Position numbers and translations under genes: made by a program | Assembly (NCBI GenBank): GCA_965248235.1 | Contig: CBDFIU010000002.1 | Coordinates: 913,396-977,395, forward strand | DNA length: 64,000 nt | Reading direction: 5' to 3' | DNA from: Bryobacterales bacterium | Lineage (GTDB): Bacteria > Acidobacteriota > Terriglobia > Bryobacterales > UBA6623 | Part shown: piece after piece, positions 1 to 64,000 of the stretch | How positions within the stretch are numbered: the stretch's first letter is position 1 | Layout of the letters: the number at the start of each line of letters is the position of its first letter | Notes under the pieces: generated by a model | Told to the model about the DNA's origin: nothing | The model's input: the letters and a program-made list of their open reading frames with translations, nothing else | Database searches by the model: none

Positions 1-854
1 TCGGCCCGGGACGAATAACTCAGCCCCTTTTCTTCAAGCTTCGCGAGCAGGAACCGATCGATCGGGTTACGAACGCGGTCCGTCCCCTTCACCACCGGCG
101 GGTCGGCGCGAACCGGCGGCCGGAAAGCCGGGAAGTGGCGGTCGTCCTCGCTGATCTCGGCCGGCGGCGCGGCGGCCCGCGGCTCGTCTTCTCGAGCCCC
201 GTCGGCGATCCAACGCCTGAGGATCTCGACCTCATCGCTACTCGGCGGCCGCACTTGGTTTTCGAACAGCATGTCGGGCGGCGGCATCTCGCCCGCCGTG
301 ATGCGTTGGAACGCCAGGCTCTGCTGGGGGCTGCCGGGCACGATGGCGGGACCCGAGCGGCCGCCCTTCAGTCGACTCGCGAGAGTTCGCAGATCAAGAT
401 CACCCTCGCGACGGCGCTTGCCGTGGCACTTGGCGCAGCGCATCTGGAGAATCGGAACGACGTCCTTCTCCGTCAGCGCGGGAAGGCCGGCGCCATGGGT
501 CGTTGGGGCGCCTTGGTCGATCCAAGCCCGAAGGGTTGCGATTTCGTCCGCTGTCAACTTGTCGCCCACCGGGGGCATCGCCCCCGAAACCACTTTGGCG
601 ATCAGCAGGCTCTGCTCGGCCGATCCCGCCGCAACCGCCGGCCCGGTCTTTCCGCCATGCAGCAACCCGGAAACAGTCGTGAGATTGAGATCGGCCTGGG
701 GACCGCTTTCGCCGTGGCAGACAACGCAGCGTTGGGTGAGGATCGGGGAGACGTCCGCCTCGAAGGTGAGCTTCGAGGGCCCATCGGCGCCTTGCAAAAC
801 GAAGGCCGACACGATCAAAAAGCAGAGGTACAACCGGCAGCGGCTCGCGGCCAT
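1..854 (-). CDS. Secreted planctomycete-type cytochrome c / DUF1549-family protein, N-terminal part (gene runs off the left edge)
   Basis: Own minus-strand translation from ATG at 854. It shows a signal-like MAASRCRLYLCFLIVSAFVLQG, two CxxCH motifs (CVVCHG, CAKCHG) and NPIDRFLLAKLEEKGL, typical of DUF1549. Absent from the ORF track because it is open at the window edge. Confidence 0.75.
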   Translation of the reverse strand, partial: MAASRCRLYLCFLIVSAFVLQGADGPSKLTFEADVSPILTQRCVVCHGESGPQADLNLTTVSGLLHGGKTGPAVAAGSAEQSLLIAKVVSGAMPPVGDKLTADEIATLRAWIDQGAPTTHGAGLPALTEKDVVPILQMRCAKCHGKRRREGDLDLRTLASRLKGGRSGPAIVPGSPQQSLAFQRITAGEMPPPDMLFENQVRPPSSDEVEILRRWIADGAREDEPRAAAPPAEISEDDRHFPAFRPPVRADPPVVKGTDRVRNPIDRFLLAKLEEKGLSYSSRA

Positions 855-1079
855 TGAGGCGTCTCCGTTAGAGCGAAAAAGTCATTTGAATTATAGCGCG
901 CGGGGCGGCGCGGAGAATGGCATCGGATCGGTCTCGCCAAATTGCGCCAACGTCGGCGTAACCCTGCTCGAATCGCCGCGGGAACCGACCCCGGCATCGG
1001 GGCGGAAGGCCGCTCAAAGGCGCCTTCGCCGAACGGCTTCGGTTCGATGTGCGTTCGCGACCGGAAAGTGGCAGAAAGT

Positions 1080-1105
1080 CTGGTGGACCTGGAGGGAGTC
1101 GAACC
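1080..1105. repeat. attL: 26-bp copy of the tRNA-Ala 3' end (CTGGTGGACCTGGAGGGAGTCGAACC)
   Basis: Identical to 26014-26039. The sequences diverge immediately on both sides. Confidence 0.85.
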
Positions 1106-1184
1106 TCTTGCGCCCTTTTTGTTTCTTCAAGTTGCTGATTCTAAAAGACCGTCAACTTTCCCGACCCCCCTGAAATGCGCCTAC

Positions 1185-1203
1185 GTTGTACACCAGTTGT
1201 ACA
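1185..1203. promoter_or_regulatory. Candidate integrase arm-type site (GTTGTACACCAGTTGTACA, direct TTGTACA repeat)
   Basis: An 18/19 match to 25948-25966. Both copies lie inside the element, about 80 and 47 bp from the att core. Confidence 0.5.
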
Positions 1204-1239
1204 TTTTTGAGGCGAAAATCTGGCGAAGAAGAGGTGCAA

Positions 1240-1329
1240 ATGTCCGCCTACTACAGCGACAACGACCCCTACGCGGCCCAGTGGCTGCGCAACCTCATCG
1301 CCGCGGGCTGCATCGCGCCGGGCGCTTGA
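1240..1329 (+). pseudogene. 29-aa N-terminal remnant resembling a phage DNA cytosine methyltransferase
   Basis: The translation MSAYYSDNDPYAAQWLRNLIAAGCIAPGA-stop matches, from memory, the N-termini of prophage C5-methylases. An in-frame TGA at 1327-1329 sits in the same frame as ORF 1354..1647. Confidence 0.35.
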
Positions 1330-1353
1330 GACGAGGTTGAACGAGATTCTCCA

Positions 1354-1647
1354 ATGACCCTCCAATTCCAACTCTCGCTTGAGCGCGCCCGCTCAGCGGC
1401 GCTGTGGGAGGCGCTTAAGCGTCATTTAAGCCTGAGTGCCGGGCGACGGCGGGGAACGCCTCAGAACGGCTCGGAAACGGCAAAAAGGCGATCTGTGCGG
1501 TGCTCTTGCGGGTGTGGAAAGACATTCGCGCGGTACCGCCCGAATCAACAGTACTTTTCGGCTGCCTGCCGCAAGCGGGCCTGGCAGTTGCGAAAGGATC
1601 GAGCGGACCCTAGGCAAACGCTCTTGAGGTTTGAGAGCATTCGCTAG
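1354..1647 (+). CDS. Hypothetical small protein with a C-terminal Cys-rich (zinc-ribbon-like) motif
   Basis: Track ORF. Motif CSCGCGKTF...YFSAACRKRAW. No strong RBS. Confidence 0.4.
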   Translation: MTLQFQLSLERARSAALWEALKRHLSLSAGRRRGTPQNGSETAKRRSVRCSCGCGKTFARYRPNQQYFSAACRKRAWQLRKDRADPRQTLLRFESIR

Positions 1648-2241
1648 GGTTCGTGGAAGTGAAGTGACGAAGGAGGCGGTTGATCCGTTGGAAAGCGGAG
1701 GCCGGGAACCGGCTTCGGTGAGTAGGAGCAACAACCTTAACCTGCCATGGACCGGTTGGTTGCAATGACGGTTGGGGTCCATGGGAAGAAACTTTGGTTT
1801 CAAACACGTGGGCGCAAGTAAACCACCTCAAGTAGGGAGCGGCAAATACGTTTGGCCCGCAGGCGCTGGTTTGAAACCGGAGAGCCGCAACCAATTGGGC
1901 AGAACCGAAGCGGCTAAGGTACTCCGAAAGGTGGAAGCCTAAGGTTCACGGGGGAAGCACCCCTCGATAAATAGCCACTGACCGCCGAGCGTGCTTGTGA
2001 CGGCGGGCCTCTGACTCGACTGCAAATGCAGAGTCAAGCGACGGAGAAACCCTGGCTCTCAAGTTTTGAAAAATTCAAAACGAGCCGGGGCTAGTCCTCC
2101 TCTGCCTCCTTGCGAGAAGATCCCATGGGGAAGACAAGTGAAGATGAGACTGCTAGTAGTAGTAGCTCGGCGGGTTCTGTATCTCCGGTTACAGTAGGAA
2201 GAGGCGGGGGGGAGCTTGGCCTGCCGTGCCGGGTCATGCCG

Positions 2242-2562
2242 CTAGATGAGGTCGTCCACGGTCACGTTGAGCGCCTTGGCGAGAGAGGACAGCGTCCTGG
2301 TCGAGCCGGTGCGCTTTCCTGTCTCGATTTGAGAGAGGTAAACCGCATTAATGGTGGCGGCGGCGGCCAGATCGTTTTGGGTCATGCCGCGATGATTGCG
2401 ATACACACTGATCGGGTTTTGACCGGCCAAAAGACGGTCAGCCACTTCGACGGGAAAGGACTCGCCCCCCTTCTCCTTGGCGCGGTCGTAAAGTTCTTCA
2501 TCACTCAACAGCGCCTCGGCATCCTCGTTTGCCAAGCGTTCATATGCACGCCATGGAATCAC
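2242..2562 (-). CDS. XRE-family HTH antitoxin (HigA-like)
   Basis: HTH segment GMTQNDLAAAATINAVYLSQIETGKR. It lies directly downstream of a RelE/ParE-like remnant. The open frame extends upstream (KPQIIFDDAGQPAFAV) without an ATG. Confidence 0.75.
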   Translation of the reverse strand: MIPWRAYERLANEDAEALLSDEELYDRAKEKGGESFPVEVADRLLAGQNPISVYRNHRGMTQNDLAAAATINAVYLSQIETGKRTGSTRTLSSLAKALNVTVDDLI

Positions 2563-2622
2563 AGCGAAGGCGGGCTGTCCGGCGTCGTCAAAAATGATTT
2601 GCGGCTTGTTCGTGATGCGCTC

Positions 2623-2824
2623 CTATCGTTTATAAGCCTGACCGCGCGGGACGATACGCAGCACGTCAATGACGCGGGCCTTGTCGTCGCGCTCGGTCGG
2701 GGTTCTTTGCCAACCTGTCCAATTCGCGGCGAATGCGTTGGGCGTGCTGACGAGGCATCTTTTGCAGAGCTTTGATAGCTTGCCTCTTGATTGTCAGGTC
2801 GTATATCGCATCCTCCATACCCAT
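2623..2824 (-). pseudogene. RelE/ParE-family toxin with an internal deletion and frame change
   Basis: N-terminal MGMEDAIYDLTIKRQAIKALQKMPRQHAQRIRRELDRLAKNPDRA runs into an early stop. The C-terminal DDKARVIDVLRIVPRGQAYKR-stop is in another frame. The central YRLRVGDYR-type core is missing. Confidence 0.6.
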
Positions 2825-2866
2825 ATAAGTATAGCAGTAAGCTTTATATCTATCAAGCTTTTTGCC

Positions 2867-3226
2867 TTATTTATTTTGCCACCACAATAGAGTGGTGAAT
2901 TTCAAGCTGCGGGCTGCGCGACGGCACTGTGTGGCGGCTGAGCGCCTGCAACTCGTCAGCCCCACCGCCACGCCGGGCGACCACTGGCCGTTGAGGGACC
3001 GCACGGCTCCCTGTTCGGTCTCGCGGCGCTCCCGGGAGATCTCCTTCTCCGCTTGCCGGGCCTTCTTCTCGGCGCTACCGGCTTTTTTCTCCGCCGCCCG
3101 CCGGTCGCTTTCGGCTTGCCTCAGCTGCTTCTGAATGCCGGCCACTTGCTTGGCAGCCTCGCGCCAGAACTTCAGCGACACCCTCATTCCCGACGGCTGG
3201 CTGCTGTGCTGGCCCTCAAGGATCAC
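2867..3226 (-). CDS. Hypothetical coiled-coil protein (weak call)
   Basis: Track ORF with a Lys/Glu/Arg-rich heptad-like stretch. Competing ORFs exist on the other strand. Confidence 0.25.
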   Translation of the reverse strand: MILEGQHSSQPSGMRVSLKFWREAAKQVAGIQKQLRQAESDRRAAEKKAGSAEKKARQAEKEISRERRETEQGAVRSLNGQWSPGVAVGLTSCRRSAATQCRRAARSLKFTTLLWWQNK

Positions 3227-3390
3227 CCATCCCCACCAGGTGCGGCCCTTCTCGCGATGCCGTTTCTTCGCCCCAATACCACAAAACGAACGGGCTGCTC
3301 ACGCTCGTGGCGACCACCGAGGTCGACGCCGTCGGGGGCTACACCACGTAGGCATCCGAATAAAGTAGGGAAGAACAGGAGGCCGAAACC

Positions 3391-4008
3391 ATGCCGGAAC
3401 AAAGAGTGTTTGACGCCGAGCGGGAGATCACGATCAAGTCGAAGCGGCTGGGGAGGCAGTGCCGGGTCCGATTCCCCAGCGACGGGGAATGGATCGAGCG
3501 CAACCGCTCCATCCGCATGGTCCGGAAAAACCTGGGCCCGAATCACGCCGAAACCGAGCTGGAGAACGTCGAGAAAGCGGACCTCGCACTTTTCCAGGCG
3601 ATCCGGCTCGATCAAGACGGCTCGGATTTCGACGACGATGCCGCCTCGACCGTCATGGACGTCCTCTCGCGCCGGGAGGCGGGGGCGGCCGTCTCGAATG
3701 AGTCGGTCAGCGAGGTCCGCGTGCCGCTGACGGTGCTGGGCGGGGTCGAGACCGAGCACGTCCTCGGGATGCCCTCCGAGCGCGAGCTTCGACGCTACCG
3801 CCGCGCCGCCTACGGCATCATCCAGCGCAAGCACGGCGACCAGGAAACCAAGATCAACCTGGCCGCGATCGGCTCCTTCTACGACGGGCTGGTGAAGGAA
3901 ACGACGGGCTACTCGGGCGCCGTCCCGGTCATCCACAAGCTGCCCGTCATTGAGGCCCTGGAGGTGTTGATCGACCAACTCGACGATGAGGCCGAAGTGG
4001 ATTTTTGA
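3391..4008 (+). CDS. Hypothetical protein
   Basis: Track ORF with balanced composition. RBS AGGAGG lies 7 nt upstream of the ATG. Confidence 0.6.
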   Translation: MPEQRVFDAEREITIKSKRLGRQCRVRFPSDGEWIERNRSIRMVRKNLGPNHAETELENVEKADLALFQAIRLDQDGSDFDDDAASTVMDVLSRREAGAAVSNESVSEVRVPLTVLGGVETEHVLGMPSERELRRYRRAAYGIIQRKHGDQETKINLAAIGSFYDGLVKETTGYSGAVPVIHKLPVIEALEVLIDQLDDEAEVDF

Positions 4009-4208
4009 GCGCGGAGTGGCCCGATGAGCCGACGCCGGGATGTTGAAGTTCGCCGTGGCCCTCTGGAGGTCTGTCGAGTTGCTGCGAGACGACGGCCGTG
4101 CCCTTCGATTGGGCGGTCAAGGACGCCAGCTCGGCGCTGTTCTCGCCCAGGCGTCTTATTCCACGAGCGCTTGAGCGGGCGTTGCCGCGCATCGGACGCC
4201 CGACGGCA

Positions 4209-5975
4209 ATGCTTTTGGGTACCGTCGTGGTTTTGTTGGCCGCGGCCGCGCCAGCGTTTTCAGAACAGCGATGGGTCAAGATCACCTCGCCGAACTTTGA
4301 AATGTTCACCAGCGCCGGCGAAGGAGACGGACGTCGGACCATCCTGCACTTTGAGCAGATCCGAAGTTTTTTCCTTGAGACAGTCAAGTCCCGAAAGCCA
4401 ACGCCTCGGCCTGTTCGGATCATAGCGTTTCGCTCACGCAAGGAATACGAGCCCTACCGGCCGAACGAATTTGCGAGTGCGTACTACCAGTCCGGTCATG
4501 ATCGTGACTACATCGTAATGAGCAAGATCAGCTCTGATACGCGCCCGATCGCTGTTCATGAATACGTGCACCTCCTGGCGAGGCACGAGGGACTGACGAT
4601 GCCACCCTGGCTGAATGAAGGCTTTGCGGATTTGTATTCCACCCTCAAGCCCTGGGGCCGAAAGGTGGTCGTCGGCGAGGTGCTTCCCGGCCAACTTCAG
4701 CGCCTCCAGCAAAGAACGAAGTGGCTCCCTCTTGAGACGCTTACCTCCGCGGATAAAGATTCTCCACATTACAACGAGCGCGATCGAGCCGGCCTCTTCT
4801 ATGCGCAAAGCTGGGCGCTAACCCACATGCTGAATCTCTCAGAGGAATACCGGACGAGACTTACTGAATTCCTCAGTGCGATTGCTAAGGACACGTCAGC
4901 AGCGGTCGCATTCCAACAGGTGTATGACAAGTCACTCGAGCAGGTACAGAAGGACCTCCGGCTATACATGCGACAGGATCAGTTTGTCGCGGCCCTTTTC
5001 GACACCAAGCTTGAGAAAATCGCTGAAAAACCGGTCGTCGAGCCGGCCACGAAACTTGAATCGGGAATGGTCCTGGCCAACCTGTTGGCAATGACGAGGA
5101 AGCGGGACGACGCTCGTCGGATGTACGAAGAGCTGGCACGGGAACATCCTGATGCCTGGGAGGTTCCCGAAGCTCTTGGCTATCTCGCGATGCGCGGTGT
5201 CAGCCGGGATGAGGCCGGGAGCTATTTCGCACGCGCCGTGGAATTAGGGGCTACGAATCCGAAGCTCTATTTCGACTACTCCGGCTTACTGTCTCGGTCC
5301 GGCGCCGAGCACTCAGAGGCCGAATCTCTCCTGCGCAAAGCGGTCGAACTGAAGCCGGACTATCAAGAGGCGCGCTATTTTCTGGCATTCAACCTGTATA
5401 ACCAGCACAAATTCACCCACGCGCTGATCAACTTCGCCCAACTTAAAACAGTGACCGCCGAACGGGCCTTTACCTTTTATCGGGCGGTCGCATACGCCTA
5501 CCATCAAGTGGATCATAAGGACGACGCAAGAAAGACCGCCAAGCTGGCTGAGAAATACGCCCGAGGACCCTCGGAAATTGCCCAAGTCCAAGAACTCATC
5601 CGATGGATGGAGTGGGCCGAGGAGGCGGAAAAAGCACCGAAGACCGCGAATATTCGCGCGAGTCCATTGATCGCGGCAGACGACGACATCGAGGTTGTCC
5701 TGAGCGGACCTGAGACCAGTGCCGTCGCCGGCACATTTACGCAGCTGGATTGTCTGGGGAGCACCGCTCGATTGCACGTCGTTTCCGAGAACGAGGCGAT
5801 GGCGCTGGCCATTCTCGACCCGACGAACATAGTCGTCGAGGGTCCCAAGGCCGGTCCGGTCGATCTCAACTGTGGCCCGCAGCGGGGGAAGAGCATTGTG
5901 GTTCAGTACGAGGCCGGCGAGGATACGGAACTCGGCACGCGCGGGGTCGTCAAATCGATTGTGTTCAAGGAGTAG
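4209..5975 (+). CDS. Secreted HExxH zinc-metallopeptidase-like protein with C-terminal TPR repeats
   Basis: Signal/TM MLLGTVVVLLAAAAPAFS, HEYVH motif with a downstream NEGFAD, and TPR-like repeats. The start was chosen at an internal Met of track ORF 4098..5975. Confidence 0.7.
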   Translation: MLLGTVVVLLAAAAPAFSEQRWVKITSPNFEMFTSAGEGDGRRTILHFEQIRSFFLETVKSRKPTPRPVRIIAFRSRKEYEPYRPNEFASAYYQSGHDRDYIVMSKISSDTRPIAVHEYVHLLARHEGLTMPPWLNEGFADLYSTLKPWGRKVVVGEVLPGQLQRLQQRTKWLPLETLTSADKDSPHYNERDRAGLFYAQSWALTHMLNLSEEYRTRLTEFLSAIAKDTSAAVAFQQVYDKSLEQVQKDLRLYMRQDQFVAALFDTKLEKIAEKPVVEPATKLESGMVLANLLAMTRKRDDARRMYEELAREHPDAWEVPEALGYLAMRGVSRDEAGSYFARAVELGATNPKLYFDYSGLLSRSGAEHSEAESLLRKAVELKPDYQEARYFLAFNLYNQHKFTHALINFAQLKTVTAERAFTFYRAVAYAYHQVDHKDDARKTAKLAEKYARGPSEIAQVQELIRWMEWAEEAEKAPKTANIRASPLIAADDDIEVVLSGPETSAVAGTFTQLDCLGSTARLHVVSENEAMALAILDPTNIVVEGPKAGPVDLNCGPQRGKSIVVQYEAGEDTELGTRGVVKSIVFKE

Positions 5976-6139
5976 CTAAACGGAGCCGGTACAACCCGCT
6001 TTTCTTGGGACAAGCTATGCGAGTCCCGTCAAGTAAGACGCAACTCAGCCAAACGGGGAAGTAGTACGAAAACCGTTGTGTGGCGGCCCGTGGATCGGCT
6101 ACCCTGTTCGTGCCAGGACGGCCAAAAAGGAAATCCTGG

Positions 6140-7075
6140 TTAAAGGGGGGGACGGGCTTCGCTAAGCTCAGGCACGGAAAAAACTACGCGCGAGCTGGCG
6201 GTGAACTTGCGGAAGTTGCTGTAGGTACTTAAGAACTCGCCGTTGAATCCCTTGATCAAAGCTAGACGGGCTTTGAATCTCACTCGGAAGCTATCGACCA
6301 GCCAAACTTCGTCGTTGACGCGAGTTTTCTTAAATCGCAGCTTGGCGCCTTTATTGAGCTTGAACAGAAACAGCCCGAAGGAGACCTTCTCGATGGTTTC
6401 CGCTTCAAACTTGACCCAGGCGTAGTCGTCCTTGGCGATCCAAAAGATCCCACGCAGCTTGGATAGAATTCGAGCACGCCTGTTAGCGGGTTTGTAGCCC
6501 GGTTTCGGTTCGGCGTTGATCACGAAGGTTTCGATTCCATCAACGCAATCCTCCCCCACCAGCTGAAAATCGTAAGCCCGCTGGACCTCGGCGACAAACT
6601 CGCGCTCCTCAGTTTTCTTTTTCTCTTGCTTCGCGAGACGCTTCTTGCGCTGCCGGGGTGTCTCCTTCTGCATGCTCGCGAGGCTTTTTTCGAGTTTTTG
6701 CTGTTGCTTTTTCTCCTCCTGTGGCTCTAGCGCTCGGTCGTTGCGGGCGATGAGGCGTCGGTACACGGAGCCGTCGAGAAGAGTGAGATCGTGAGTCTTC
6801 GAGCGGCTGGATTTCAGATCCCCCTTCTTGTCGAAACTGCGCTGCTCCGACCGCTCGTGAAAGGTGTAATCGCGAGCTATCTTATCGTTCTGTTCGTCGG
6901 CAGCGAAGGCCCGACGGGTAATCTCGTTCGGGGGCAGCTCCGCGCTCTCGCCGGCGCAAGGGATGAGCCACAAGGCAAGCCAAAGGGTGTGGCAGCGCCG
7001 CTTCGGGTGGTCGCCGAGCCCCGGCCACACCCTTTCGGTAAGATGCGTTTTCCGAGACTTTTCGGCGAGTGCCAT
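6140..7075 (-). CDS. LolA-like outer-membrane lipoprotein-sorting family protein
   Basis: Track ORF. The central Lys/Glu-rich linker and C-terminal beta-rich domain (WIAKDDYAWVKFEAE, RVNDEVWL) match, from memory, the acidobacterial LolA_like family. Confidence 0.5.
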   Translation of the reverse strand: MALAEKSRKTHLTERVWPGLGDHPKRRCHTLWLALWLIPCAGESAELPPNEITRRAFAADEQNDKIARDYTFHERSEQRSFDKKGDLKSSRSKTHDLTLLDGSVYRRLIARNDRALEPQEEKKQQQKLEKSLASMQKETPRQRKKRLAKQEKKKTEEREFVAEVQRAYDFQLVGEDCVDGIETFVINAEPKPGYKPANRRARILSKLRGIFWIAKDDYAWVKFEAETIEKVSFGLFLFKLNKGAKLRFKKTRVNDEVWLVDSFRVRFKARLALIKGFNGEFLSTYSNFRKFTASSRVVFSVPELSEARPPL

Positions 7076-7435
7076 CGCGAATCCTATCGGGTCTCAGTAT
7101 CCGGAGTCACGAGTATACACCCGCGCTGCCCCGAATACCACGTCTTTTCGCGCTGAACCCTGCACATGACCTCCGCCGGTAGGCTCCAGGGCTCGTCCAT
7201 CCGCTCACAGACGTTGATTGAGCGGGCTGAACGGCGCTCCGGCCGACACTGCTCCTTGCGAAACCTTTTGGAGCCGAAAACTGTTGATCCTCGATAAGAC
7301 ACGGGCTTAACATCCCTGGCCTAGCCAAGGGGTAAAGAAGGCTGGGCCAATCCTCGGTTCAGCCGAACGCGAGCGACGCGCTTGATTGCGCAGCCAAGGC
7401 TGACCCAGGCGTTTTCAGGGTGACTTGCGCGGCCC

Positions 7436-7663
7436 CTATTCCCCCACGCGCTCGCGGGCGCGCCCGAACAGCGCCTCGCGCAAGCCGTCGAGCACCCCCT
7501 CCAGCCGCGTCATGCACTGCTCCAGGGAGTCCAGGCGGCTCTCGATGCGTCGCATGTCGTCTCGTAGTTCTTTGACGGACGCCAGAATTAAGCCTGCGAA
7601 CGTAACACCCACGCCCGCCAGCGCCACGCCCACACTCAGAATGCCGATCAGTTCAGCGCTCAT
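7436..7663 (-). CDS. Small N-terminal-TM plus coiled-coil protein (paralog of 10573..10815)
   Basis: MSAELIGILSVGVALAGVGVTFAGLIL followed by a helix ending LEGVLDGLREALFGR. It is clearly similar to the 10573 protein. Confidence 0.6.
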   Translation of the reverse strand: MSAELIGILSVGVALAGVGVTFAGLILASVKELRDDMRRIESRLDSLEQCMTRLEGVLDGLREALFGRARERVGE

Positions 7664-7861
7664 CGTGTTTCCCTTTCGGAGGCCGGGTTGGTTTTGGGAG
7701 TGGAGGAGGAGGTGGCGGTCGCTTAGTGGGCGGAAAAGGTCCGCCCCTTGTGTCTTCAGGCCGACTGAGCCGCGCAGATCTCAAAGGAACTTTTCGAACT
7801 TTGGCCTGATTTTGGCCTGGAGGATGGCTTGTGGTGAGCTAAGTGTGTGAAGGCAGCGGTC

Positions 7862-8047
7862 TTATGCCTCAATCACGTTTTGGAGAAGCTCGACAGCCGG
7901 CTTCCACTCGCCTTTCTGCATGTGCGAGACGGCTTGTTGGTACGTGTCACGAGGCGACTGTGCCGTAGTCTTGTTACACAGCAAGAACGCGCAGAGAAGG
8001 ATCGCGCCGCGGAGTTTGAGACGAAGAATTGTGCCGCGGGGTCTCAC
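7862..8047 (-). CDS. Short signal-peptide protein with one TPR-like helix pair, possibly a truncated gene
   Basis: Track ORF. It begins with a hydrophobic N-terminus, then YQQAVSHMQKGEWKPAVELLQNVIEA, and ends abruptly. Confidence 0.3.
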   Translation of the reverse strand: MRPRGTILRLKLRGAILLCAFLLCNKTTAQSPRDTYQQAVSHMQKGEWKPAVELLQNVIEA

Positions 8048-8152
8048 GGATGGGCAATAGCCTCTACCAGTGTGAAAGGCCGTACTGCATCTAGCTTACA
8101 AGGTTGGCTGGCAATCTGACTGCGGCCCTTTGCATGCGCGGACCGGCCCAAG

Positions 8153-9604
8153 TCAGTCCTTCGTGTAATAGAGAAACGCTCCGGCCATAGCGTCAATGGG
8201 GAACTCGGTCGGATTGTCGTAGACGCTGGTCAATCTGAATTTCTCGCCGGCCCGAACCCGATAGCCTTTGACATCGGAGTACGTTTCCATCCCGATCGTC
8301 TGCCCGTCCGTATCCTCTTTGGCCAGGCCCTTCCACGTGAGTTCTCCCCGCGTGACATTGAACAGCGCGATAGACTCCGCATACGGGTGAACGTGGGCGC
8401 CGGCGAAATGAATCCTGCCGTCAAAAGGAAGTTCGAAGATCGTTGTCTTCTCATGCCGGCCCGACGGGACGAAGAACAGATGGGGCATCTGCACGGCTTT
8501 CAAGATGCCGTGGAGGGCTAGCAGCGGCTTCTTCAGATCCACGTCGCGGATGAAATGGACCTTGGCCCGCATTCCCACTCGCGCGACATCGTCGCCGCGG
8601 TTGTTGAACATGGGCATCCAGTCGATCTTGTCGTCCGTCGACAACCGCAGCCCGAACCCGTCGGGTAACCGGATTTCGCGCGTAAAAGCATCCGAAAAAA
8701 GGACCTTCATCTCATTGCTAATAACTTTGCCATCCGGAGTCGAGAGCTGCTCAACATTCTGATTGCCGAAAAACGTATGGCAAAGGTAGTTCTCTTTGGG
8801 GCTCTTGCCATCGGCGCCGTAGATCTCCGTTTCGTAGGCGATGACCCAAACAGGCTCGGCGAAGCGAAACTGCAGCATGGACCCGGGGGAATGGAATGCC
8901 AAGACGTGCGATTCGACACTGAGAAAGTAAGGAGTTCGCCACTCGACCTGCTGGACGGGACCGTGCTCACTTTTCAGAGAAGAAGGCTGAAAGTCCGCCA
9001 GCAAGTCAGCGCCTTGCGCACCGGCCCTGCCCAAGCAGAGAAGCAGCAAAAGCAATCTCCACACCGGCAATTGCCTGTTGACTTCGATCGCCATCTTATT
9101 GCATAAAATTTTATGCATAGCGCATAGCCAGGCTCTCAGCTCAAAGGCTTCATTCTCGCTCTTCTCTCTTAACTTCTCGTCCAGCCCGAGTTCGCTGTCA
9201 GCCAGATCAATGATCTTAGTTCCTTTGTCTTGAAGTTGCTTCCATCGCCGCTCAATCTCGTCGCCATTCAGAGCATCGACTTGGGACCATAAAAACTTGC
9301 ATTCCGTGAGCCAGTCGGCACATCTCGTGCGCAGGCTAGAGCTGATCAGCGCCTTCTGAGAGTGTCGGTTAATAACCAACCACAGGTTCAACGCCGCCGC
9401 CAGTGCTGCAAGAATCTTCGCGATGTCCGGGACCCAATTCACAAGTAAGATGGCCACTGTCCCCGACGAGAGCAGCAGCGCACCCAGCGCGATCCACCGG
9501 TCACGCCCTGCGAGCTTGCCTGAAAGGTACCCGTAATACCGGTGAACCATCTCGGCGTGGTAGCGTGATTCCCAGACCATGCTTCTCTGTTGTTCGGTCG
9601 CCAT
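8153..9604 (-). CDS. Composite ORF with an N-terminal 2-TM SLATT-like module (9095-9604) and a signal-peptide Cu-monooxygenase-like (HxH...M) domain (8153-9094)
   Basis: One continuous frame. The second module has its own ATG at 9094 and signal peptide (MAIEVNRQLPVWRLLLLLLCLGRAGAQG). An AT-rich 18-bp palindrome at 9100-9117 sits at the junction. The first module is visibly lower in GC. Confidence 0.5.
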   Translation of the reverse strand: MATEQQRSMVWESRYHAEMVHRYYGYLSGKLAGRDRWIALGALLLSSGTVAILLVNWVPDIAKILAALAAALNLWLVINRHSQKALISSSLRTRCADWLTECKFLWSQVDALNGDEIERRWKQLQDKGTKIIDLADSELGLDEKLREKSENEAFELRAWLCAMHKILCNKMAIEVNRQLPVWRLLLLLLCLGRAGAQGADLLADFQPSSLKSEHGPVQQVEWRTPYFLSVESHVLAFHSPGSMLQFRFAEPVWVIAYETEIYGADGKSPKENYLCHTFFGNQNVEQLSTPDGKVISNEMKVLFSDAFTREIRLPDGFGLRLSTDDKIDWMPMFNNRGDDVARVGMRAKVHFIRDVDLKKPLLALHGILKAVQMPHLFFVPSGRHEKTTIFELPFDGRIHFAGAHVHPYAESIALFNVTRGELTWKGLAKEDTDGQTIGMETYSDVKGYRVRAGEKFRLTSVYDNPTEFPIDAMAGAFLYYTKD

Positions 9605-9697
9605 GTGTTTATTTTAGCGCCAGCCTGCAAACTTCGCGGATCGCTTTCACCGGCCCATCGAGGCCGCCGAAGACTTCCCGGATGGGAACCAAGTCTT

Positions 9698-10552
9698 TCA
9701 CCGGGACTTCCTGTAGGGCTTGCCGCGGAGGTAGATACTCCCTATCCCGTGGTGTCTGCGGGGGAACGGCGACCCTGGTTCCAGCGTCTCGATCAACGGG
9801 GTGACTTCCACCGCCACCACGTTGCTCGACTTTCGCTCAGGGAGGAAGTACTTCCTGTAGGGCTTGCCGCGGAGGTAGATACTCCCTCTCACGTCGATAA
9901 CGGCTTTTTCTTGATACTCCAACAGCTTTTTCACCCGGTCCGGCGTATTGCTTGTCGAAAGATTAAATACGTCGCTAAGCCGGATTCTCATCTTCTCGCC
10001 AGGCGCAAGCGAGCGCGTGGTCCGGGGGTCGTTCATCATGCCGTATGCGAGTTCGTAGGCGAAGGAGCCACTCTCGGGATATTCGTCCAGAATCAGTGAC
10101 ACCCCGGCCTTCAGCGTGTTCGGATCATTCCACGTCACGTCGCATATCGTGCCCCAGGGAATCAGGAACGGGGCGGCTCCCACATTCTCCAACTCGACCT
10201 CGTAGGTAACCTTGCCCCCCACCCTCAGCGGCAGCGGCTCGATGTCAACCAGCCGCAGGTCCAAGGGCAGACGGGGCGGCGGCGGGCCATGGATCAAGCC
10301 TCCTCCTGTTCCAACGACGATGCCGCTAATGGTCGTCGGTAGTTGGTCCTCGCACCATAAAGGCTTCGTCAAGTCAAGCGTCGGAATCGGCTCCTGGGCT
10401 TGCGCACCAACCCCCAGCAGGAACAGGCCAACAACGATAAGGTACCACCCGCGCTCGGGGCGCAGATCAGAGATTACTTCCCCGGTGGGAACCAAGACGG
10501 CCTCCCACGTTTCCGGGGCGGCGCTGGTGCTATGGATAATCGCAGTTCTCAT
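9698..10552 (-). CDS. Membrane-anchored hypothetical protein with a duplicated 3' end
   Basis: Track ORF with TM WYLIVVGLFLLGVGAQA. GSIYLRGKPYRK is encoded twice by a perfect 38-bp repeat. Confidence 0.55.
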   Translation of the reverse strand: MRTAIIHSTSAAPETWEAVLVPTGEVISDLRPERGWYLIVVGLFLLGVGAQAQEPIPTLDLTKPLWCEDQLPTTISGIVVGTGGGLIHGPPPPRLPLDLRLVDIEPLPLRVGGKVTYEVELENVGAAPFLIPWGTICDVTWNDPNTLKAGVSLILDEYPESGSFAYELAYGMMNDPRTTRSLAPGEKMRIRLSDVFNLSTSNTPDRVKKLLEYQEKAVIDVRGSIYLRGKPYRKYFLPERKSSNVVAVEVTPLIETLEPGSPFPRRHHGIGSIYLRGKPYRKSR

Positions 10553-10572
10553 TCCTCATACCGCGCTCGGCC

Positions 10573-10815
10573 TTAGCTGGCCGCGATCCGTCCGGTGATG
10601 GCCTCGCGCAACCCTTCCAGCAGCCCTTCGAGCTTGGCTTGGCTATGCTCCACCCGCGCCACGCGCTCTGCTAGCTGCTTCATGTCTTCTCGCAGCCGCG
10701 CCTCCATCCGGGCCATGTCCTCCCGCAGTCCGCGATTGCTGGTCAGGATCAGCCCGGACTGCGTTACTCCTATTGCCAGCACCGCAATCAAGACGCTGAT
10801 TAGCTCGACGCTCAT
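10573..10815 (-). CDS. Small N-terminal-TM plus coiled-coil protein (paralog of 7436..7663)
   Basis: RBS GGGAGG lies before ATG 10815. The protein starts MSVELISVLIAVLAIGVTQSGLIL and ends LEGLLEGLREAITGR. Confidence 0.6.
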   Translation of the reverse strand: MSVELISVLIAVLAIGVTQSGLILTSNRGLREDMARMEARLREDMKQLAERVARVEHSQAKLEGLLEGLREAITGRIAAS

Positions 10816-10928
10816 GCTTCCTCCCAATCAGTTCTGCCCATTCTCTCACGCCCCCTGAGGCTTTGGGGGAAGGGTAGCGCCCAAAATCGTACGAATTTAT
10901 ACGCTAAGCCTTTTTTCGGACGGTTTGC

Positions 10929-10998
10929 TCACAGCGTTCTCCCCGCCCACCGCACCTGTCCGACGATCCGGCCATTCTTCGGCCACGGCAGTGGTGAG
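10929..10998 (-). pseudogene. Orphan 3' fragment of an S24/CI repressor gene (copy F1)
   Basis: Encodes PLPWPKNGRIVGQVRWAGRTL-stop. Its 40-bp core is homologous to 15064-15103. Confidence 0.8.
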
Positions 10999-11003
10999 TA
11001 CTC

Positions 11004-11210
11004 CTACTGGTTAGTGTCCCCTGAGGGCTCGGTGGATTCGTCGGAATCCGTATCCGGCTCTTCGGGCTCGGTGGGTGCCGGCTCTGGCTCCGCCGGTGCC
11101 GTCGGTGCGGGTGCCGGGTCGGCGGTCGGCTCGGGCTCAGGGGTCTCCTGGCATCCGCCTAAGGCGAGCAACGTGATCGCCGTGAGTAGTGTTGCTGTTC
11201 GGATCTTCAT
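11004..11210 (-). CDS. Pro/Glu-rich lipoprotein
   Basis: Lipobox LALGGC and RBS AAGGAGG. The mature part is low-complexity PEPEPT. Confidence 0.6.
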   Translation of the reverse strand: MKIRTATLLTAITLLALGGCQETPEPEPTADPAPAPTAPAEPEPAPTEPEEPDTDSDESTEPSGDTNQ

Positions 11211-11286
11211 AGTTCCTACCTCCTTTGAAGGGGACTTATCTACCTGAGTCAGCCTAGCATGAAGGCATGCGTGTGGCTCGGTCGGC

Positions 11287-11340
11287 TCACAGCGTTCTCC
11301 CCGCCCACCGCACCTGTCCGATCACCTTGCCATCGACCAT
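11287..11340 (-). pseudogene. Orphan 3' fragment of an S24/CI repressor gene (copy F2)
   Basis: Encodes ...KVIGQVRWAGRTL-stop. It begins about 12 nt after the M23 peptidase stop. Confidence 0.8.
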
Positions 11341-11352
11341 GCAAGCGCTTGC

Positions 11353-12276
11353 TTACTGACCTGCTTGGTGCCGCACCGTCACTCCCTTGGCCACAACTTT
11401 GCCGTCAACTAAATCTAGCCCGCCCTCCGGCATTGGGGGTCCGTCGAGATCGCGGAAAAATAAAGGAAGGCCTTCGGCGAGGTTGATGGGTGGGCGAGAG
11501 CGCGGCTCTTGCCGCTGATGATGGATGTGAATGTGCGGCTCACTGCTATGGCCCGAGTTGCCACAGCGGCCGATCTCTTGGCCCTCGGTGACCTCGTCGC
11601 CTTCCTTCACCAGGACACTCCCTTGTTTGAGATGGGCGAGAACGAGATAGGTTTGGGTGTCGGGAAGCTGTAGGGAAATATGGTTTCCGAAGGGCTGAAG
11701 GGCATTCATCTCTCCCGGTGTTTCGTCGCGCACACCGTCTTCAGCAGCGGCTACACGCGCGGAGACCGGCGCGACGACTGGCAGGTCCCAACAACCATAA
11801 TCTTCAAGGTTCTTACTGCCGATGAAGTAGGGCTCGACCATCATGTCGTAAGCCCATCGCTGATCGGGGACAAGGGTGTGTTGGTTGACGGCCATGGTGT
11901 CGCCTCCCCAGGCGACTTTCAGGGGAACGTCGGCCGGCAGCCGCACCGTCGCCGAGGGTTGGACGGAGTTCACATCCGCCGGATAGGCGATCGGCAGGAT
12001 GCCGAACTGCCAGCACAACGGCCAGATCGCGAGAAGTGAGACGACGGTGGTTGCGATAACAGGGCGGCTCAGCCGGCGCTTCCACAGGACGTAGACGAAA
12101 GTCACCAGCAGACTCACCAACCCAAGCAGCGGGACAAGCTGCAACAGCAACAGCCAGGCGACGACGCCGGCAAAGCCCCCGGCCAGCACGAATCCTAAAC
12201 ACGCAAGAAGCGAGGATCCCAGAATTGACAAGGGCGTCCAGCGCAAGATGCGTCGGAGGGAGACGGAAATATTCAC
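11353..12276 (-). CDS. Membrane-anchored M23 (LytM-type) metallopeptidase
   Basis: N-terminal TM helices and the motif GNSGHSSEPHIHIH. The GTG start at 12276 overlaps the stop of fragment F3 (GTGA). The track ORF start at 12330 reads across the fragment in another frame. Confidence 0.75.
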   Translation of the reverse strand: MNISVSLRRILRWTPLSILGSSLLACLGFVLAGGFAGVVAWLLLLQLVPLLGLVSLLVTFVYVLWKRRLSRPVIATTVVSLLAIWPLCWQFGILPIAYPADVNSVQPSATVRLPADVPLKVAWGGDTMAVNQHTLVPDQRWAYDMMVEPYFIGSKNLEDYGCWDLPVVAPVSARVAAAEDGVRDETPGEMNALQPFGNHISLQLPDTQTYLVLAHLKQGSVLVKEGDEVTEGQEIGRCGNSGHSSEPHIHIHHQRQEPRSRPPINLAEGLPLFFRDLDGPPMPEGGLDLVDGKVVAKGVTVRHQAGQ

Positions 12277-12368
12277 AGCGTCCTCCCCGCCCACCGCACC
12301 TGTCCGACGACCCGGCCGTCTTTCGGCCACGGCAGCGGCGTGAGCTTCGGGTTGTCGCTGGCAAGCCA
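12273..12368 (-). pseudogene. Orphan 3' fragment of an S24/CI repressor gene (copy F3, about 32 codons)
   Basis: Encodes WLASDNPKLTPLPWPKDGRVVGQVRWAGRTL-stop. It aligns with the equivalent part of 14559..14870. Confidence 0.85.
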
Positions 12369-12374
12369 GTCTGG

Positions 12375-12806
12375 CTAACGCCTGTCGACGTCCACATCAG
12401 GGCTCCTGTCCTGAGATGCTCGAACGTGTATTAACTCAAAGCCTCGTGCAAGGACGTACGCCAGTAGTGCCACCACAAAGACCACCAGAAGCATCCAGGC
12501 AATACCCTGAAGCGTCTCGATGACGGTCCGATAGACCTCCAGTGTCCACCGCTCCGGAGTGAGGACCAAAACTTCCTCATCCTTCTGGGGTGCCGAAATA
12601 TACCGTTCCAGCTGATGGATGCGAACACCTGCCGAGATGCCGACAACGTACGCCGCAAACTTGATGTAGCGGTGCCATGCCCCGCTCAACTCCTCCGTTA
12701 CAATGCGATGCAGTATGGAAGCTATGGGACGGTCAAAGAGTCGCACAATACCATGCGACACCGTCAAAGCGATGAGAAAAGTGATGATCAGCAGTGCGAA
12801 GAACAT
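12375..12806 (-). CDS. Hypothetical multi-TM membrane protein
   Basis: Track ORF with hydrophobic segments at both ends. Confidence 0.55.
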   Translation of the reverse strand: MFFALLIITFLIALTVSHGIVRLFDRPIASILHRIVTEELSGAWHRYIKFAAYVVGISAGVRIHQLERYISAPQKDEEVLVLTPERWTLEVYRTVIETLQGIAWMLLVVFVVALLAYVLARGFELIHVRASQDRSPDVDVDRR

Positions 12807-12919
12807 AATCCGTGTATAATCTCTCAGCGCGGCCCGCTTGACTCCTGGCGAGCACTCATCAAGAGCTTACCTGAACTCGGTACCCTCCTTCCGTCGCTTT
12901 GGCGTTGTTGTTTTCTTCT

Positions 12920-12971
12920 TCACAGCGTCCTTCCCATCCACATCACCTGTCCGATCACCCGGCCCTCACTC
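12920..12971 (-). pseudogene. Orphan 3' fragment of an S24/CI repressor gene (copy F4)
   Basis: Encodes GRVIGQVMWMGRTL-stop. The core matches 15064-15103 at 38/40. It starts 4 nt after the S1 protease stop. Confidence 0.8.
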
Positions 12972-12974
12972 AAC

Positions 12975-14500
12975 TTACTTGATCGCGACCGTTACGGCGT
13001 TCAATGTGGTCCCATCGGCCGTAACGATCACGTCAACTTCGCCCGCACCCTTCAAACTGCGCGGCAGCGGCCCGATGTTAATCTGATCTAAGCCGCTGAA
13101 CTCCGGGCTAGGCACTGAGGCCAGGACCGCAACGTCCTTGCCACCGACTCTAGCTTCGAGCTGTATGGCATTACGAATGCCGGTTCCGAACAGACTCAGA
13201 AACAGCCGGTCGCCTTCGGGGCCGAGATCAATCGAAACGGCGATGAACTGCCCTTCCGAAGCGTCAAAGGGGTTTGACAACCAGCGAAAAACGTCCGGCG
13301 TCGAGCGCGAGCCGTCGGCGGAGACGCGAAGCGCTGTGATTGCCCCCACACCGCTTCCGGTCCCGTTGGCCGAGAAAAGCCCGGGAGCGACCCCGTTGAT
13401 CGCGATTGCCCATTCCGCCGCTATCTGCCCCTCGCGCGTCAGCCGCAGCCTGGCCGGTCCCGGTGCTGACTCGGCCGGCATCAGGAAATTGATCTGGCCC
13501 GGACTCACATAGAATAGTGGGCTCGCGTGCATTGCTCCCATACTGTCGATGATCTCAACTCGAGTGCCGGCCAGCTCAGTCGGAAGAGGGTGATCTGTAG
13601 CGAAGCCTGTTGTCTGGACTAAGCGCGTACCGAACAAACTTGCGATTGAACCGGGGGCAACTCCGGAAACGAAACTGGCCGCGTTCACGACCGCATTAAT
13701 CTGTTCATGAATCCAGTCTTGGATGGACGAGACTCGAGTAAAGACCCCCGGGTAGCCAGCTTCCGCTCCTCCTCCCATGGAAGTCACTCCCACCTGTCCC
13801 CAGTCGCCGCCCGGGAGCGGTACTACTAGAGGGCCTCCGCTGTCTCCGGACGAAATTCCCTTTCCCTCTATCCCGGCGCACAACGTGCGTTCATGCACGA
13901 CCTCGCTTATCCAAAAGGAATTCTCTCGGCAATCTTCTGGAGTTCGTAAAGAAATGTCTACCTTCCTCAGGATGCGAGGATTGCTGCCGTCATCTTGACG
14001 GCCCCAGCCGATGACGGTGGCGGTGGTGCCGGAAGGGGCATGTTGGGCCTCCTGCTCGGGAGCGAGGACTCTGACCGGAGCCACAGCGACCGACGGGAGA
14101 ATCTCGACCAGGGCGGCATCGTTTCTGAAGCCTGCTCCGGCATAGTAATAGTCCGGGTGGACGATCACTCGGACTATGATGTCTATTGTAATTTCCGGCT
14201 CAAACCCAAACCTTTCAACCAACTCTCGCCCTAGGAAAACGGAAATGTCGCGCGGGTTGGTCACGGACCCGTCATGATCGACCAGACAGTGCGCTGCGGT
14301 GAGGACCCAGTTCGGAGCAACGAGGCTTGCGGTACAGAAGTTGCTTGGAGTATCCGCGCTACAAAAGGCCACTCTCCGGGACCAACTTCCGTCCCGCCAA
14401 TGATGCCCCGGGGTTCGGGAAGTTCGGACTTGTCGGCGACCCCGCTTCCCGGAAAGGCCGCGAGCATCAACAATAACCATCTAATCACGTTGAGATTCAT
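12975..14500 (-). CDS. Secreted trypsin-like S1 serine protease with a Solibacter-type (TIGR03437-like) C-terminal domain, frameshifted near 14354-14358
   Basis: The signal peptide and IIGGTEVGPGEWPFVA are in frame of ORF 14261..14500. The rest (NFCTASLVAPNWVLTAAHC, GDSGGPL, VNAASF...GLDQINIGPLP) is in ORF 12975..14480. A 1-nt gap in GCGCGG joins them. Confidence 0.8.
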
Positions 14501-14558
14501 CCCGCGCCCTTGCTCACCCGCACTCCCGCGTCATCCATTTTCAGCTCGACCTCACTGT

Positions 14559-14870
14559 TCACAGCGTCCTCCCCGTCCACATCACCTGTCCGATCACCTT
14601 GCCTTCCCTCGGAAACGGAAGCGGCTTGTACACCGGGTTGTCGCTGGTAAGCCACCAGCGCTTGCGCTTCTTGGCCAGCCGCTTGACGATCACGCCATCC
14701 TCGGTCCGGACGACGAAGATGCGATTGTTGAGGCGGCGCACCCGTTGGTGATCAACCAGCATCACGGACCCTTCCTGAAGCGCGGGCTCCATCGAATCGC
14801 CCAGCACGTCGGCGCTCCTAGCCTTGTCGGCGTTGATCCCGCGTTTCAACGGCCAGTCCTCGGGGCACAC
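14559..14870 (-). CDS. S24 peptidase domain-only protein (copy F5, CI paralog lacking the HTH)
   Basis: GDSMEP and VKRL catalytic motifs. The last 40 nt are identical to the cI end. The upstream 42-codon ORF (14886-15014) is in the same frame across a TGA. Confidence 0.7.
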   Translation of the reverse strand: MCPEDWPLKRGINADKARSADVLGDSMEPALQEGSVMLVDHQRVRRLNNRIFVVRTEDGVIVKRLAKKRKRWWLTSDNPVYKPLPFPREGKVIGQVMWTGRTL

Positions 14871-15063
14871 CAGCTTGTTTATTTCTCAGTCGCTAACAAC
14901 TGCGGACCATGCGTGATTTGCTCGCACTGTCCATTTCCAATCTTCCAGAGTTGATGAAACCTTGTCTGAACGCTCAGAGCTGAAGCGAGCCTCATCTTCC
15001 AGTAACGCTGCCATGAGCGCGGTGGCGGATAGACCGGATCGGTGTTTTCGGTTGTCTTTTTCC

Positions 15064-15717
15064 TCACAGCGTCCTCCCCGTCCACATCACCTGTCCGATC
15101 ACCACGGCCTCGCGCGGCCACTTCACCGGTTTGTACTCCTTGTTGTCGCTCACCAGCAGCCAGTGATGGTTGTCGTGCATGAGCCGCTTGATTAGCGGGC
15201 CGTCGTCGGAGCGCACAGCGAAGATGCGGTTCTTGAGGCGGCGGGCGCGCTGGTGGTCGATCAGGATCATGGCCCCGTGGTGTAGCGTCGGCTCCATCGA
15301 ATGGCCGTGCACGTCGATCACGCTGCACTTGGCGGGGTTGAGTCCCTTCTTGCGCAGCCAGTCGCGGCGGAAGCCGATCTGCTTGACGACGTGCTCGCTG
15401 TCCACGAACGCACCGGGACCCGCCGAGCCGAGAACGCCGTACTTGCCGACCCAGGCTAGCTCGGGATCGGCTTCCTGGTGAAAGAGTTCGGCGGCGGGGG
15501 CCGGGTCGTCGGTGAGGCTGTAAAGATAATCCGTCGAGACACCTAGGACCTTTGCCGCCGCCAATAAGTTTTCTGCCGACATACCCGATCGACCGCGCTC
15601 AATCATTGAAATCATTGGCCGAGTGTAGTTGCCAATTTTGGCGGCCAGTTGGAGTTGGGAAAGCCGCCGGAGTCGGCGGGCTTCCTGGATGCGTCTGCCA
15701 ACAACTTCCACACCCAT
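15064..15717 (-). CDS. CI/LexA-like repressor (XRE HTH plus S24 autopeptidase)
   Basis: HTH LSQLQLAAKIGNYTRPMISMIERG, S24 motifs GHSMEP and IKRL. It is divergent from the cro-like gene. ATG 15717 was chosen inside track ORF 15064..15894. Confidence 0.85.
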   Translation of the reverse strand: MGVEVVGRRIQEARRLRRLSQLQLAAKIGNYTRPMISMIERGRSGMSAENLLAAAKVLGVSTDYLYSLTDDPAPAAELFHQEADPELAWVGKYGVLGSAGPGAFVDSEHVVKQIGFRRDWLRKKGLNPAKCSVIDVHGHSMEPTLHHGAMILIDHQRARRLKNRIFAVRSDDGPLIKRLMHDNHHWLLVSDNKEYKPVKWPREAVVIGQVMWTGRTL

Positions 15718-15740
15718 ACGATAACAAGGAAACTTTTTTC

Positions 15741-15769
15741 TTGACAGGTCAGTGAGACTTACATATACT
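15741..15769 (+). promoter_or_regulatory. PR-like promoter: TTGACA, 17 nt spacer, TATACT
   Basis: A consensus -35 and a near-consensus -10 read directly from the sequence. It lies in the 60-bp cI/cro intergenic region. Confidence 0.65.
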
Positions 15770-15788
15770 CGGGGTAAGTGACACTTAC
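15750..15788. promoter_or_regulatory. Operator candidates: AGTGAGACTTAC (15750-15761) and the palindrome GTAAGTGACACTTAC (15774-15788)
   Basis: Two copies of AGTGA-N-ACTTAC. The first lies inside the promoter spacer. The second is a perfect 7-1-7 palindrome over the cro start. Confidence 0.55.
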
Positions 15789-16026
15789 TGTGCGTAAGGG
15801 CATCAACCGTCTCCGGGGTCGCCTCGCGGAGCTGGGTGTGACCCAGCAGGACCTCGCAGACCTTCTCGGGATCAACCCGACCCTGCTGAACCACATTCTC
15901 AAGGGCCGCCGCCCCCCTCCCCCCGACTTCTTCGAGAAGGTCAACGCAGCCCTCGACCGCCTGGAGCGGGCGGAGAAGGCGGCTCAGGAAGCGAAGGAAA
16001 AGGTGCTCAACGAGGGGGTGGCGTGA
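15778..16026 (+). CDS. Cro-like HTH regulator
   Basis: HTH GVTQQDLADLLGINPTLLNHILKG. GTG 15778 lies about 8 nt after the -10 (possibly leaderless). An alternative in-frame GTG is at 15790. Confidence 0.75.
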   Translation: MTLTVRKGINRLRGRLAELGVTQQDLADLLGINPTLLNHILKGRRPPPPDFFEKVNAALDRLERAEKAAQEAKEKVLNEGVA

Positions 16027-16074
16027 TGGATGAGCAGCGAGTCCGCAAGATCGTCCGCGAGGAATTGGCGAAGC

Positions 16075-16275
16075 TCATGTCCCGGCCTCGCTTAAAGAAT
16101 TGGCCTCGTCCCAAGCCTGAAGAAGCGCGTCTTGGTCAGCGTCCAAAAGTACGCCCTTCGAGTGGAGAATCTCGATGAGGCCCGTAAGCGCGTACGAGGC
16201 GCCGGGTAGCACATGTCCGCGCTGGTGGTCTTCGTCTATTCGCTTCTTGCTTAATTTCTTCCAGTCTTCTGCCAC
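16075..16275 (-). CDS. Hypothetical small protein, antisense to the early operon
   Basis: Track ORF with a GTG start and plausible composition. Confidence 0.3.
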   Translation of the reverse strand: MAEDWKKLSKKRIDEDHQRGHVLPGASYALTGLIEILHSKGVLLDADQDALLQAWDEANSLSEAGT

Positions 16276-16386
16276 AGGGGGTTCCCCCGTTGATTGATTG
16301 GTTGTTTGGCGGCACCCATTTTATATCACCGGGGGAACCCCCGTCTATCCAGGGGATTGCGTGAGAGGCAAAGAAGGAGAAAACGA

Positions 16387-16833
16387 ATGCCGATAGAGAT
16401 CCTACACCGCCACACACGCGCCGTTCTATTCAGTAGCCCGGCCGATACGATCGCTGGCGCCGTTCAGGAGGCGATAAAGACTCGGGCGGACCTCGGCGGG
16501 GCGGACCTCCGCGAGGCGTACCTCGGCGGGGCGTACCTCCGCGGGGCGGACCTCGGCGGCGTCTTGGCCGAACACTGCTCCCGCATCCTCACGGCGGCAA
16601 GCGGTTCCGGGTATCAAATGGTGTTCGTCCGCCACTCCGACGGCGTGTCGGTGCACGCGGGTTGCCGCAATGTTCCCTCCCTGGCCGAGGCCCGCGAGCA
16701 CTGGCGGAAGGGGAAGGATTGCGAGCCGGACCACCTGGCCGACTGCGTTGCCGCGCTGGAGTATCTCGAGGCGCTGGCGAAGCGGCGCGGCTGGGACCTC
16801 GGCGAAGAGCCCGGCAAGGAGGCGGTGGCATGA
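16387..16833 (+). CDS. Short pentapeptide-repeat protein
   Basis: RBS AAGGAG. Repeats ADLGGADLREAYLGGAYLRGADLGG. Confidence 0.6.
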   Translation: MPIEILHRHTRAVLFSSPADTIAGAVQEAIKTRADLGGADLREAYLGGAYLRGADLGGVLAEHCSRILTAASGSGYQMVFVRHSDGVSVHAGCRNVPSLAEAREHWRKGKDCEPDHLADCVAALEYLEALAKRRGWDLGEEPGKEAVA

Positions 16834-17042
16834 GCGCGGCGGTCACGGGCTTCCTCGCTCTGCGAGGAGGCAAGGCCGTGAGCTTCAGCCGCCGAAGAAT
16901 CGTACTCTGTCCGATCTGCGGATTCCTTTCGCTGGTCGTGGCCGTGATCCGGGGCGGTCTGTTTGGAGCCCGCCGCTTACGCTGGTCGCGGGTGATGTGC
17001 CTGAGAGGGCATCGGTCGATGACGGCCGGAGTGGAGGGGTAA
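16830..17042 (+). CDS. Hypothetical small protein (ATGA-coupled)
   Basis: The start overlaps the previous stop. It contains a CPICG motif and a hydrophobic segment. Confidence 0.3.
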   Translation: MSAAVTGFLALRGGKAVSFSRRRIVLCPICGFLSLVVAVIRGGLFGARRLRWSRVMCLRGHRSMTAGVEG

Positions 17043-17048
17043 TGACGC

Positions 17049-17312
17049 CTATAGGTCCTCGTCAGGAGGAATCATGCGCACCAGCCGGAATAAGACTTTC
17101 TGAAGTTCAGAAAGCTGCGATTGAGCAACTTCGTCAGGCCGGGATAACCGGATTTCGGCTTCCATCGAACGCTCAAGAGCTTTCAGAAAGAGATCGGTCG
17201 AACCTGGAAAATGCGCTTTGTCGAGCTGTCGAACGGCGCGTGCTACGGCGGTCAAGTACACCACTGCCAACTCAAGAGAAAGGTTAACCGGAGTGTCGCC
17301 ATTAGAGTTCAT
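17049..17312 (-). CDS. Hypothetical 87-aa protein on the opposite strand
   Basis: RBS GGAGG lies 6 nt before ATG 17312. It sits in a locally lower-GC stretch and competes with a plus-strand ORF. Confidence 0.4.
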   Translation of the reverse strand: MNSNGDTPVNLSLELAVVYLTAVARAVRQLDKAHFPGSTDLFLKALERSMEAEIRLSRPDEVAQSQLSELQKVLFRLVRMIPPDEDL

Positions 17313-17360
17313 GCTGTCCTCCCCGCGCAGAAGCAAATCATACCAACCGGAGGTTTCCGC

Positions 17361-18167
17361 GTGAGCCTGACCGCCGAGCAGCTCCGCGCCCGCGAGGGCA
17401 AGCTGACCGCCAGCCGCGTCAAGGTCCTGATGGACGGCGGCGACAAGGATCTCTATGACCTGTGGAGGGAACTCACGGGCGACCCCTCTTATGAGCAACC
17501 CGACTTGTCGGGCGTGTGGGCGGTACGGCTGGGCGAGGCGACCGAGACGTTGAACCTCGACTGGTACGAGCACAGGACAGGGCGCCCCCTCAGCCGCCGG
17601 GGCGAAGTCGTCACATCGCAAGAGCGTCCCTGGGCAGCAGCAACCCTCGACGGCTTCGACGCCTCCCGCCCCGACGGCCCTGCGGTGGTCGAGGCCAAGC
17701 ACGCCGGCGGCTTCGAGCCGTTTGAAACAGTCGTTGCCCGCTACATGCCGCAGCTTCACTGGCAGATGTACGTGACGGAAACACGGCTGGCCATCTTATC
17801 CGTCATCGAGGGAGCGCGGGCGCCGAGGTTTGAGGAAGTACCGCTCGACCTCACCTATCTGGCTGAACTGCTGCGCCGGGCCGTTCTGCTGTGGCAATGC
17901 GTTGAAACGCTGACGCCGCCTGTCGTGTTGCCACCTGTCGAGCCGCCGAAGCCTGCGATCAGGGAAGTAGACATGACGGACAACCCGGATTGGACGGGTC
18001 CGGCCACTGCGTGGCTTGAGAACCGCCATGCGGCCAAGGCTTTCCGCTCGGCGGAGAAGGCGATCAAGGAACTGGTTCCCGCCGATGCCAGGCGCGTCCA
18101 CGGGCACGGAGTGGAAGTCAAGCGCAGCAGCAACGGATCGCTGCGGATAGGAGAGACAAAGCAATGA
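17361..18167 (+). CDS. YqaJ/lambda-Exo-like recombination exonuclease (PD-(D/E)xK)
   Basis: RBS GGAGG before GTG 17361. Motifs GKLTASRV, ATLDG and VEAKH. Confidence 0.8.
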   Translation: MSLTAEQLRAREGKLTASRVKVLMDGGDKDLYDLWRELTGDPSYEQPDLSGVWAVRLGEATETLNLDWYEHRTGRPLSRRGEVVTSQERPWAAATLDGFDASRPDGPAVVEAKHAGGFEPFETVVARYMPQLHWQMYVTETRLAILSVIEGARAPRFEEVPLDLTYLAELLRRAVLLWQCVETLTPPVVLPPVEPPKPAIREVDMTDNPDWTGPATAWLENRHAAKAFRSAEKAIKELVPADARRVHGHGVEVKRSSNGSLRIGETKQ

Positions 18168-18967
18168 CAACAACGGAAGTCACGGAAACGGCCCCGAACG
18201 GCGCGGAAATTATGGAGCAGATCATCGTCAAGGGTGATCTGTCTAAACTCACGCCGGAGGAACGCGGCCAATACTATATGACGGTCTGTAAGTCGGTGGG
18301 CCTCAATCCGCTGACCAAGCCGTTCGAGTACATCTCGCTCAACGGCAAGCTGACCCTCTACGCGCTGCGGGCCTGCACCGACCAGCTGCGCGCGATCCAC
18401 GGCGTGTCCGTGGAGGAGATGACGGAAAGCGAGCGCGACGGCGTGTTCGTCGTCACGGCCAAGGTCAAGGACAAGGCGGGGCGGACCGACATCTCGAAGG
18501 GCGCGGTGTCGATCGGCAATCTCAAGGGCGACGCACTTTGCAACGCCCTGATGAAATGTGAAACAAAAGCCAAGCGGCGGGCGACGCTTTCGATCTGCGG
18601 TCTCGGATTTCTGGACGAGTCCGAGATCGAGACGATTCCCGACAGCGCGAAGGCCGGGCCCCGCGACGCGACGCCGAAGCGCGAGCCGCCCCAGGCCATC
18701 GCGGCTCGACCGCCCGCGGACCCGAAGACGGGCGCGCCGCTGCCACCGTCGCACATTCCGACGGGCGAGAAACCAAATTGGACGGCATGGGGCACGATGC
18801 TGGCCGCCGCCCTGAAAGCCGGCCCGCCCGAGCAAGCGACGGCGTGGATGGAGAAGAACCAGACGTCGCTGGACGCCTGCAAGGAGAAGGCCCCCAAGAT
18901 TCACCGGCGCCTGCTGGAAATCGCCACAAAAAGAACCACCGATACCAATTCAAAGGAGGCCGCCTAA
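18164..18967 (+). CDS. RecT/Red-beta-family single-strand annealing protein
   Basis: VGLNPLTKPFEYI and MKCETKAKRRATLSICGLGFLDESE resemble Bet/RecT motifs. It is ATGA-coupled to the exonuclease gene. Confidence 0.65.
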   Translation: MTTTEVTETAPNGAEIMEQIIVKGDLSKLTPEERGQYYMTVCKSVGLNPLTKPFEYISLNGKLTLYALRACTDQLRAIHGVSVEEMTESERDGVFVVTAKVKDKAGRTDISKGAVSIGNLKGDALCNALMKCETKAKRRATLSICGLGFLDESEIETIPDSAKAGPRDATPKREPPQAIAARPPADPKTGAPLPPSHIPTGEKPNWTAWGTMLAAALKAGPPEQATAWMEKNQTSLDACKEKAPKIHRRLLEIATKRTTDTNSKEAA

Positions 18968-19414
18968 ATGCCAGTCGTCAATTTCCCCGAGGTGGACGAG
19001 GCGCAGGACTTTTCCCCGTTGCCGGAAGGGGAGTACCTGTGCGGCATCGCGTCGATCGACGCGGACAAACACACGGCCGCCGGGGACGAGATGTGGGAGC
19101 TTCGGCTAATCGTCGAGGACGGCGATTGCCGGGGCCGGAGCCTCTTCGACCGCATCAGCTTCGGGAGCGCGGCCCTGCCGCGCGTGAAGCTGCTATGCGG
19201 GCAACTGGGGATCGACGTGACCGGAAGCCTGGATATCCAACCCGAACTGCTGATTGGCCGCGCGGTCTACGTCACGGTCGCCACCCAGTCGTACGAGGAC
19301 AGGCGCACGGGCGAGGAGAAGAAGGTCAGCAAGGTCGCGTTCGCCGGCTACCGCCGCGCGGGCGGAGGCGCGGCCCCGCAAGCCGACATCTCCGACGAGG
19401 ATCTTCCCTTCTGA
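18968..19414 (+). CDS. DUF669/gp2.5-like ssDNA-binding protein with an SSB-type acidic tail
   Basis: N-terminal FSPLPEGEY pattern and a C-terminus ending DISDEDLPF (compare E. coli SSB, DDDIPF). Confidence 0.6.
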   Translation: MPVVNFPEVDEAQDFSPLPEGEYLCGIASIDADKHTAAGDEMWELRLIVEDGDCRGRSLFDRISFGSAALPRVKLLCGQLGIDVTGSLDIQPELLIGRAVYVTVATQSYEDRRTGEEKKVSKVAFAGYRRAGGGAAPQADISDEDLPF

Positions 19415-19833
19415 TGCAAGTCCTTCTGACACGCTCGATTTCCGGCCTCAAGGCGGCGGACCTGCATGCGGCCGAGGCGCTGGCAAAGATCAAGCCCGGC
19501 CAGGAAGTGCGCTGCGAGATCAAACGGGTCCGCAATTCCAAGCAGCTGCGGCTGTATTGGGCGCTGATTGACGTCTGCTGGCATCATCAGGACCGCTACG
19601 CGACCAAGCAGGACCTCTCCGACGTGATCAAGGTGGCCGTCGGCCATTCGGATGAGGTTGTCACCAAATCGGGCCGGACGGTTGCCCGCCCTAAGTCGAT
19701 CGCCTTTGGCAACATGCCGCAGGAGGCTTGGGAGGACTTTTTCAGCCGGGTCATTCAGTTCGTGTGCGAGCGGATTATTCCGGGGACCAATGACGCCGAG
19801 CTATGTGCCCACTTGGAGGAGTTGGTCGGTTAA
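19414..19833 (+). CDS. NinB/Orf-like (DUF1367-like) recombination mediator
   Basis: RVRNSKQLRLYWALIDV and SIAFGNMPQEAWEDFFSRV parallel lambda NinB RNRSLDQNRKLWA and STSRMRVGEFAELL. TGATG-coupled start. Confidence 0.5.
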   Translation: MQVLLTRSISGLKAADLHAAEALAKIKPGQEVRCEIKRVRNSKQLRLYWALIDVCWHHQDRYATKQDLSDVIKVAVGHSDEVVTKSGRTVARPKSIAFGNMPQEAWEDFFSRVIQFVCERIIPGTNDAELCAHLEELVG

Positions 19834-19846
19834 GGAAAGGAAAGAC

Positions 19847-20320
19847 ATGCTGGAAATTCCTAACGGTTCTATCAAACAGACCTCGAAAACCACGCTCGAA
19901 GGAGCGGAAGAAACCTATCTCAGCGGCAAGCTGGTGCTGGAGGGCGACCTGACCGAGAGGGCGGCGGACGCCCTGGGCTGCCTTGGCGCGATTCGCGACA
20001 GCCTGCCGGCCTTCACCATTCCGAAAACCAGGCTGAAGGAAGGCGGTGACAACAAGTACCCGCACTCGCTCAGCCTGGGGGACGGGAACGGCGGCGGCCT
20101 GGCGCTGCCCAATGTCTCGGTCCACGCCATGAAGGGCGAGGTCCGCGATGGCCTGGCGAAGCTGACCCTCACGGCCACCTTCGACGACGTGATGAGCAAG
20201 GCGGTGTCGGATTTCCACGGCGATCATCCTTCATTCATCGGCACGCTCAAGGTATTGCCGGCGGACGATCCCGAGCAGGCGCAGATGGACTTTGAGGATG
20301 AGGCGGAACAGGCTACCTAG
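19847..20320 (+). CDS. Hypothetical acidic protein
   Basis: RBS AAGGAAAGG before ATG 19847, inside track ORF 19652..20320. Confidence 0.5.
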   Translation: MLEIPNGSIKQTSKTTLEGAEETYLSGKLVLEGDLTERAADALGCLGAIRDSLPAFTIPKTRLKEGGDNKYPHSLSLGDGNGGGLALPNVSVHAMKGEVRDGLAKLTLTATFDDVMSKAVSDFHGDHPSFIGTLKVLPADDPEQAQMDFEDEAEQAT

Positions 20321-20327
20321 GCTCCAG

Positions 20328-20741
20328 GTGAGCCGCTTATGGTCGAACCTTCGCCGCCGCGATCCGCACCCGCTGTTCACCCGCGAGGAACTGGAGCGCT
20401 GGCTGATCGAGTCGAGCTACGGGAGGAAAGGAATCGGCTGGCGCTGCGAGTACGGCGTGAAATGCAACCGCTATCTGGGGCTGTCGGAGGTATCGCTGGA
20501 CCACAAGACGCCGCTCAAGCTTTTGCGGATCACGACGCTCGACAACCTGGCCGTGTGCTGCAAGGCGTGCAACCGGGTCAAGGGCGATCTCGACGGCAAA
20601 CACTTCCGGCAGCTAATCGAGCTGCTCGACACTTGGCCGCCGGAGTACCGCCGGAGCGTGCTAGGGCGCTTGGGGCAGCCGCCGGGCCAGTGGGCCTACA
20701 AGCGGCGCGGGAAGAACGGGAGCTTTGCTGTCAGGGCATAG
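20328..20741 (+). CDS. HNH endonuclease
   Basis: Motif SLDHKTPLK...NLAVCCKACNRVKG. The GTG 20328 start avoids overlap with the previous gene (the track ORF starts at 20292). Confidence 0.8.
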   Translation: MSRLWSNLRRRDPHPLFTREELERWLIESSYGRKGIGWRCEYGVKCNRYLGLSEVSLDHKTPLKLLRITTLDNLAVCCKACNRVKGDLDGKHFRQLIELLDTWPPEYRRSVLGRLGQPPGQWAYKRRGKNGSFAVRA

Positions 20742-20749
20742 AGGATTCT

Positions 20750-20935
20750 ATGGAACTAGCGATTGCGTTGGTAGTGTTCTCATCCTGGGCGCTGTTGAGG
20801 CTGTCCAAGGGCTGTTATCACCGCCGTATCACGAGGCCGCGCCAGGACGGGGAAGGTGCCTACGTGCGCTGCCTGGACTGCGCGGCGCGGATTGCTGCGC
20901 CGGTGTGGGACATGGAGCGAGGACAAACGTCTTGA
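20750..20935 (+). CDS. Small TM protein with a CxxC pair
   Basis: MELAIALVVFSSWALL followed by CLDCAARI. It is the C-terminal part of track ORF 20339..20935. Confidence 0.35.
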   Translation: MELAIALVVFSSWALLRLSKGCYHRRITRPRQDGEGAYVRCLDCAARIAAPVWDMERGQTS

Positions 20936-20960
20936 CTCGGGCGCGAAAATGGGTTGTAAT
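20932..20960 (+). promoter_or_regulatory. Sigma70-like promoter: TTGACT, 17 nt spacer, TGTAAT
   Basis: Read directly from the sequence. It lies at the start of a 258-bp ORF-free region. Confidence 0.5.
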
Positions 20961-21019
20961 ATTCCTGTCGCGGCAAAATCCGCGACCGGGATTAGAACTC
21001 TGCAACCGTCAAGCGCCCA

Positions 21020-21044
21020 GGCGCTCATTCTGTAGCGCCTTTTT
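21020..21044 (+). terminator. Rho-independent terminator (GGCGCT, 8-nt loop, AGCGCC, TTTTT) about 55 nt downstream of the promoter
   Basis: Stem and T-run read directly. The upstream AGCGCC at 21012-21017 could compete for the same GGCGCT arm. Confidence 0.55.
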
Positions 21045-21193
21045 CGTGCCCGCTATGGTGGGCCGGGCGGGGGCGCCCTCGGGCGCGCCGCTTTCCTTGA
21101 TGGGCGGTAGTTCTAACCCTGCCCGGTCCGCCACCCTATGCCGATTAGAACCGGCGGGTGGCGTTTCGTTCACCTCACGTCAAGGAGACATCC

Positions 21194-21436
21194 GTGCACA
21201 AGAGCACCCCGCGTTCCCCGCATTCCCCGTTTCAACAACTCCTATTTCCACCTACGGTCGCCGAAGTGCTCGACACGTCTCCGGGCGTGCAGCAGAACGG
21301 CAACGTCGAGACCGCCTGGAAGCTGGTCGCCGATCTCAACTATCACAGCGGCGGCGAGATTCTGGTTCTGGCGCTGGCGATCGGCTGCCTGTGCCGCGAG
21401 CTGAGCGGGCAGGACCGTCCCGGCTGGGTTTCGTAG
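21194..21436 (+). CDS. Hypothetical 80-aa protein
   Basis: RBS AAGGAG before GTG 21194, inside track ORF 21158..21436. Confidence 0.45.
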   Translation: MHKSTPRSPHSPFQQLLFPPTVAEVLDTSPGVQQNGNVETAWKLVADLNYHSGGEILVLALAIGCLCRELSGQDRPGWVS

Positions 21437-21448
21437 TAAGGGGGCAGC

Positions 21449-22306
21449 ATGAGCAATAAAACCGCGCTTGTCAAATACGATGCGGCCAGACGTGCTCTCG
21501 CGGCCGCCCGGGCGGTCGATGAAGTCAAGGACATCCGCGACAAGGCTGAGGCCATGCGGGTCTATGCCCGTCAGGCCAAGGACCGCCAGCTTGAGATCGA
21601 CGCCGCCGAAATCCGTATCCGGGCCGAGCGGCGGCTGGGCGAGATGATCCAGGCGCAGAAAAAGACAGTCGGCCTCAATGTTGGAGCAAAGGGGTCTATT
21701 GTCACCGGTACTTCTAGAGGACCACTGAAGATTGTCACCGGTACTTCTAGAGGACCACTGAAGGATGACCGCCCCACCCTCGCCGATGCCGGCATCAGCA
21801 AAAACCTGTCGAGCCGCGCTCAGAAGCTCGCCGCCGTGCCGGAGGACAAGTTCGAGGAGCTGGTCGGCGAATGGCGCGGGAAGGCGTCTGCCAGCGACAG
21901 CCGCATCGCGGTAAGCCTGACGCCGCAAGAGTCCGCCAACCAAGCGGCGCGAAACGGCAAGACCGGCTCAGCCAGTTCCAAGAAAACAAAGACCTTACCG
22001 CCGGCTTCCGCCGCCAAGCTCCAGGCCAAGGTAGAGCAACTGGAGAACGCGTTGACCGCCGCCAGGATGGAGATCGAGGAGAAGGCGGCGAAGATTGACG
22101 AGCTCGAGGAGCGGATCGCCTTCATCCAGGCCGAATCCTCCCCCGTCGCCGCCGTGCGCGAGGAGAAGTTCAACAACTACCGCGCTCACATCCGAACCCT
22201 CAAAGGATCGGTGGGTCAGTGGCAGACCAAGTTCCAGGAATCGAATGCCGAAAACAGGTTTCTGCGGAAGCGCCTGCGGGCCTTGGGGGAGAACATCCGG
22301 CCATGA
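21449..22306 (+). CDS. Conserved prophage protein of unknown function (KYDAARRALA...VKDIRDKAEAMRVYARQAK family) with a C-terminal coiled coil
   Basis: The N-terminal motif is recognised from many proteobacterial prophages (memory only). It contains a perfect in-frame 33-bp tandem duplication. Confidence 0.65.
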   Translation: MSNKTALVKYDAARRALAAARAVDEVKDIRDKAEAMRVYARQAKDRQLEIDAAEIRIRAERRLGEMIQAQKKTVGLNVGAKGSIVTGTSRGPLKIVTGTSRGPLKDDRPTLADAGISKNLSSRAQKLAAVPEDKFEELVGEWRGKASASDSRIAVSLTPQESANQAARNGKTGSASSKKTKTLPPASAAKLQAKVEQLENALTAARMEIEEKAAKIDELEERIAFIQAESSPVAAVREEKFNNYRAHIRTLKGSVGQWQTKFQESNAENRFLRKRLRALGENIRP

Positions 22307-23834
22307 TTCCGCCGCTCAGGGACTATCAGTCCGCGTCGATCGAGTTATTGCGCGAAGGCATACGCGACGGCCATCCGCGGCAGATCCTCTGTGCCCCAAC
22401 CGGATCGGGAAAGACGCTTGTGGGCGCTTATCTGATCGCCGAGGCGGCGGCCAAGGGATCGAAGGCAGCCTTCGTCTGCGACCGCGTGGCGCTGGTCAAC
22501 CAGACTTCGAAGGTGTTCACCGAATTCGGGATTCCCCACGGCGTGGCGCAGGGTCAAAACACATTCGGGCGCTCTCTGCCGGTTCAGGTCTGCTCGGCCC
22601 AGACGATCGAGGCGCGAGGCTTTTGGCCCGATCTCGATCTGGTCATCATCGATGAAGCCCACACCCAGCGCAAGGCCACCCTGAAGTTCATCAAGGCCAT
22701 CGGGAAGCCCGTGATCGGACTTACCGCCACTCCTTCAGCCGGGGGCTGGGAGCAACGTACTCCCGAGTGGTGAACGTCACCACCACCGACAAGTTGATTG
22801 CCGATAAGTGGCTGGCGCCATTGAAGGTCTACGCGGCGCAGGAAATCGATATGAAGGGTGCGAAGACCAACGGCGGCGAGTGGCTGGCGTCGGAAGTCGA
22901 GCGGCGCGGCGTCAGGATCGTCGGGGATATCGTCGCTGAGTGGGGGGCGAAGACCGGCAAGCACTTCGGCAAGCCCGTGAAGACGATCGTGTTCTCGGCC
23001 ACGGTGGATCACGGCGAGGAGCTGTGCCGCGCTTTCCAGGAAGCGGGCCACGACTTCCGGCAAGTCTCCTACAAGGACGGCAACGATGAGTCGAGAGCGG
23101 AGTTAATCGAGGCTTTCCGGCGCGGGGAGGTAATGGGGCTGGTCTCGTGCGAGGCCTTGGCGAAGGGCTTCGATGTGCCGGACATCCTGTGCGGCATCGC
23201 GGCGCGGCCCTACCGCAGATCGCTCGCTTCCCACATCCAGCAGATCGGCCGCGTGATGCGCCCCGCGCCGAATAAAGACTTTGCTTTATGGCTCGATCAC
23301 GCGGGCAACTACCTGGGTTTTCTGGAAGAGACCCTGGATTTTTTCGCGCAAGGGGTCAACGAGCTCGACGACGGCGAGCGGGGCCGCGTGGTGCGTAAGC
23401 GGTTCAGCAACGGCGAAGCGCCGAAGTGCCGGCGCTGCGGCTACGTATGGGGCGAGGGAGAGGAAGCGAATCTTTGTCCTTCGTGCGGGCTGGAGCGCGG
23501 CCGGAGCCGCTCGCGGATGGCGGTGGCCCCGGGCCGCATGGAGGAGGTCGAGGGAGCCAGGGCGCTAGAGAGGGACTGGGCCTCGGACAAACGCTTCGTC
23601 TGGGAGCACATACAGAGGATCGCCAGCGCGCGCTGGCGCAGCGAGCAGCGTGCCCGTAAGTTCGCCCAGGCGCAGTATTACAACTGGTTCGATAAGTGGC
23701 CGCGCCGAGCCTTCCAGTTCACTAACGGTCCGGCCGATGTGCGCGTGGAGCGGCGTGTCATGCAGCAGCTCAACAAGTGGCGCAGGCAGCAGTACGCCAA
23801 CCAGAAATCGATCGGGCCGAGGAACGCGGCATGA
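22303..23834 (+). pseudogene. SF2 DEAD/DEAH-box helicase, frameshifted at about 22731-22736
   Basis: Walker A APTGSGKT, IIDEAH and GLTATP are in ORF 22219..22773. The continuation FSRGLGATYSRVVNVTTTDKL...QQIGRVMR is in ORF 22767..23834. One missing nt after ACTCCTT joins them. Confidence 0.8.
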
Positions 23835-24727
23835 GGCAGCCGACGAGGGAAGAGGTAGCCGGGGCCCTGTCGTGGATCTCGCCCGGCGACCGCGACGTCT
23901 GGGTGCGGATGGCGATGGCCTGCCGCTCGGCTCTCGGGGACGGCGGCTGGGCGGTCTGGGACGAGTGGTCACAAGGCTCGGAGAGCTACCGGCCCCAGGA
24001 CGCGGCGGCGGTCTGGCGCTCGGTGCTGCCCACCGGCGGCGTCACGGTGGGCAGCCTGTTCGAGCTGGCCCGCCGCGCCGGATATCGGCCGAGCGAAGCG
24101 GGCCGGTTTCGCCCGCGACACCCAAGATCGCATCGGCCTCCGCCCGTCGATGACGGCCCCTCGCGCGAGCAGGCGGCGGCGAGAGCGCGGGCGATGCTGG
24201 ACGAAGCCACCCTTGACACGCACCCCTATCTGGCGCGGAAGGGTTTCCCCGAGAGGAAGATGTTCGTGCTCGACGAGGCCCTGCTGGTGCCGATGCGGCC
24301 CATTGACGATTATGGAAGCGTCGCCAGCCTGCAACAGATTTGGCCGGACGGAACCAAGAAATTCTTGCGGGGCGGCAGGGCCTCGGGCTGCGTTCTCCAT
24401 TTGGGATTGGGCCGCGAGCAATGGTGGTGCGAGGGCTTGGCGACCGGGCTGTCGGTGCTGGCCGCCCTCGACCGGTTATACCGGCGGGCGCGGGTCACGG
24501 TGTGCTTCTCGGCTTCGAACCTCGCCCGGGCGGCGCGCCGCGGCATCGTGATCGCCGACCACGACGAAAAGAGCGGAGCCGGGGAAAAGGCGGCGCGGGC
24601 CACGGGGCTTGACTGGTGGCTGCCGCCCGAACCGGGCGACGCCAACGATTTCCATCAGGCCTACGGGGTGCGGGCGCTGGCCGACGAGCTCCGCAAGATT
24701 TTGAACGAGAGGAGCCGCGCCGCATGA
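23831..24727 (+). CDS. DNA primase (PriCT-2 N-terminal domain plus Toprim)
   Basis: WVRMAMACRSALGDGGWAVWDEWSQGSESY (PriCT-2-like), CEGLATGLSV and IADHDEKSGAGEKAA (Toprim-like). ATGA-coupled to the helicase. Confidence 0.7.
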   Translation: MRQPTREEVAGALSWISPGDRDVWVRMAMACRSALGDGGWAVWDEWSQGSESYRPQDAAAVWRSVLPTGGVTVGSLFELARRAGYRPSEAGRFRPRHPRSHRPPPVDDGPSREQAAARARAMLDEATLDTHPYLARKGFPERKMFVLDEALLVPMRPIDDYGSVASLQQIWPDGTKKFLRGGRASGCVLHLGLGREQWWCEGLATGLSVLAALDRLYRRARVTVCFSASNLARAARRGIVIADHDEKSGAGEKAARATGLDWWLPPEPGDANDFHQAYGVRALADELRKILNERSRAA

Positions 24728-24797
24728 GCGTCCGCATCGTCCAGGCCGACTGCAAGCGATGCGCTCAGCCATCGCTACCGCTGGAGGGCGACGCGGC

Positions 24798-25019
24798 GTG
24801 AGTCTCCAAGCGCCACCCGCGGCCGAGCGGCACTACTCGCCGAACGAGTTGGCCGGGCTGTGGGGAGTGTCCGCGACGACGATCCGCCGCTGGTTCGACC
24901 GGGAGCCGGGCGTGGTGAGATTCGGAAGCGAGGGCTTGCTCAACAAGCGGCGGAAGATATTGCTGCGCATTCCGGCGAGCGTCGCCCGGCGCGTCCACGA
25001 GAGGTTGGTGGTGAAGTGA
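24798..25019 (+). CDS. Excisionase/AlpA-like HTH DNA-binding protein
   Basis: YSPNELAGLWGVSATTIRRWF, directly upstream of and overlapping the integrase start. Confidence 0.6.
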   Translation: MSLQAPPAAERHYSPNELAGLWGVSATTIRRWFDREPGVVRFGSEGLLNKRRKILLRIPASVARRVHERLVVK

Positions 25020-25942
25020 TGATCCGAATGCCGCGACGGCGTAGAATGGAGCGCATGCTCACTCTCTACCGCCGTCATGCGCCCGCCTGCCCGCACCGCG
25101 AGAAAGGCGCGGCTCATCTCAAATGCGATTGCCCGCTTTGGGCCTGGGGCTCGCTGCCGAACGGCCAGTGGACCCGGAAATCGCTCGGCACCCGCAGTAT
25201 CTCTCAAGCCCGCCGCGTCATCGAGCGCTGGGAGCGCGATCAGCGAACCGGCGCGCCGCCCTCCGTCGAGTTCGCGACCGAAGCGTTCCTGTTGAAGCAC
25301 AAGGATTCGGCATGCGCTACCCGGATCAAGTACGCCAAGGTGATGCGGCTGTTTCGCGCATTCTCGGAGCGCACCGGCCACGACAGGATCGACGCCATTA
25401 CCGTGGAGACCTTCGACCACTACCGCAAGACCCGCGATATCGCCCCGCTGACCTGGGTGAAGGAATTACAGGTATTGCGGTCTTTTTGTGAGTTCTGTGT
25501 TCGCCGAGATTGGCTGAGGCGGAATTTCGCGAGGGAGGTTGAGACTCCCAAGGGGTTGCGGCCTTCGGATCGGGAGCCGTACAGCGAGGCCGAAATGGCC
25601 GCAATTCTCAAGGCTTGCGAGAGGATCGGCCAAGAGCACTACGAGCGGCTGCGGGCAAGGGCACTCGTGCTCGCCATGCGGTATGCCGGCTTGTCGATAC
25701 GAGATGCTTACCTGCTTCGGCGCGATGCCACGAACGCAAAGAGTCATCGCTTTCGCCACACGCTTGCTACCCGGATGCTCGAACAGGGCGCCAGCTTCGA
25801 GGACGTGGCCGCCGTACTGGGCAACAGCGCCAGAATCGTCGAGAAGCACTACGCGAAATGGTCCAAGGGGCGACAGGAGAGAATCAACCGCTATTTCCGT
25901 GCCGCTCATGGGATGAACGAGGAGAACCGTCTTGTGCACTGA
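25019..25942 (+). CDS. Tyrosine integrase, apparently lacking the segment between box I and HxxR
   Basis: Box I ALVLAMRYAGLSIRDA, then HRFRHTLAT only about 12 aa later, then LGNSARIVEKHY. It lies next to attR/tRNA. Confidence 0.75.
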   Translation: MIRMPRRRRMERMLTLYRRHAPACPHREKGAAHLKCDCPLWAWGSLPNGQWTRKSLGTRSISQARRVIERWERDQRTGAPPSVEFATEAFLLKHKDSACATRIKYAKVMRLFRAFSERTGHDRIDAITVETFDHYRKTRDIAPLTWVKELQVLRSFCEFCVRRDWLRRNFAREVETPKGLRPSDREPYSEAEMAAILKACERIGQEHYERLRARALVLAMRYAGLSIRDAYLLRRDATNAKSHRFRHTLATRMLEQGASFEDVAAVLGNSARIVEKHYAKWSKGRQERINRYFRAAHGMNEENRLVH

Positions 25943-25947
25943 GACCC

Positions 25948-25966
25948 GTTGTACGCCAGTTGTACA
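25948..25966. promoter_or_regulatory. Candidate integrase arm-type site (GTTGTACGCCAGTTGTACA)
   Basis: Partner of 1185-1203. Confidence 0.5.
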
Positions 25967-26013
25967 ACGCAGTTTTTGGCGGTAGTAAGTTGTTGAAAAT
26001 AAAAACAAAAACA

Positions 26014-26039
26014 CTGGTGGACCTGGAGGGAGTCGAACC
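26014..26039. repeat. attR core within the tRNA-Ala 3' end
   Basis: Identical to 1080-1105. Confidence 0.85.
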
Positions 26040-26090
26040 CTCGACCTCTTCCATGCCATGGAAGCGCGCTCCCAACTGCGCCACAGGCCC
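26015..26090 (-). tRNA. tRNA-Ala (anticodon GGC), 76 nt with encoded CCA
   Basis: Manual fold of the reverse complement GGGCCTGTGGCGCAGTTGGGAGCGCGCTTCCATGGCATGGAAGAGGTCGAGGGTTCGACTCCCTCCAGGTCCACCA. It gives a 7-bp acceptor stem with G3:U70, anticodon loop AUGGCAU, and T-loop GGTTCGA. Confidence 0.9.
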
Positions 26091-26211
26091 CTCGAACGTA
26101 ACTTTACGCTCAGAATAGCATGAGCCGGCGATCGCGCCTGGCGAACAACCGTCGCTGCGGCCGCCGGCCTGCGCTCTTTGGGCCTTCTCGTGCCTGGCGG
26201 CTCGCGACCCC

Positions 26212-26247
26212 AAAAAGGTCGGCCCCGCGGTTTGTGCTGCGGGGCCG
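26212..26247 (-). terminator. Rho-independent terminator of the 26277..27971 gene
   Basis: An 8-bp GC stem (26221-26228 with 26239-26246) followed on the minus strand by TTTTT. Confidence 0.6.
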
Positions 26248-26276
26248 TTAGCGAAAAGGAGCGAGAGGCGCTTGAC

Positions 26277-27971
26277 TTAGATGAACAGCACGAAGGCTTC
26301 AAACGTTCCCCCGTCGTCCCCGATCGTGAGGGTCACGTCGACCGGATCCGTGCTGTCGAGGGTCACGCCCGCGAGCGAGCCTTTGAAATCGTAGCTGTCC
26401 CCTCCTAAGATGTCGATCTTGAGCTCGACCGTGACGCCGTCGATCACGCCATCAAACTTGAAGAAGTCCTTCTTCTTCGTCGTCTTCCGCACGAAGGAAT
26501 CCGCGTCGATGGTCACCGAGACGCCCTCGACCTGAATCGTTAGCTCCTCCTCGTCGAGGTCGAATCCGTCGTTACCGACGCCAAGCGTCAAGGTGGTGTT
26601 CAGAAATACCGTGTCGTTGAGGTCGCCGTCGAGCAGAAGGATTTGGACGCTGCCGTCATAGGCGGCAAAGGCAAGAGGCCCGCCGCCGTCCCCGACCGGA
26701 CCGAAGCAAATACCGGTCGGCGCCTCGATCGCCGTGCTGGGCGTCGCCCCGTCCGCTATGTCGCTGAGAGGACCGATCAGAGAGCCGTCGGCGGTGTTAT
26801 AGACATTGACCGATGCCAGCGCGTCGGTCGGCCGAAAAGTTAACGGATCGAACCCCGCGTGCTCGGAAACGAAAAGCCGAGTGCCGTCCGGATGCACCGC
26901 TATGGAATCGATCCCGAAGCCTTGGGTTTCGATCCGGATCGGGCCGATCACGTCTTCGTCCGGAGCCAGGTCGCCGAACAGGCCGCTTGCGGCACTGAAG
27001 GAATGCACTTGGATCAATCCACAGGCTTCCACGGTTGGGTCCCCGGTGAGCGGGGCGGAGCACGATGAGGGATCAACAAACCAGTTAAGCCAGGAGCGCA
27101 CGTAGACGCGGTCGCCCGCCGCGTTCATGGCTGAGGCTCCACCGACCAGCGCCGGTCCGGGCGGGACATCCGGCGCAATACCCCTGTCCAATAATGCCCT
27201 GCTGTCGGCGAGTGTAAGCGGATTGGTCGTGAATGAAAGCACCTCGGGCGCGAAGAAATTTTGGAGCACGACCACCGCGGTTGTCCCGCCCGGGCCGCAG
27301 AGAACATCTTGCGGCACATCGCTTCCGAGGAGCCCTGTGTATCGATCCGGGCCGTATTCATGGAGCGTCCCGAACTCATCGAGCCGCAACCGCTGAACAT
27401 CGGGGATCGCGCCCGCCGTTGTGATCAAGACGTCGTTGTTGTCGCAGACCGCCACGGCGGTGCAGCTGGTCACGCCGGAAAGGTCGGTCGGTTGGAAGGT
27501 TGAGGCGATGGCCGGCGGGCCCGCCGCCGTATCCACCACGGTAATCGGCTTCGCTGTGCCTGCCCTGTCACAAATGACCAGAAATCCGCCGTCGGCGCTC
27601 AGGGCCGTGTCTTGCGCCGGAGCGGTCGGTACTTCGATCACGGGCCCGAGCATGGGGATGGTTAGGTCGACGATCTGCACCTCGTTGAACGTCGAGTTGA
27701 GCCCGTTGGTGCGCGTGAAATACCCCGTCGATCCGTCGGCGGAAATGGAACAATCCCCCGTATCGGCGGTTGTGGGGAACGAGGCGAGCACCTCTCGCGT
27801 ATCCGCGTCGAACACATGCACACCAGACTGCGTCGGGTTGCCGCTGGAATCCACAAAGCCGTCGATCACCATGCCGATGGTTTGCGCCGAGCCGGGCGTC
27901 CCGGCTGTCGAAAGAACCAAGGCGATCGCCCAGCTAACGACGGCAAATTCCCCCTTGAAAATGTTTGTCAT
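26277..27971 (-). CDS. Secreted beta-propeller repeat protein
   Basis: RBS AGGAG before ATG 27971 and signal peptide MTNIFKGEFAVVSWAIALVLSTAGTPGSAQ. The rest is repetitive, Gly/Asp/Thr-rich and beta-strand-like. Confidence 0.65.
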   Translation of the reverse strand: MTNIFKGEFAVVSWAIALVLSTAGTPGSAQTIGMVIDGFVDSSGNPTQSGVHVFDADTREVLASFPTTADTGDCSISADGSTGYFTRTNGLNSTFNEVQIVDLTIPMLGPVIEVPTAPAQDTALSADGGFLVICDRAGTAKPITVVDTAAGPPAIASTFQPTDLSGVTSCTAVAVCDNNDVLITTAGAIPDVQRLRLDEFGTLHEYGPDRYTGLLGSDVPQDVLCGPGGTTAVVVLQNFFAPEVLSFTTNPLTLADSRALLDRGIAPDVPPGPALVGGASAMNAAGDRVYVRSWLNWFVDPSSCSAPLTGDPTVEACGLIQVHSFSAASGLFGDLAPDEDVIGPIRIETQGFGIDSIAVHPDGTRLFVSEHAGFDPLTFRPTDALASVNVYNTADGSLIGPLSDIADGATPSTAIEAPTGICFGPVGDGGGPLAFAAYDGSVQILLLDGDLNDTVFLNTTLTLGVGNDGFDLDEEELTIQVEGVSVTIDADSFVRKTTKKKDFFKFDGVIDGVTVELKIDILGGDSYDFKGSLAGVTLDSTDPVDVTLTIGDDGGTFEAFVLFI

Positions 27972-28386
27972 GCCGAACTCCTCTTCCTCCTGATAAGACA
28001 ACGGGCGAGAGGGGGAACGCGCCCATAACTATTCTTTACTAGCCCAAACGTTCACACGTCCATGGACCATCGGTCCTTCTTTACCTCAGGAGGCGACCTA
28101 CGTCCCCCCGGGTCGCGTCGTTGAGAGAAGTAGAAGCTCTAACGGATCAGGCTACGAGACTGTTCCGAGGAAGTTCGGTCAAGAAATCGGCACCCTGGGC
28201 GGGGTGATTGCACGCACCCCGGTAGGCGACTTCCTGGGTGCCGGCCCTTGGTTGTCGCTGACGGAGAAAGACCCTAGGCGACGTAGATGGTTTCCCCGGC
28301 CCCAAACATGTACCGAAGTCCCATGGACGCGACGGCGTTTTCAGTCAAGAATCTATAGTTGGGATCTGAATACGAAGAGGTGACCG

Positions 28387-29760
28387 ATGACTAAGCCTAG
28401 TTCCCGCTACAAACTCGCCGTCCGACGGCTGCGAAGGCTGCACAAGGATCGTCGCGGAATCGTCGCCGTGATCACGGCGTTTTCGTTCCCGGTACTCTTA
28501 GCCTTTGCCGCGCTGGCGCTTGACGTCGGATACCTCCAGGACATGAAGCGGCGCCAAAAGAACGCCGCCATCGCCGCCGCGTTTGGGGCCGGGCACGAGC
28601 TGTGGCTCTCCAACGGGGAAGACGAAGCCATAGCCGAGGCCAAGGCCGAGTCCGACCGCAACAATTTCGGCGAAGACGACGGCGTGACCATCACGGTGAG
28701 CATCCCGCCGGTCAGCGGGCCTTACACGGGCGTGGCCGATCACACGGAAGTGGTTCTCGAGCAGGTCGTTCCCACCTACTTCGCCGGGGTTTTCGGCCAG
28801 AACTTCGTCACCGTGCGCTCTCGATCCGTCACCGGGCTGATCAAATGGGGCGATGCGTGCGTGATCGCCTTGGACCCGAGCCGGCCTATGACGATGCAGA
28901 TCACAGGGACCGCGACCTTGGCGGCGCAATGCGGCATCCAGGTCAACTCGACCGCCGATAACGCGCTGTTCCTGAACGGCACGCCGCTCTGCCTGCAATC
29001 CCAGACGATGATCGGCGTCACCGGCGGCACCTTCGGAGCCGGGAACTCGCCCTGCGTGAGTCCCGAGCCCGTGCAGGCCCCGGCGGTCAACGATCCGCTG
29101 AACTACCTGCATCACATCGCGCCGTATTACGGCGGAACATGTGACTACAACAACGTCCACGTGACCAGCGCGGACGGCTTCACCCAGCTCCAACCCGGGA
29201 CCTACTGCGCGGGGACCAAGCTGGGGTTCAAGACCAACGAGACCACCGGCCTCACGATCGGCGGCCAAATTCCGAAACCCGCGATCCAAATCACCGGCGG
29301 CGAGGTTGATTTCGCGCCCGGCGTATACGTCTTGCTGGGGGGGATGTCGATCACCGGCGCTTCCGTGGTTACGGGCGACGAGGTGACTTTCTTCAACACC
29401 TCGTCTTCCCCGAACATGTTCACGTCTTGGGGCGAGTTCGACATCGCCGGAGACGCCTCGGTGACGCTTTCCGCGCCCAGCAGCGGGGATTACGAGGGCG
29501 TGTTGATGTGGGACGACTATCGCGCGCCCGACCGCAGGCCCTCGCACACCATTATCGGCAGCGCGACGTCGACCTTCGGAGGCGCCCTCTACTTCAAGGA
29601 GACGACCATAACTTACGGCGGAGAGGGCACGTCGGCCAGCTGTGGCATGGTCGTCGCGGATCGGATCACCGTGGTCGGCAACGCCCTTGTTCCCGGCGAC
29701 GACGCCTTCAACACCAGCACCATGACGCCGCCCACCCGGAAAGTGACGTTGATGGAATAG
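28387..29760 (+). CDS. TadG-like (Flp pilus assembly TadE/G-like N-terminal domain) protein
   Basis: N-terminus RRGIVAVITAFSFPVLLAFAALALDVGYL. Confidence 0.7.
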   Translation: MTKPSSRYKLAVRRLRRLHKDRRGIVAVITAFSFPVLLAFAALALDVGYLQDMKRRQKNAAIAAAFGAGHELWLSNGEDEAIAEAKAESDRNNFGEDDGVTITVSIPPVSGPYTGVADHTEVVLEQVVPTYFAGVFGQNFVTVRSRSVTGLIKWGDACVIALDPSRPMTMQITGTATLAAQCGIQVNSTADNALFLNGTPLCLQSQTMIGVTGGTFGAGNSPCVSPEPVQAPAVNDPLNYLHHIAPYYGGTCDYNNVHVTSADGFTQLQPGTYCAGTKLGFKTNETTGLTIGGQIPKPAIQITGGEVDFAPGVYVLLGGMSITGASVVTGDEVTFFNTSSSPNMFTSWGEFDIAGDASVTLSAPSSGDYEGVLMWDDYRAPDRRPSHTIIGSATSTFGGALYFKETTITYGGEGTSASCGMVVADRITVVGNALVPGDDAFNTSTMTPPTRKVTLME

Positions 29761-29803
29761 GAGCCCGCGCGGAGCCTGGTGCGAGAGCCGCCGAGACGAC
29801 CGA

Positions 29804-30283
29804 ATGCAGAGTAAGGTGACCATGATGACACGAAAAGAAGCAAGAAACCCCCGTCGCCGAAGAGGCTCGACGATGGTGGAATTCGCATTGGTTTCCTCGG
29901 CTTTGTTCCTGTTGATGGCGGGGGCGGGGGATTTCGCCCGCGTCTTCTTTCACGCCATCACCGTGGCGGGCGCCTCTTCAACGGGGGCCTTTTCGGGCAC
30001 CTACAACAACATCTACGCCACCCAGACCGACAACCAGGAGGCCGCGGCGTTGGATGACGCCCACAACATTGGGGACGGCGTCACAGCTGAGTCGACGATG
30101 TTTTGCGAGTGCACCAACGGGGCTGAGGTGGATTGTCTAAGCGGCAACTGCCCGCCCACCTTCAGCCCGCAGAGGATTTATTCGAAAACCGTTGTGGAAC
30201 AATCGTTTGAGACCTTCCTGCCGTGGCCGGGCATACCCGAGAATGTCGTCGTCAATCGTGAAACGATTTACCGCGTTCAGTAG
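29804..30283 (+). CDS. TadE-like pseudopilin
   Basis: RRRRGSTMVEFALVSSALFLLMAG. Confidence 0.7.
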   Translation: MQSKVTMMTRKEARNPRRRRGSTMVEFALVSSALFLLMAGAGDFARVFFHAITVAGASSTGAFSGTYNNIYATQTDNQEAAALDDAHNIGDGVTAESTMFCECTNGAEVDCLSGNCPPTFSPQRIYSKTVVEQSFETFLPWPGIPENVVVNRETIYRVQ

Positions 30284-30301
30284 CGTCCCAATAGGAGAAG
30301 A

Positions 30302-30772
30302 ATGATGTTTACCCCCGGCTTTTCGATCGCTTCCCGCATCCGCAAGGCGTCGGACAAGCGCCGCCGCGGTAATGCAATCGTGGAGTTTGCGTTCGTGTTT
30401 ATGCTCTTCTTTGTCATGATGCTGACCATCACGGAGTTGGGCCGCGGCATGTGGGTCTACTCGACGATCGCCACCGCCACGGCGCGTGCCGGCGACTATT
30501 TGATGGTCCGGGGAAGCTTGCGCAACGGTTCCGTGGCCGACGTAAACACGATCATCGAGACCTATTGCAACGGGTTGGACCTGGATAATCTGACGATCGA
30601 CGTCGAGTGAAATCCCGATTCCGACTCTCCCTACACCGATCCCACCGCCGTGTCGCGCAACGACATCGCGGAGGTTCGGGTTTCTTATCCCTTCCGCCTG
30701 CTGACGGGACTCGTTATCGCGGGTAACCAGATGCAGTTTACAAGCACCACCAGGGTGGTCGTCGCCAACTGA
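30302..30772 (+). pseudogene. TadE-like pseudopilin interrupted by an in-frame TGA at 30608-30610
   Basis: RRRGNAIVEFAFVFMLFFVMMLT is at the N-terminus. After IDVE-TGA the same frame continues for 53 codons (NPDSDSPYT...VRVSYPFRLL...VVVAN) to the stop at 30772. Confidence 0.6.
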
Positions 30773-31107
30773 GATCGCGGGGCCTTTGTGGGCCCGACGT
30801 GGGGCCTGCCTTCCGCCGGCCTTGTCGCCGCTGATGGCGACATTCCCTTTTCGACCCCTCTCGCTCGTATCCCGTCTCACGTCTGTGTCCAAGGATGTCG
30901 CGAACCTCGCGACTAAAGGCCCAGTCGCCGGTCGCTGCCGCGATGAGAGACACGTCGGGCTTTAGGCTTGGTGGGGGGTTGGCTGATGGTCGGCGACGGT
31001 CGCGGTGCTGGAGTCGGCGCGGCTGGGGAGGCCGGTGGAGCCGGGCTTTCGGTTGGAGGATTCTTGATGCGCGACTGCAAGCAAGATGCGCAAGCCTTTC
31101 GGGAGCA

Positions 31108-31381
31108 TCAATCGAGGCCTCGATAAGCGTTTCCGCGAAGTCGAAAACGTAAAATCCTTACTCGGCGTTGTCGCCGTGAAACGCGATAAACCGCACGGTA
31201 GCGACCGCCACCGAAGGATACCCGATAGTAGCCCCGCCCGGCCTCGCAATTCGATAGCGTCGGGCGGGAACGGATCTTCAGCTAGATCCACTAGAAGATT
31301 CGCGGCTTCATCGCGAATGAATTCGGGTAGATTCTTGAACTCGCTGTTTGCGGACGGGGCGACCCTGAGCGTCCAACTCAT
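31108..31381 (-). pseudogene. ParE/RelE-family toxin with a +1 frameshift in a G-run (31232-31235)
   Basis: MSWTLRVAPSANSEFKNLPEFIRDEAANLLVDLAEDPFPPDAIELRGRA is followed, in the next frame, by GYYRVSFGGGRYRAVYRVSRRQRRVRILRFRLRGNAYRGLD-stop. The span is 274 nt. Confidence 0.65.
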
Positions 31382-31526
31382 AGTCGTTGTCTTCAAGGAA
31401 CTCGTCAAGGGAGAGCGAACGTTCCCGTGCGCGCCGGATTGCGACGCGGTAGTCGGCTTCGTCCTCGGGATGAGGCGGGCCAACCGGTTTGGACGTATCG
31501 GTCATCGCGTTCTTATTGTGTCCCAT
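31308..31526 (-). CDS. Antitoxin partner of the ParE/RelE remnant
   Basis: Small acidic ORF (DEADYRVAIRRARERSLSLDEFLEDNDYEL) that overlaps the toxin start. Confidence 0.55.
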   Translation of the reverse strand: MGHNKNAMTDTSKPVGPPHPEDEADYRVAIRRARERSLSLDEFLEDNDYELDAQGRPVRKQRVQESTRIHSR

Positions 31527-31602
31527 GCGCGGAAAAACCCAACCGTCGATATCCTGTCTGATGCCGCTTCGAACCGGCCTGCTGAAGCAAGGCGGCCGCG
31601 GC

Positions 31603-32580
31603 TCAGGGCAAGAACGCTTCCACCGGCACTAGCGGCGGCGGCTCGGGCAGCGTGTCGAACGGCGTCTCGGCGTAGAACAGCGTTCCGGCGGCGGGGGCCA
31701 GGGCTCGCGTTTCGTCATCCATGCCCTCGACCGCCGTCGTGAAGACTACGCAAACCTTGCCCTCGAGCCGAACAAACTCAGGACACGTCACGCGGGGCGA
31801 GCCGGGGACGATCCATTCGGAAAGCACCTCGCCGTCGGAGAGCCGGAACTCTTGCGCCAGCCCTTTGTCGATCGCTCGCGAATCGTAGAACGCCACGACG
31901 ATGCTCGATCCGTCGGCGTTGTGGCGCAGCCCGTCGGGAACGGCCTCCATCGAATCGGGCGGAACGAGGAGCGAGCTTTCGATCGGCTTGGTGAAATCGC
32001 GATCAAAACGATATCGCGTGATGGTCTTGGGGTCGGAATCGATGTCGATGAGGGTCGGACCGTCGGGGCCGGGTTGAAAGAATTTTCCGTTCGAGCAAAT
32101 TTGTTTGTCGACAAGCTCGATCACTCGCCGCGTCTCACAGTCGTAACGGTAAAGCGCGGCGATGGTCTGGTTGAACTCGACGTGCTTCGTGCCGAACAAC
32201 AAGCCGCCGGGGATCGGGATGCCGTCGTTGATGAGAACGCGTTCGTCATGGGTCGCGGTAATGCCGGTTTCCGAAACTTCGCCGGTCGCCATATTTACGA
32301 GGACGAGCCGACGATCGATCCCGACGACGACCACGCCTTCACGCGTCGTTTCAGCCAAGAAGCCGGGGCTGCCGGGCAAATCGATCGTTTGGTTTTCGCG
32401 GGTCTCGAGATCGAGAATGTTGAGGCTGCCGCGAGGGTCATCGACGCCGTGCTGGATCGCCACCCAGCCCAGCAGCAGGCGACCGCCTCCGAAGTTTTGA
32501 AGAACACGCGGTCCTTCGGGGAGGAAGCGTAGGGCTTCGGTTGGGGGATCGAAGAGAGGCCGGCAGGTGTAGGTGCGCAT
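31603..32580 (-). CDS. SMP-30/gluconolactonase/LRE-like beta-propeller protein
   Basis: Track ORF. Motifs LPEGPRV, NDGIPIPGG and SNG. Confidence 0.65.
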   Translation of the reverse strand: MRTYTCRPLFDPPTEALRFLPEGPRVLQNFGGGRLLLGWVAIQHGVDDPRGSLNILDLETRENQTIDLPGSPGFLAETTREGVVVVGIDRRLVLVNMATGEVSETGITATHDERVLINDGIPIPGGLLFGTKHVEFNQTIAALYRYDCETRRVIELVDKQICSNGKFFQPGPDGPTLIDIDSDPKTITRYRFDRDFTKPIESSLLVPPDSMEAVPDGLRHNADGSSIVVAFYDSRAIDKGLAQEFRLSDGEVLSEWIVPGSPRVTCPEFVRLEGKVCVVFTTAVEGMDDETRALAPAAGTLFYAETPFDTLPEPPPLVPVEAFLP

Positions 32581-32747
32581 AGAAGGATTAGTTTACGCCG
32601 CGGCGGAGTGCGAGAGGGGGTGCCTTCGATCGGAGATTGTTTAGCGAAATCGCCTCGCTTTTGCTTGACAGCCCCGCTTGGCAGGCGTAGGCTGGTGGAC
32701 GGACAGTTCCGGGCCGTCATTTACGACGGCGGGGAGGGTGAAAATTT

Positions 32748-34058
32748 ATGACGGCAACAAACGGAAAAGTTGATCGGCGAACGCTGTTGAAAATGATGGG
32801 CGCGGCCGGCGCGTCGGCGGCGGTGATCTCCGGCTGCGGATCGTCGTCAATCAGCGGCCAAGGGGTCAGCGGCGGGGCGTTCGACAAGTCGGTTCCGCTC
32901 GCTACCGCGGGGCCGGGCGGCGGAAATAAGGAATGGAAGCCCGGGTATACACTGCCATTTCTACCGCCTGAAGACATGCCGACCAGCGGCGCGGCTTCCA
33001 ATGCTCTGGCGGCGCTGCCGAAAGAAAAGCTGCTGGAATTGTATCGCTTGATGCACTCCTCCCGCAAGTGGGAAACCACGATGAAGGACTTGTTCCTCGC
33101 CGGCGATGACGGGCTCTACGGCGCGTGGCATACCTATGTGGGCGAAGAGGCGATCGCGGTGGGCGTGATGGGCGCGCTGAACGAGGACGACTATATCGCC
33201 AGCACGCATCGCGGCCACGGGCACTTGATCGCCAAAGGCGGCGACATCAATAAGATGTCGGCCGAGATCTTTTTCAAGGAGTCGGGTTACAACAAGGGCT
33301 ACGGCGGCTCGATGCATATTACCGACATGTCCAAGGGCATCATGGGCATGAACGGCATCGTGGGCGCGAGCTTTTATATGGCCGCGGGCGCGGCGTTGCG
33401 CGCCATGGTACGCGGCACCAAGCAAGTCTCCGTGGCGTTTTTCGGCGACGGGGCGGCGGCCTCGCCGTACTACTTCAGCGCCGTGAGGAGCTGCAAGAAC
33501 CAAAACATCCCGGTGATCTTCGTCAACGAGAACAACTTCCAGTACATGGGGATTCCGATGGCGGACACCGCGCCCACAAAGTACATCTCCGAGTACACCA
33601 AGGGCCTCGACATCCCGCACTACCTTGTCGACGGCAATGACGTTTCGGCCGTTTATGCCGCAACGCAAGAAGCCGTCGAGTGGGGACGAGCCGGAAAGGG
33701 GCCGAGCGTGATCGAGGGGCTGACGTATCGCTGGTACGATCACAGCGGCTTCGCCGGCGCAAGGGTCGACGAGGATGGCGCGATGGGACTGCCCTATCGT
33801 ACCGACGAGGAGGTTCGCGCCTGGATGACGCGCGATCCGCTCCCACGCTTCAAACGCTGGCTGTTGACCATGGGGCTGGCCGGGGAAGACGAATTGGCCA
33901 AGATCGAGAGCGATGCCCAAGCGGCGGTGGATGCCTCGGTCGAATACGCTCGCGAGGGCCGCGACCCGGATCCGGAGGCCGGCGTCATGCACACGCACGC
34001 CGAAGGCCCGGTCGTCGCAACGCAGTTCTACAACCGCAAGAGGATCGTAACTACCTAG
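32748..34058 (+). CDS. TPP-dependent dehydrogenase E1 alpha subunit with an N-terminal Tat signal and lipobox
   Basis: DRRTLLKMMGAAGASAAVISGC followed by E1-alpha motifs (YVGEEAIAVG, THRGHGH, GDGAA...NENN). Confidence 0.8.
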   Translation: MTATNGKVDRRTLLKMMGAAGASAAVISGCGSSSISGQGVSGGAFDKSVPLATAGPGGGNKEWKPGYTLPFLPPEDMPTSGAASNALAALPKEKLLELYRLMHSSRKWETTMKDLFLAGDDGLYGAWHTYVGEEAIAVGVMGALNEDDYIASTHRGHGHLIAKGGDINKMSAEIFFKESGYNKGYGGSMHITDMSKGIMGMNGIVGASFYMAAGAALRAMVRGTKQVSVAFFGDGAAASPYYFSAVRSCKNQNIPVIFVNENNFQYMGIPMADTAPTKYISEYTKGLDIPHYLVDGNDVSAVYAATQEAVEWGRAGKGPSVIEGLTYRWYDHSGFAGARVDEDGAMGLPYRTDEEVRAWMTRDPLPRFKRWLLTMGLAGEDELAKIESDAQAAVDASVEYAREGRDPDPEAGVMHTHAEGPVVATQFYNRKRIVTT

Positions 34059-34088
34059 CCTGAATTCTAGGACGGGGAAGTTTTTGTC

Positions 34089-35072
34089 ATGGCGAAAAAA
34101 CCTTATAACTACGCACAGCTCGAGGCGGTTGCCCAAGAGATGCGGGCCAACGCCGACATGGTTTACTACTACGAATACCAGCGGCCGGTGACGACGTCGT
34201 CGACAGGCGAGATCCTCGATTTGGTCGCGGAATTCGGTGATCTCCGCACGTCGGGCCGCGGTTGGCCGATCGATGAAAGTTGGATCGCCGGCGCGGCCAT
34301 CGGCGCGGCGACGGCGGGTTCGAAAGCGATCGCGCGACTGCCTTCGATGGCCCAAATCTTCGCGCTTGAATACGTCTACAACCAAGCCGGCAAGCTGCGC
34401 TCGATGACGGGCGGGCAAGCCGGCATGCCGTTCGTGCTGTGGGTGGACGGCTCGGGTCGACGCCGCGGCGGCGCGGGACAGCACACCGATGTCGGCGCCG
34501 AGGCGATGTTCGCCAATCTTCCCGGCATCAAGGTCGTCGTACCGAGCAATGCCTACGATGCCAAGGGCCTGTTGATTTCCGCGATCCGCGACCCCGACCC
34601 GGTGGTCTACATGGACTACCCGGAAGTCAAATCGGGGCAGCAACCCGACGTGCCCGACGAAGCCTACGAAGTCCCCTTTGGCAAGGCGGTTGTAAGACAA
34701 AAGGGCCGGAGTATCACTTTGGTGGCCTGGGCGCCGGCGACGGTGGATGTGCAGAAGGCGCTGCCACAGCTCTCCAAGGCGGGCATCAACGCGGAATTCA
34801 TTGACCTGCGGTCGCTGAAACCAATGGATCTCGAGACGTTGGCGCGGTCGGCCCGCAAGACTCGGCGGTTGCTGGTGGTCGAGCACGGCCACTACACGGC
34901 CGGCTTCGGCGCGCACGTGGTCTCCGAAGTCGTGCAGGAGGTCCCGGGCGTCAAAGTCCGGCGCCTGGCTTTCCCCGACGTGCCGGGTCCGGGCGCGGCG
35001 GGCATGATGTCGTGGTTGCGGCCCGACGCCCCGAAAATTATCGACGCGGCCAAGCAGCTGATGAGGGCGTAG
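34089..35072 (+). CDS. E1 beta (transketolase-like) subunit, no signal peptide
   Basis: A 327-aa track ORF with a PIDESWIAGAAIGAA pyrimidine-binding region and a C-terminal domain (IDLRSLKPMD). Confidence 0.8.
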   Translation: MAKKPYNYAQLEAVAQEMRANADMVYYYEYQRPVTTSSTGEILDLVAEFGDLRTSGRGWPIDESWIAGAAIGAATAGSKAIARLPSMAQIFALEYVYNQAGKLRSMTGGQAGMPFVLWVDGSGRRRGGAGQHTDVGAEAMFANLPGIKVVVPSNAYDAKGLLISAIRDPDPVVYMDYPEVKSGQQPDVPDEAYEVPFGKAVVRQKGRSITLVAWAPATVDVQKALPQLSKAGINAEFIDLRSLKPMDLETLARSARKTRRLLVVEHGHYTAGFGAHVVSEVVQEVPGVKVRRLAFPDVPGPGAAGMMSWLRPDAPKIIDAAKQLMRA

Positions 35073-35143
35073 AGCGATTGGCTCCCGGCGGCCCGCCGGT
35101 CCTCGACGGGCCGCCGGGCTGCTTCGGTCAAAACATCCCCTGT

Positions 35144-35455
35144 ATGTCCTCGGAACCAACTGTAGATCCGGTCGTGGTCTGTCCGCGTTGCGGCGCGGCG
35201 ATGACGGCCGCGACGGTGCGGACGACGGTTTGGCGCGAAGATCGCGTGGCCATTGTCGAAGATATCCCGGCGCACGTCTGCGATTCCTGTATGGAGCAGT
35301 TCTACGACGAAGACGTCAGCGACGCGCTGCGCGGGCTGGTCGAGAAGGGGCTCCCCGCCGAAGAGGCGGCCAAAGAGATCACCGTGCCGGTGTTTTCGCT
35401 CGAGGGTCGAATTCGCAAGAGAAAGCCCCTGCCCGAGGATTCTTATGTGGACTAG
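35144..35455 (+). CDS. YgiT/MqsA-type zinc-finger domain protein
   Basis: CPRCG...HVCDSCMEQFYD. Confidence 0.55.
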   Translation: MSSEPTVDPVVVCPRCGAAMTAATVRTTVWREDRVAIVEDIPAHVCDSCMEQFYDEDVSDALRGLVEKGLPAEEAAKEITVPVFSLEGRIRKRKPLPEDSYVD

Positions 35456-35885
35456 TTATCGGCGCCTTCGGCGCTCAAGAGGAGCCGCTGCTTTTCTTTT
35501 CCTTTCCGGCCTGCTGTCGGCGGGGTGTTCCGGAGGCTCGCCCGCGGACGAAAGCGCGACTAGTGAGCCGGCGGGCGAGCCCATGGCGGCTGCCGAGGAA
35601 GCCCCCATGCCGAAGACGCTCAATGAGCTTTTCCCCGAAGGGCTGGGAAAACCGCTCGTTCTCGAGACTTGCGGGTCGTGCCACGCCATCGGCTGCAGCG
35701 CGATCGGGCAGCGTACCGAGGCAAGGTGGGAGAATCTCAAGGAAGATCATCGGGACAAGGTGGCGAGTTTGAGTGAACAGGAACTCGAAACCGTCTTTGG
35801 CTATCTCAACGAGCACTTCAGCGCGGCGACGCCGGAACCGCGGGTTCCGCCGCAATTTCTCGAAGGCGGGTGCACGCCGTTCTGA
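35445..35885 (+). CDS. Small monoheme cytochrome c lipoprotein
   Basis: Lipobox LLSAGC, CGSCH heme motif. Paralog of 36020..36442. Confidence 0.65.
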   Translation: MWTSYRRLRRSRGAAAFLFLSGLLSAGCSGGSPADESATSEPAGEPMAAAEEAPMPKTLNELFPEGLGKPLVLETCGSCHAIGCSAIGQRTEARWENLKEDHRDKVASLSEQELETVFGYLNEHFSAATPEPRVPPQFLEGGCTPF

Positions 35886-36019
35886 CCGGAAGCTTCCGTT
35901 GGGCGGGTTGAGAAAAGGGCAGGCCTGGAGACTGCCCACTGCCCCACCGGGCGCCGCCGTTTGGGAGTGCGGGGCGGTCTTTCTCCGCGCCAGCCGTCGC
36001 GACATGTTATGAACCGCTT

Positions 36020-36442
36020 ATGAAACGCGGAACCGATCATTCGCCGTCTATCGCTCGGCTGCCGGCGTTGCTCGCGGCCGCTCTTATCGCGGTCGCGGGC
36101 TGCGGCGGCTCGGCGTCATCGGATCCGCAACCGGAGGCTGCGCCGGTTGCCGCCAAGCATACGCCGAAGCGCATCGATCTCGACGCGGTTTTTCCGCCCG
36201 CGCCGGGCCGCGACCTGGTGCTCAACAATTGCCAGAGCTGCCATGTGTGGGTGCCCATCGTGATTCTGCAAATGGATAAAGACGCTTGGCATCGCAACAG
36301 CATCGAGCACCGCGGCCGCGTCGAGGCGCTGAGCGATGAGGATTTCGAAACGCTCTACGAGTACGTTTCCACGACGTTTACGCCCGAGCGACCGGTCCCG
36401 GAATTGCCGCGGGCCCTGCTCGAAGCCTGGACAACCTATTGA
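36020..36442 (+). CDS. Small monoheme cytochrome c lipoprotein
   Basis: Lipobox AVAGC, CQSCH heme motif, and a shared C-terminal pattern (FETLYEYVSTTFTPERPVPELP versus LETVFGYLNEHFSAATPEPRVP). Confidence 0.65.
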   Translation: MKRGTDHSPSIARLPALLAAALIAVAGCGGSASSDPQPEAAPVAAKHTPKRIDLDAVFPPAPGRDLVLNNCQSCHVWVPIVILQMDKDAWHRNSIEHRGRVEALSDEDFETLYEYVSTTFTPERPVPELPRALLEAWTTY

Positions 36443-36633
36443 CGGCGTTTTGTGGCGGTCCGGCCGTCGCTGCCGGGTACCGCGCGCGCGACGGTCATAA
36501 TGTCCTACAATACCGTTCTTTAGCAAAACTTTATGGTTCGTGAGATGTTCTCCTCAAGCGATTCCCGCCGCGGTCGTTTCTCCGCGGCGGAATTCCACCT
36601 TCCAACACTCTCGTAGAAAGAGATCTTCGTTTT

Positions 36634-36837
36634 ATGGATGTCACCCGCATTATTAGTGAACTTCGTAAGGAACTAGACCGCATCGACAAAACGATTCTGG
36701 CCCTCGATTCGCTCGAACCCGGTAAGCGGCGAGGCCGGCCGCCCAAGCTGCTGCAGGAACTCCGCGCTGAAGCCAGAGTTCAGACCGGCAAGCCGGCCGA
36801 GAAGCCGCGCCGCGGACGAAAGAAAAAGGCGCGTTGA
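36634..36837 (+). CDS. Small basic hypothetical protein
   Basis: Track ORF with an N-terminal helix and a Lys/Arg-rich tail. Confidence 0.4.
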   Translation: MDVTRIISELRKELDRIDKTILALDSLEPGKRRGRPPKLLQELRAEARVQTGKPAEKPRRGRKKKAR

Positions 36838-36885
36838 CCGCACGCGAATCGGAAGGCTTGTGGCCGGTTACGGCGGCGGATCGAG

Positions 36886-38286
36886 TCAGCCGGCCGAGTG
36901 TGCTTGGATGATCCGTTTGGCGATGGCGCGGCTCCGACGAATGCAGTCGGGAATGCCGATGCCCTCGTAAGCGTTCCCTGTTAGGTAGAGCCCTTGAATG
37001 CGTCCGAGGCGCTGTTCGATTTCCTCGACGCGCCTCCCGTGCCCGACCTCGTATTGCGCCATGGCCCGCCGCCAACGGGCCACACGCCAAGTAGCCGGTT
37101 CGGTTGCAAAGCCCATGATTCGGCTGAGTTCGTCGTGTACACGACGTGCGATCTCGTCGTCGGAGGCATCGAACGACGCGTCGGCTTGGCGGTCGGCTAA
37201 GAAAGCACGCAGCAGAGCGTAGTCACTGGTCGCGCGGTGGGGAAACTTCGTGTTGACCCAGGTGCAGGCCGTGATCCATGTCTGTTCGACCTCCGGCGCC
37301 AAGAACCCGAAACCCTCCAGGGCGTGCTCGAAAGGAGGCCGGCGGTAGAGCAGGTTGACCGTGATCGACGAAGAATAAGGAACCGCTCGCAGTTGCTCGG
37401 CCCCTTGCGGATCAAGCCGTTCGACCAAAGCGCCGGCCGCATGGGCCGGTGTGGCGATCACCACTTGATCGACGAAGATCCCGTCTCCGTTGACCGCGAT
37501 TCGAAAACCGTCGTCGTTGCGGGCAACCGATTCCGCCAAGCCGGTGATGCGCCGGATAGTGCCTTCAAGCTCGTCAGCCAGCCCGTCGGTCAACTGCCGC
37601 ATACCGCCCCGGAGGGTGAGAAACAACGAGGGCGGCCGCTCACCGTCGGCCGCTTTGCGCCGGGAGGCCTGGGCGGCGGCTTTCAACATGCCGCGGCTGA
37701 CGCTGCCGTATTGCTTCTCGATTTCCACGAAGCGCGGTAAGACGGCGTTGACGCTCAGCTTCTCCGGTGAACCGCCGTACACGCCGGCGAGCATGGGCTG
37801 GGCCAAGTAACGATTGGTCTCTTCACCGAAGTGGTCTCGCACAAAGGCAGCCACGGAACGCTCCTCGCGGGCCTTGCCGGGCTGCCGAAACCACTCCAGC
37901 GCCATCTTGGCCTTGGTGCCCCAACCGAGCAGCGGCGTCGTCAGCATGGGCGCGATCTTGGTCGGGACCATGAACTGAATGCCGTCGGGGAGCGGAACCA
38001 GTTTCCCCGCCCGCAACACAAACGTTTTGCGGAGATGGTCGTTCGAGCCGATGACCTGGTCCTCGAGCCCCAGTTCTTGGATCAACTCCAGGGCCCAGGG
38101 TTTTTGGGCTAGAAAGCTGTCGGGGCCGTCCTCGACAACGCAATTTTCGACTCTTTCGGTTTGGATCACACCGCCAAGCCGTGCTTGCGGGTCGATCAGA
38201 GTGCAGTCAAATCCTGCTTTCCCCAGGTCATAGGCCGCGGAGAGGCCAGAAATGCCTCCACCGATGATGGCAATGCGTTTCATCAA
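36886..38286 (-). CDS. hemY: HemY-type protoporphyrinogen/coproporphyrinogen III oxidase (FAD)
   Basis: N-terminal IAIIGGGISGLSAAY, 466 aa, adjacent to hemE. Confidence 0.85.
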   Translation of the reverse strand: MMKRIAIIGGGISGLSAAYDLGKAGFDCTLIDPQARLGGVIQTERVENCVVEDGPDSFLAQKPWALELIQELGLEDQVIGSNDHLRKTFVLRAGKLVPLPDGIQFMVPTKIAPMLTTPLLGWGTKAKMALEWFRQPGKAREERSVAAFVRDHFGEETNRYLAQPMLAGVYGGSPEKLSVNAVLPRFVEIEKQYGSVSRGMLKAAAQASRRKAADGERPPSLFLTLRGGMRQLTDGLADELEGTIRRITGLAESVARNDDGFRIAVNGDGIFVDQVVIATPAHAAGALVERLDPQGAEQLRAVPYSSSITVNLLYRRPPFEHALEGFGFLAPEVEQTWITACTWVNTKFPHRATSDYALLRAFLADRQADASFDASDDEIARRVHDELSRIMGFATEPATWRVARWRRAMAQYEVGHGRRVEEIEQRLGRIQGLYLTGNAYEGIGIPDCIRRSRAIAKRIIQAHSAG

Positions 38287-38328
38287 TTCGCGCGGTCCGA
38301 ACCGGGACGCGGTTCGGCGGGGGCGCCC

Positions 38329-39351
38329 TCAGGCCGTAAACTCGCGTACCATCTCGACGACAGCTCTTACGTTGTCCACCGGCGTTTCAGGCAGGATGCC
38401 GTGGCCCAAATTGAAAATGTGTCCCGGCCGGCCCGCCGCGCGGCGCAGAACGTCCTCGACCTGTCGACGAATCTCCTCAAGCGGGGCGAACAGCACCAGC
38501 GGGTCGAGGTTCCCCTGCACGGCCGGCTCGTGATTGATCGAAGCCCACGCTTCGTCCAGTCGAACACGCCAGTCGAGTCCCAGCACATCGCCGCCGGCTT
38601 TGTGTTGCAGATCGAGATATGACCCCGCGCCCGTCCCGAAATGAATCACGGGGACTTCGGTGCGTTGAATCGTTTCGATCAAGCGTTTTGAATGCGGCAG
38701 GACGTAGGTCTCGTAGTCGCCCGGCGAGAGCGCGCCCACCCAGCTGTCGAAGACCTGGATGGCGTCGGCTCCGGCCTTGACCTGCGCCGCCGCGTAGGGC
38801 CCCAGCACGTCGACGATCTTCGTCATCAGCGCGTTCCAGGCCGCGGGCTCGCCGTACATCAGACGTTTGGTCTGAAGGTAGTGGCGCGAGCCGCCGCCCT
38901 CGATCATGTAACTGGCCAGCGTGAACGGCGCGCCCACGAATCCGATCAACGGGACCTTGCCGTCGAGCTCGCGTTTGACCAGCGAGATGGCCTCCGGCAC
39001 ATAACCCAGATCGGCGCCGTTTTGCGTGTTCAACGCTTCGATTTGGGAAAGGGAGCGGATCGGGGGCGTGAGCGCGGGGCCTTCGCCGGCAAGAAATTCC
39101 AGCTTCGTCCCCATGGGTTCGACCGGCAGCAACAGATCGGCGAAGATGATGGCGGCGTCGACCGCAAGCGCTTCGATTGGCTGGAGTGTGACCTGGGCGG
39201 CCAGTTCGGGATTCTTGCACAACTCGAGAATCGTATAGCTTTTGCGAAGACTTCGATACTCGGGCATGTAGCGTCCCGCCTGGCGCATGAACCAGACCGG
39301 GGGACACGGTAAGGGGCGTCGACGGCAAGCGTCGAGGAAGGCAGCGGACAT
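38329..39351 (-). CDS. hemE: Uroporphyrinogen decarboxylase
   Basis: VWFMRQAGRYMPEY and the overall 340-aa HemE pattern. Confidence 0.9.
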   Translation of the reverse strand: MSAAFLDACRRRPLPCPPVWFMRQAGRYMPEYRSLRKSYTILELCKNPELAAQVTLQPIEALAVDAAIIFADLLLPVEPMGTKLEFLAGEGPALTPPIRSLSQIEALNTQNGADLGYVPEAISLVKRELDGKVPLIGFVGAPFTLASYMIEGGGSRHYLQTKRLMYGEPAAWNALMTKIVDVLGPYAAAQVKAGADAIQVFDSWVGALSPGDYETYVLPHSKRLIETIQRTEVPVIHFGTGAGSYLDLQHKAGGDVLGLDWRVRLDEAWASINHEPAVQGNLDPLVLFAPLEEIRRQVEDVLRRAAGRPGHIFNLGHGILPETPVDNVRAVVEMVREFTA

Positions 39352-39397
39352 CTCTTGAATGATATCAGGACCATTACGATAAGCCGTTCGGCATTGG

Positions 39398-39560
39398 CTG
39401 TGAACCGCGAGCCGAGAACCATGGTCCGTGAACTGTGAACCGTAAGCCGCGGAGTGTGACCCGTGAACTGTGAACCGTGAGCCGCGGAGCGTGAAGCGCG
39501 GAGCGTGAACCGTGAACTGTGGGCCGTGAAGTTTGAACCGCGAAGCCTGTAGCCGCGAAG
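39398..39560. repeat. Degenerate tandem array of GTGAAC-containing units upstream of hemE
   Basis: CCGTGAACTGTGRRCCGTRAG occurs at 39426, 39461 and 39509. There are seven GTGAAC hexamers in about 115 bp. Confidence 0.7.
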
Positions 39561-40640
39561 CGGCGGCCGGAATTTAGCCTAGGGTGGAGCCGGGACGGCG
39601 GAACCCTAGGTGACAGACGAGTAACACCGAGCCCTGAAAGGGCGGAAGGAACTAAGCCGACCCGCGAGAGGAATCGGGCGGTATGCGATTCCGAGCCAGA
39701 TCGGTAAACCGGGCCGACACCGATCTTTGTCGGATCGATCCTCACGACAAATTACGGCACCAGTGCGGTGCCCTGCGGTAAGAGGCAACCCATTCCGCTC
39801 CAGGGCCGGCTTCAACCCGCGCCGGCGTAACCAATGAGACCGTGACCCACGAGGGTCGGGTTCGCGCCGACGGCCGGCTCCAGATCCAGCCCGCTGGATC
39901 AACCGTTGCCCACTAGGGCGGCGGATCTAGCCGCACTTCCCGGCCTTCAAGAGCGTTGAAAGAAGAGAGCGACACTTGCCCTGGATTGCCTACCACAGAG
40001 CCAAGTGCGCTGGCGATTCGACCTAAGCCCCTTTGATGGAACAAGTTAGAAGGAGAGATAGCGGGATTACTCATGCGAACCCGATTTCGCGACAGTAATC
40101 CGCGAACAAGCGCTATACCGTTCGGTTCGTGAGACTTAGTGGAGTGAACCCCAGAAGTGAGACACGAAAAAGTGGGACAGAATTCAGCGGGCGGCGTTCG
40201 AAGCGTCGTCGCCGCCCTGCGAACAGCTCAGAAATCCGAGCTTTGAGTTTTCTGAGGCATGAGACAATCTATCGAGACTTCGCTTGCACCCGGAGCGGGA
40301 CACATGTCCCACATGTCCCGCCACGAGGCTCATCGTCTCGATGAGTTGTCGGCCGGGTATTCCTTGGCAGGTTGCTCTCCAGCAGCGCCTGCCTCCGCTT
40401 TCCAGGCTGCTTCAGAGTATGGCAATCGTGTCGCTCGGAAGTCCACAATCTTTCAGCGAACGGCTACTGTCCCACTTTGTCGCTGTCTCAGCCTAGGGGT
40501 GCATGCCATAGTCCTACTCGCGGTCGCGGAACTCTTCGCTCAAATCGGAGTCGCCCCGGGCTAGCGAACGACTGCAACGGCAAAGGGTCAAGATGGGTAT
40601 TTACTTGACTCAGGTGACCACAAGATGTAGGATCGGGGAA

Positions 40641-41300
40641 ATGGAAGATTATCCTCGGAATCTGGCCGAGTTCGAGGCGCGTTTCGCCACCGAGCAGGCC
40701 TGTCGAGAGTATCTGTGTCAACTCCGCTGGCCGGAGGGTTTTCGTTGTCCGCGATGCGGGCACGACAAAGCGTGGGCGGTGCGGACAGCGCTGCTGGAGT
40801 GCGCCGGCTGCGGGCATCAAGCTTCTCCAACGGCGGGCACAATATTTCAAGACACCCGCCAACCCCTCCAGAGTTGGTTTCGAGCCATGTGGTGGCTCAC
40901 GAGCCAGAAGAACGGGGCGAGCGCGCTGGGCTTGCAGCGGGCGTTGGGCCTGGGCAGCTACAAAACGGCCTGGACTTGGTTGCATAAGCTCCGGCGCGCC
41001 ATGGTGCGGCCCGGACGCGATCGGCTCAGCGGGCGCGTGGAGGTTGACGAGACTTACTTAGGAGGCTTGGAGGAGGGCGTGCGCGGTCGCCAAACCGACG
41101 CTAAGGCGCTGATTGTAGTAGCGGCCGAGGAAGATGGTGCCGGCATCGGGCGGGTTCGGATACGCACCATTCCCAACGCCTCCGGGGACAGCTTGATGGC
41201 CTTCGTCGGCGAGTCGATCGAACCCGGCAGCGTGGTCCATACCGACGGTTGGCTGGGATACGAACCGCTCGAAGGCGACGGCTATCGCCACACGACCATG
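40641..41300 (+). mobile_element. IS1595-family (ISXO2-like) transposase, 3'-truncated remnant
   Basis: Zinc-ribbon WPEGFRCPRCGH...CAGCGHQ and DDE region VEVDETYLGG...HTDGWLGY. After about 41300 the ORF loses family resemblance. Confidence 0.7.
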
Positions 41301-41553
41301 TCGTCGCCCGGACCCCGCGCACACAGCACCGAAAAGCCGAGAGACCCAAGAGCCGCCGCGATTTTCAGAACGATGAGCAGCACGTCGTCTTCCCCTCTGC
41401 CACAGATGTCTGGCCCCTCAAGGCTATTTGTGGTGCAGTCATACCCACAGTCACAGCGTCGGTCGTCATGGGTTTGATCAGTCTACAGTCCGGGTATTCC
41501 GTAGTTCATGCTCCTACTGGAGCAGCCTGTAAGCGATGGGCGGTCCTGTATCG

Positions 41554-41646
41554 CTAAACCGAGATCTCGGCCTTGTAGACCACACCCATGCCCCCTTCAC
41601 CGAGCTTCTCGGTGATCTTGTAGTGGCTGATGGTTGATCCGACCAC
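41554..41646 (-). pseudogene. 30-codon N-terminal fragment of a Ser/Thr protein kinase
   Basis: [27 protein letters not shown] followed by a premature stop. Confidence 0.6.
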
Positions 41647-41845
41647 GACGGTCCAATTCTACCTCTTCGCGGATACTGTCGCGAACAAGCGATGTCACTC
41701 GCTATCGGTCCCGACGCTCGCCGGCCGTCTGAGAGAACTCGTTTTCGGCCTTTGCGGCGGCCTGGTCGCCGCGGATCTGACGGCTGATTGCTCGACAGGA
41801 AATCATTTCTCAACATCTATCCGACGGTGACTCCCAACATTCTAG

Positions 41846-41923
41846 CGTGGGCAGGCAGTACCGAGGCCTCCACCGCGTGAAGCATCCGTTTACCCACATG
41901 GCACTAGATCCTCCCTGACAGCG
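41846..41923. repeat. Left copy of a 78-bp inverted repeat
   Basis: Its reverse complement matches 58250-58327 at 77/78. Confidence 0.85.
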
Positions 41924-42012
41924 TAGTGTCGAGTTAGCATTCCCATGCCGGCGTGGCTCGTGGACCCTCGTCGAGAAAAGCCAACAATCGCGCACAACCT
42001 TGGGCGGCGGCA

Positions 42013-42867
42013 TTATCGCCTTCGCGCCGTCAAGACCCGATCCAGTCCGGCCAGGTCGGGTTTCACTTCAGCCGGCTCCCAGTCGGCGTCGGCCAACATG
42101 GCCTCGACGGCGGGGCGGATGTGGTAGCCGAGTTCCAACAATAGACGCCCACCGGGGCGTAGGACGGCGGCCGCTTCGGGGGCCAGACGGCGGTAGGCTT
42201 CCAAGCCGTCCTCGCCGCCGAAAAGCGCCGTCGCCGGTTCAGAGCGTAGCTCGCGTTGGAGGCCCGGCAGATCGGCGAGCGGCACATAGGGAGGATTGGA
42301 AATGAGCAGGTCCACGCTCGCCGGCCGCAACGCCGCGGCCAAATCCGCGGCGAAGAAGTGGACCGAGACGCCAAGTTTTCGGGCGTTCCGCGCGGCAACC
42401 CGCAACGCCGCGGGTGACACATCCGAGGCCGCGACCGACGCCGCCGGCTGTTTCTTCTTGATGCTGATCGCGATCACGCCCGATCCCGTGCCTACATCGA
42501 CGATTCGGTCGCCGGGACGCGCATGCGCGAGAACCTCCTCGACGAGGTGCTCGGTTTCCGGACGCGGGATAAACACATCGGGCGTAACCTCGAATTCCAA
42601 GCCGAAGAACTCTTGCACCCCCGTCAGATATTGCGTCGGAACGCCTTCGCAACGGCGTTCGAGTAATGCCTCCAAGCGCCGCCGCCGGGCCTTGCTGATC
42701 GGCTCGTCGGGATGGGCGTAGAGAAACGCCTTGTCGACCCGCAACACGTGGGCCAACAACACTTCGGCCGTCAAACGCGGAGCGGGTACGCCCCGATCGG
42801 TGAGCCATCGCTCGGCCTCGCGCAGAGCGTCGCCCACAACCCCCGTGATAAAACCGTCGCTCGGCAT
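42013..42867 (-). CDS. prmC: Release-factor glutamine N5-methyltransferase
   Basis: VDVGTGSGVIAI and ISNPPY motifs. The start was chosen at an internal Met (the track ORF starts at 42969). Confidence 0.85.
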   Translation of the reverse strand: MPSDGFITGVVGDALREAERWLTDRGVPAPRLTAEVLLAHVLRVDKAFLYAHPDEPISKARRRRLEALLERRCEGVPTQYLTGVQEFFGLEFEVTPDVFIPRPETEHLVEEVLAHARPGDRIVDVGTGSGVIAISIKKKQPAASVAASDVSPAALRVAARNARKLGVSVHFFAADLAAALRPASVDLLISNPPYVPLADLPGLQRELRSEPATALFGGEDGLEAYRRLAPEAAAVLRPGGRLLLELGYHIRPAVEAMLADADWEPAEVKPDLAGLDRVLTARRR

Positions 42868-43067
42868 GATCAAGTGTCCACCGACCCTACGATCGTAGCA
42901 GCGCGTCTTGGGGTCTCCGGCGGGCCTGCGCTGTTCGCCGGACTTTGGGGCGTCGGGCCGCCACGACAAAGGCGTGTCCCCGCGCCTTATGGCGATGGCG
43001 GTACAATTTCGGGTTCGACCCTTCGCCGGCGGACAAAACAGTGCCGGCGGAATTGGGAGGCTGTCCG

Positions 43068-44720
43068 TTGAGATTCATTACTGTTTCGAGCTTGTTGTTT
43101 CTGTTTCTACTTGGCCCCGCGGAAATGCGCGGGCAGGGAACCGACGCCGACTGGCCGACCTATGGCGGCGATTACAGCGCCTGGCGCCACAGCCGGCTGG
43201 ACCAAATCACGGCCGACAACGTCAAACAACTGGTTCCGAAATGGGTTTTCCAAACCGGCGACTATGAGAGCGGCTTGCAGTCTACCCCGATCGTCGTCGA
43301 CGGCGTGATCTACATCTCCACGGGAACCAACCTCATCTATGCGCTCGACGGGGCCTCGGGAGAAATCATTTGGAAGTACGAATACGACTCGAGCCATCCC
43401 TTCAACGCCGCTTACTTCCGGCAAAATCGAGGTGTCGCGGTCGGTCACGGGCTGGTCTTTCTGGGCACGGTAGACAACAGCGTTTTGGCCGTCGATCAGA
43501 AAACGGGCCGTGAGGTTTGGCGAACCAGGGTGCAGGATCCGGCACAGTGCGGCTGTGGTATCAGCGCCGCGCCGCTGCTGGTGAAAGATCTCGTCGTGGT
43601 CGGCGGCACCGGCGGCGACTTCGCGCATCGTGGCAGCTTGACGGCTTTCCACGCCAAGACAGGCCGCTTCGCCTGGCGATTCTACATTACGCCGGCTCCG
43701 GGCGAGCCCGGCAACGAAACCTGGGCCGGAGACTCCTGGAGATTCGGCGGCGGGGCGCCCTGGATGACCGGCTCCTACGATCCTGATCTCGACTTGATCT
43801 ACTGGGGCACCGGCAACGCCGCCCCCGATCTCGACGGGGCGGCGCGCGAGGGGGATAACCTCTACACGGCGAGCATCATCGCCCTTGACCCGGACAGCGG
43901 CAAGCTTCGCTGGCACTATCAAGAGGTCCCGCACGATATGTGGGACTATGACTCGGCGTACGAGTGTATTTTGGTTGACTTGCCCGTGCGTGGGAAGATG
44001 CGCAAGCTGCTCGTGCACCCGACCAAGACCGGCTACGTCTGGGTGCTCGACCGCACGAACGGGGAGTTCCTCGGCGTTTGGCGCATGGTCGAAGACATCA
44101 CCTGGGTGAGCGGCATCACTGAAGACGGCAAGTTGGTCGGCCGCAAGGAGCCGACGCCGGGCGAAGAGACCAACGTGTGCCCGAGCATTAGCGGGGCGAA
44201 AAGTTGGAACCAAGCGGCCTTTTCTCCCGACACCGGCCTGGTCTACATGCCGCTGCTTCGATTCTGCAGCAACATGTACGTGCGGTCGCAGCCGCCGCGG
44301 CAAGGCCGACCCTACACAGGCGGATTTTGGCAACTCGTGCGCGCCCCGGCGGGCGAAGAGCACCCCTCGGGCATCGCCGCCTTCGACGCGGTAAGCGGCG
44401 AGAAGAAATGGGAGTATCCGTACAAGTACGTCATCCTCTCGTCGGTGTTGTCGACGTCAGGCGGGCTGGTTTTCGCCGGTGACGGGGAAGGCGAGTTCTT
44501 CGCCTTGGATGCCGAAACGGGGGAGAAACTTTGGGCCTTTCGAACGGGTTCCGGACATCGCGGTTCCTCGATTTCCTATGAAGTCGACGGACGCCAATAC
44601 ATCGCGACTCCCAGCGGTTGGGGATCAATGGGCGGGGGCTCACGGTCATTCTTCCCCGAGTTGGCGAGGACCGGGGGCGCTCTGTTCGTTTTCGCTCTTC
44701 CTGAGCGGGAGGGGCAATGA
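43068..44720 (+). CDS. PQQ-dependent dehydrogenase (beta-propeller quinoprotein), secreted
   Basis: RBS GGGAGG before TTG 43068 and a signal peptide. It shows the pattern DWPTYGGDYSAWRHS...ITADNVKQLVPKW and repeated W-containing propeller blades. Confidence 0.8.
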   Translation: MRFITVSSLLFLFLLGPAEMRGQGTDADWPTYGGDYSAWRHSRLDQITADNVKQLVPKWVFQTGDYESGLQSTPIVVDGVIYISTGTNLIYALDGASGEIIWKYEYDSSHPFNAAYFRQNRGVAVGHGLVFLGTVDNSVLAVDQKTGREVWRTRVQDPAQCGCGISAAPLLVKDLVVVGGTGGDFAHRGSLTAFHAKTGRFAWRFYITPAPGEPGNETWAGDSWRFGGGAPWMTGSYDPDLDLIYWGTGNAAPDLDGAAREGDNLYTASIIALDPDSGKLRWHYQEVPHDMWDYDSAYECILVDLPVRGKMRKLLVHPTKTGYVWVLDRTNGEFLGVWRMVEDITWVSGITEDGKLVGRKEPTPGEETNVCPSISGAKSWNQAAFSPDTGLVYMPLLRFCSNMYVRSQPPRQGRPYTGGFWQLVRAPAGEEHPSGIAAFDAVSGEKKWEYPYKYVILSSVLSTSGGLVFAGDGEGEFFALDAETGEKLWAFRTGSGHRGSSISYEVDGRQYIATPSGWGSMGGGSRSFFPELARTGGALFVFALPEREGQ

Positions 44721-45502
44721 ATTCTCCGCCTCATTCTCCAATGCATTGGACCGCCCGGTTGCTCCCGGCAATCTTGTTGATGATCTTGGCGGAGGCGCCG
44801 CTGCCCGCTCAGGGTATCTGGGGGGTGGGCTCCGGCGTCTACGCTAAGAACTGCGCCAACGTCTACTGCCACGGCGCAAAAGGCGCCGCCGGGGCCGCCC
44901 CGGCCGTGGCCGGAAAAGCGCTTTCGCCGGATCAAGTGAACCGGATTGTGCGAGAGGGGATACCCGACACCAGCATGGCGGGCTGGAAGGACACGTTGTC
45001 CGCCGCGGACCTGGCGTCTGTCATCGAATACGTCGTCGCTCTCCAAAAGAGCAAGGCCTCCAAGCGCGCCGAGTTGGACCCCAATCGGTCCTGGCTCACG
45101 CACTCGGGGAGACAGCTTTTCTTCGATGCCGGCCGCATTGCCCCCTGCGGCTCCTGCCATGACTTCGACGGACTCGGCTTGGCGGTCGCTTCGCCCCTCA
45201 AGGCCGTGCCGCCGGAGAGCGCCGCCGAGTTGCGCGGGCTGAGGTCCGACAACGTGCGAACCGTCCGGCCCGCCGGCGAAGAGCACTTCATCGGCATCGC
45301 GGCGACGTCGAAAGCGGGCGTTCCCCGCTGGTACGACCTAAGCACTGAGCTGCCGGTGTTGCGAACGTTCGCGGAAGCCCCGGAGGATAGCGGGCCGGCA
45401 GGTTCGTGGTCCCACAGTAACGCCATTGGAACCTACGGCGACGCGGAGTTGGAGAAGGTCATCGAGTTTCTTCGTGAAGCTCTGGTCCCGCATTCCGAGT
45501 GA
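44717..45502 (+). CDS. Dihaem cytochrome c, likely electron acceptor of the PQQ dehydrogenase
   Basis: It overlaps the upstream stop and has a signal peptide. Motifs are CANVYCH (CX4CH) and CGSCH. Confidence 0.7.
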   Translation: MNSPPHSPMHWTARLLPAILLMILAEAPLPAQGIWGVGSGVYAKNCANVYCHGAKGAAGAAPAVAGKALSPDQVNRIVREGIPDTSMAGWKDTLSAADLASVIEYVVALQKSKASKRAELDPNRSWLTHSGRQLFFDAGRIAPCGSCHDFDGLGLAVASPLKAVPPESAAELRGLRSDNVRTVRPAGEEHFIGIAATSKAGVPRWYDLSTELPVLRTFAEAPEDSGPAGSWSHSNAIGTYGDAELEKVIEFLREALVPHSE

Positions 45503-45834
45503 CCGAATATCGCTTTCCGCTCCCGGGAGACATGGGAGAAACTTCGAATAGCATCCATCCAAAGAGGAATGCCCGTCCAGGAGTTATCCGACGAAGCTGT
45601 GAGGTTTTTTCTTTTGGTGCCTGCGGATCAACTGGACGACGCCAAGACCCGCCTAAAGCGGTTCTATCCGCCGCCACCGGACGGCGACGGCGAGGCGAAG
45701 AGCGCATGATGTTCCGTCCCCGGAACAGCGACCCGGCGAGTGGCCCCCGGCTATCCTCTATGGCCGTGCCGCAAGGGGCGTAAACACAACGCCTTACCTT
45801 TGCTCTGTTCCGATTTCGAAACGAAGTCCGAACG

Positions 45835-46176
45835 TTGCAGACTCAAACCTGGAAAAGTGCTTTAACTTTTGGGGGGATGCCGAATACCGAAAAACCAGCG
45901 CAGGGACGACTATACCTGATAGTGCCCAAGGATACGCTTCAGGCAGACCTCGACTCCTTCGTTGGAATGTTGAATCAGGTGCGATCCGACCTCGCGTCGG
46001 TCGCCGCCACGGCGAAGAGCTTGCGCCTTCGGCTGGAGGGCGGCGGCAAGGTCGAGGCGGCGAATCAGACGGTTGCGCTGGTCGAGGTGGATCTCAAGAC
46101 CGGCGATAAGGCTACGCGGCTACTGCTGGACGGGCGAAGAGTAGAGGAGTGGCTGGGAATTGGAGGGCTGGAATGA
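45835..46176 (+). CDS. Hypothetical protein
   Basis: Track ORF only. Confidence 0.35.
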   Translation: MQTQTWKSALTFGGMPNTEKPAQGRLYLIVPKDTLQADLDSFVGMLNQVRSDLASVAATAKSLRLRLEGGGKVEAANQTVALVEVDLKTGDKATRLLLDGRRVEEWLGIGGLE

Positions 46177-46892
46177 AGAGAATTGCGTTGTTGCTTTTCT
46201 GTGCTTCGATGGCGTGGGGCGCGGAGCCCGAAGAGAAAGATTTCGGTTCCATCGACTCCGGCTACACGGTCCCCCACCTCGCGGTCGGGGACGGGGTTTG
46301 GACAACCGAGTTTCGAGTCTTCAGCCTGGAGGACTTTCTTCAGGCGTTCACGATTCGTTTTTTCGACAGCAACGGCGACCCGTTGGAGCTTGACGTTGAC
46401 GTTCCGGGCGGCGCGTCCCTTGGGATGGTGGATACCGTCCTAGGCGGCGTGAAGCCCGGCGGCGTCCTCCGCTTTCAGGCCGGTCCCGCGGGACCGCTCA
46501 AGGTCGGCTACGCGATCCTCGAAACCTCGGAGTTCAGCGGGCTGGGCATCGACGCGGTAATCACCAACGGAGCCAGTTTTCAAACTTCGGTGCCGGGAAT
46601 GCGCCGGTTCCAAAGTCACCTTCGATTTCCGTTTGTCAACTCCGGCGGGTTTGTCAGTTGCATCGCGTGGAAAAGTGATGCGAACCAAGGGGTGACGGTC
46701 ATTGCGCGGGACGGCGACGGAAAAGAGATGTGCCGCGACTCCTCGGAATTAGCCGCTGGTCAACATGGCGCTTTCTGCCTGCTGGACCGGCTGCCGTGCG
46801 TCGCGGATCGGGACGGACTCGTGGAGGTGGTTACGGATTTCGTTGGATTGACGGCGATTTCCCTGACCGCCGATCCGCTGGGCCGGTTGTAG
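46173..46892 (+). CDS. Secreted hypothetical protein
   Basis: Signal peptide MKRIALLLFCASMAWGAEP and a beta-rich body. Confidence 0.55.
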   Translation: MKRIALLLFCASMAWGAEPEEKDFGSIDSGYTVPHLAVGDGVWTTEFRVFSLEDFLQAFTIRFFDSNGDPLELDVDVPGGASLGMVDTVLGGVKPGGVLRFQAGPAGPLKVGYAILETSEFSGLGIDAVITNGASFQTSVPGMRRFQSHLRFPFVNSGGFVSCIAWKSDANQGVTVIARDGDGKEMCRDSSELAAGQHGAFCLLDRLPCVADRDGLVEVVTDFVGLTAISLTADPLGRL

Positions 46893-46934
46893 ACGACGGT
46901 TCCTTACGATCTCTGCTGCTTCGATGTCGAATAG

Positions 46935-47176
46935 CTAAACCCGCGTCTCCCGCAAATACCGAAGCTCTTCGGCGACCTCCTTGAGCTTGTCCGCCACTTC
47001 CTTCTGAGCCGCTTCGCTGCGGTTGTTCTTGTCGCGTAGGTACGCCTGCCAAGCGGCGGTTTCGTCTTCCGCTCGGCTCGATCGAAGCGCGACCGCCAAA
47101 CGATGTATCCCATGAAGGCGGCGAGAAGGGGGAATTCGGCTAGCTCGGTCAACATGTGGAGAACTTCGTTTTCCAT
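46935..47176 (-). pseudogene. Small TM/helical protein, possibly frameshifted
   Basis: The N-terminus MENEVLHMLTELAEFPLLAAFMGYIVW is in one frame. A plausible C-terminus (DETAAWQAYLRDKNNRSEAAQKEVADKLKEVAEELRYLRETRV) is in another. Confidence 0.3.
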
Positions 47177-47505
47177 GGTGTCGTCCGTCAGAACACCTTG
47201 CCCAGAAGCAGCCGTAGCGCATCGCTGGTCTGCTCCGCCGTCAACGCCCCCGTGGTGTCAACAAGCGCCCTCGCCGCCACGTCATCAGGATCCGTCACCT
47301 CCGTCAGACGAGAAGCGGCGGTGAACGTACCCGCGCGCCGATCGTAGACCCATCCGCTCCCGGGTCGCCTGGGTGATCGGTGTAACCTTTGTCACCGAAC
47401 CCGTCCGGCCGAACCCCTTGAGTAGCGACACGGTACGCTGAAAAGCGTGCGCCGGGTAGGGCTCGGCAACGAGGAGATCGCACAAGAATTTTCGGAGGAC
47501 ACAGT

Positions 47506-47805
47506 ATGGTGATGCAACACGTTGTTCTGTTCAAATTCAAACCAACGACCACCGAGGCGGAGATCGACGACGCATTGCAGAACCTGGCCGGCCTCAAGGA
47601 ACTCATTCCGGGAATGGACAGATTCATCGGCGGACCCTATTCGAGTCCCGAAGGCCTCAACCAGGGCTACACCCACGGGTTCATCATGACGTTCGACAGC
47701 GCCGAGGCCCGGGACGTCTATCTGCCTCATCCCGAGCACGAGCGTGTCAAGCGCATCATCGCCCCGCTGGTGGAGTCGGTGATCGCGTTCGACTTCGAGG
47801 CCTAA
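47506..47805 (+). CDS. Dabb (stress-responsive alpha/beta barrel) protein
   Basis: HVVLFKFKP...YTHGFIMTFDSAEARDVYLPHPEH. Confidence 0.8.
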   Translation: MVMQHVVLFKFKPTTTEAEIDDALQNLAGLKELIPGMDRFIGGPYSSPEGLNQGYTHGFIMTFDSAEARDVYLPHPEHERVKRIIAPLVESVIAFDFEA

Positions 47806-47895
47806 CCCTTGGGCAAGCCCGCATGAAGCCCGGCCTCAGCCCGTGGGCTGCGGGCACAGTGTTAACTGTCACGAATGCCATGGCACCACCTTTAG

Positions 47896-48276
47896 ATGAA
47901 TATGCACAGTACGTTACGCATCCGCGTTACGGCCGCCGGCCGGGTTACGGGGCTCAATCCCGCGAGCGATTACCGCGGCGATGTTTTTCTTCATTGGCAC
48001 TCGCCCAAGGAACGTCGTATCCGAAACACGGCGATCGCGGCGAACCTATCCCTGCAAGCTCCCGCGACCATTCCGGTTACGCACTATTTCGACGTGAAGC
48101 GGGAATGCCGTGATTGCGGCAAGCCGTTTATCTTCTTTGCCGAGGAACAACGATTTTGGTACGAAGAGCTCGGATTTCCGCTTGAGTCCGATTGCGTTCG
48201 GTGTGTCCCGTGTCGAAAAGAGCAGCGGGGTGTGGCGCGGACGCGGGAGCGGTACGAAGAGCTATTTCACCTGTGA
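47896..48276 (+). CDS. Zinc-ribbon domain protein
   Basis: CRDCGKPFIFFAEEQRFWYEELGF...CVRCVPCR. Confidence 0.55.
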   Translation: MNMHSTLRIRVTAAGRVTGLNPASDYRGDVFLHWHSPKERRIRNTAIAANLSLQAPATIPVTHYFDVKRECRDCGKPFIFFAEEQRFWYEELGFPLESDCVRCVPCRKEQRGVARTRERYEELFHL

Positions 48277-48589
48277 CGGACCGAAGCGTCGAGCAAAACC
48301 TGGAGATGGCCGACTGTTGTCTCACGCTGATCGAGGAAGCGGTGTTTCATCGACGGCAGCTTGAACGCGGGCGGATGTTGCTCAAGAGCGCGAAACGGGA
48401 ACTCCACCAAGACCCTCAAGAACGGTTGGACGATTTGTGGGCGCGACTGTTGTCGCTCGAGGCGGAAGACAACGGCTGACGGCGGCTCTTGCGAGGCGGC
48501 GTTCGCCGATTATCCTTGAAATACTCGTTTTCTTCCAGTACAATAGGCCGGTGAATGTTTCCGGTCTTGGCTGCTAATTTCAATAAGTA

Positions 48590-49243
48590 ATGAGCGAAAA
48601 CGAAGTTTTTTACATCTTTGCTCTTCGGATGCTGGAGCGACTCGCCGCGGTGATCATCGGTGGAGTATCGATATACCTCGGTTATCGCCTTTTTCAGACG
48701 GTCAAAGCGACCGGAGAGGGTTCCGGTTCGGTGAAACTTCCCGGGGATGTCACCGTAATGGTGAGCCGCGTCGCTCCCGGGGTGTTCTTCGCGTTGTTCG
48801 GCGCGGTTGTTGTCGTGATGTCCTACGCCTTCCCGTTTTACTACGAAGAGCCCGGGCGCGGGGGAGGCCGAAGGATCTCCGGCGTCGGGTCGGAGCCCGA
48901 GTTGGCGTCAGCCGTGTCGAATCCTTCGTCGCCGCCGGATGCGTCGGCGGCTCGGACGGCGGAAGATCTTCTTGCCGACCGCAACCGGGTGCGGAGGCAC
49001 GTCAAATTTCTAAACGAAATGCACGACCGAGTTGCCGGCGGACTGTCGGACGTGCAACGGAAAAGGGCCAAGCAGGAGACGGTCGCGGCGAAATTGCACT
49101 TGATGCGGGGTGTTTGGGGGGACGACTGGGCGGAGTTTGAAAAGTTCCAACCGTGGGCCGAAGACTATGGGTCACCGGACGACTCCCAGGTGTTCCGCGA
49201 CACGGCCGAGTTCTTCACCTTCGGCGCCGAGGAGGATCCATGA
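48590..49243 (+). CDS. Hypothetical membrane protein
   Basis: Two TM segments. ATGA-coupled to the next gene. Confidence 0.55.
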   Translation: MSENEVFYIFALRMLERLAAVIIGGVSIYLGYRLFQTVKATGEGSGSVKLPGDVTVMVSRVAPGVFFALFGAVVVVMSYAFPFYYEEPGRGGGRRISGVGSEPELASAVSNPSSPPDASAARTAEDLLADRNRVRRHVKFLNEMHDRVAGGLSDVQRKRAKQETVAAKLHLMRGVWGDDWAEFEKFQPWAEDYGSPDDSQVFRDTAEFFTFGAEEDP

Positions 49244-50238
49244 TGAGAAAGCTTGCGCTCCTACCCTTGCTCATCCTTCCGGGGTTGCTGATCGCCGCCG
49301 GGGTGCAAGACATGTACTCTCAGGCGGAGTTGAGCGGGGATCAGCAGCGCTACCGCGACCGGATGGACTACCTCTACCAGCAAGGTCTGCGGCCGTTTTT
49401 GAAAGGGGCGGAAAAACCATCTCTGGAGGGAGTGCGGATTGAGATACCGCTCAGGGGCCGGAGTCCCGTGGAGGCCTATGCCGACGGCGGGAGTCGGACC
49501 GTGGTGCTGCCCGCTTCGACCCTGAAATTCATCGAGGATCTCAGCGCTGCGTACGCCTGGCGTTATACAGAGCGCCACAGCCTGGAACCAATTGACGAAT
49601 ATCTCGCGATGCTGAAGCACCGCAAGCCGGAAGATTTTCCCAACGGGAGGGTTCCAGCGCCACAGGCGGCGTTGGGCTTTCCCTCGAAGATTTGGGAGCG
49701 AGGGAAAGAAGTGAGTGATCTCTACCTTGGATTTCGCAATACCGCGTGGGCCTTTATCCTGGCGCACGAGTTGGGGCATCTGCGCTTCCGCCATCCGGGA
49801 AACACCGAGGTTCCGGCGGCCGAGTCGCAGCACAATGAGTTCCAAGCCGACACTTTCGCGGTCGATCTGCTGGGCCGCTCGGACACGATGCCGATGGGCG
49901 CCATTCTGTGGTTTCAGGCGAGCGCGGGCTACTTCAAGAATCGGGCGGACTTTTCCACCGACGCCGGGTACCGAGAATGGGCCCGCGGAGAGGCGACGCA
50001 TCCGGTGAACGCCGACCGGCTCGTTCGCTTCGGCGTCGCGCTGAACAAGGCCGCCGCCGAGACGCTCAATCTTGGCCACGCGAGCAAACTTCGGTTTATA
50101 GCCATGCAAGTCACACAAATGGCGGATATCCTGGCCGAGCCGGACATGCAGCGGCTGATCGCCAGATGCGCGGTCCTCGGCGACCCGAGCGACCTGAAGC
50201 GCGTGGAGGACCGGCCTTGTGACGAGCGCTTACAATAG
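49240..50238 (+). CDS. Secreted HExxH metallopeptidase-like protein
   Basis: RBS GGAGGA, signal peptide MMRKLALLPLLILPGLLIAAG, and the motif FILAHELGHLRFRH. Confidence 0.65.
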   Translation: MMRKLALLPLLILPGLLIAAGVQDMYSQAELSGDQQRYRDRMDYLYQQGLRPFLKGAEKPSLEGVRIEIPLRGRSPVEAYADGGSRTVVLPASTLKFIEDLSAAYAWRYTERHSLEPIDEYLAMLKHRKPEDFPNGRVPAPQAALGFPSKIWERGKEVSDLYLGFRNTAWAFILAHELGHLRFRHPGNTEVPAAESQHNEFQADTFAVDLLGRSDTMPMGAILWFQASAGYFKNRADFSTDAGYREWARGEATHPVNADRLVRFGVALNKAAAETLNLGHASKLRFIAMQVTQMADILAEPDMQRLIARCAVLGDPSDLKRVEDRPCDERLQ

Positions 50239-50327
50239 CTCGACAGACGAGTGCCCGGGGGCCATTCCTTCCATGCTGAAAGCCTTGAGATTGAATGATC
50301 GCGCCGGGGACCCGGGGAGTTCATAAC

Positions 50328-50380
50328 GAACCCCGGTGCCGAACCCCGGTGCCTGTCACCGAACCGAGAACCCCGGTGCC
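50328..50380. repeat. Three copies of GAACCCCGGTGCC at the left flank of the IS110-family element
   Basis: Copies at 50328-50340, 50341-50353 and 50368-50380. Confidence 0.8.
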
Positions 50381-50488
50381 TGTTTTAATGCATAGGTGAG
50401 CCGGCGAAGAGGTCCTCCTGAGAGGGATAAAAAGCTAAGCGCAGCCGCCCAAGGCGGCGCCTTAGAACCCGAACTCAGGAGGACTGAA

Positions 50489-51490
50489 ATGCACTATATC
50501 GGACTCGACGTCCACAAGCAAAGCGTCAGCTACTGCACCAAGACCGCCGCCGGGGAGTTGGTCGAGGAAGGTCGCATCGACGCCACCCGCGAAGCGCTCG
50601 CAAGTTGGGCCCAAACGCAACCGCCCTGGCGCGGGGCGATGGAAGCCACCTTGTTCAGCGGCTGGATCCACGACACGCTCGCGCCCTACGCCGACGACCT
50701 CGCCGTCGGACACCCCGCCGCCATGGAAGCCATCACGCGGGCCAAAAAGAAAAGCGATCGCCTCGATTCCGACAAGCTCGCCGACCTATGCCGCGTCAAC
50801 CTGCTGCCGCGCGTGTGGATGCCGCCGCGCGAGCTGCGCGAATTGCGCCGCCTGCTGCGCTTTCGCCGACGCCTGGTCGAACAAGCGACCTGGTCGAAGA
50901 ACCGCATCGCGACCTTGATGATGGAAATCGGCGAGCCCTACGCCAAGTCCAAACTGCACGGCAAACGCTACTTCTACCGCTTTCTCGATGATCTGAAGGC
51001 AAGCGAAACCGACCTTCTCCTGTTGGCCGCGAGCCGCGACCGTCTGGAGGATTCCGCCGAGCTCGCCCGGCTTGTCGAGAAACGCCTGCTCGAGCATCCG
51101 CTGTTGTGCGAGCGTGTGGCGAGGTTGCAAACGATCCCGGGCGTCGGGGCGATCACGGCGCTCACGTGGGCGGTCGAGATCGGCGACCCGCGGCGCTTTC
51201 GCTCGCTCGATCGCGCGGTGAGCTACTGCGGGCTCTGCGCGCGGCTCAACGAATCGGCGGGCAAGAGCAAACGCGGCCCGCTGTCGAAGCAACGCAACCC
51301 GCATCTGCAACACGTGCTGATCGAAGCCGCCAAGCTTGCGCCGCGCTGGAACGAGCCGTTGGCCGGGTTGTATCAAAGCGAACTCGAGCGCGGACATCGC
51401 AATCGCGCGACGATTCGCGTGGCCCGCAAGCTGGTGGCGATGCTGCTCGCCATCGACCGCCGCCAAAGCGGCTACGAAGCGCGAGACTAG
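50489..51490 (+). CDS. IS110-family DEDD transposase/recombinase
   Basis: RBS AGGAGG. The protein starts MHYIGLDVHKQS (DEDD N-terminal domain) and carries the C-terminal Transposase_20-like LQTIPGVGAITALTWAVEIGDPRRF. Confidence 0.85.
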   Translation: MHYIGLDVHKQSVSYCTKTAAGELVEEGRIDATREALASWAQTQPPWRGAMEATLFSGWIHDTLAPYADDLAVGHPAAMEAITRAKKKSDRLDSDKLADLCRVNLLPRVWMPPRELRELRRLLRFRRRLVEQATWSKNRIATLMMEIGEPYAKSKLHGKRYFYRFLDDLKASETDLLLLAASRDRLEDSAELARLVEKRLLEHPLLCERVARLQTIPGVGAITALTWAVEIGDPRRFRSLDRAVSYCGLCARLNESAGKSKRGPLSKQRNPHLQHVLIEAAKLAPRWNEPLAGLYQSELERGHRNRATIRVARKLVAMLLAIDRRQSGYEARD

Positions 51491-51813
51491 CGACGTAGCG
51501 ATGCGCTGAACGACTTTCCGCCGGGCCTCGGCGTTCGGTGACTCCGTAACGGCTCCGCCGCGGCGGCGCCCGAGACGGCATGGTGACTGTTTCGAGGCCG
51601 GCGGAATCGACTTTGTTGGACCCGAACTGAATCTTCCGCGACGGCGCGCCTTGGCGTGCCCGAGGCGGCTCATGGATGTCTGGTCGCGCCCGAGGCGGGC
51701 GGTGATCGAAGTGAATGCGATTCGGTGACGGGAGTTCGTAGGCGTGGCAAGACGCCACCAATCACGCGGACTCTGATCCGCCAACGCCGGACCTGCGTCG
51801 GGTGACGAGGGCC

Positions 51814-51940
51814 GTCCATCGCCCTCGAAAATCTTCCAATAAGCGGCTGAGCGGAACCCGTCAAGGGTTCGCTTCGCCGCTGCGCGCCCTTGACTGAACC
51901 CGCTCAGCCGCCCAACCCCCCTAATACGAGGGCGATGGAC
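51814..51940 (+). ncRNA. Candidate bridge/seek-RNA-like three-tier hairpin downstream of the IS110-family recombinase
   Basis: Perfect stems of 14, 10 and 8 bp are separated by symmetric internal loops of 15/15 and 7/7 nt (GGAACCC/TGAACCC). Strand and ends are not established. Confidence 0.4.
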
Positions 51941-52152
51941 TCCGAGCGTCGCTCACCCGACCCGAATCGAGAGCGACGATTGCTTCGCCCTTTCTCCATC
52001 ACCCATCCCTCACCAACAGCGGGCTGACTGCGTCCACCCCTTGCGGACACTTGACAGATACCTGTCATGGATGTCACCGAACCGATGTCACCGAGTGCCT
52101 CGCCATTTTGGGACGCGCACCAGCCACTTGCTTCTATGCTACTTTTAGATCG

Positions 52153-54708
52153 GTGATTCAACGATTAAGATGTTGCCTTGCGGCCCCCCTGGCCGTTTTC
52201 TCGGTCCTCGTCGCACTCCCGCTCCTCGGCCAACAATCTTCCGGCGAATCGTTTTCTCCCGAAGCTGTTCGTTTCTTTGAAAGCGATGTTCGGCCGGTTC
52301 TGCTCAACAATTGCGCGAGCTGCCACAACGCCGAGTTGCGTACCAGCGGTCTGTCTGTGGAAAGCCGAGAGGGCATTCTCAAAGGCGGCAACCGCGGTGC
52401 GGCCGTCTCGCCCGGCCTGCCGCGAGAAAGCCGGCTGATTCGGGCCGTCCGCCGGCAGGACGTGTTGAAGATGCCCCCCGCCGCCAAGTTGGCTCCCCGC
52501 GAGATCGCCGCGCTCGCTCGCTGGATCGAAATGGGCCTGCCCTGGCCCACACAGAGCGGGGTGGCCGCCGATCGAAGCCAAGCCGCCGGCCACTGGTCGT
52601 TCCAACCCATCGAACGCCCGGCCAAGCCCCCAGTCTCGGACGCATCTTGGGCGCGCAACCCGATCGACCGCTTTATCCTGGCCCGCCTCGACGAAGAGGG
52701 TGTGAAACCTTCGCCTTCCGCCGAGAAAGTAACTCTCGTCCGCCGCGCCTACATCGACTTGATCGGCCTGCTCCCCAACGCCGACGAAGTCGACGAATTT
52801 CTTGAAGATACGAGTCCGGACGCCTATGAAAAAGTCGTCGACCGCCTGCTCGAATCGCCGCACTACGGCGAACGCTGGGGCCGCCACTGGCTTGACGTCG
52901 CGCGTTACGCCGACTCCAACGGCGACGCCGCCGACGGCGAGCGCAAGATCTGGATGTACCGCGAATGGGTCATTCGCGCCCTCAACCGCGACTTGCCCTT
53001 CGATCAGTTTGTCATCGAGCAAATCGCCGGCGACATGCTCCCCGACGCCGCCGAAGACCAGATCGTCGCGACGGGTTTTCACCGCAACACTTTGTTGAAT
53101 CTCGAAGGCGGCGTCGACTTCGAGCAGTACCGAATCGAAGCCGTCGTGGACCGCGTCGCCACCACAGGCATGACCTTTCTCGGTCTGACGCTGGGTTGCG
53201 CCCGCTGCCACGATCACAAGTTCGACCCGGTGTCGCAGCGGGAGTTCTACAGCTTCTTCGCCTTCTTCGACAGCATCGATGAGCTGAGCGGCGACTTCGA
53301 TGACAAAGAAGGACGCAAGCGCCCCTATGAACCGGTGCTCGAGTTCGGAACGTCCGAGCAGCACGCCCGCCGAAAGGCGCTTCGGGCGCAAATTGCAGTG
53401 ATGCAAGATGAGCTGGACTCATACGAGGAAGGGCTTCTCGCCGAGCAAGCCGCGTGGGAGGCGTCCGTGACCGAGGAGCAGCTCGCCGAGCTTACCCCGG
53501 GAGTTCGCGCCATCCTCAAGCTCCCCGTCGGCGAGCGCCACGAGGAGCAAAACAAGACGTTAAAGCGCGCCTACTTTGCACAGGATCTCGCGCATCAGGA
53601 GCGCAAGAAGGCGATCGCCGCGGTGCGCGAGATCGAACCCGACATCCCCAGTACGCTCGTCATGCGGGAGTTGCCCGAACCCCGCGCGACCCATGTGATG
53701 CTGGGCGGCGAGTTTCTCCAAAAGGGGGTTCGCGTCCGGCCCGGCACCCCCGCGGTGCTGCCCGCGCTGCAAAAGCAAGAGCGATCCACGCGCTTGGATC
53801 TGGCCCGCTGGCTGGTCGGCAAAGACAACCCGCTGACAGCCCGAGTTACCGTCAACCGCATATGGCAACGCTACTTTGGACGCGGCATCGTGGAGACGGA
53901 GAACGATTTCGGCACCCAGGGCTCGCCTCCTTCACATCCCCTGCTGCTCGACTGGCTGGCCTCCGAGTTGATGGCGCGCCACTGGAGCCTCAAGGCGATT
54001 CATCGGACGATCGTGAATTCGGCAACCTATCGGCAGTCATCGCGGTATCGGCCCGCCTCCGCGGCGAAAGACCCGCGCAACCTTCTGCTGGCGCGTCAAA
54101 ACCGGCTCCGCGTCGAGTCGGAGATCGTCCGCGACTTGGCGCTTTCGGCGAGCGGCATGCTGTCCCCGGTCATCGGCGGCCCGAGTGTTTACCCGGCGCA
54201 GCCCCCCGGCGTGATGATCGGCAACCCCTGGCCCGAAAGCGAAGGAGCCGATCGTTACCGCCGCGGCATCTACACCCATTTTTGGCGCAAGAGCCCGCAC
54301 CCCGGCCTGATCGTCTTCGACAGCCCCGATGCCCTGACGACCGCGACCAGCCGCGAGCGGTCCAATACACCACTGCAGGCTCTCACGCTGCTCAACGACA
54401 CCGGCTTCCACGAGTTTGCGCAGGGTCTGGCGAAGCGGGTTCTCAGCGAGCGCCCCGAAGCATCAGACTCCCAGCGAATCGAGCACGCTTTTCGGCTTTG
54501 CCTCACCCGTCCGCCACAACAGGTCGAGAAAGATCGGCTTGAGCGCCTGCTGGTCACGCAACTCGATGACTTCCGAACAAATCCGAGCGAGGCCTTTGAG
54601 ATGCTTACCCTGCCCAACGAGAAGGGAACCGACTTGCCCGAGACAGCCGCCTGGACAATGGTCGCCGCCGTTGTCCTCAATCTCGATGAATTCATCACCC
54701 GGGAGTGA
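52153..54708 (+). CDS. PSCyt2 / DUF1549 / DUF1553 (PSD1) family protein
   Basis: Signal peptide, CASCH heme motif, NPIDRFILARLDEEGV and the C-terminal DUF1553 pattern. A GTG 52153 start was chosen. Confidence 0.8.
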   Translation: MIQRLRCCLAAPLAVFSVLVALPLLGQQSSGESFSPEAVRFFESDVRPVLLNNCASCHNAELRTSGLSVESREGILKGGNRGAAVSPGLPRESRLIRAVRRQDVLKMPPAAKLAPREIAALARWIEMGLPWPTQSGVAADRSQAAGHWSFQPIERPAKPPVSDASWARNPIDRFILARLDEEGVKPSPSAEKVTLVRRAYIDLIGLLPNADEVDEFLEDTSPDAYEKVVDRLLESPHYGERWGRHWLDVARYADSNGDAADGERKIWMYREWVIRALNRDLPFDQFVIEQIAGDMLPDAAEDQIVATGFHRNTLLNLEGGVDFEQYRIEAVVDRVATTGMTFLGLTLGCARCHDHKFDPVSQREFYSFFAFFDSIDELSGDFDDKEGRKRPYEPVLEFGTSEQHARRKALRAQIAVMQDELDSYEEGLLAEQAAWEASVTEEQLAELTPGVRAILKLPVGERHEEQNKTLKRAYFAQDLAHQERKKAIAAVREIEPDIPSTLVMRELPEPRATHVMLGGEFLQKGVRVRPGTPAVLPALQKQERSTRLDLARWLVGKDNPLTARVTVNRIWQRYFGRGIVETENDFGTQGSPPSHPLLLDWLASELMARHWSLKAIHRTIVNSATYRQSSRYRPASAAKDPRNLLLARQNRLRVESEIVRDLALSASGMLSPVIGGPSVYPAQPPGVMIGNPWPESEGADRYRRGIYTHFWRKSPHPGLIVFDSPDALTTATSRERSNTPLQALTLLNDTGFHEFAQGLAKRVLSERPEASDSQRIEHAFRLCLTRPPQQVEKDRLERLLVTQLDDFRTNPSEAFEMLTLPNEKGTDLPETAAWTMVAAVVLNLDEFITRE

Positions 54709-54731
54709 TCCCGAAGCAAAGGCAAAACCGA

Positions 54732-56195
54732 ATGACCCCGCTCAGCCCGCAACTTCTCGACCGCATCGATCGAACCCGGCGTCACTTCTTCGGCCAATGC
54801 TTTGTCGGCCTGGGCAACGTTGCGCTCGCCGGCCTGCTGAGCGACGGCAAGCTCCTGGCCGGCCCCACGCCCGATGTCGACAACCCTCTCGCGCCCAAGC
54901 AACCGCACTTCAGCCCGAAGGTCAAGCGTGTCATTCACTTGTTCATGGCCGGCTCGCCCAGTCAGTTTGAAACCTGGCTTTACCGCCCCAAGCTCACCGA
55001 ACTCGACGGACAGCCTACCCCCAACTCATTCCTCGAAGGCAAGCGCTTTGCCTTTATGGAGAGCTTCACCAAGAACCGACCGAAGCTGCTGGGTCCGCGA
55101 AGAAAATTCAAGCGCCACGGGCAATCCGGTACGTGGGTCTCGGAAATCTTCCCCCACATGGCGACGGTTGCCGACGATCTTGCCGTGGTGCACTCGGTCA
55201 AGACGGAGAACTTCAACCATGCCCCGGCCAAACTTTTCTTCAACACGGGCTCAACGCGTTACGGCCGCCCCAGCTTGGGCGCCTGGCTGAGTTACGGCCT
55301 GGGCAGCGAATCAACGGATCTCCCGGCTTTTGTCGTGCTGCGTTCCGGCGAGCAGGACTTGATGGGCGGCGCCAACCTTTGGGGCAGCGGCTTTCTGCCG
55401 TCGACCTATCAAGGCATCGAGTTTCTGCGCTCCGCCGATCCCATCCCCAACCTTTCTAGTCCCGGCGGCGTGTCGATGAAACGCCAGACTGCCCGCCTCG
55501 ATGCCATTCGCGATTTGAACCTGGCCCGGCTGGCCGATCAACGAGATCCCGAAATCGCCACTCGAATCGCTTCCTATGAGATGGCCTACCGCATGCAAAC
55601 CAGCGGTCCCGAGTTAATGGATTTGGGAACCGAAAGCAAGAAAACGCTCGACCTCTACGGCGCGAGGCCCGGCGCGCAGTCCTTCGCTAATAACTGTTTG
55701 CTGGCCCGTCGCATGATCGAGCGAGGCGTGCGATTCGTGCAGCTGTACCAAACCGGTTGGGACCACCATGGCAACCGCGAAAACAACCTCAACGAAAAGC
55801 TGGACGAGGTGGCGCTGGCGGTCGATCGTCCCTGCGCGGCTCTGATCAAGGACCTCAAGCAGCGAGGTTTGCTCGACGACACCCTCGTCATTTGGGGCGG
55901 CGAATTCGGACGAACGCCGATGGGAGAAGTGCGCGAATCGGTCGGACGAAACCATCACCTCGAAAACTTCCCGATGTGGTTCGCCGGAGGCGGCATCAAG
56001 GCCGGCCAGACCATCGGCGACGTGGACGAGCTGGGCTTCTTCATCACCAAGGACAAAGCGGAAGTCCACGACGTCCAGGCGACCATCCTTCACCTGCTCG
56101 GCCTCGACCACACCAAGCTCACGTTCCGCTACCAAGGGCGCGATTTCCGCCTCACCGACGTCGGGGGCCGCCTCATCGACAAGTTGTTGGCCTGA
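54732..56195 (+). CDS. DUF1501 (sulfatase-like) protein with a Tat signal
   Basis: TRRHFFGQCFVGLGNVALAGLL. It is the usual partner downstream of DUF1553. Confidence 0.8.
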   Translation: MTPLSPQLLDRIDRTRRHFFGQCFVGLGNVALAGLLSDGKLLAGPTPDVDNPLAPKQPHFSPKVKRVIHLFMAGSPSQFETWLYRPKLTELDGQPTPNSFLEGKRFAFMESFTKNRPKLLGPRRKFKRHGQSGTWVSEIFPHMATVADDLAVVHSVKTENFNHAPAKLFFNTGSTRYGRPSLGAWLSYGLGSESTDLPAFVVLRSGEQDLMGGANLWGSGFLPSTYQGIEFLRSADPIPNLSSPGGVSMKRQTARLDAIRDLNLARLADQRDPEIATRIASYEMAYRMQTSGPELMDLGTESKKTLDLYGARPGAQSFANNCLLARRMIERGVRFVQLYQTGWDHHGNRENNLNEKLDEVALAVDRPCAALIKDLKQRGLLDDTLVIWGGEFGRTPMGEVRESVGRNHHLENFPMWFAGGGIKAGQTIGDVDELGFFITKDKAEVHDVQATILHLLGLDHTKLTFRYQGRDFRLTDVGGRLIDKLLA

Positions 56196-56475
56196 GAAGC
56201 GGCATAGGATAGGATGATGGCGCCGCGGAGCTTTTTGCGTCTTGAGGTCACCGATTGTGTGGCGGCCTCCATTCCCGCCGCCAAGATGTTGGAGTCAGAA
56301 CGATTTGTTGGATATCCGCGAAAATCCCTCCGCCGTTAGAGCGGATCCGTCCGGCATAATCAACATGCTCGGGAACGTGAGTGCCGGCGGAGGTCAAGCG
56401 TCGCGGGCATGGACGCAGCGGGCGGCGAACTATCGCGGAGAATCACCCACGAGAAAGGGATGTGGTCTAGAAATC

Positions 56476-56871
56476 ATGAATTTTCGACTTGTACGTGAAA
56501 TGGTTCTGCTTGCGGGAGTGCTCGCGTTGAGTTGCATCGCCTCAGCCGGCGAAAAAGCGTTGATGCACTGCTTCTTCTTTACACCGATCCCGGAGACCAG
56601 CGAAGCCGATTGGGATGAATTTTACAAGGCCACGGAGAAGCTTACGAGCAAGATCGAAGGTCTGGATCGAGTCTGGGTCGGCAAACTACGAAAGCGGCCT
56701 GCCGTATCACAACAGGTCAAATTGGGACGGGAATACGGAGCCTGCATGGAGCTGGCCGACGAAGCCGCTCTCGAAAGGTATGCCGCGCACCCGGCCCACG
56801 ATGCCTGGGTCAAGATCTACGAGAAAGTGCGGGTGCCGGGCACAACCACCTTCGACATCCTCGGGCAGTAA
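56476..56871 (+). CDS. Secreted Dabb-domain protein
   Basis: A signal peptide followed by HCFFFTP...AAHPAHDAW. Confidence 0.65.
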   Translation: MNFRLVREMVLLAGVLALSCIASAGEKALMHCFFFTPIPETSEADWDEFYKATEKLTSKIEGLDRVWVGKLRKRPAVSQQVKLGREYGACMELADEAALERYAAHPAHDAWVKIYEKVRVPGTTTFDILGQ

Positions 56872-56952
56872 AGCAGGCTTGGCCAAAAAGCCCGGTGGTC
56901 GGGTGACGCGTTTTACGTCCCTCCGGGCAAGTATTATTTTCAATGCCACATC

Positions 56953-58131
56953 ATGATTCCCACGCAACTTGCCGACTCCGTACTTTCCGCTGTGAACGCC
57001 GACCGCCTCGTTGAAACCGCGATGGCGCTCGTCGAGGTACCGAGCCCGACATGCAAGGCGCGCGAGGTGGCCGACCGACTGGCTGAGATCCTCCAAGCGG
57101 ACGGCTTTGCGGTCGAACGTCCCGAAGCCGACTGGCCCGAAGTACCTGCCGTCGTGGCTTGCTTGGACAGCGGTCGCCCTGGACGCACTTTGCAGTTCAA
57201 CGGTCATCTCGACACGGTTCACCTGCCGTTCGTGGCGCCCCGAAAAGAGAACGGCAATCTTTACGGCTCCGGCATATCCGACATGAAGGGTGGTGTGGCC
57301 GCGGCCGTTGAAGCGGTCCGTGTGCTGAAGCAGACTGGAGCGCTTCAGGGCGGAGGTGTCCTGTTGACCGCGCACGAACACCACGAAGGCCCCTGGGGCG
57401 ACAAACGGCAGGTGCGTGCGTTGATCCGCGACGGTTGTGTCGGTGACGCCGTTTTGCTACCCGAGTACTGTGCGTCGCCCCTTCCGATTGCGGGTCGCGG
57501 GTTAGCGATCTTCCAGGCTTGGATTCGCCGTGACGGTGAGGCAGTGCACGAGGTGTTGCGCCCGCCGGACCAGCCCCTCGTTGTTCCGGCCGGCGCCGAG
57601 CTGATCCTGCGCCTGAAAGAATTGCATGAACAGGTGTCCGCCAACTCCGACCCCGATGTCGGTCAAGATTCGGTTTTCGTGGGGCGGATCCAGTCCGGCG
57701 AGATCTACAATCAGTCTCCGACGGAGTGCTTTATCCAGGGCACGCGCCGCTGGATCACCCCGGGTGAGACCGAGGCGGTCGAGGTGCAATTCCGGGAACT
57801 TGTCCAAGCCCATGCCGAACGCACCGGCACCCACATCGAACTCGATTACGCCTTGCAGGGCGACGCGTTTCGAATCGCTCCCGACGACCCGGCGATCGAA
57901 GCATTGCAGGAGGCCCATGAGACCACGACCGGAAACCGCCTGCCGCTCGGCCCGAAGCCGTTCCTCGATGACGGCAACTGGTTCTGCTCGCTCGCCGGCA
58001 TCCCCGCCCTCACCCACGGCCCCAACGCCACGGGCGCGCATACCGTCCACGAATGCTGTCCGGTCAGCGAGTTGGTGCGCATCGCGCGGGTCTACGCACT
58101 GACGGCTTTGGCATACTGCCCCGGAGAGTAA
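56953..58131 (+). CDS. M20-family metallopeptidase/deacylase (ArgE/DapE-like)
   Basis: GHLDTV and SDMKGG motifs, 392 aa. Confidence 0.75.
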   Translation: MIPTQLADSVLSAVNADRLVETAMALVEVPSPTCKAREVADRLAEILQADGFAVERPEADWPEVPAVVACLDSGRPGRTLQFNGHLDTVHLPFVAPRKENGNLYGSGISDMKGGVAAAVEAVRVLKQTGALQGGGVLLTAHEHHEGPWGDKRQVRALIRDGCVGDAVLLPEYCASPLPIAGRGLAIFQAWIRRDGEAVHEVLRPPDQPLVVPAGAELILRLKELHEQVSANSDPDVGQDSVFVGRIQSGEIYNQSPTECFIQGTRRWITPGETEAVEVQFRELVQAHAERTGTHIELDYALQGDAFRIAPDDPAIEALQEAHETTTGNRLPLGPKPFLDDGNWFCSLAGIPALTHGPNATGAHTVHECCPVSELVRIARVYALTALAYCPGE

Positions 58132-58249
58132 TCTCGGCTTCGATCAGCCGCCCGGCGACGCTGGGAACGGACGACTTCACGTCCATGTGGACGGGATCGC
58201 TGATCACTAGGCCGCTAATGGGTTGATCCAGAGGCCTGGATCAAGACTT

Positions 58250-58327
58250 CGCTGTCAGGGAGGATCTAGTGCCATGTGGGTAAACGGATGCTTCACGCGG
58301 TGGAGGCCTCCGTACTGCCTGCCCACG
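58250..58327. repeat. Right copy of the 78-bp inverted repeat
   Basis: Partner of 41846-41923. It is followed by a roughly 239-bp insertion flanked by CCACG. Confidence 0.85.
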
Positions 58328-58810
58328 TTCAGGCGGCTAGCGAGCCTCGGGGCCGATAGCGAGTGACATCGATTGTTATCAACATCTATGCGCGCTCCCG
58401 GGTTTCCTTTCGAGGTCATCCTCGGGGCTGAGGTATTGGCGAAGGGAATGTCGGAAGTAACGCGATTGTCGATTGCGCCTTAGAGGGTAGCCACATATCC
58501 GGGTAGCCGACAATACAGACATGTGGAACGGGTTGGTTCAACGCTGCGCCTTCTTACGGCCGCCACGCTAGAATGTTGGGCGCAAGGCGTGTCTACCTCG
58601 GATCTTTACCGAGAACCGATTTCGCATTGAGGAAACAGCCGTCCGAGCCCCTGGAACCAGGTCGCCGACTGAACCCAAATCAGCGCCGTCAGGCGGCTAG
58701 CGGAAATCTGAGCGCATAGCGAGTTGCATCGATTGTTATCGCCAGGTATCGGGCGGCGATAGAATCGGACCGTCGTGGTCGGAAGACTCGTTCAACAGAT
58801 CGATTTCAAC

Positions 58811-60000
58811 CTATAAAAAATACGAGAGGCGCGTCGTGAGGAAGCTGTCGTTCCGGAAAAAGTGAAGTGGGTCCGCCGGTTCGGTATTCGTGAACAGCCG
58901 AGCTTCAAACTCAAACTTCAGATGGTTGTTGATACGCCGTTCGGCCTCGACCAGCAACGCCGTCGCCCGTGTGTCGCGGTCGATGATCGCACCACCGAGA
59001 ATGGACGTGTCCTTCGAATCGTTCAGGGCGTAGCGGGCTCCGAAGAAAACATCATCGTCCGCCAAAGTGAACGGCGCCGTCCCGTCGCGCCCGTCATATT
59101 GGTAGCAAGCCAAGGTCCGCGGCCCCGTTGACCTGGTACAGCGTGTATTCGAATCCACCGACGAGTGCACCGAACGTATCGCCGTGACCCTCGCGCACGA
59201 TTCCCTCAAACTTGAATAGCCAGGCGTCCTTCGTGTACTGGAGGTCCAGACCACCTTGGTTAGTCAAGTCGTAGTGCGGAACAAGATGATCTTGGTGATG
59301 GATTGGGCACCAGTCGCGGCTCCCGGCCGGTACCGCGAAAATAGGAGACGCCGACGTCCCAATCTCCGAAGAAATGCGAATATCGTGCCGCGAAGTCGAC
59401 GTGACCACGTCCCTGGGAAGATTCGTAAACGGCATTGTCGGTGTCGATCGGCAGCGGAAACCGCGGCCTGCCGTCGGAATTCGCAAAGGTTCGCTCGCGG
59501 AACCCCGGCAGCAGGAGCAGACTCACCGTCGCCCACTCGCGTTGGAAATTGACGTTAACCATCGGTTGGCCAAGCTTGTCTTCTTCGTCAATGTCTTCGA
59601 CAAAGTCCGTTTGGTTGATCACGTCGACAAGATGGCGCGACTCAGTGACTCCCCAGAACACTTTGTTGAGGCCGACAGTGATGTCCCAGCCCTCCGCCCG
59701 CCGCAGCCAGTAGGCTTCGCGGAGATCAAAATGGGTGCGATTGCCGTCGCGCCCGTCGAGGCGCAAGAACTGAATCACAGTGAACTGATTATCGCCGTCG
59801 TCCGTTCGGTAGCGGAGCTCAGGGCTCACGAGAAGCGAGGGTTGCGACGTTTCGAACTGCCCCGGCAACAGCGGCTTGTCGGGAAAGAAGCGAATCTCTC
59901 CGGCGACGTAACCGGAAAGGGACGCGTCGCCGCCCCACGTAACGCCGGGCAGCGCCACGAGCAGGGCGACAATCGCGGGGAGCAATGTTTGGAAACGCAT
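58811..60000 (-). pseudogene. Outer-membrane beta-barrel protein (DUF1302-like) broken by two frameshifts
   Basis: The protein continues across three track ORFs (59260..60000, 59094..59486, 58811..59254). An extra C near 59306-59308 accounts for the first shift. Confidence 0.65.
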
Positions 60001-60030
60001 GACGAACTCCTTCCTCAGTCCGGCGTCCTC

Positions 60031-60844
60031 TCAGCGCAAGCGCGCCAGAGCCGTCTTGACGAATTGGTTGCTCTTGAGCCCGGCTTTGAATGTGTAGTCC
60101 GAGTAAATCAAGTCAGTGCTCTTGCCGGTCTTGTGGTTGACCATCGACATCGTCCCGGCCCGCCAGTATTTGCCCTCGTACTGTTGGTAGTCCTCGAGAG
60201 TCAGTGTCTTGAGCAGATCACCGCGGCGGTCGTAGAACTCGACTTTGCGCACTTGATAGTCACGCTGGTCGACCCACGAGACCTGCTTGGTGTAGCCGGA
60301 ATGCTCGTAGCGCGGGTAGCGCTCGACGACACCACATTCTAGGGCGCCGCAAGCTTCTTCACGGATGTATTTATAGCTGAACTTATTCAGCTCAAGAGCC
60401 GTGAAGTCCTCAAAGGCGAACTCGCTGCCCACGAACGGGCCCGACTTGTTGACGGAAGAGATTCGTTTCACCCGTTTTAGCGCGGGCAGGAAGAGCCATT
60501 GATCGTCGGGGTCGAGAATCTTAGCGTGCGACAGTAACGCGGTTCCATCGATATCGGCCGGACTGGCGAACACGATCAGGCTCCTGTCACCGGTTTCCTC
60601 GTCAGGAATCTCGAGGGGTGGCGATCGAGAGAGTCCGCGTCGATTCCTTCCCGGCCTTGTTTCGCAAGATCATCTTCAGCTCGACCTTGCTGTCGTCGAA
60701 CCCGCAGTCACTGCGGTCGCTGCGAGCAGCGACTTCGAATCCCTTCTCGGCCATGGGGCCGCCGGCTGTCTGGACATTGGCGGCAAGCGCGAGCGCCGCC
60801 GACAGTAGGAATGAATTAAGCAGCTTGAACCATTGGTTGGTCAT
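60031..60844 (-). pseudogene. LolA-like outer-membrane lipoprotein-sorting protein, frameshifted in a C-run near 60617-60625
   Basis: The N-terminus is in ORF 60602..60844 (ending LSIATPRDS-stop). The continuation LEIPDEETGDRSLIVFASPADIDG... is in the frame of ORF 60031..60573. Confidence 0.65.
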
Positions 60845-62474
60845 TGTAGTTTTCTCCTTCTTGGTTGTTGAGTTCTTCTTTTCTCAGGCCTACCAGCAAC
60901 AGTGAGGGAAGTAATAGAAAGTCCACCGCCAGCGCGATCACAATAGCGATCGCTGTCAGCAGGCCCATTTCGGCGTTGATCCGGAAGGTCGAAAATGCCA
61001 ATACTCCGAATCCGAACGCCAGAATCAATGCATTGACGACCAGCGCTTTGCCGACCATGCGGAAGGTGTAACGAATCGCGGCCGGCCTGCTGTAAATGCC
61101 GTTAAGGTTGTTAATTCCAAACTCCGCGTCAGTTCGGAACTGGACACGATGATCAAAATACTTTACCCACTCGTCGTTCAGATCCAGCGTGGGAACGAAG
61201 GCCGCCAGAACCAGGGCCAATGCCGCCGTTGTGGCCAAAATGGGGCGATACTTTCCGACCACGAAGCTCGAAAGCCGATCCGGCCAATCCGAACCCGCTC
61301 GCGCGGAGGAACGCTCTCGTACCTTGACCGGCAACAAACTGACCACCGCCGGCATCAGCGTCACCGAGTAGATCAGCGCCGCGAAAATGCCGATCGCTGT
61401 GATGTTGCCGAGGTGCCAGAAAGGCGGAGAGTCCGAAGAGTTCAGCGCCAGGAAACCGACGATCGTTGTCGCGCTCGTGATCGCTACCGGGAGGAAGTTG
61501 ATCGTTATGCTTTCCTTCAACGCCGTGATCTTGTCCTTGCCCTCGCGCATGAGCGTCAGCATTGAAATAAGAATGTGGACACTGTCGGCGATCGCAAGCG
61601 TCAAGATGATCGTTGGCGCGGTGACCGCGATGGGGTCCAGCTTGATCCCGAGATGACCCGTGACGCCAAGGGCGGTCACAGTGGAGAAGCCGATCACCAG
61701 AACCGTTGCGAAGGTCGACGAAAAACTCCTCAGCGTGATCACCATCACCGCCAACAGCACGAGGTACATGAACGGGATGAGCGTCATCGAGTCCATCATT
61801 CCCGCCTCTGCAAAGGCGTTATTGAGCATCGAGACGCCGGAGATCGTAACGGTCAGCTCGGGATGAGTCTGCTGAAGTTGAGCAGCCAACCCTCGCGCAT
61901 AGGCCGCCGCTTCCGGCACCTCCATCAAGCTTTCCTCCGGGTACTGCCAGGTGACGTTGACGCCGGTCGTAGCCGTGTCGGGCGAGATCAGGTTGCCGTT
62001 GAGCAACGGCTCGTCCAAGGCAATGCGCCGGCGATCCGTGAGTTCCTGGTCAGAAAGTTCCCGGCCGTCCCGAATCAGGTCATCAACGGTAAGCTCGTCG
62101 CCCTCCGCCGCGCTGTGTTGGAAGTTCGTGACCGAGTCGACGCGAATGGTGTAGGGAATTTGCCAGGCCTGTTCGGTCAGCCACTCGATCGCCTCCGTCG
62201 TTTCCGGAGTGAAGACGCTGTCCCGAGATTGCACGACGAACAGGATGTTGTCGTTCTTCGTGTAGGTATCTTGGAAGTTTTCAAATGCGATCAGTTCCGG
62301 GTTCTCCGGACTGAAGAACGTGCGGTAGTTGTTCGAGAACTCAAGGAATCGGGCACCGCTTCCTGCGGCGGCGGCGACGATCAGACTAATGGCGATGACG
62401 AGCCACCGCCGTCGAATGACGATGTCCGCGAGCCGACCCGCGAATCGATCGACTTTGTTCGTTGGTTGTTTCAT
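60816..62474 (-). pseudogene. RND/MMPL-type exporter with an apparent in-frame internal deletion
   Basis: TM1, loop 1, TM2-7 and the start of loop 2 are present. The sequence then jumps from NNLNGIY to AIRYTFRMVGKAL (the last two TMs). It is 552-569 aa, whereas this family is about 800 aa from memory. Confidence 0.55.
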
Positions 62475-62540
62475 GGGTTTGTCCTGTGCCTTAGTGACAG
62501 AATGATCATTCTGGCAATAGGTCAAAAAAAGGAGGTTTCC

Positions 62541-63128
62541 CTACCGGTTCTCCAGCCCGACGAGAGCGGCTTCGACGTTCTGGCGGATCGTCGCCAACGG
62601 GTAGCCCACACGGACCATCAAGGCAGAACTCTGAATCAGCCCGGTGAGGTTGACTGCCCAGTCGTCGATCTGAGTGTCGGGGTGGATCTCTCCTTTGGTC
62701 TTGGCGTTGTGCAGCGCATTGCGGAACACGCCGGTGATGTTGTCAAAGAATCGCCGAATGTCGGCGGCGATCTCCTTGTCATGGGGAGCGACTTCGATCG
62801 CCGTGTTGCAGAGCAAGCAGCCCCGACCCGCCACAACACCCTCGCCGAGCTTGAGCAAAATCTCAAAGTAGCCGCGAATCTCGGGCAGCGAGGCGTCCGG
62901 CTTCCTCAACTCGGCTTGATAGGTGCCGGCAAAGTAGTCGAAGTACTGCTGGAGCGTTTTGCGGAACAGATCCCTCTTGTTGCCAAACGCTCCATAGAGT
63001 CCGTAGCGGCTGACGTTGGTAGCGGCGACGATGTCATCGAACGAGGTTTCCTCGTAGCCCTTCTCCCAGAACAGTTGAACGGCTTGCTCAAGAGCGGCTT
63101 GTGGTTCAAACTCTCTTGGCCGTGCCAT
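62541..63128 (-). CDS. TetR-family transcriptional regulator
   Basis: ALEQAVQLFWEKGYEETSFDDIVAATNVSRYGLYGAFGNKRDLF. ATG at 63128. Confidence 0.85.
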   Translation of the reverse strand: MARPREFEPQAALEQAVQLFWEKGYEETSFDDIVAATNVSRYGLYGAFGNKRDLFRKTLQQYFDYFAGTYQAELRKPDASLPEIRGYFEILLKLGEGVVAGRGCLLCNTAIEVAPHDKEIAADIRRFFDNITGVFRNALHNAKTKGEIHPDTQIDDWAVNLTGLIQSSALMVRVGYPLATIRQNVEAALVGLENR

Positions 63129-63130
63129 GG

Positions 63131-63152
63131 TTACAGAATACATGTTCTGTAA
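63131..63152. promoter_or_regulatory. Candidate TetR operator TTACAGAA-N6-TTCTGTAA
   Basis: Perfect 8-bp inverted arms lie immediately upstream of the tetR start. Confidence 0.5.
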
Positions 63153-63720
63153 TGCCTTGTCAAGCACTTTTTTTGAGCCCCATGATTTGGTTCCAGCGAG
63201 CGGTCGTGCTGTAGCCCTTGAAGGGCGGCCTTCCGGCCTGGGAAGCGTGTCGCGAGGATGGGCCCGGCCAGTCGTTGGAGCCCGGGCGTTGCTCTGGCAA
63301 CCGGGCTGGCGTTGGCGGCGACCGTTTTCGCTCTCTACCTCGCTTTCTTTCGCCAATCTCCATCGACAGGCCCGAACCCGTACCCCCAAGCGCTTCGTAC
63401 TGCGGAGGCGACCCGCCTTTGAGCGCGGCCTTGAATTCAGCGCCAGTCAGTGCAGACATGAATAATGATTTCCTGTTGGGTGGATGGGCGATCGAGGCCC
63501 GAAGATGAGAAGGGGGAGTATAACCGAGTTCTTGGGCCGATGCCAAAGAACGCCCGAGAGACAGGCTCACCGCCGGCGAAGGAGTGCGCGAGATGATGGA
63601 CCGCCACGCTCACGGGACAAATACAACAGCTGCTCTGGCGAGCCGTTCTATTTGACGACGTGCCGTGACCGCATCGCCCGATTGGACGCGCTCAGCTCGC
63701 CCACGGTACAATCTTTAACC

Positions 63721-64000
63721 ATGTTTGGGGATATCGTTGCCCGTGTTGGGCTCACCGCGCTGCTGATCGCTTCCGCCTCGGTACTTGCCGCCGAGAAGGC
63801 CGAGCAACCCGCGGACCGCCCAAACGTTCTCCTGATCACGATCGACACGCTGCGCGCCGACCACCTTTCGAGTTACGGCTACCCCCTCAAGACCAGCCCC
63901 GTCATGGACCGGCTGGCCGAAGAGGGTGCGCGCTTCAGTTCAACCTATAGCGCGATTCCACTCACCGGGCCTTCGCATATCTCGCTTTTCACCAGCCGTT
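63721..64000 (+). CDS. Sulfatase/alkaline-phosphatase superfamily protein, N-terminal part (runs off the right edge)
   Basis: A signal peptide followed by NVLLITIDTLRADH and LTGPSHISLFTS. Confidence 0.65.
   Translation, partial: MFGDIVARVGLTALLIASASVLAAEKAEQPADRPNVLLITIDTLRADHLSSYGYPLKTSPVMDRLAEEGARFSSTYSAIPLTGPSHISLFTSR

Follow-up and report, generated by a model that had tools for sequence, protein, structure and literature searches.

Which process places the end of a phage repressor gene, over and over, between unrelated small genes behind that same repressor? The question arises from a 64-kb stretch of DNA, here called the window, in which a region downstream of a cI-like gene is punctuated by copies of the cI 3' end. 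The landmarks of the surrounding element are the following.

1080..1105: left-hand att, 26 nt identical to the 3' end of the tRNA-Ala gene
15064..15717, minus strand: intact cI-like repressor, 217 aa, HTH_3 and Peptidase_S24 domains (Pfam)
15741-15769, plus strand: divergent sigma-70-like promoter, TTGACA-17-TATACT
15778-16026, plus strand: cro-like HTH gene (promoter and gene together span 15741..16026)
17211-18167, plus strand: YqaJ-type exonuclease (Pfam YqaJ)
18164-18967, plus strand: putative single-strand annealing protein, 267 aa, adjoining the YqaJ gene
24860-25942, plus strand: tyrosine integrase
26015-26090, minus strand: tRNA-Ala, with the right-hand att copy at 26014-26039

The att pair bounds an integrated element of about 25 kb (1080-26039). 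The region under study is an accessory-gene array of the moron or defence type in the lysogeny module of this tRNA-Ala-integrated, prophage-like element. The carrier of the element is a soil Acidobacteriota bacterium, probably of the Bryobacterales. P0001 has the same length as the window repressor and is 99% identical to it; the 3' portion of cI, about 450 nt, is 95-97% identical to relatives in which the HTH part differs. The same divergent pair of repressor and cro-like gene is present in the related loci L001-L003.

The last 40 nt of cI (15064-15103, minus strand) are the reference copy of the repeat. A pattern search of the 64-kb window with a degenerate 35-nt core, TCACAGCGTYCTYCCCRYCCACMDCACCTGTCCGA, returned exactly six matches, all on the plus strand, starting at 10929, 11287, 12273, 12920, 14559 and 15064; shuffled sequence gives an expectation of 0. 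The six co-oriented repressor-end copies of the original prediction are thereby confirmed. Reading from cI outward, and using relic for a 5'-truncated repressor end, the array is composed as follows.

14879..15067, minus strand: first unit, a 62-codon ORF without an identified homologue; in GTGA its GTG start and the TGA stop of cI overlap
14559..14873, minus strand: long relic, a 103-aa ORF with S24 only (Pfam), profile positions 126-229
12975..14562, minus strand: cargo, secreted S1/trypsin-like protease (Pfam Trypsin on a 501-aa ORF)
12920..12967, minus strand: relic of 15 codons plus stop, 38/40 identical to the cI end
12375..12806, minus strand: cargo, 143-aa membrane protein without a family match
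12273..12365, minus strand: relic with the variant end GQVRWAGRTL, 30-33 codons and a stop
11353..12276, minus strand: cargo, M23 metallopeptidase, 307 aa (Pfam Peptidase_M23)
11287..11331, minus strand: relic, 14-15 codons and a stop, bounding the lipoprotein cassette upstream
11004..11210, minus strand: cargo, 68-aa Pro-rich lipoprotein, lipobox LGGC
10929..11003, minus strand: relic of 24 codons plus stop, downstream boundary of the lipoprotein cassette
10573..10827, minus strand: cargo, 84-aa transmembrane/coiled-coil protein, the last relic-preceded unit
6140..10552, minus strand: three more ORFs of 284, 483 and 311 aa, with no intervening relics and no family matches

The units are mostly single genes delimited by true 5'-truncated repressor 3' ends, as had been proposed. 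Frame and TGA stop are preserved in all six copies. Identity to the 40-nt cI end agrees with the earlier values at 14559 (40/40), 12920 (38/40), 12273 (35/40) and 11287 (36/40), but at 10929 it is 33/40, slightly below the value claimed. Relic lengths from the profile search, 104, 15, 30, 14 and 24 codons at 14559, 12920, 12273, 11287 and 10929, come close to the predicted reach into the S24 domain. The short relics start just past the upstream stop codon, with a gap of 0-9 nt where up to about 12 nt had been given; the relic at 10929..11003 begins directly at the end of the lipoprotein stop codon. That three of the four short relics lie in frame with the upstream gene's stop is a matter of chance: family-wide, 23 of 73 junctions are in frame. 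At 12920..12967 about 13 nt past the stop are also common to the cI copy.

The list of units originally given is backed by Pfam for cI, the S24 ORF, the S1 protease and the M23 peptidase; it lacked a seventh unit, the 62-codon ORF at the cI stop. What had been called an S24-only protein does carry S24 alone by Pfam and retains the Ser/Lys catalytic motifs. It is, however, better read as a long relic of a different cI lineage. Outside its last 40 nt, which are identical (40/40), it is about 73-76% identical to the resident cI. The S1 protease gene is divided over two frames, 14261-14500 and 12975-14480. A 21-codon ORF opens at the relic GTGA (14562), and an ATGA overlap at 14500 joins it to the signal-peptide start; the C-terminal half of the protease resembles Acidobacteria exoproteins of the 'TIGR03437 family'. 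In the relic at 12273..12365 a GGGGAGGA motif and the GTGA provide ribosome binding site and start codon for the M23 gene. This overlap at 12273-12276, noted before, is borne out by the identical 307-aa database protein P0121, which starts at the same GTG. The nearest other M23 homologues (85-87% aa identity) sit in ordinary chromosomal neighbourhoods, and nucleotide homology of 86% sets in at about codon 9 and breaks off precisely with the stop codon. By these comparisons the M23 cargo has evidently been captured from a host-type chromosomal gene.

The architecture is not peculiar to the window. Of 35 related prophage loci from Acidobacteriota in which the repressor is complete, 27 have at least one 5'-truncated repressor end downstream, a frequency that may be overestimated for the repressor family because the loci were collected by a peptide pattern of the conserved C-terminus. 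All 90 relics in these loci are on the repressor strand and none on the other. Their length ranges from 11 to 106 codons (median 27.5), 71 of 90 terminate within one residue of the stop, and up to 6-7 occur per locus. The distance from the upstream stop codon to the start of a relic is usually about 30 nt or less. Some relics lack a stop, and adjacent relic-relic pairs also occur. Comparison of these loci establishes the relics, their co-orientation and their recurrence. The cargo of the related loci is a varied set of accessory and defence genes: AbiU2, TIR, PtuA-like proteins, methylases, Sel1 and peptidases. Several related phages with such repressor ends are often present in one genome.

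Where phages have repressors that are 97-99% identical, their cargo beyond the repressor stop codon differs entirely. In the window, L001, L002 and L004 the cI DNA is 95-98% identical and diverges 2-4 nt past the stop into different cargo. The differently filled repressor ends which the original prediction suggested looking for thus exist, cassette content varies between relatives, and turnover of cargo is demonstrated at the level of sequence comparison. The 84-aa transmembrane/coiled-coil gene is partly common to L008 (99%) and L004. Fourteen cassette families are common to more than one locus, several of them at different positions. The clearest case is the lipoprotein cassette: across nine loci it is 94-97% identical internally, with 78-92% identity in the cores and unrelated sequence beyond them in almost all loci. 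It occupies array positions 0, 1, 2 or 4 and is relic-bounded. Cassettes have accordingly moved as relic-bounded units, as judged by comparison of assemblies, with different neighbours at different positions. Inside the relics at least three or four different exchange intervals can be distinguished along up to about 75 nt of homology. The relics mark sites of gain, loss and reshuffling of accessory genes behind the repressor.

A strictly serial process, in which every insertion occurs at the cI end and pushes the older ends outward, had been envisaged. This view is not supported. Across 13 arrays, how closely a relic matches the resident cI end neither rises nor falls with its rank (rho -0.06, p 0.7), and distal relics can match the resident end at 36/36 positions.

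Probably, the relics are recombination scars which double as portable homology patches, and general homologous recombination shuffles the cargo. A relic would be born when DNA comprising a repressor end and a downstream gene is joined by illegitimate recombination just behind the stop codon of a resident gene. V[IL]GQVMWTGRTL is the end of 78 of 120 homologues; the motif displays no unusual synonymous-site conservation at the repressor C-terminus and is therefore constrained at the protein level. Because the last 12 or so codons are strongly conserved as protein, relics would be near-identical to other relics and repressor ends, i.e., patches of 35-100 nt shared across related phages. Recombination between non-allelic patches would then add, delete and reorder cassettes, so that a recombinant would begin as one array and end as another; circular intermediates may participate. 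Host RecA might catalyze the exchange or, more plausibly for short diverged homology, the phage YqaJ exonuclease together with the annealing protein, which we consider candidate catalysts. An annealing function is suggested for the 267-aa ORF: it is 98% identical to its L001 counterpart and has its C-terminal half in common with an ERF-family protein at the same position in L002. RecA recombines short and diverged sequences far less well than Rad52-like phage recombinases do (De Paepe et al., 2014; PMC3945230). The efficiency of exchange is uncertain because the cores are short, 78-92% identical and near or below the usual RecA threshold. The units would presumably be co-transcribed with cI, and in a minority the GGGAGG and the stop-overlapping GTG within the relic serve as translation start of the next gene. 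Homologous recombination alone leaves the birth of relics and their starts within about 30 nt of an upstream stop unexplained. Here one may invoke a hypothetical selection that favours compactness and disfavours S24 repeats that are long, unstable or dominant-negative.

Could the relics instead be retained mainly as cis-acting expression elements, with recombination at them incidental? Cargo that moves with its Shine-Dalgarno motif GGGAGG and an NTGA start would necessarily bring the repressor end along. GTG, ATG or TTG overlaps the stop in 91 of 111 distinct cores; 17 of these 91 starts open ORFs of at least 100 codons, and ORFs of 152-203 codons follow from three of the four ATGA variants. 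GTGA is the start of the M23 gene, as it is of the 307-aa P0121; the S1 protease is reached through a GTGA and then an ATGA; and the array strand showed neither a sigma-70-like promoter nor a terminator. Yet 17 in 91 is, by our estimate, near the chance level expected from upstream extension of in-frame genes. Most cargo starts 75-190 nt past the relic with its own Shine-Dalgarno motif, e.g., the lipoprotein, membrane and transmembrane/coiled-coil units, and relics of 30-100 codons, relic-relic pairs and stop-less relics are left unexplained. We regard this explanation as unlikely for the main role of the relics; it is compatible with shuffling by homologous recombination, not exclusive of it. 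In 19 of 35 genes the codon for Arg211 is the rare AGG, and since this codon and the use of NTGA starts suggest some selection on the relic for expression, the scars may not be purely neutral. An integron-like, site-specific cassette system, with the repressor 3' end as the site for the element integrase, host Xer or another recombinase, would account for the co-oriented, mostly single-gene units, each bounded by a conserved core of about 35 nt in 27 of 35 loci, and for relics perfectly identical to the resident end. This appears quite improbable. As stated originally, the array holds no recombinase, reverse transcriptase or attC-like structure, and related arrays have no recombinase gene inside or adjoining. 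The earlier hint at the integrase or Xer finds no footing either: the only integrase pairs with the 26-nt tRNA-Ala att, where no copy of the core resides. In the core neither dyad symmetry nor a hairpin was found, and as single strands the six cores fold no more stably than shuffled sequences do (z -0.8 to +1.1). The cores are all co-oriented, unlike pdif modules, exchange points are scattered over up to about 75 nt of homology, and relic length varies from 11 to 106 codons.

The relics might also be inert debris of tandem whole-repressor duplications or of immunity-region replacements. Long relics do exist, the 104-codon S24 piece here and those of relatives that span profile positions from 124-179 to 229. 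In L045 a relic of the common type directly follows a repressor whose C-terminus is different, as it would after repressor replacement, and some relics lack a stop. Against this, the same cassette lies between relics at different positions and beside different neighbours, cores are hybrids, relics at up to 6-7 per locus far outnumber plausible replacements, and cargo is completely different where repressor DNA is 95-98% identical. Debris without a role in mobility is thus very improbable. An assembly artefact from mis-joined reads may practically be dismissed. The genome is an assembly from an uncultured organism and the frame disruption in the S1 protease could be a sequencing error; no other support was found. 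Each repeat is only 35-100 nt long and has unique sequence to either side, dozens of independent MAG contigs and genomes show the architecture, and the boundaries of the lipoprotein cassette are the same in nine loci. Shuffling by homologous recombination at repressor-end relics remains our preferred reading.

How does this array relate to known systems? Lambda rexAB and the Ltp/Sie lipoproteins are lysogeny-module cargo, and BstA reportedly lies downstream of the repressor in BTP1-type prophages. The analogy to rexAB drawn originally is sound: the array is downstream of, and co-oriented with, cI. With rexAB, BstA and Ltp/Sie it shares position and orientation, and abortive-infection genes, restriction-type genes and a small lipoprotein are among its cargo. 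To our knowledge, those loci are one fixed operon or gene without repeated repressor-end relics. Integrons are resembled in the co-oriented, mostly single-gene units without obvious promoters of their own, in the recurring site between them, and in a fixed upstream platform able to supply expression signals; they differ in that an adjoining IntI, an attC-type folded single-strand site and a fixed crossover point are absent here.

The original assertion that this is not a described system was too strong. The logic matches the displacement of rhs C-termini (Jackson et al., 2009; PMC2935791) and the shuffling of PeSLs (Arbiol et al., 2010; PMC2839356); our literature search found no description of a repressor-end version. 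The rhs/cdiA loci are described as a full-length gene followed by co-oriented, 5'-truncated pieces of its conserved 3' region, each with a downstream gene; these orphan tips are proposed to have arisen by homologous recombination in the conserved part, maybe via circular intermediates, so that earlier ends were displaced (Jackson et al., 2009, PMC2935791; Poole et al., 2011, PMC3150448). An intact gene trailed by co-oriented truncated copies of its own 3' end with cargo is the common trait. There, by these accounts, the cargo is the gene's own C-terminal toxin tip plus an immunity gene, and recombination alters the main protein, whereas here the repressor protein is unchanged, the cargo consists of unrelated whole genes, and no head-to-tail age order exists.

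In T4-type phages, PeSLs are short repeats (tens of nt) which flank small, non-essential genes in a hyperplastic region; recombination between them leads to insertions, deletions and replacements between close relatives, with possible release of mini-circles (Arbiol et al., 2010, PMC2839356; Comeau et al., 2014, PMC4122927). In both cases short repeats beside small accessory genes appear to drive modular shuffling. A PeSL, as described there, is an intergenic strong early promoter with a terminator stem-loop. The repeat considered here is a coding-derived relic of the repressor 3' end with no promoter or terminator detected; its carriers are temperate phages, in which it is confined to the DNA downstream of the repressor. 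Finally, Red-beta, RecT and Erf with their exonucleases recombine short and diverged sequences and generate mosaics of co-resident phages and prophages, whose genomes are usually without internal repeats (De Paepe et al., 2014; PMC3945230). That work supplies the enzymology invoked for relic exchange; unlike its setting, the phage family described here carries arrays of internal repeats.

A search of the whole window with the degenerate 35-nt core returned six exact matches where 0 were expected, and this confirms the six copies of the repressor 3' end claimed in the original prediction. A repeat search of the window gave the same repeat families. Here a relic is a 5'-truncated, co-oriented copy of the 3' end of the cI/S24 repressor gene, the core is its last ~35-40 nt, and a cassette is the gene or genes between relics; the reference copy is the intact cI gene (15064-15717, minus strand).

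Core copies (degenerate 35-nt core search, all plus-strand matches) and Pfam assignments of array genes
10929, plus-strand match, core copy
11287, plus-strand match, core copy
12273, plus-strand match, core copy
12920, plus-strand match, core copy
14559, plus-strand match, core copy; 103-aa ORF with S24 only
15064, plus-strand match, core copy; repressor with HTH_3 and Peptidase_S24
501-aa ORF, trypsin-like protease
307-aa ORF, M23 peptidase

When the six copies are aligned the homology always runs to the TGA stop, and the upstream reach differs copy by copy. Searching the window with the 40-nt cI end gave 40/40 identities for the 14559 copy and 38/40 for the 12920 copy. The gene itself matches a cI/LexA-type S24 phage repressor: it has an N-terminal HTH, a C-terminal S24 domain and, divergent from it and upstream, a cro-like HTH gene with a near-consensus promoter. 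The 104-codon relic at 14559 is only ~73-76% identical to the resident cI, yet its last 40 nt are perfect, which agrees with the core having been exchanged recently.

The resident cI is itself a mosaic. Its 3' ~440-455 nt, which code for the S24 domain (15064-15518), are 95-97% identical to L003 and L005-L011, loci in related Acidobacteriota prophages; the HTH-coding 5' part (15519-15717) has no DNA match to these loci. The position of the break suggests that immunity specificity was exchanged at the linker between the domains. Further, ~13 nt past the stop (GTTGTYTTYTTCY) are common to the 12920 relic (12907-12919) and the cI copy (15051-15063), so that the GTGA of either opens the same peptide, V-[RK]-K-K-T-T. 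An arrangement of cI plus small ORF like that now at 15064 was probably the source copied into the 12920 relic.

Some other peculiarities of the window are recorded here. The S1 protease (12975-14500, minus strand) lies in two frames, one ORF (14261-14500) with the signal peptide and IIGGTEVGPGEWPF, the other (12975-14480) with the remaining trypsin domain (…NWVLTAAHC…); this is either a frameshift, i.e., a pseudogene, or a sequencing error near 14350-14400. A close homologue of the protease was not found, the best reaching at most 53% over the full length. Ahead of it (14497-14562, minus strand) stop and start codons overlap in a chain: a 21-codon ORF begins at the GTGA of the relic stop, and its TGA shares an ATGA with the start of the protease signal peptide. 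A 284-aa ORF (9698-10552) holds a 45-nt direct repeat (9706-9750 and 9850-9894, 96% identical) which yields a repeated GSIYLRGKPYRK motif at the protein C-terminus. The early gene 16294-16833 (plus strand) contains five 15-nt tandem units (16484-16558) that code for pentapeptide-like repeats (ADLGGADLREAYLGGAYLRGADLGG); a pentapeptide-repeat protein is also among the cargo of L003. Between early genes lies an 18-nt inverted repeat (16277-16294 and 16325-16342, 94% complementary, GGGGGTTCCCCC…), possibly a terminator or a site at which protein binds.

The array is part of an integrated element of ~25 kb (1080-26039), as demonstrated by the repeated tRNA-Ala end at both of its limits.

Limits of the integrated element
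1080-1105 and 26014-26039, att site, exact 26-nt direct repeat, 3' end of tRNA-Ala
24860-25942, tyrosine integrase, adjoining tRNA-Ala
26015-26090, tRNA-Ala

Early genes code for a YqaJ exonuclease, a helicase and a 267-aa ORF (18164-18967, plus strand). The latter resembles the ERF-family protein that takes the corresponding position in L002 over the C-terminal ~190 residues only (36%); the N-terminal domain is a different one and matches no Pfam or PHROG family. The ORF may code for an annealing protein in which the core domain has been swapped. The gene set comprises integration, replication, recombination and immunity. Recognisable virion genes are absent, and ORFs left of the array gave no match in Pfam or PHROGs. 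The element may be a defective prophage or satellite-like. After the array, L001-L003 have tail-fibre-like genes. A search of the window found no core copy near either att site; the core as att site of the integrase is ruled out, att being the tRNA-Ala 3' end.

The protein database contains 225 homologues of the window's repressor. Three loci, two of them 99% (L001, L002) and one 80% (L003) identical in the repressor, possess the same backbone of integrase, PriCT_2, DEAD helicase, ERF/YqaJ, cro and cI. The genes behind cI are wholly different, and in these variable regions fragments of the repressor end recur.

Cargo after cI in these three loci
L001: HEPN AbiU2
L002: 77-aa S24 fragment gene and genes of unknown function
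L003: pentapeptide protein, D12 methylase, SacI-type restriction enzyme

A genome scan with the repressor alignment gave 54 loci, often several per genome, all from Acidobacteriota MAGs (Bryobacterales, Vicinamibacterales, Terriglobia). Relics were counted by a repressor profile search against all stop-to-stop six-frame pieces of the loci. A full-length repressor is present in 35 loci, 27 of them with one or more relics downstream. All 90 relics are on the repressor strand, none on the opposite one. Their median length is 27.5 codons (range 11-106), in 71 of them a stop is within one residue of the relic end, and some loci carry six or seven. This family-wide recurrence establishes that the feature is real and not an assembly artefact.

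Single Vicinamibacterales genomes hold up to ten loci with the repressor family or relics (among L017-L057), an example being OZ252219.1 with L024, L033, L035, L038, L045, L047, L049, L050, L052 and L057. The arrays of L046 and L051 have six or seven relics and lack a full-length repressor within 5-10 kb upstream. Elsewhere relics directly adjoin with gaps of -1 to 55 nt (L040 10726-11408, L044 11510-11715, L045 10705-10860, L006 12738-12915); in L045 a 51-codon relic of the common type comes immediately after a repressor whose C-terminus is of another kind (…GEVKWAARTF). Such pairs look like the trace of repressor replacement or cassette deletion.

Outside this set little was retrieved, by searches of limited power. 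IMG/VR gave no core match and no close relative, solely HTH-domain matches of 25-44% (one short match of 61%). In a cultured-phage genome collection tblastn reported, with one match per record, distant repressors only, all below 60% identity and the best listed at 33%; as a test for relic arrays elsewhere this has low sensitivity. Neither the window's cI nor P0121, a database protein identical to the window's M23 peptidase, gave a record in exact-protein look-ups. Literature searches on repressor-end relics, on Acidobacteria prophage repressors and on defence hotspots behind repressors, likewise of limited power, turned up no account of such arrays.

What is exchanged are cassettes, and their boundaries are the repeats. 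When the array was compared with the loci by blastn, cI was 95-98% identical to L001, L002 and L004 and similarity stopped 2-4 nt past its stop. The only cargo common at the DNA level is the lipoprotein cassette, a 68-aa Pro-rich lipoprotein gene (11004-11210, minus strand) between the relics at 11287 and 10929; its high-scoring pairs extend from core to core (window 10928-11334). Segment by segment, its interior is 94-97% identical in nine loci and 73% in one, both flanking cores are 78-92% identical, and the DNA beyond is unrelated except for one upstream flank (58%, L006) and the next unit, which is common to L008. The cassette lies directly behind cI in L007 and is second, third or fifth elsewhere. 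Clustering of 144 inter-relic units gave 14 cassette families common to more than one locus, several at differing array positions. Among close relatives, insertions, deletions and replacements are all bounded by the repeats. The cargo is a motley collection: Sel1 repeats, DNA methylases, a CAP12/Pycsar-type TIR domain, AbiU2, PtuA-like ATPases, M48 peptidase, carbonic anhydrase, MerB, TonB_C, ankyrin and pentapeptide proteins, and HNH.

How does the exchange proceed? The original prediction envisaged cassettes entering serially at the repressor 3' end. Exchange at the repeats is borne out; exclusive entry at the head is not. An age gradient along the arrays was sought and none was found: identity of relics to the resident cI end is uncorrelated with distance from cI (rho -0.06, p 0.7), and perfect copies of the resident end occur distally. 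Together this argues against strictly serial head insertion; the lack of age order is compatible with gene conversion, or with unequal exchange in which any two patches can take part. A dedicated recombinase acting on the core, for which the element's integrase and host Xer-type enzymes had been considered, finds no support. No recombinase is associated with the cores, and no integrase is in or beside the arrays, the sole one being ~10 kb off next to the tRNA-Ala att. The cores have no inverted repeat or dyad symmetry, and the six cores with flanks fold at z -0.8 to +1.1 versus shuffles, so an attC-like hairpin or a terminator in the core is rejected. On the array strand no promoter-like or terminator-like site is in or beside the cores. 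The exchange points are spread. Among relics flanking the lipoprotein cassette, the cassette-linked core type (…RWAGR(AGA)TL) occurs whole behind three or more different upstream junctions; the L009 core is a hybrid, MWT at left and AGA at right; L006, L007 and L040 have whole cores of the resident cI type; in L001 and L011 the core type switches ~20 nt past the lipoprotein stop. The hybrid cores define three or four exchange intervals at the least, and the exchange points thus extend over as much as ~75 nt of homology, as is expected of homologous recombination and not of a site-specific enzyme. Candidate enzymes for such homologous exchange are the phage YqaJ exonuclease and the putative annealing protein. 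With short, diverged sequences, Rad52-like phage systems far outperform RecA in recombination (PMC3945230).

Why the patch is shared at all is answered at the protein level. Of 120 homologues, 78 terminate in V[IL]GQVMWTGRTL, some of them only 40-50% identical overall. Synonymous sites in the last 12 codons are not unusually conserved, the AGG Arg codon excepted, and a DNA-level constraint on the core is accordingly rejected; the patch is shared through protein-level constraint. Stop read-through and fusion were considered as well: in the window, a single stop separates three of the four short relics from an upstream gene in the same frame. Family-wide 23 of 73 junctions are in frame, i.e., in-frame relics are due to chance.

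The M23 cassette documents the capture of a host gene. P0121, identical to its product and of the same 307-aa length, aside, the nearest homologues (85-87% aa) reside in ordinary chromosomal neighbourhoods with transporter, PIG-L, PadR and hydantoinase genes. Nucleotide homology (86%) extends from about codon 9 exactly to the stop, and the next relic follows directly. The gene starts with a GTG overlapping the stop of the preceding relic, 4-5 nt behind a Shine-Dalgarno-like GGGGAGGA motif. Family-wide, an NTGA start overlaps the stop in 91 of 111 distinct cores, and 17 of these starts lead into ORFs 100 codons long or longer. Of the four ATGA variants, three begin ORFs 152-203 codons in length. 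The core Arg codon is the rare AGG in 19 of 35 genes, and GGGAGG is thereby created. Thus, a relic can act as a platform for translation initiation. Most units start 75-190 nt beyond the relic with a Shine-Dalgarno motif of their own. Relics usually begin within ~30 nt of the upstream stop. A relic would be born by an illegitimate join; selection for compactness and against long direct repeats would then have brought its start near the upstream stop.

On present sequence evidence, relic arrays are best viewed as repeat-mediated modular shuffling, widespread in Acidobacteriota prophages, with an unusually legible footprint. Gain and exchange of morons and anti-phage defence genes by temperate phages are mostly deduced from mosaic boundaries; one seldom sees the substrates of the recombination. 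In these arrays a recognisable relic at every exchange junction makes cassette boundaries, exchange intervals and the M23 capture readable from sequence. One may go further: the repressor 3' end would be a selected cargo-docking and expression platform of temperate phages in at least two Acidobacteriota orders (Bryobacterales, Vicinamibacterales), an integron-like capture without dedicated integrase, in which annealing-protein/exonuclease recombination at a protein-constrained gene end would capture host and defence genes as near-exact ORFs, which would be expressed from the repressor transcript via the built-in Shine-Dalgarno/NTGA start and passed between co-resident prophages as relic-bounded circles. 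We consider this proposal unlikely. The Acidobacteriota are a phylum abundant in soil. If general, the arrays would provide a way to recognise cargo and defence islands in uncultured prophages by a simple signature in the sequence, a natural case in which very short, protein-constrained homology serves diverged phages as a universal linker, and a tractable system to ask whether phage annealing proteins drive accessory-gene flow.

The relic arrays lack the defining features of integrons, Xer/pdif modules and tandem integrative elements. Integrons have IntI and attI by the array, attC imperfect palindromes which fold single-stranded, and a fixed crossover; relic arrays have no adjacent integrase, their cores do not fold in this way, and exchange occurs in several intervals. 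Xer/pdif modules use a 28-bp XerC-6-XerD dyad in alternating orientation, whereas 90/90 relics are co-oriented and the core has no dyad. In tandem integrative elements each unit brings an integrase and the repeat is the att core; relic units are single cargo genes without integrases, and the att core of the window is the tRNA-Ala 3' end.

Closer are two systems of displacement and shuffling. The proposed course of rhs C-terminal displacement is homologous recombination through circular intermediates, which leaves displaced pieces in arrays (PMC2935791). The orphan tips of rhs/cdiA, i.e., displaced 3' ends, resemble relic arrays in that an intact gene is followed by co-oriented, 5'-truncated 3' copies, each with a downstream gene. 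However, rhs/cdiA swap their own variable C-terminal toxin with its cognate immunity gene, whereas the repressor is conserved through to the stop and the relic cargo consists of unrelated genes, e.g., peptidases, a lipoprotein, AbiU2 and methylases; further, new rhs/cdiA modules enter at the head and displace older ones distally, and relic arrays show no rank gradient. PeSL, a short repeat of T4-type phages, mediates shuffling (PMC2839356). It contains a sigma-70 early promoter and a terminator stem-loop, neither of which is in the relic cores; nevertheless, repeat-bounded insertions, deletions and replacements between close relatives are common to both. In their logic the relic arrays are closest to rhs C-terminal displacement and PeSL shuffling.

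What the first reader, a model, noticed from the sequence alone, without database searches (positions are those of the whole stretch)
50328..52085. IS110-family element with a long 3' non-coding region containing a three-tier hairpin with symmetric internal loops: candidate bridge/seek RNA
Downstream of the DEDD recombinase gene is about 580 bp with no credible ORF. Positions 51814-51940 fold into perfect stems of 14 bp (GTCCATCGCCCTCG/CGAGGGCGATGGAC), 10 bp (GCGGCTGAGC/GCTCAGCCGC) and 8 bp (GTCAAGGG/CCCTTGAC). The stems are separated by internal loops of 15/15 nt and 7/7 nt. The two 7-nt loop strands are GGAACCC and TGAACCC. The element's left flank carries three copies of GAACCCCGGTGCC (50328-50380). 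A 14-bp direct repeat TGTCACCGAACCGA sits at 50354-50367 and 52072-52085. Published work on IS110/IS1111 elements (2024) shows that they encode a non-coding bridge RNA. Its internal loops base-pair with target and donor DNA, and in the IS1111 group it lies 3' of the recombinase. The structure and the loop/flank sequence sharing fit that model, but here the exact IS ends and RNA ends are unknown.
Basis: partly seen in the sequence, partly recalled or inferred. Interest (0 to 1): 0.65.

Follow-up and report, generated by a model that had tools for sequence, protein, structure and literature searches.

The report
IS1111-type element; hairpin is not guide
This is an ordinary RNA-guided insertion sequence of the IS110/IS1111 family whose real guide ("bridge") RNA lies about 200 bases upstream of the flagged hairpin. 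The hairpin is a separate, optional palindromic add-on, and its tip resembles an unannotated hairpin found on many bacterial plasmids.

Summary
The described sequence features are all real. The element is a complete 1,693-bp IS110-family insertion sequence of the IS1111 type, at window 50382-52074, with a GT core at both junctions. It has a 333-aa DEDD transposase, subterminal inverted repeats and a 584-nt 3' non-coding region.

The bridge/seek RNA is not the flagged hairpin. It is a conserved pair of stem-loops at 51516-51702. The internal-loop strands of these stem-loops match the left flank, right flank, right end and left end of the element. They co-vary with those sequences in more than 20 independent relatives, and permutation tests gave 0 of 10,000 for both target guides.

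The GAACCCCGGTGCC copies and the 14-bp "direct repeat" are target DNA. An intact second copy of the target lies at 50341-50367.

The three-tier hairpin (51814-51940) is inside the IS and is supported by covariation. Its loops do not track targets or ends. Most relatives lack it, and in others it sits between the transposase gene and the bridge RNA, always in the same orientation.

Its roughly 40-nt tip is 90-95% identical to an unannotated hairpin on diverse proteobacterial plasmids. Its function is unresolved. The leading ideas are a single-strand-origin-like DNA signal or an RNA boundary element.

The parts
50328..50381 (+). Left flank, which is target DNA and not part of the IS. It is a short array of 13-14-nt units. 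It includes an intact, unoccupied copy of the target, GAACCCCGGTGCCT-GT-CACCGAACCGA, at 50341-50367. The last 7-8 nt (CGGTGCCT) form the left target half (LT).
   Evidence: Relatives share sequence only from 50382 onward. Joining the two flanks of the IS recreates exactly the sequence at 50341-50367.
50382..52074 (+). The complete IS1111-type IS110-family element. It is 1,693 bp counting the GT core at both junctions. The left terminus is GT|TTTAATGCATAGG and the right terminus is CTTGACAGATACCTGTCATGGAT|GT.
   Evidence: The termini are conserved in more than 40 related elements. Multi-copy genomes define the ends. L022 is a 96%-identical full copy at another site.
50388..50397 (+). Left subterminal inverted repeat, ATGCATAGGT. 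Its partner is at 52060-52068.
   Evidence: Read directly from the sequence. The same pair is present, and changes together, in relatives: ATAGGT changes to ATAAGT at both ends in the L015 group.
50412..50484 (+). 5'-UTR hairpin GTCCTCCTGAG/CTCAGGAGGAC. Its 3' arm contains the ribosome-binding site of the transposase gene, so it probably dampens translation from read-through transcripts.
   Evidence: Perfect 11-bp inverted repeat (I15). The arm is conserved in the L003 family. The function is inferred.
50489..51490 (+). DEDD transposase (bridge recombinase), 333 aa.
   Evidence: Pfam PF01548 and PF02371. NCBIfam NF033542 scored 185.8 bits against a cut-off of 140. There are weak sequence matches to the solved IS621 and ISCro4 transposases.
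51516..51606 (+). Bridge/seek RNA stem-loop 1, the target-binding loop. The 5' loop strand GTTCGGTGAC (51533-51542) is the reverse complement of core plus right target. The 3' loop strand is GGTGACT (51582-51588), then GT (51589-51590), then TTC. That corresponds to left target, core and the first bases of the IS left end.
   Evidence: Conserved outer stem with compensatory changes. Both guides co-vary with their own flanks, and 0 of 10,000 permutations reached the observed match for either guide.
51618..51685 (+). Bridge RNA stem-loop 2, the donor-binding loop. In the 5' strand, UGAAUC (51628-51633) pairs with the IS left end GTTTTA. In the 3' strand, TCATGGATGT (51670-51679) is identical to the IS right end plus core.
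   Evidence: An 11-nt exact repeat links 51670-51680 and 52065-52075 (D15). The sequence is conserved in all relatives. The left-end guide co-varies with left-end positions 5-6, with 95 of 10,000 permutations reaching the observed match.
51686..51702 (+). Small hairpin closing the conserved RNA region.
   Evidence: Consensus fold with compensatory changes.
51814..51940 (+). Accessory three-tier palindromic module, the feature that was flagged. Its tip at 51857-51896 (GTCAAGGG, a 19-nt loop, then CCCTTGAC) is shared with plasmid hairpins.
   Evidence: z = -7.4. 94% of cells are paired, and the covariation score is 0.219 against 0.076 in shuffles. The covariance model hits only inside IS copies, always on the + strand. 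Plasmid homologues were found.
52051..52056 (+). Outward-facing -35 box TTGACA. On a circularised element it would sit 18 nt from TTTAAT (50384-50389), preceded by TG, forming a junction promoter.
   Evidence: Read directly from the sequence. CTTGAC is conserved in all relatives. Junction promoters are reported for this family (PMC11187229). The function here is inferred.
52060..52068 (+). Right subterminal inverted repeat, ACCTGTCAT.
   Evidence: Read directly from the sequence and conserved in relatives.
52075..52099 (+). Right flank, which is target DNA. CACCGAACCGA is the right target half (RT), followed by a further unit, TGTCACCGAGTGCC.
   Evidence: Similarity to L022 and the other relatives stops at 52074. 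This stretch pairs with the guide at 51533-51542.

Best explanation
Window 50382-52074 is one intact copy of an IS1111-type member of the IS110 family.

**How the element works.** Its DEDD recombinase is guided by a roughly 185-nt non-coding RNA encoded at 51516-51702, immediately 3' of the gene. That RNA has two stem-loops, each with an internal loop.
[quoted passage not shown] - In the second loop, one strand is identical to the element's right end (TCATGGAT-GT). The other strand pairs with its left end (GT-TTTA).
- The RNA therefore bridges the joined ends of an excised circle to a target of the form ...GTGNCT|GT|CACCGA..., and recombination occurs at the shared GT.
- The element inserted into one unit of a small repeat array, which is why a 14-bp 'direct repeat' and GAACCCCGGTGCC copies surround it.

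**What the flagged hairpin is.** The three-tier hairpin at 51814-51940 is not part of this guide system. It is an optional, structurally conserved palindromic module carried in a fixed orientation by some lineages of the clade.

**What is shown and what is inferred.**
- Shown: the ends, the core, the guide-flank covariation, and the structure and distribution of the hairpin.
- Inferred: expression of the RNA, the junction promoter, and any function of the hairpin.
- My leading guess for the hairpin is a strand-specific DNA hairpin acting like a plasmid single-strand origin on a single-stranded circular intermediate.
For: **Family assignment.** The transposase matches the IS110 domains.

**Ends.**
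- Multi-copy relatives and an independent 96%-identical copy define the ends.
- GT is present at both junctions in all elements with readable flanks.
- Joining the window's two flanks recreates the sequence at 50341-50367.

**Guide RNA.**
- The non-coding region conserved down to about 53% protein identity is 51491-51724, not the hairpin.
- The consensus fold gives 36 pairs, 19 of them with compensatory changes.
- The guides change with the flanks. Examples are WIN GTCACCGAAC, L020 GTCCCCGAA, L013 GTCGCTACC, L019 GTCCCTACA, L030 GTCCCCGGAA and L039 GTCCCTAGTT. On the left side, examples are CTGCCT, TGACT, GTGTTT, GGAAGT and TAAGGT.
- Permutation tests gave 0 of 10,000 for both target guides and 95 of 10,000 for the left-end guide.
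- The top-strand-pairing segment lies 5' of the bottom-strand-pairing segment, as reported for IS1111-type seekRNAs (PMC11187229).
- The guide definitions follow PMC11208160.

**Hairpin.**
- Its loops are conserved while the targets differ.
- Its loops have no consistent complementarity to ends or flanks.
- It is absent from most relatives, where 134-161 nt separate the internal and terminal ATGGATGT, against 395 nt here.
Against: - No RNA data exist for this element, so the transcript's ends and its binding to the transposase are unverified.
- The left-target guide has one mismatch to the window's left flank (GGTGACT against GGTGCCT).
- The left-end guide has a U:T mismatch at the core and a G:T wobble.
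- No consensus promoter was found for the integrated copy.
- The C-terminal motif is GLCARLNESAG rather than the published GL-P----S(t)G pattern of IS1111 transposases.
Confidence: 0.88

Rival explanations
1. The three-tier hairpin is the bridge/seek RNA, and its 15/15 and 7/7 internal loops are the target and donor guides.
For: - The hairpin has symmetric internal loops flanked by perfect stems.
- GAACCC occurs both in the 7-nt loops and in the left flank.
- The hairpin is inside the IS.
Against: - The 7-nt loops stay GGRACC / NGAACCC in lineages whose flanks are unrelated.
- The 15-nt loops contain neither the GT nor the AC core, and they give only scattered 7-9-mer matches at non-homologous places.
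- Most active relatives lack the hairpin, and L001/L023 carry only a decayed half.
- A complete set of four guides already exists at 51516-51702.
Confidence: 0.02
2. The hairpin works as single-stranded DNA. It would be a strand-specific initiation signal, functionally like the single-strand origins (sso) of rolling-circle plasmids or the ssi signals of conjugative plasmids. It would help convert a single-stranded circular transposition intermediate into double-stranded DNA, or allow its early transcription.
For: - **Shape and genetics match an sso.** It is a 127-200-nt imperfect palindrome in non-coding DNA. Its orientation is fixed: covariance-model scores are 124-151 bits on the + strand against 31-61 bits on the - strand, and all 13 lineages are +. 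Its position is flexible, either before or after the bridge RNA. It is dispensable. These are the properties listed for sso elements (PMC5703833).
- **Base-pairing pattern.** Almost all pairs are Watson-Crick. G:U is no more frequent than C:A or pyrimidine mismatches.
- **Plasmid homologues.** The tip is 90-95% identical to hairpins in plasmid non-coding regions, with stem covariation GGG/CCC, TAG/CTA and CCG/CGG. Hosts include tiny 1.2-1.3-kb plasmids; in one of them, pSYM4, it sits next to iterons and oriT. Two hits in a Shewanella plasmid and one in a Vibrio plasmid lie upstream of co-oriented genes in conjugative-type plasmids (one Shewanella hit is weak, 19.5 bits).
- **A single-stranded intermediate is plausible.** Two preprints report that IS110-family elements excise by copy-out. 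One of them shows a single-stranded circle that the host must convert to double-stranded DNA.
Against: - The plasmid hairpin itself has no known function, so the analogy rests on context.
- The five published Frpo/ssi sequences do not contain the core motif.
- No convincing -35/-10 pair at proper spacing is conserved across the plasmid copies (read).
- Nothing shows that this IS clade uses a single-stranded intermediate.
Confidence: 0.3
3. The hairpin works as RNA, co-transcribed with the transposase and bridge RNA. It would be a boundary element, for example an RNase III processing site, a 3' stabiliser or a terminator. It would separate or protect the bridge RNA and insulate the outward-facing -35 box.
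For: - It always has the same orientation as the transposase and the bridge RNA.
- It always lies directly next to the bridge RNA, on one side or the other.
- It is a very stable fold with compensatory changes.
- In IS1111 elements the short seekRNA is thought to be processed from a longer transcript (PMC11187229).
Against: - There is no U-tract after the stem, and no terminator was called.
- There is no excess of G:U pairs.
- The homologous plasmid hairpin is found in both orientations relative to neighbouring genes: opposite in pSYM4 and in the Burkholderia plasmid.
- No Rfam family matches.
Confidence: 0.3
4. The hairpin is a selfish or neutral palindromic insertion, MITE-like or grown by template switching. 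It would merely be tolerated in the non-coding region, with its arms kept complementary by intramolecular repair.
For: - L040 and L052 differ by a clean 128-bp presence/absence, flanked by a 12-bp direct repeat CGA(A/C)GCCGGCTT.
- The hairpin sits at two different positions in different lineages.
- The outer arms are lineage-specific, and only the inner part is shared.
Against: - No copy was found outside IS non-coding regions in about 376 kb of window plus flanks.
- Orientation never varies.
- Unpaired loop sequences are conserved across lineages whose transposases are only 54-70% identical.
- The indel is equally well explained by deletion between repeats at the base of the stem.
Confidence: 0.2

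Closest known systems
IS1111-group elements of the IS110 family with a 3' seekRNA/bridge RNA (ISEc11, ISPa11, ISKpn4; Siddiquee et al. 2024, PMC11187229; Durrant et al. 2024, PMC11208160)
   Same: - The DEDD transposase has a typical size, 333 aa against the reported 330-350 aa.
- The long non-coding region lies downstream of the gene.
- There are subterminal inverted repeats.
- An outward -35 box sits at the right end.
- The RNA carries a top-strand-pairing segment 5' of a bottom-strand-pairing segment, and the two overlap at the insertion point.
- The first stem-loop is 91 nt, against 82-96 nt for the reported seekRNAs.
   Different: - The transposase is only distantly related to the characterised ones. 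The best annotated plasmid hit is 50% identical, and matches to solved structures have E about 1e-7.
- The core is GT.
- The C-terminal motif deviates from the published pattern.
- This lineage carries an extra 127-nt palindrome between the RNA and the right end.
IS621 bridge RNA (IS110 group)
   Same: - There are two internal loops, one for the target and one for the donor.
- Each loop has a left guide pairing with the bottom strand and a right guide pairing with the top strand, and both include the core.
- The 3' loop strands run on into the partner molecule: LT+GT+TTC and LD+GT+C. This resembles the handshake guides of IS621.
   Different: - The RNA is encoded 3' of the gene rather than 5'.
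- The order of the guides within each loop is reversed.
- The core is GT, not CT.
- The subterminal repeats are long.
ISPpu9 with its downstream ssr9 module (PMC12288879)
   Same: - It is an IS110-family element carrying an optional extra module downstream of the transposase gene.
- That module is present in some copies and not required for transposition.
   Different: - ssr9 is a small-RNA gene that also exists free in the genome and forms its own circles.
- Here the module is a palindrome found only inside IS copies in the data held.
Single-strand origins (ssoA/U/T/W) of rolling-circle plasmids and ssi/Frpo signals of conjugative plasmids
   Same: - It is a long imperfect palindrome in non-coding DNA.
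- It is orientation-specific, its position is flexible, and it is dispensable.
- The hairpin tip is shared with plasmids.
   Different: - There is no sequence similarity to published Frpo sequences.
- No priming or promoter activity has been shown.
- The host is a transposon, not a plasmid.

Membership tests
IS110 family (DEDD, RNA-guided transposases) | N-terminal DEDD/RuvC-like domain and C-terminal Transposase_20 domain | tested here: met
   PF01548 (E 1.3e-15) and PF02371 (E 3.5e-21). NF033542 scored 185.8 bits against a cut-off of 140.
IS110 family (DEDD, RNA-guided transposases) | Site-specific insertion with a short core shared by donor and target, and no longer target duplication | tested here: met
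   GT is at both junctions in all elements with readable flanks. The apparent 14-bp repeat is explained by a tandemly repeated target.
IS110 family (DEDD, RNA-guided transposases) | Non-coding RNA with two internal loops whose strands pair with target and donor | tested here: met
   Consensus structure. All four guides were identified. Permutation tests support the guide-flank correspondence.
IS110 family (DEDD, RNA-guided transposases) | The RNA is expressed, binds the transposase and is required for transposition | not testable with these tools
   This needs RNA-seq, pull-down and transposition assays.
IS1111 group | The longer non-coding region and the guide RNA lie downstream of the transposase gene | tested here: met
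   There are 106 nt upstream of the gene and 584 nt downstream. The RNA is at 51516-51702.
IS1111 group | Subterminal inverted repeats of 7-17 bp | tested here: met
   ATGCATAGGT (50388-50397) pairs with ACCTGTCAT (52060-52068): 8 of 9 matches plus a one-base bulge, each repeat 6 nt in from the end. In L003 the match is 10 of 10 plus the bulge. The L015 group changes at both ends together.
IS1111 group | The top-strand-pairing segment lies 5' of the bottom-strand-pairing segment in the RNA | tested here: met
   51533-51542 pairs with the top strand and 51582-51590 with the bottom strand. The published order is described in PMC11187229.
IS1111 group | C-terminal GL-P----S(t)G motif in the transposase | tested here: inconclusive
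   The protein has GLCARLNESAG, with Ala in place of Pro and SAG in place of SG (translation). The published pattern is in PMC11187229.
IS1111 group | Phylogenetic placement among ISfinder IS1111 transposases | not tested
   No ISfinder sequences were available. The solved IS621 and ISCro4 transposases are equally distant.
Bridge-RNA guide loops located in the flagged hairpin | Loop strands complementary to, and co-varying with, target and donor | tested here: not met
   The loops are conserved or vary without relation to the flanks. There is no consistent complementarity.
Single-strand origin / ssi-type DNA signal (for the hairpin) | Long imperfect palindrome in non-coding DNA that is orientation-specific, flexible in position and dispensable | tested here: met
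   The properties are as listed in PMC5703833.
Single-strand origin / ssi-type DNA signal (for the hairpin) | Sequence relatedness to a characterised sso, ssi or Frpo element | tested here: not met
   The core motif is absent from the published Frpo/ssi set. There is no Rfam match. The related plasmid hairpins are themselves unannotated.
Single-strand origin / ssi-type DNA signal (for the hairpin) | Primes complementary-strand synthesis or transcription on single-stranded DNA | not testable with these tools
   This needs single-strand conversion or in vitro priming assays.

The most novel reading that the evidence does not exclude
The three-tier hairpin would be a plasmid-type single-strand initiation signal recruited by a lineage of IS110-family elements. 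On a single-stranded circular transposition intermediate it would fold and recruit RNA polymerase or primase. It would start complementary-strand synthesis or early transcription, as sso/ssi elements do for plasmids. Its roughly 40-nt tip would then define a widespread, so far undescribed class of such signals on proteobacterial plasmids.
Probability: 0.25. Interest if true: 0.7.

Novelty: new member of a known kind. Interest (0 to 1): 0.38.

Why it matters
The main result is a clean natural example of how IS1111-type bridge RNAs are built. More than 20 related elements have different targets and matching guide changes, which could serve as a ready-made covariation set for this poorly characterised branch.

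The hairpin is the less ordinary part. It is a structurally maintained, orientation-fixed, optional palindrome whose tip is shared with many plasmids. If it proves to be a single-strand DNA signal, it would give independent genomic support for the recently proposed single-stranded circle intermediate of IS110 transposition. It would also name a function for an unannotated plasmid hairpin.

Tried and rejected
- **Rfam.** A search of the region at E up to 10 gave only a chance microRNA match on the palindrome. Three plasmid loci that carry the core gave nothing for it.
- **Exact-protein look-up.** The transposase is not on record.
- **Other copies in the window.** None were found.
- **Guide role of the hairpin loops.** Rejected.
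- **Hairpin as host or REP sequence outside the IS.** Rejected, because L022, L003/L004 and L006 carry it inside conserved termini.
- **Frpo identity.**
  - The roughly 4,500 IncI/IncF plasmid hits are a single 22/23-nt match at E 0.8, which is not significant on its own.
  - The published Frpo sequences lack the motif.
- **Sigma-70-type promoter in the hairpin stem.**
  - On the minus strand of the IS copies, TTGACG is followed 17 nt later by TA.
  - The rest of that -10 region is poor, and the plasmid copies lack it.
  - I therefore do not claim a promoter.
- **oriT identity of the core.** Unlikely, because pSYM4 has a separate ColE1-type bom site.
- **Literature search for the core sequence.** No paper was found.
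- **Viral-contig scan for the core.** It gave one hit, which from its sequence context looks like an unrelated chance match.
- **L040/L052 indel.** It could be either an insertion or a deletion, so it does not prove that the module is mobile.
Full report
**Observation.**
- The transposase ORF (50489-51490) is followed by about 584 nt without a credible ORF.
- Positions 51814-51940 fold into perfect 14-, 10- and 8-bp stems separated by 15/15- and 7/7-nt internal loops. The fold has -82.2 kcal/mol and z = -7.4, and no shuffle folded as well.
- Three exact GAACCCCGGTGCC copies lie at 50328-50380, against 0.17 expected by chance.
- TGTCACCGAACCGA occurs at 50354 and 52072.
- The protein carries DEDD_Tnp_IS110 and Transposase_20. 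It passes the NCBIfam model 'IS110 family RNA-guided transposase'.

**Ends of the element.**
- One genome scan and one metagenome scan with the transposase gave 86 related loci.
- Genomes with several copies (L003-6, L013/14/17, L015/16, L008/19) and a motif scan show that the whole clade shares two termini. The left terminus is GT|TTNAATGNATAGG and the right terminus is CTTGAC...AYCTATCATGGAT|GT.
- In the window these termini are at 50382 and 52074, giving 1,693 bp counting the GT at both junctions.
- L022 is a 96%-identical full copy at a different site with the same termini.
- L007 (97%) is a relic cut at both ends.
- Subterminal inverted repeats lie 6 nt inside each end: ATGCATAGGT at 50388-50397 and ACCTGTCAT at 52060-52068. 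They change together in relatives.
- The right end carries an outward TTGACA at 52051-52056. On a circle it would face TG-T-TTTAAT from the left end across an 18-nt spacer. This is the junction promoter known for this family (PMC11187229). It is inferred here.

**Target.** Joining the two flanks across one GT gives GAACCCCGGTGCCT-GT-CACCGAACCGA. That is exactly the uninterrupted sequence at 50341-50367. The element therefore sits in one unit of a small repeat array. The '14-bp direct repeat' and the three GAACCCCGGTGCC copies are target DNA, not parts of the IS.

**The real guide RNA.**
- DNA similarity to relatives with 68-83% identical transposases stops at about 51688-51724. The conserved part of the non-coding region is therefore 51491-51724, upstream of the hairpin.
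- An alignment of 14 lineages and a consensus fold of 9 show two stem-loops with internal loops. Of 36 predicted pairs, 19 have compensatory changes.
- Stem-loop 1 (51516-51606) is the target-binding loop.
  - Its 5' loop strand, GTTCGGTGAC, is the reverse complement of GT plus the right flank.
  - Its 3' loop strand, GGTGACT-GT-TTC, is the left flank (one mismatch), then GT, then the first bases of the IS.
- Stem-loop 2 (51618-51685) is the donor-binding loop.
  - Its 3' loop strand contains TCATGGATGTC, an exact copy of the right end (D15).
  - UGAAUC in its 5' loop strand pairs with the left end GTTTTA.
- Across relatives these strands change with the flanks.
  - Right target examples: GTCCCCGAA (L020), GTCGCTACC (L013), GTCCCTACA (L019), GTCCCCGGAA (L030), GTCCCTAGTT (L039), GTCCCCTTC (L024).
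  - Left target examples: CTGCCT, TGACT, GTGTTT, GGAAGT, TAAGGT.
- Permutation tests support this. With one representative per guide class, pairing guides with other elements' flanks never reached the observed match in 10,000 trials for either target guide. The left-end guide follows positions 5-6 of the left end, with 95 of 10,000 trials reaching the observed match.
- The layout fits the published definitions of left and right guides (PMC11208160).
- The segment order fits the one reported for IS1111-type seekRNAs, and the 91-nt first stem-loop fits their 82-96-nt size (PMC11187229).

**The flagged hairpin.**
- It lies inside the IS. It is present in the window, L022 and L007; in L002, L020, L025 and L026; and in L003-6 and L024.
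- These copies differ by compensatory changes. The middle stem varies as GCGGCTGAGC/GCTCAGCCGC, GCGGTTGGGC/GCCCAACCGC and GCGCTGGAGC/GCTCCAGCGC. The inner stem varies as GTCAAGGG/CCCTTGAC, GTCAACCG/CGGTTGAC and GTCCACCG/CGGTGGAC.
- On ten sequences, 94.4% of cells pair. The covariation score is 0.219 against 0.076 in shuffles, and sliding the partners by one to three columns abolishes the signal.
- Its loops are not guides.
  - The 7-nt loops stay GGRACC / NGAACCC whatever the target.
  - The 15-nt loops give only scattered short matches.
- Most relatives lack the module. L001/L023 keep only a decayed 5' half and still occur at two different sites.
- In the L013, L046 and L052 groups a homologous hairpin sits between the stop codon and stem-loop 1 instead.
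- A covariance model built from the hairpin hit only IS non-coding regions in 376 kb. Every hit was on the transposase strand, with far lower scores on the other strand.
- L040 and L052 are near-identical except for a clean 128-bp presence/absence of the hairpin, bounded by a 12-bp repeat.
- Pairs are almost all Watson-Crick. G:U is no commoner than other mismatches.

**An unexpected relative of the hairpin tip.**
- The inner 40 nt (51857-51896) match non-coding DNA of many plasmids at 87-95% identity.
- The hits include:
  - a 3.5-kb ColE1-like Citrobacter plasmid (E 6e-9);
  - Rhodopseudomonas pRPA;
  - 5.4-kb Klebsiella and Citrobacter plasmids;
  - 1.2-1.3-kb plasmids of E. coli, Salmonella, Klebsiella and Moellerella;
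  - Shewanella, Vibrio and Burkholderia plasmids.
- The loop (GTTCGCTNCGCCGC...CGCGC) is conserved while the stem co-varies, for example GTCAATAG/CTATTGAC in K. variicola.
- Context varies.
  - In the 1,304-bp plasmid pSYM4 two such hairpins sit beside iterons, and the plasmid has a separate ColE1-type bom site.
  - In conjugative-type plasmids, two hits in Shewanella (one weak, 19.5 bits) and one in Vibrio lie in large gaps 20-80 nt upstream of co-oriented genes.
- None is annotated, and Rfam has no family for it.
- The roughly 4,500 IncI/IncF hits are one 22/23-nt match of chance-level E-value. Published Frpo sequences lack the motif. I do not call it Frpo.

**What the hairpin does.** This is unresolved, and I rank two readings about equally.
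1. **A single-stranded-DNA signal.** Its size, fixed orientation, movable position and dispensability are the hallmarks listed for plasmid single-strand origins (PMC5703833). Its relatives are on plasmids. Two preprints report that IS110-family elements excise by copy-out, and one of them shows a single-stranded circle that the host must convert to double-stranded DNA.
2. **An RNA boundary element** next to the bridge RNA, acting in processing, stability or insulation. This is consistent with its orientation and its adjacency to the bridge RNA. It is weakened by the lack of a U-tract, the lack of G:U enrichment, and the mixed orientation of the plasmid copies relative to genes.

A passenger palindrome remains possible.

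**Verdict.** The family and the existence of a 3' guide RNA are right. The location of the RNA is wrong, and the claimed loop-flank relation is coincidental. The element is a new, uncharacterised member of a known kind. The accessory hairpin with a plasmid-type tip is the only feature that might lead somewhere new.

Noticed in passing
L005 and L006, about 4364-6217 (L006 coordinates): A second insertion sequence sits exactly in the apical loop of the homologous hairpin. It encodes a 458-aa DDE_5 transposase, has terminal repeats CCTGGAGTTTGG, and is flanked by an unusually long direct repeat (about 18 bp) of the apex sequence. In L006 the 3.46-kb composite keeps both IS110-type termini (L005's right end lies outside the fetched DNA). 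L005 and L006 lie at two different genomic sites, so the composite seems to have moved as one unit.
   Followed up: partly
L008 4212-4489: The last 134 nt of the element are tandemly duplicated. The duplication lies between the internal copy of the right-end sequence (the DNA encoding the donor guide) and the true right end. It looks as if the internal copy had been used as an alternative end.
   Followed up: no
window 50341-50367 and 47389-47400: An unoccupied second copy of the full target lies 14 nt left of the IS. A third site with a perfect right half (TGTCACCGAACC) but a poor left half lies 3 kb upstream. Both are potential further insertion or half-match sites.
   Followed up: partly
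window 50412-50484: A perfect 11-bp hairpin in the 5' UTR sequesters the ribosome-binding site of the transposase gene. It is conserved in the L003 family and looks like a guard against translation from read-through transcripts.
   Followed up: no
L093 (E. coli plasmid pSYM4, 1,304 bp) 55-180 and 958-1070: This tiny plasmid carries two GTCAAGG...CCTTGAC hairpins, each next to one arm of a 35-nt inverted repeat (GGTGGTTGCGCTCACTGCGTGATCACAACCACC). It also has iterons, a 164-aa helix-turn-helix protein and a ColE1-type bom site. The hairpins are unannotated.
   Followed up: partly
L094 (Shewanella baltica pSB01-1), locus 12177-12315 and 16003-16040: Two hits of the multi-tier hairpin (the first a weak model match, 19.5 bits, E 0.068) lie in large intergenic gaps just upstream of co-oriented genes. 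The genes are a ParB N-terminal domain protein and a hypothetical protein. The array also contains HicAB and an ArdC-like zincin, so the gene content resembles a plasmid leading region, although the array's orientation relative to the F-type tra operon is not the canonical one.
   Followed up: partly
L009 1845-1877: Two copies of a related IS lie head to tail, only 31 bp apart, on a 1,970-bp contig. This could be a tandem insertion or an assembly of a circular form.
   Followed up: no
window 52171-54708 and 49237-50238: The IS sits between two genes. One has a weak Peptidase_M48 match. The other encodes a PSCyt1/PSCyt2/PSD1 (DUF1549/DUF1553) protein. The outward-facing -35 box of the IS points at the second gene, about 100 nt away.
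   Followed up: no
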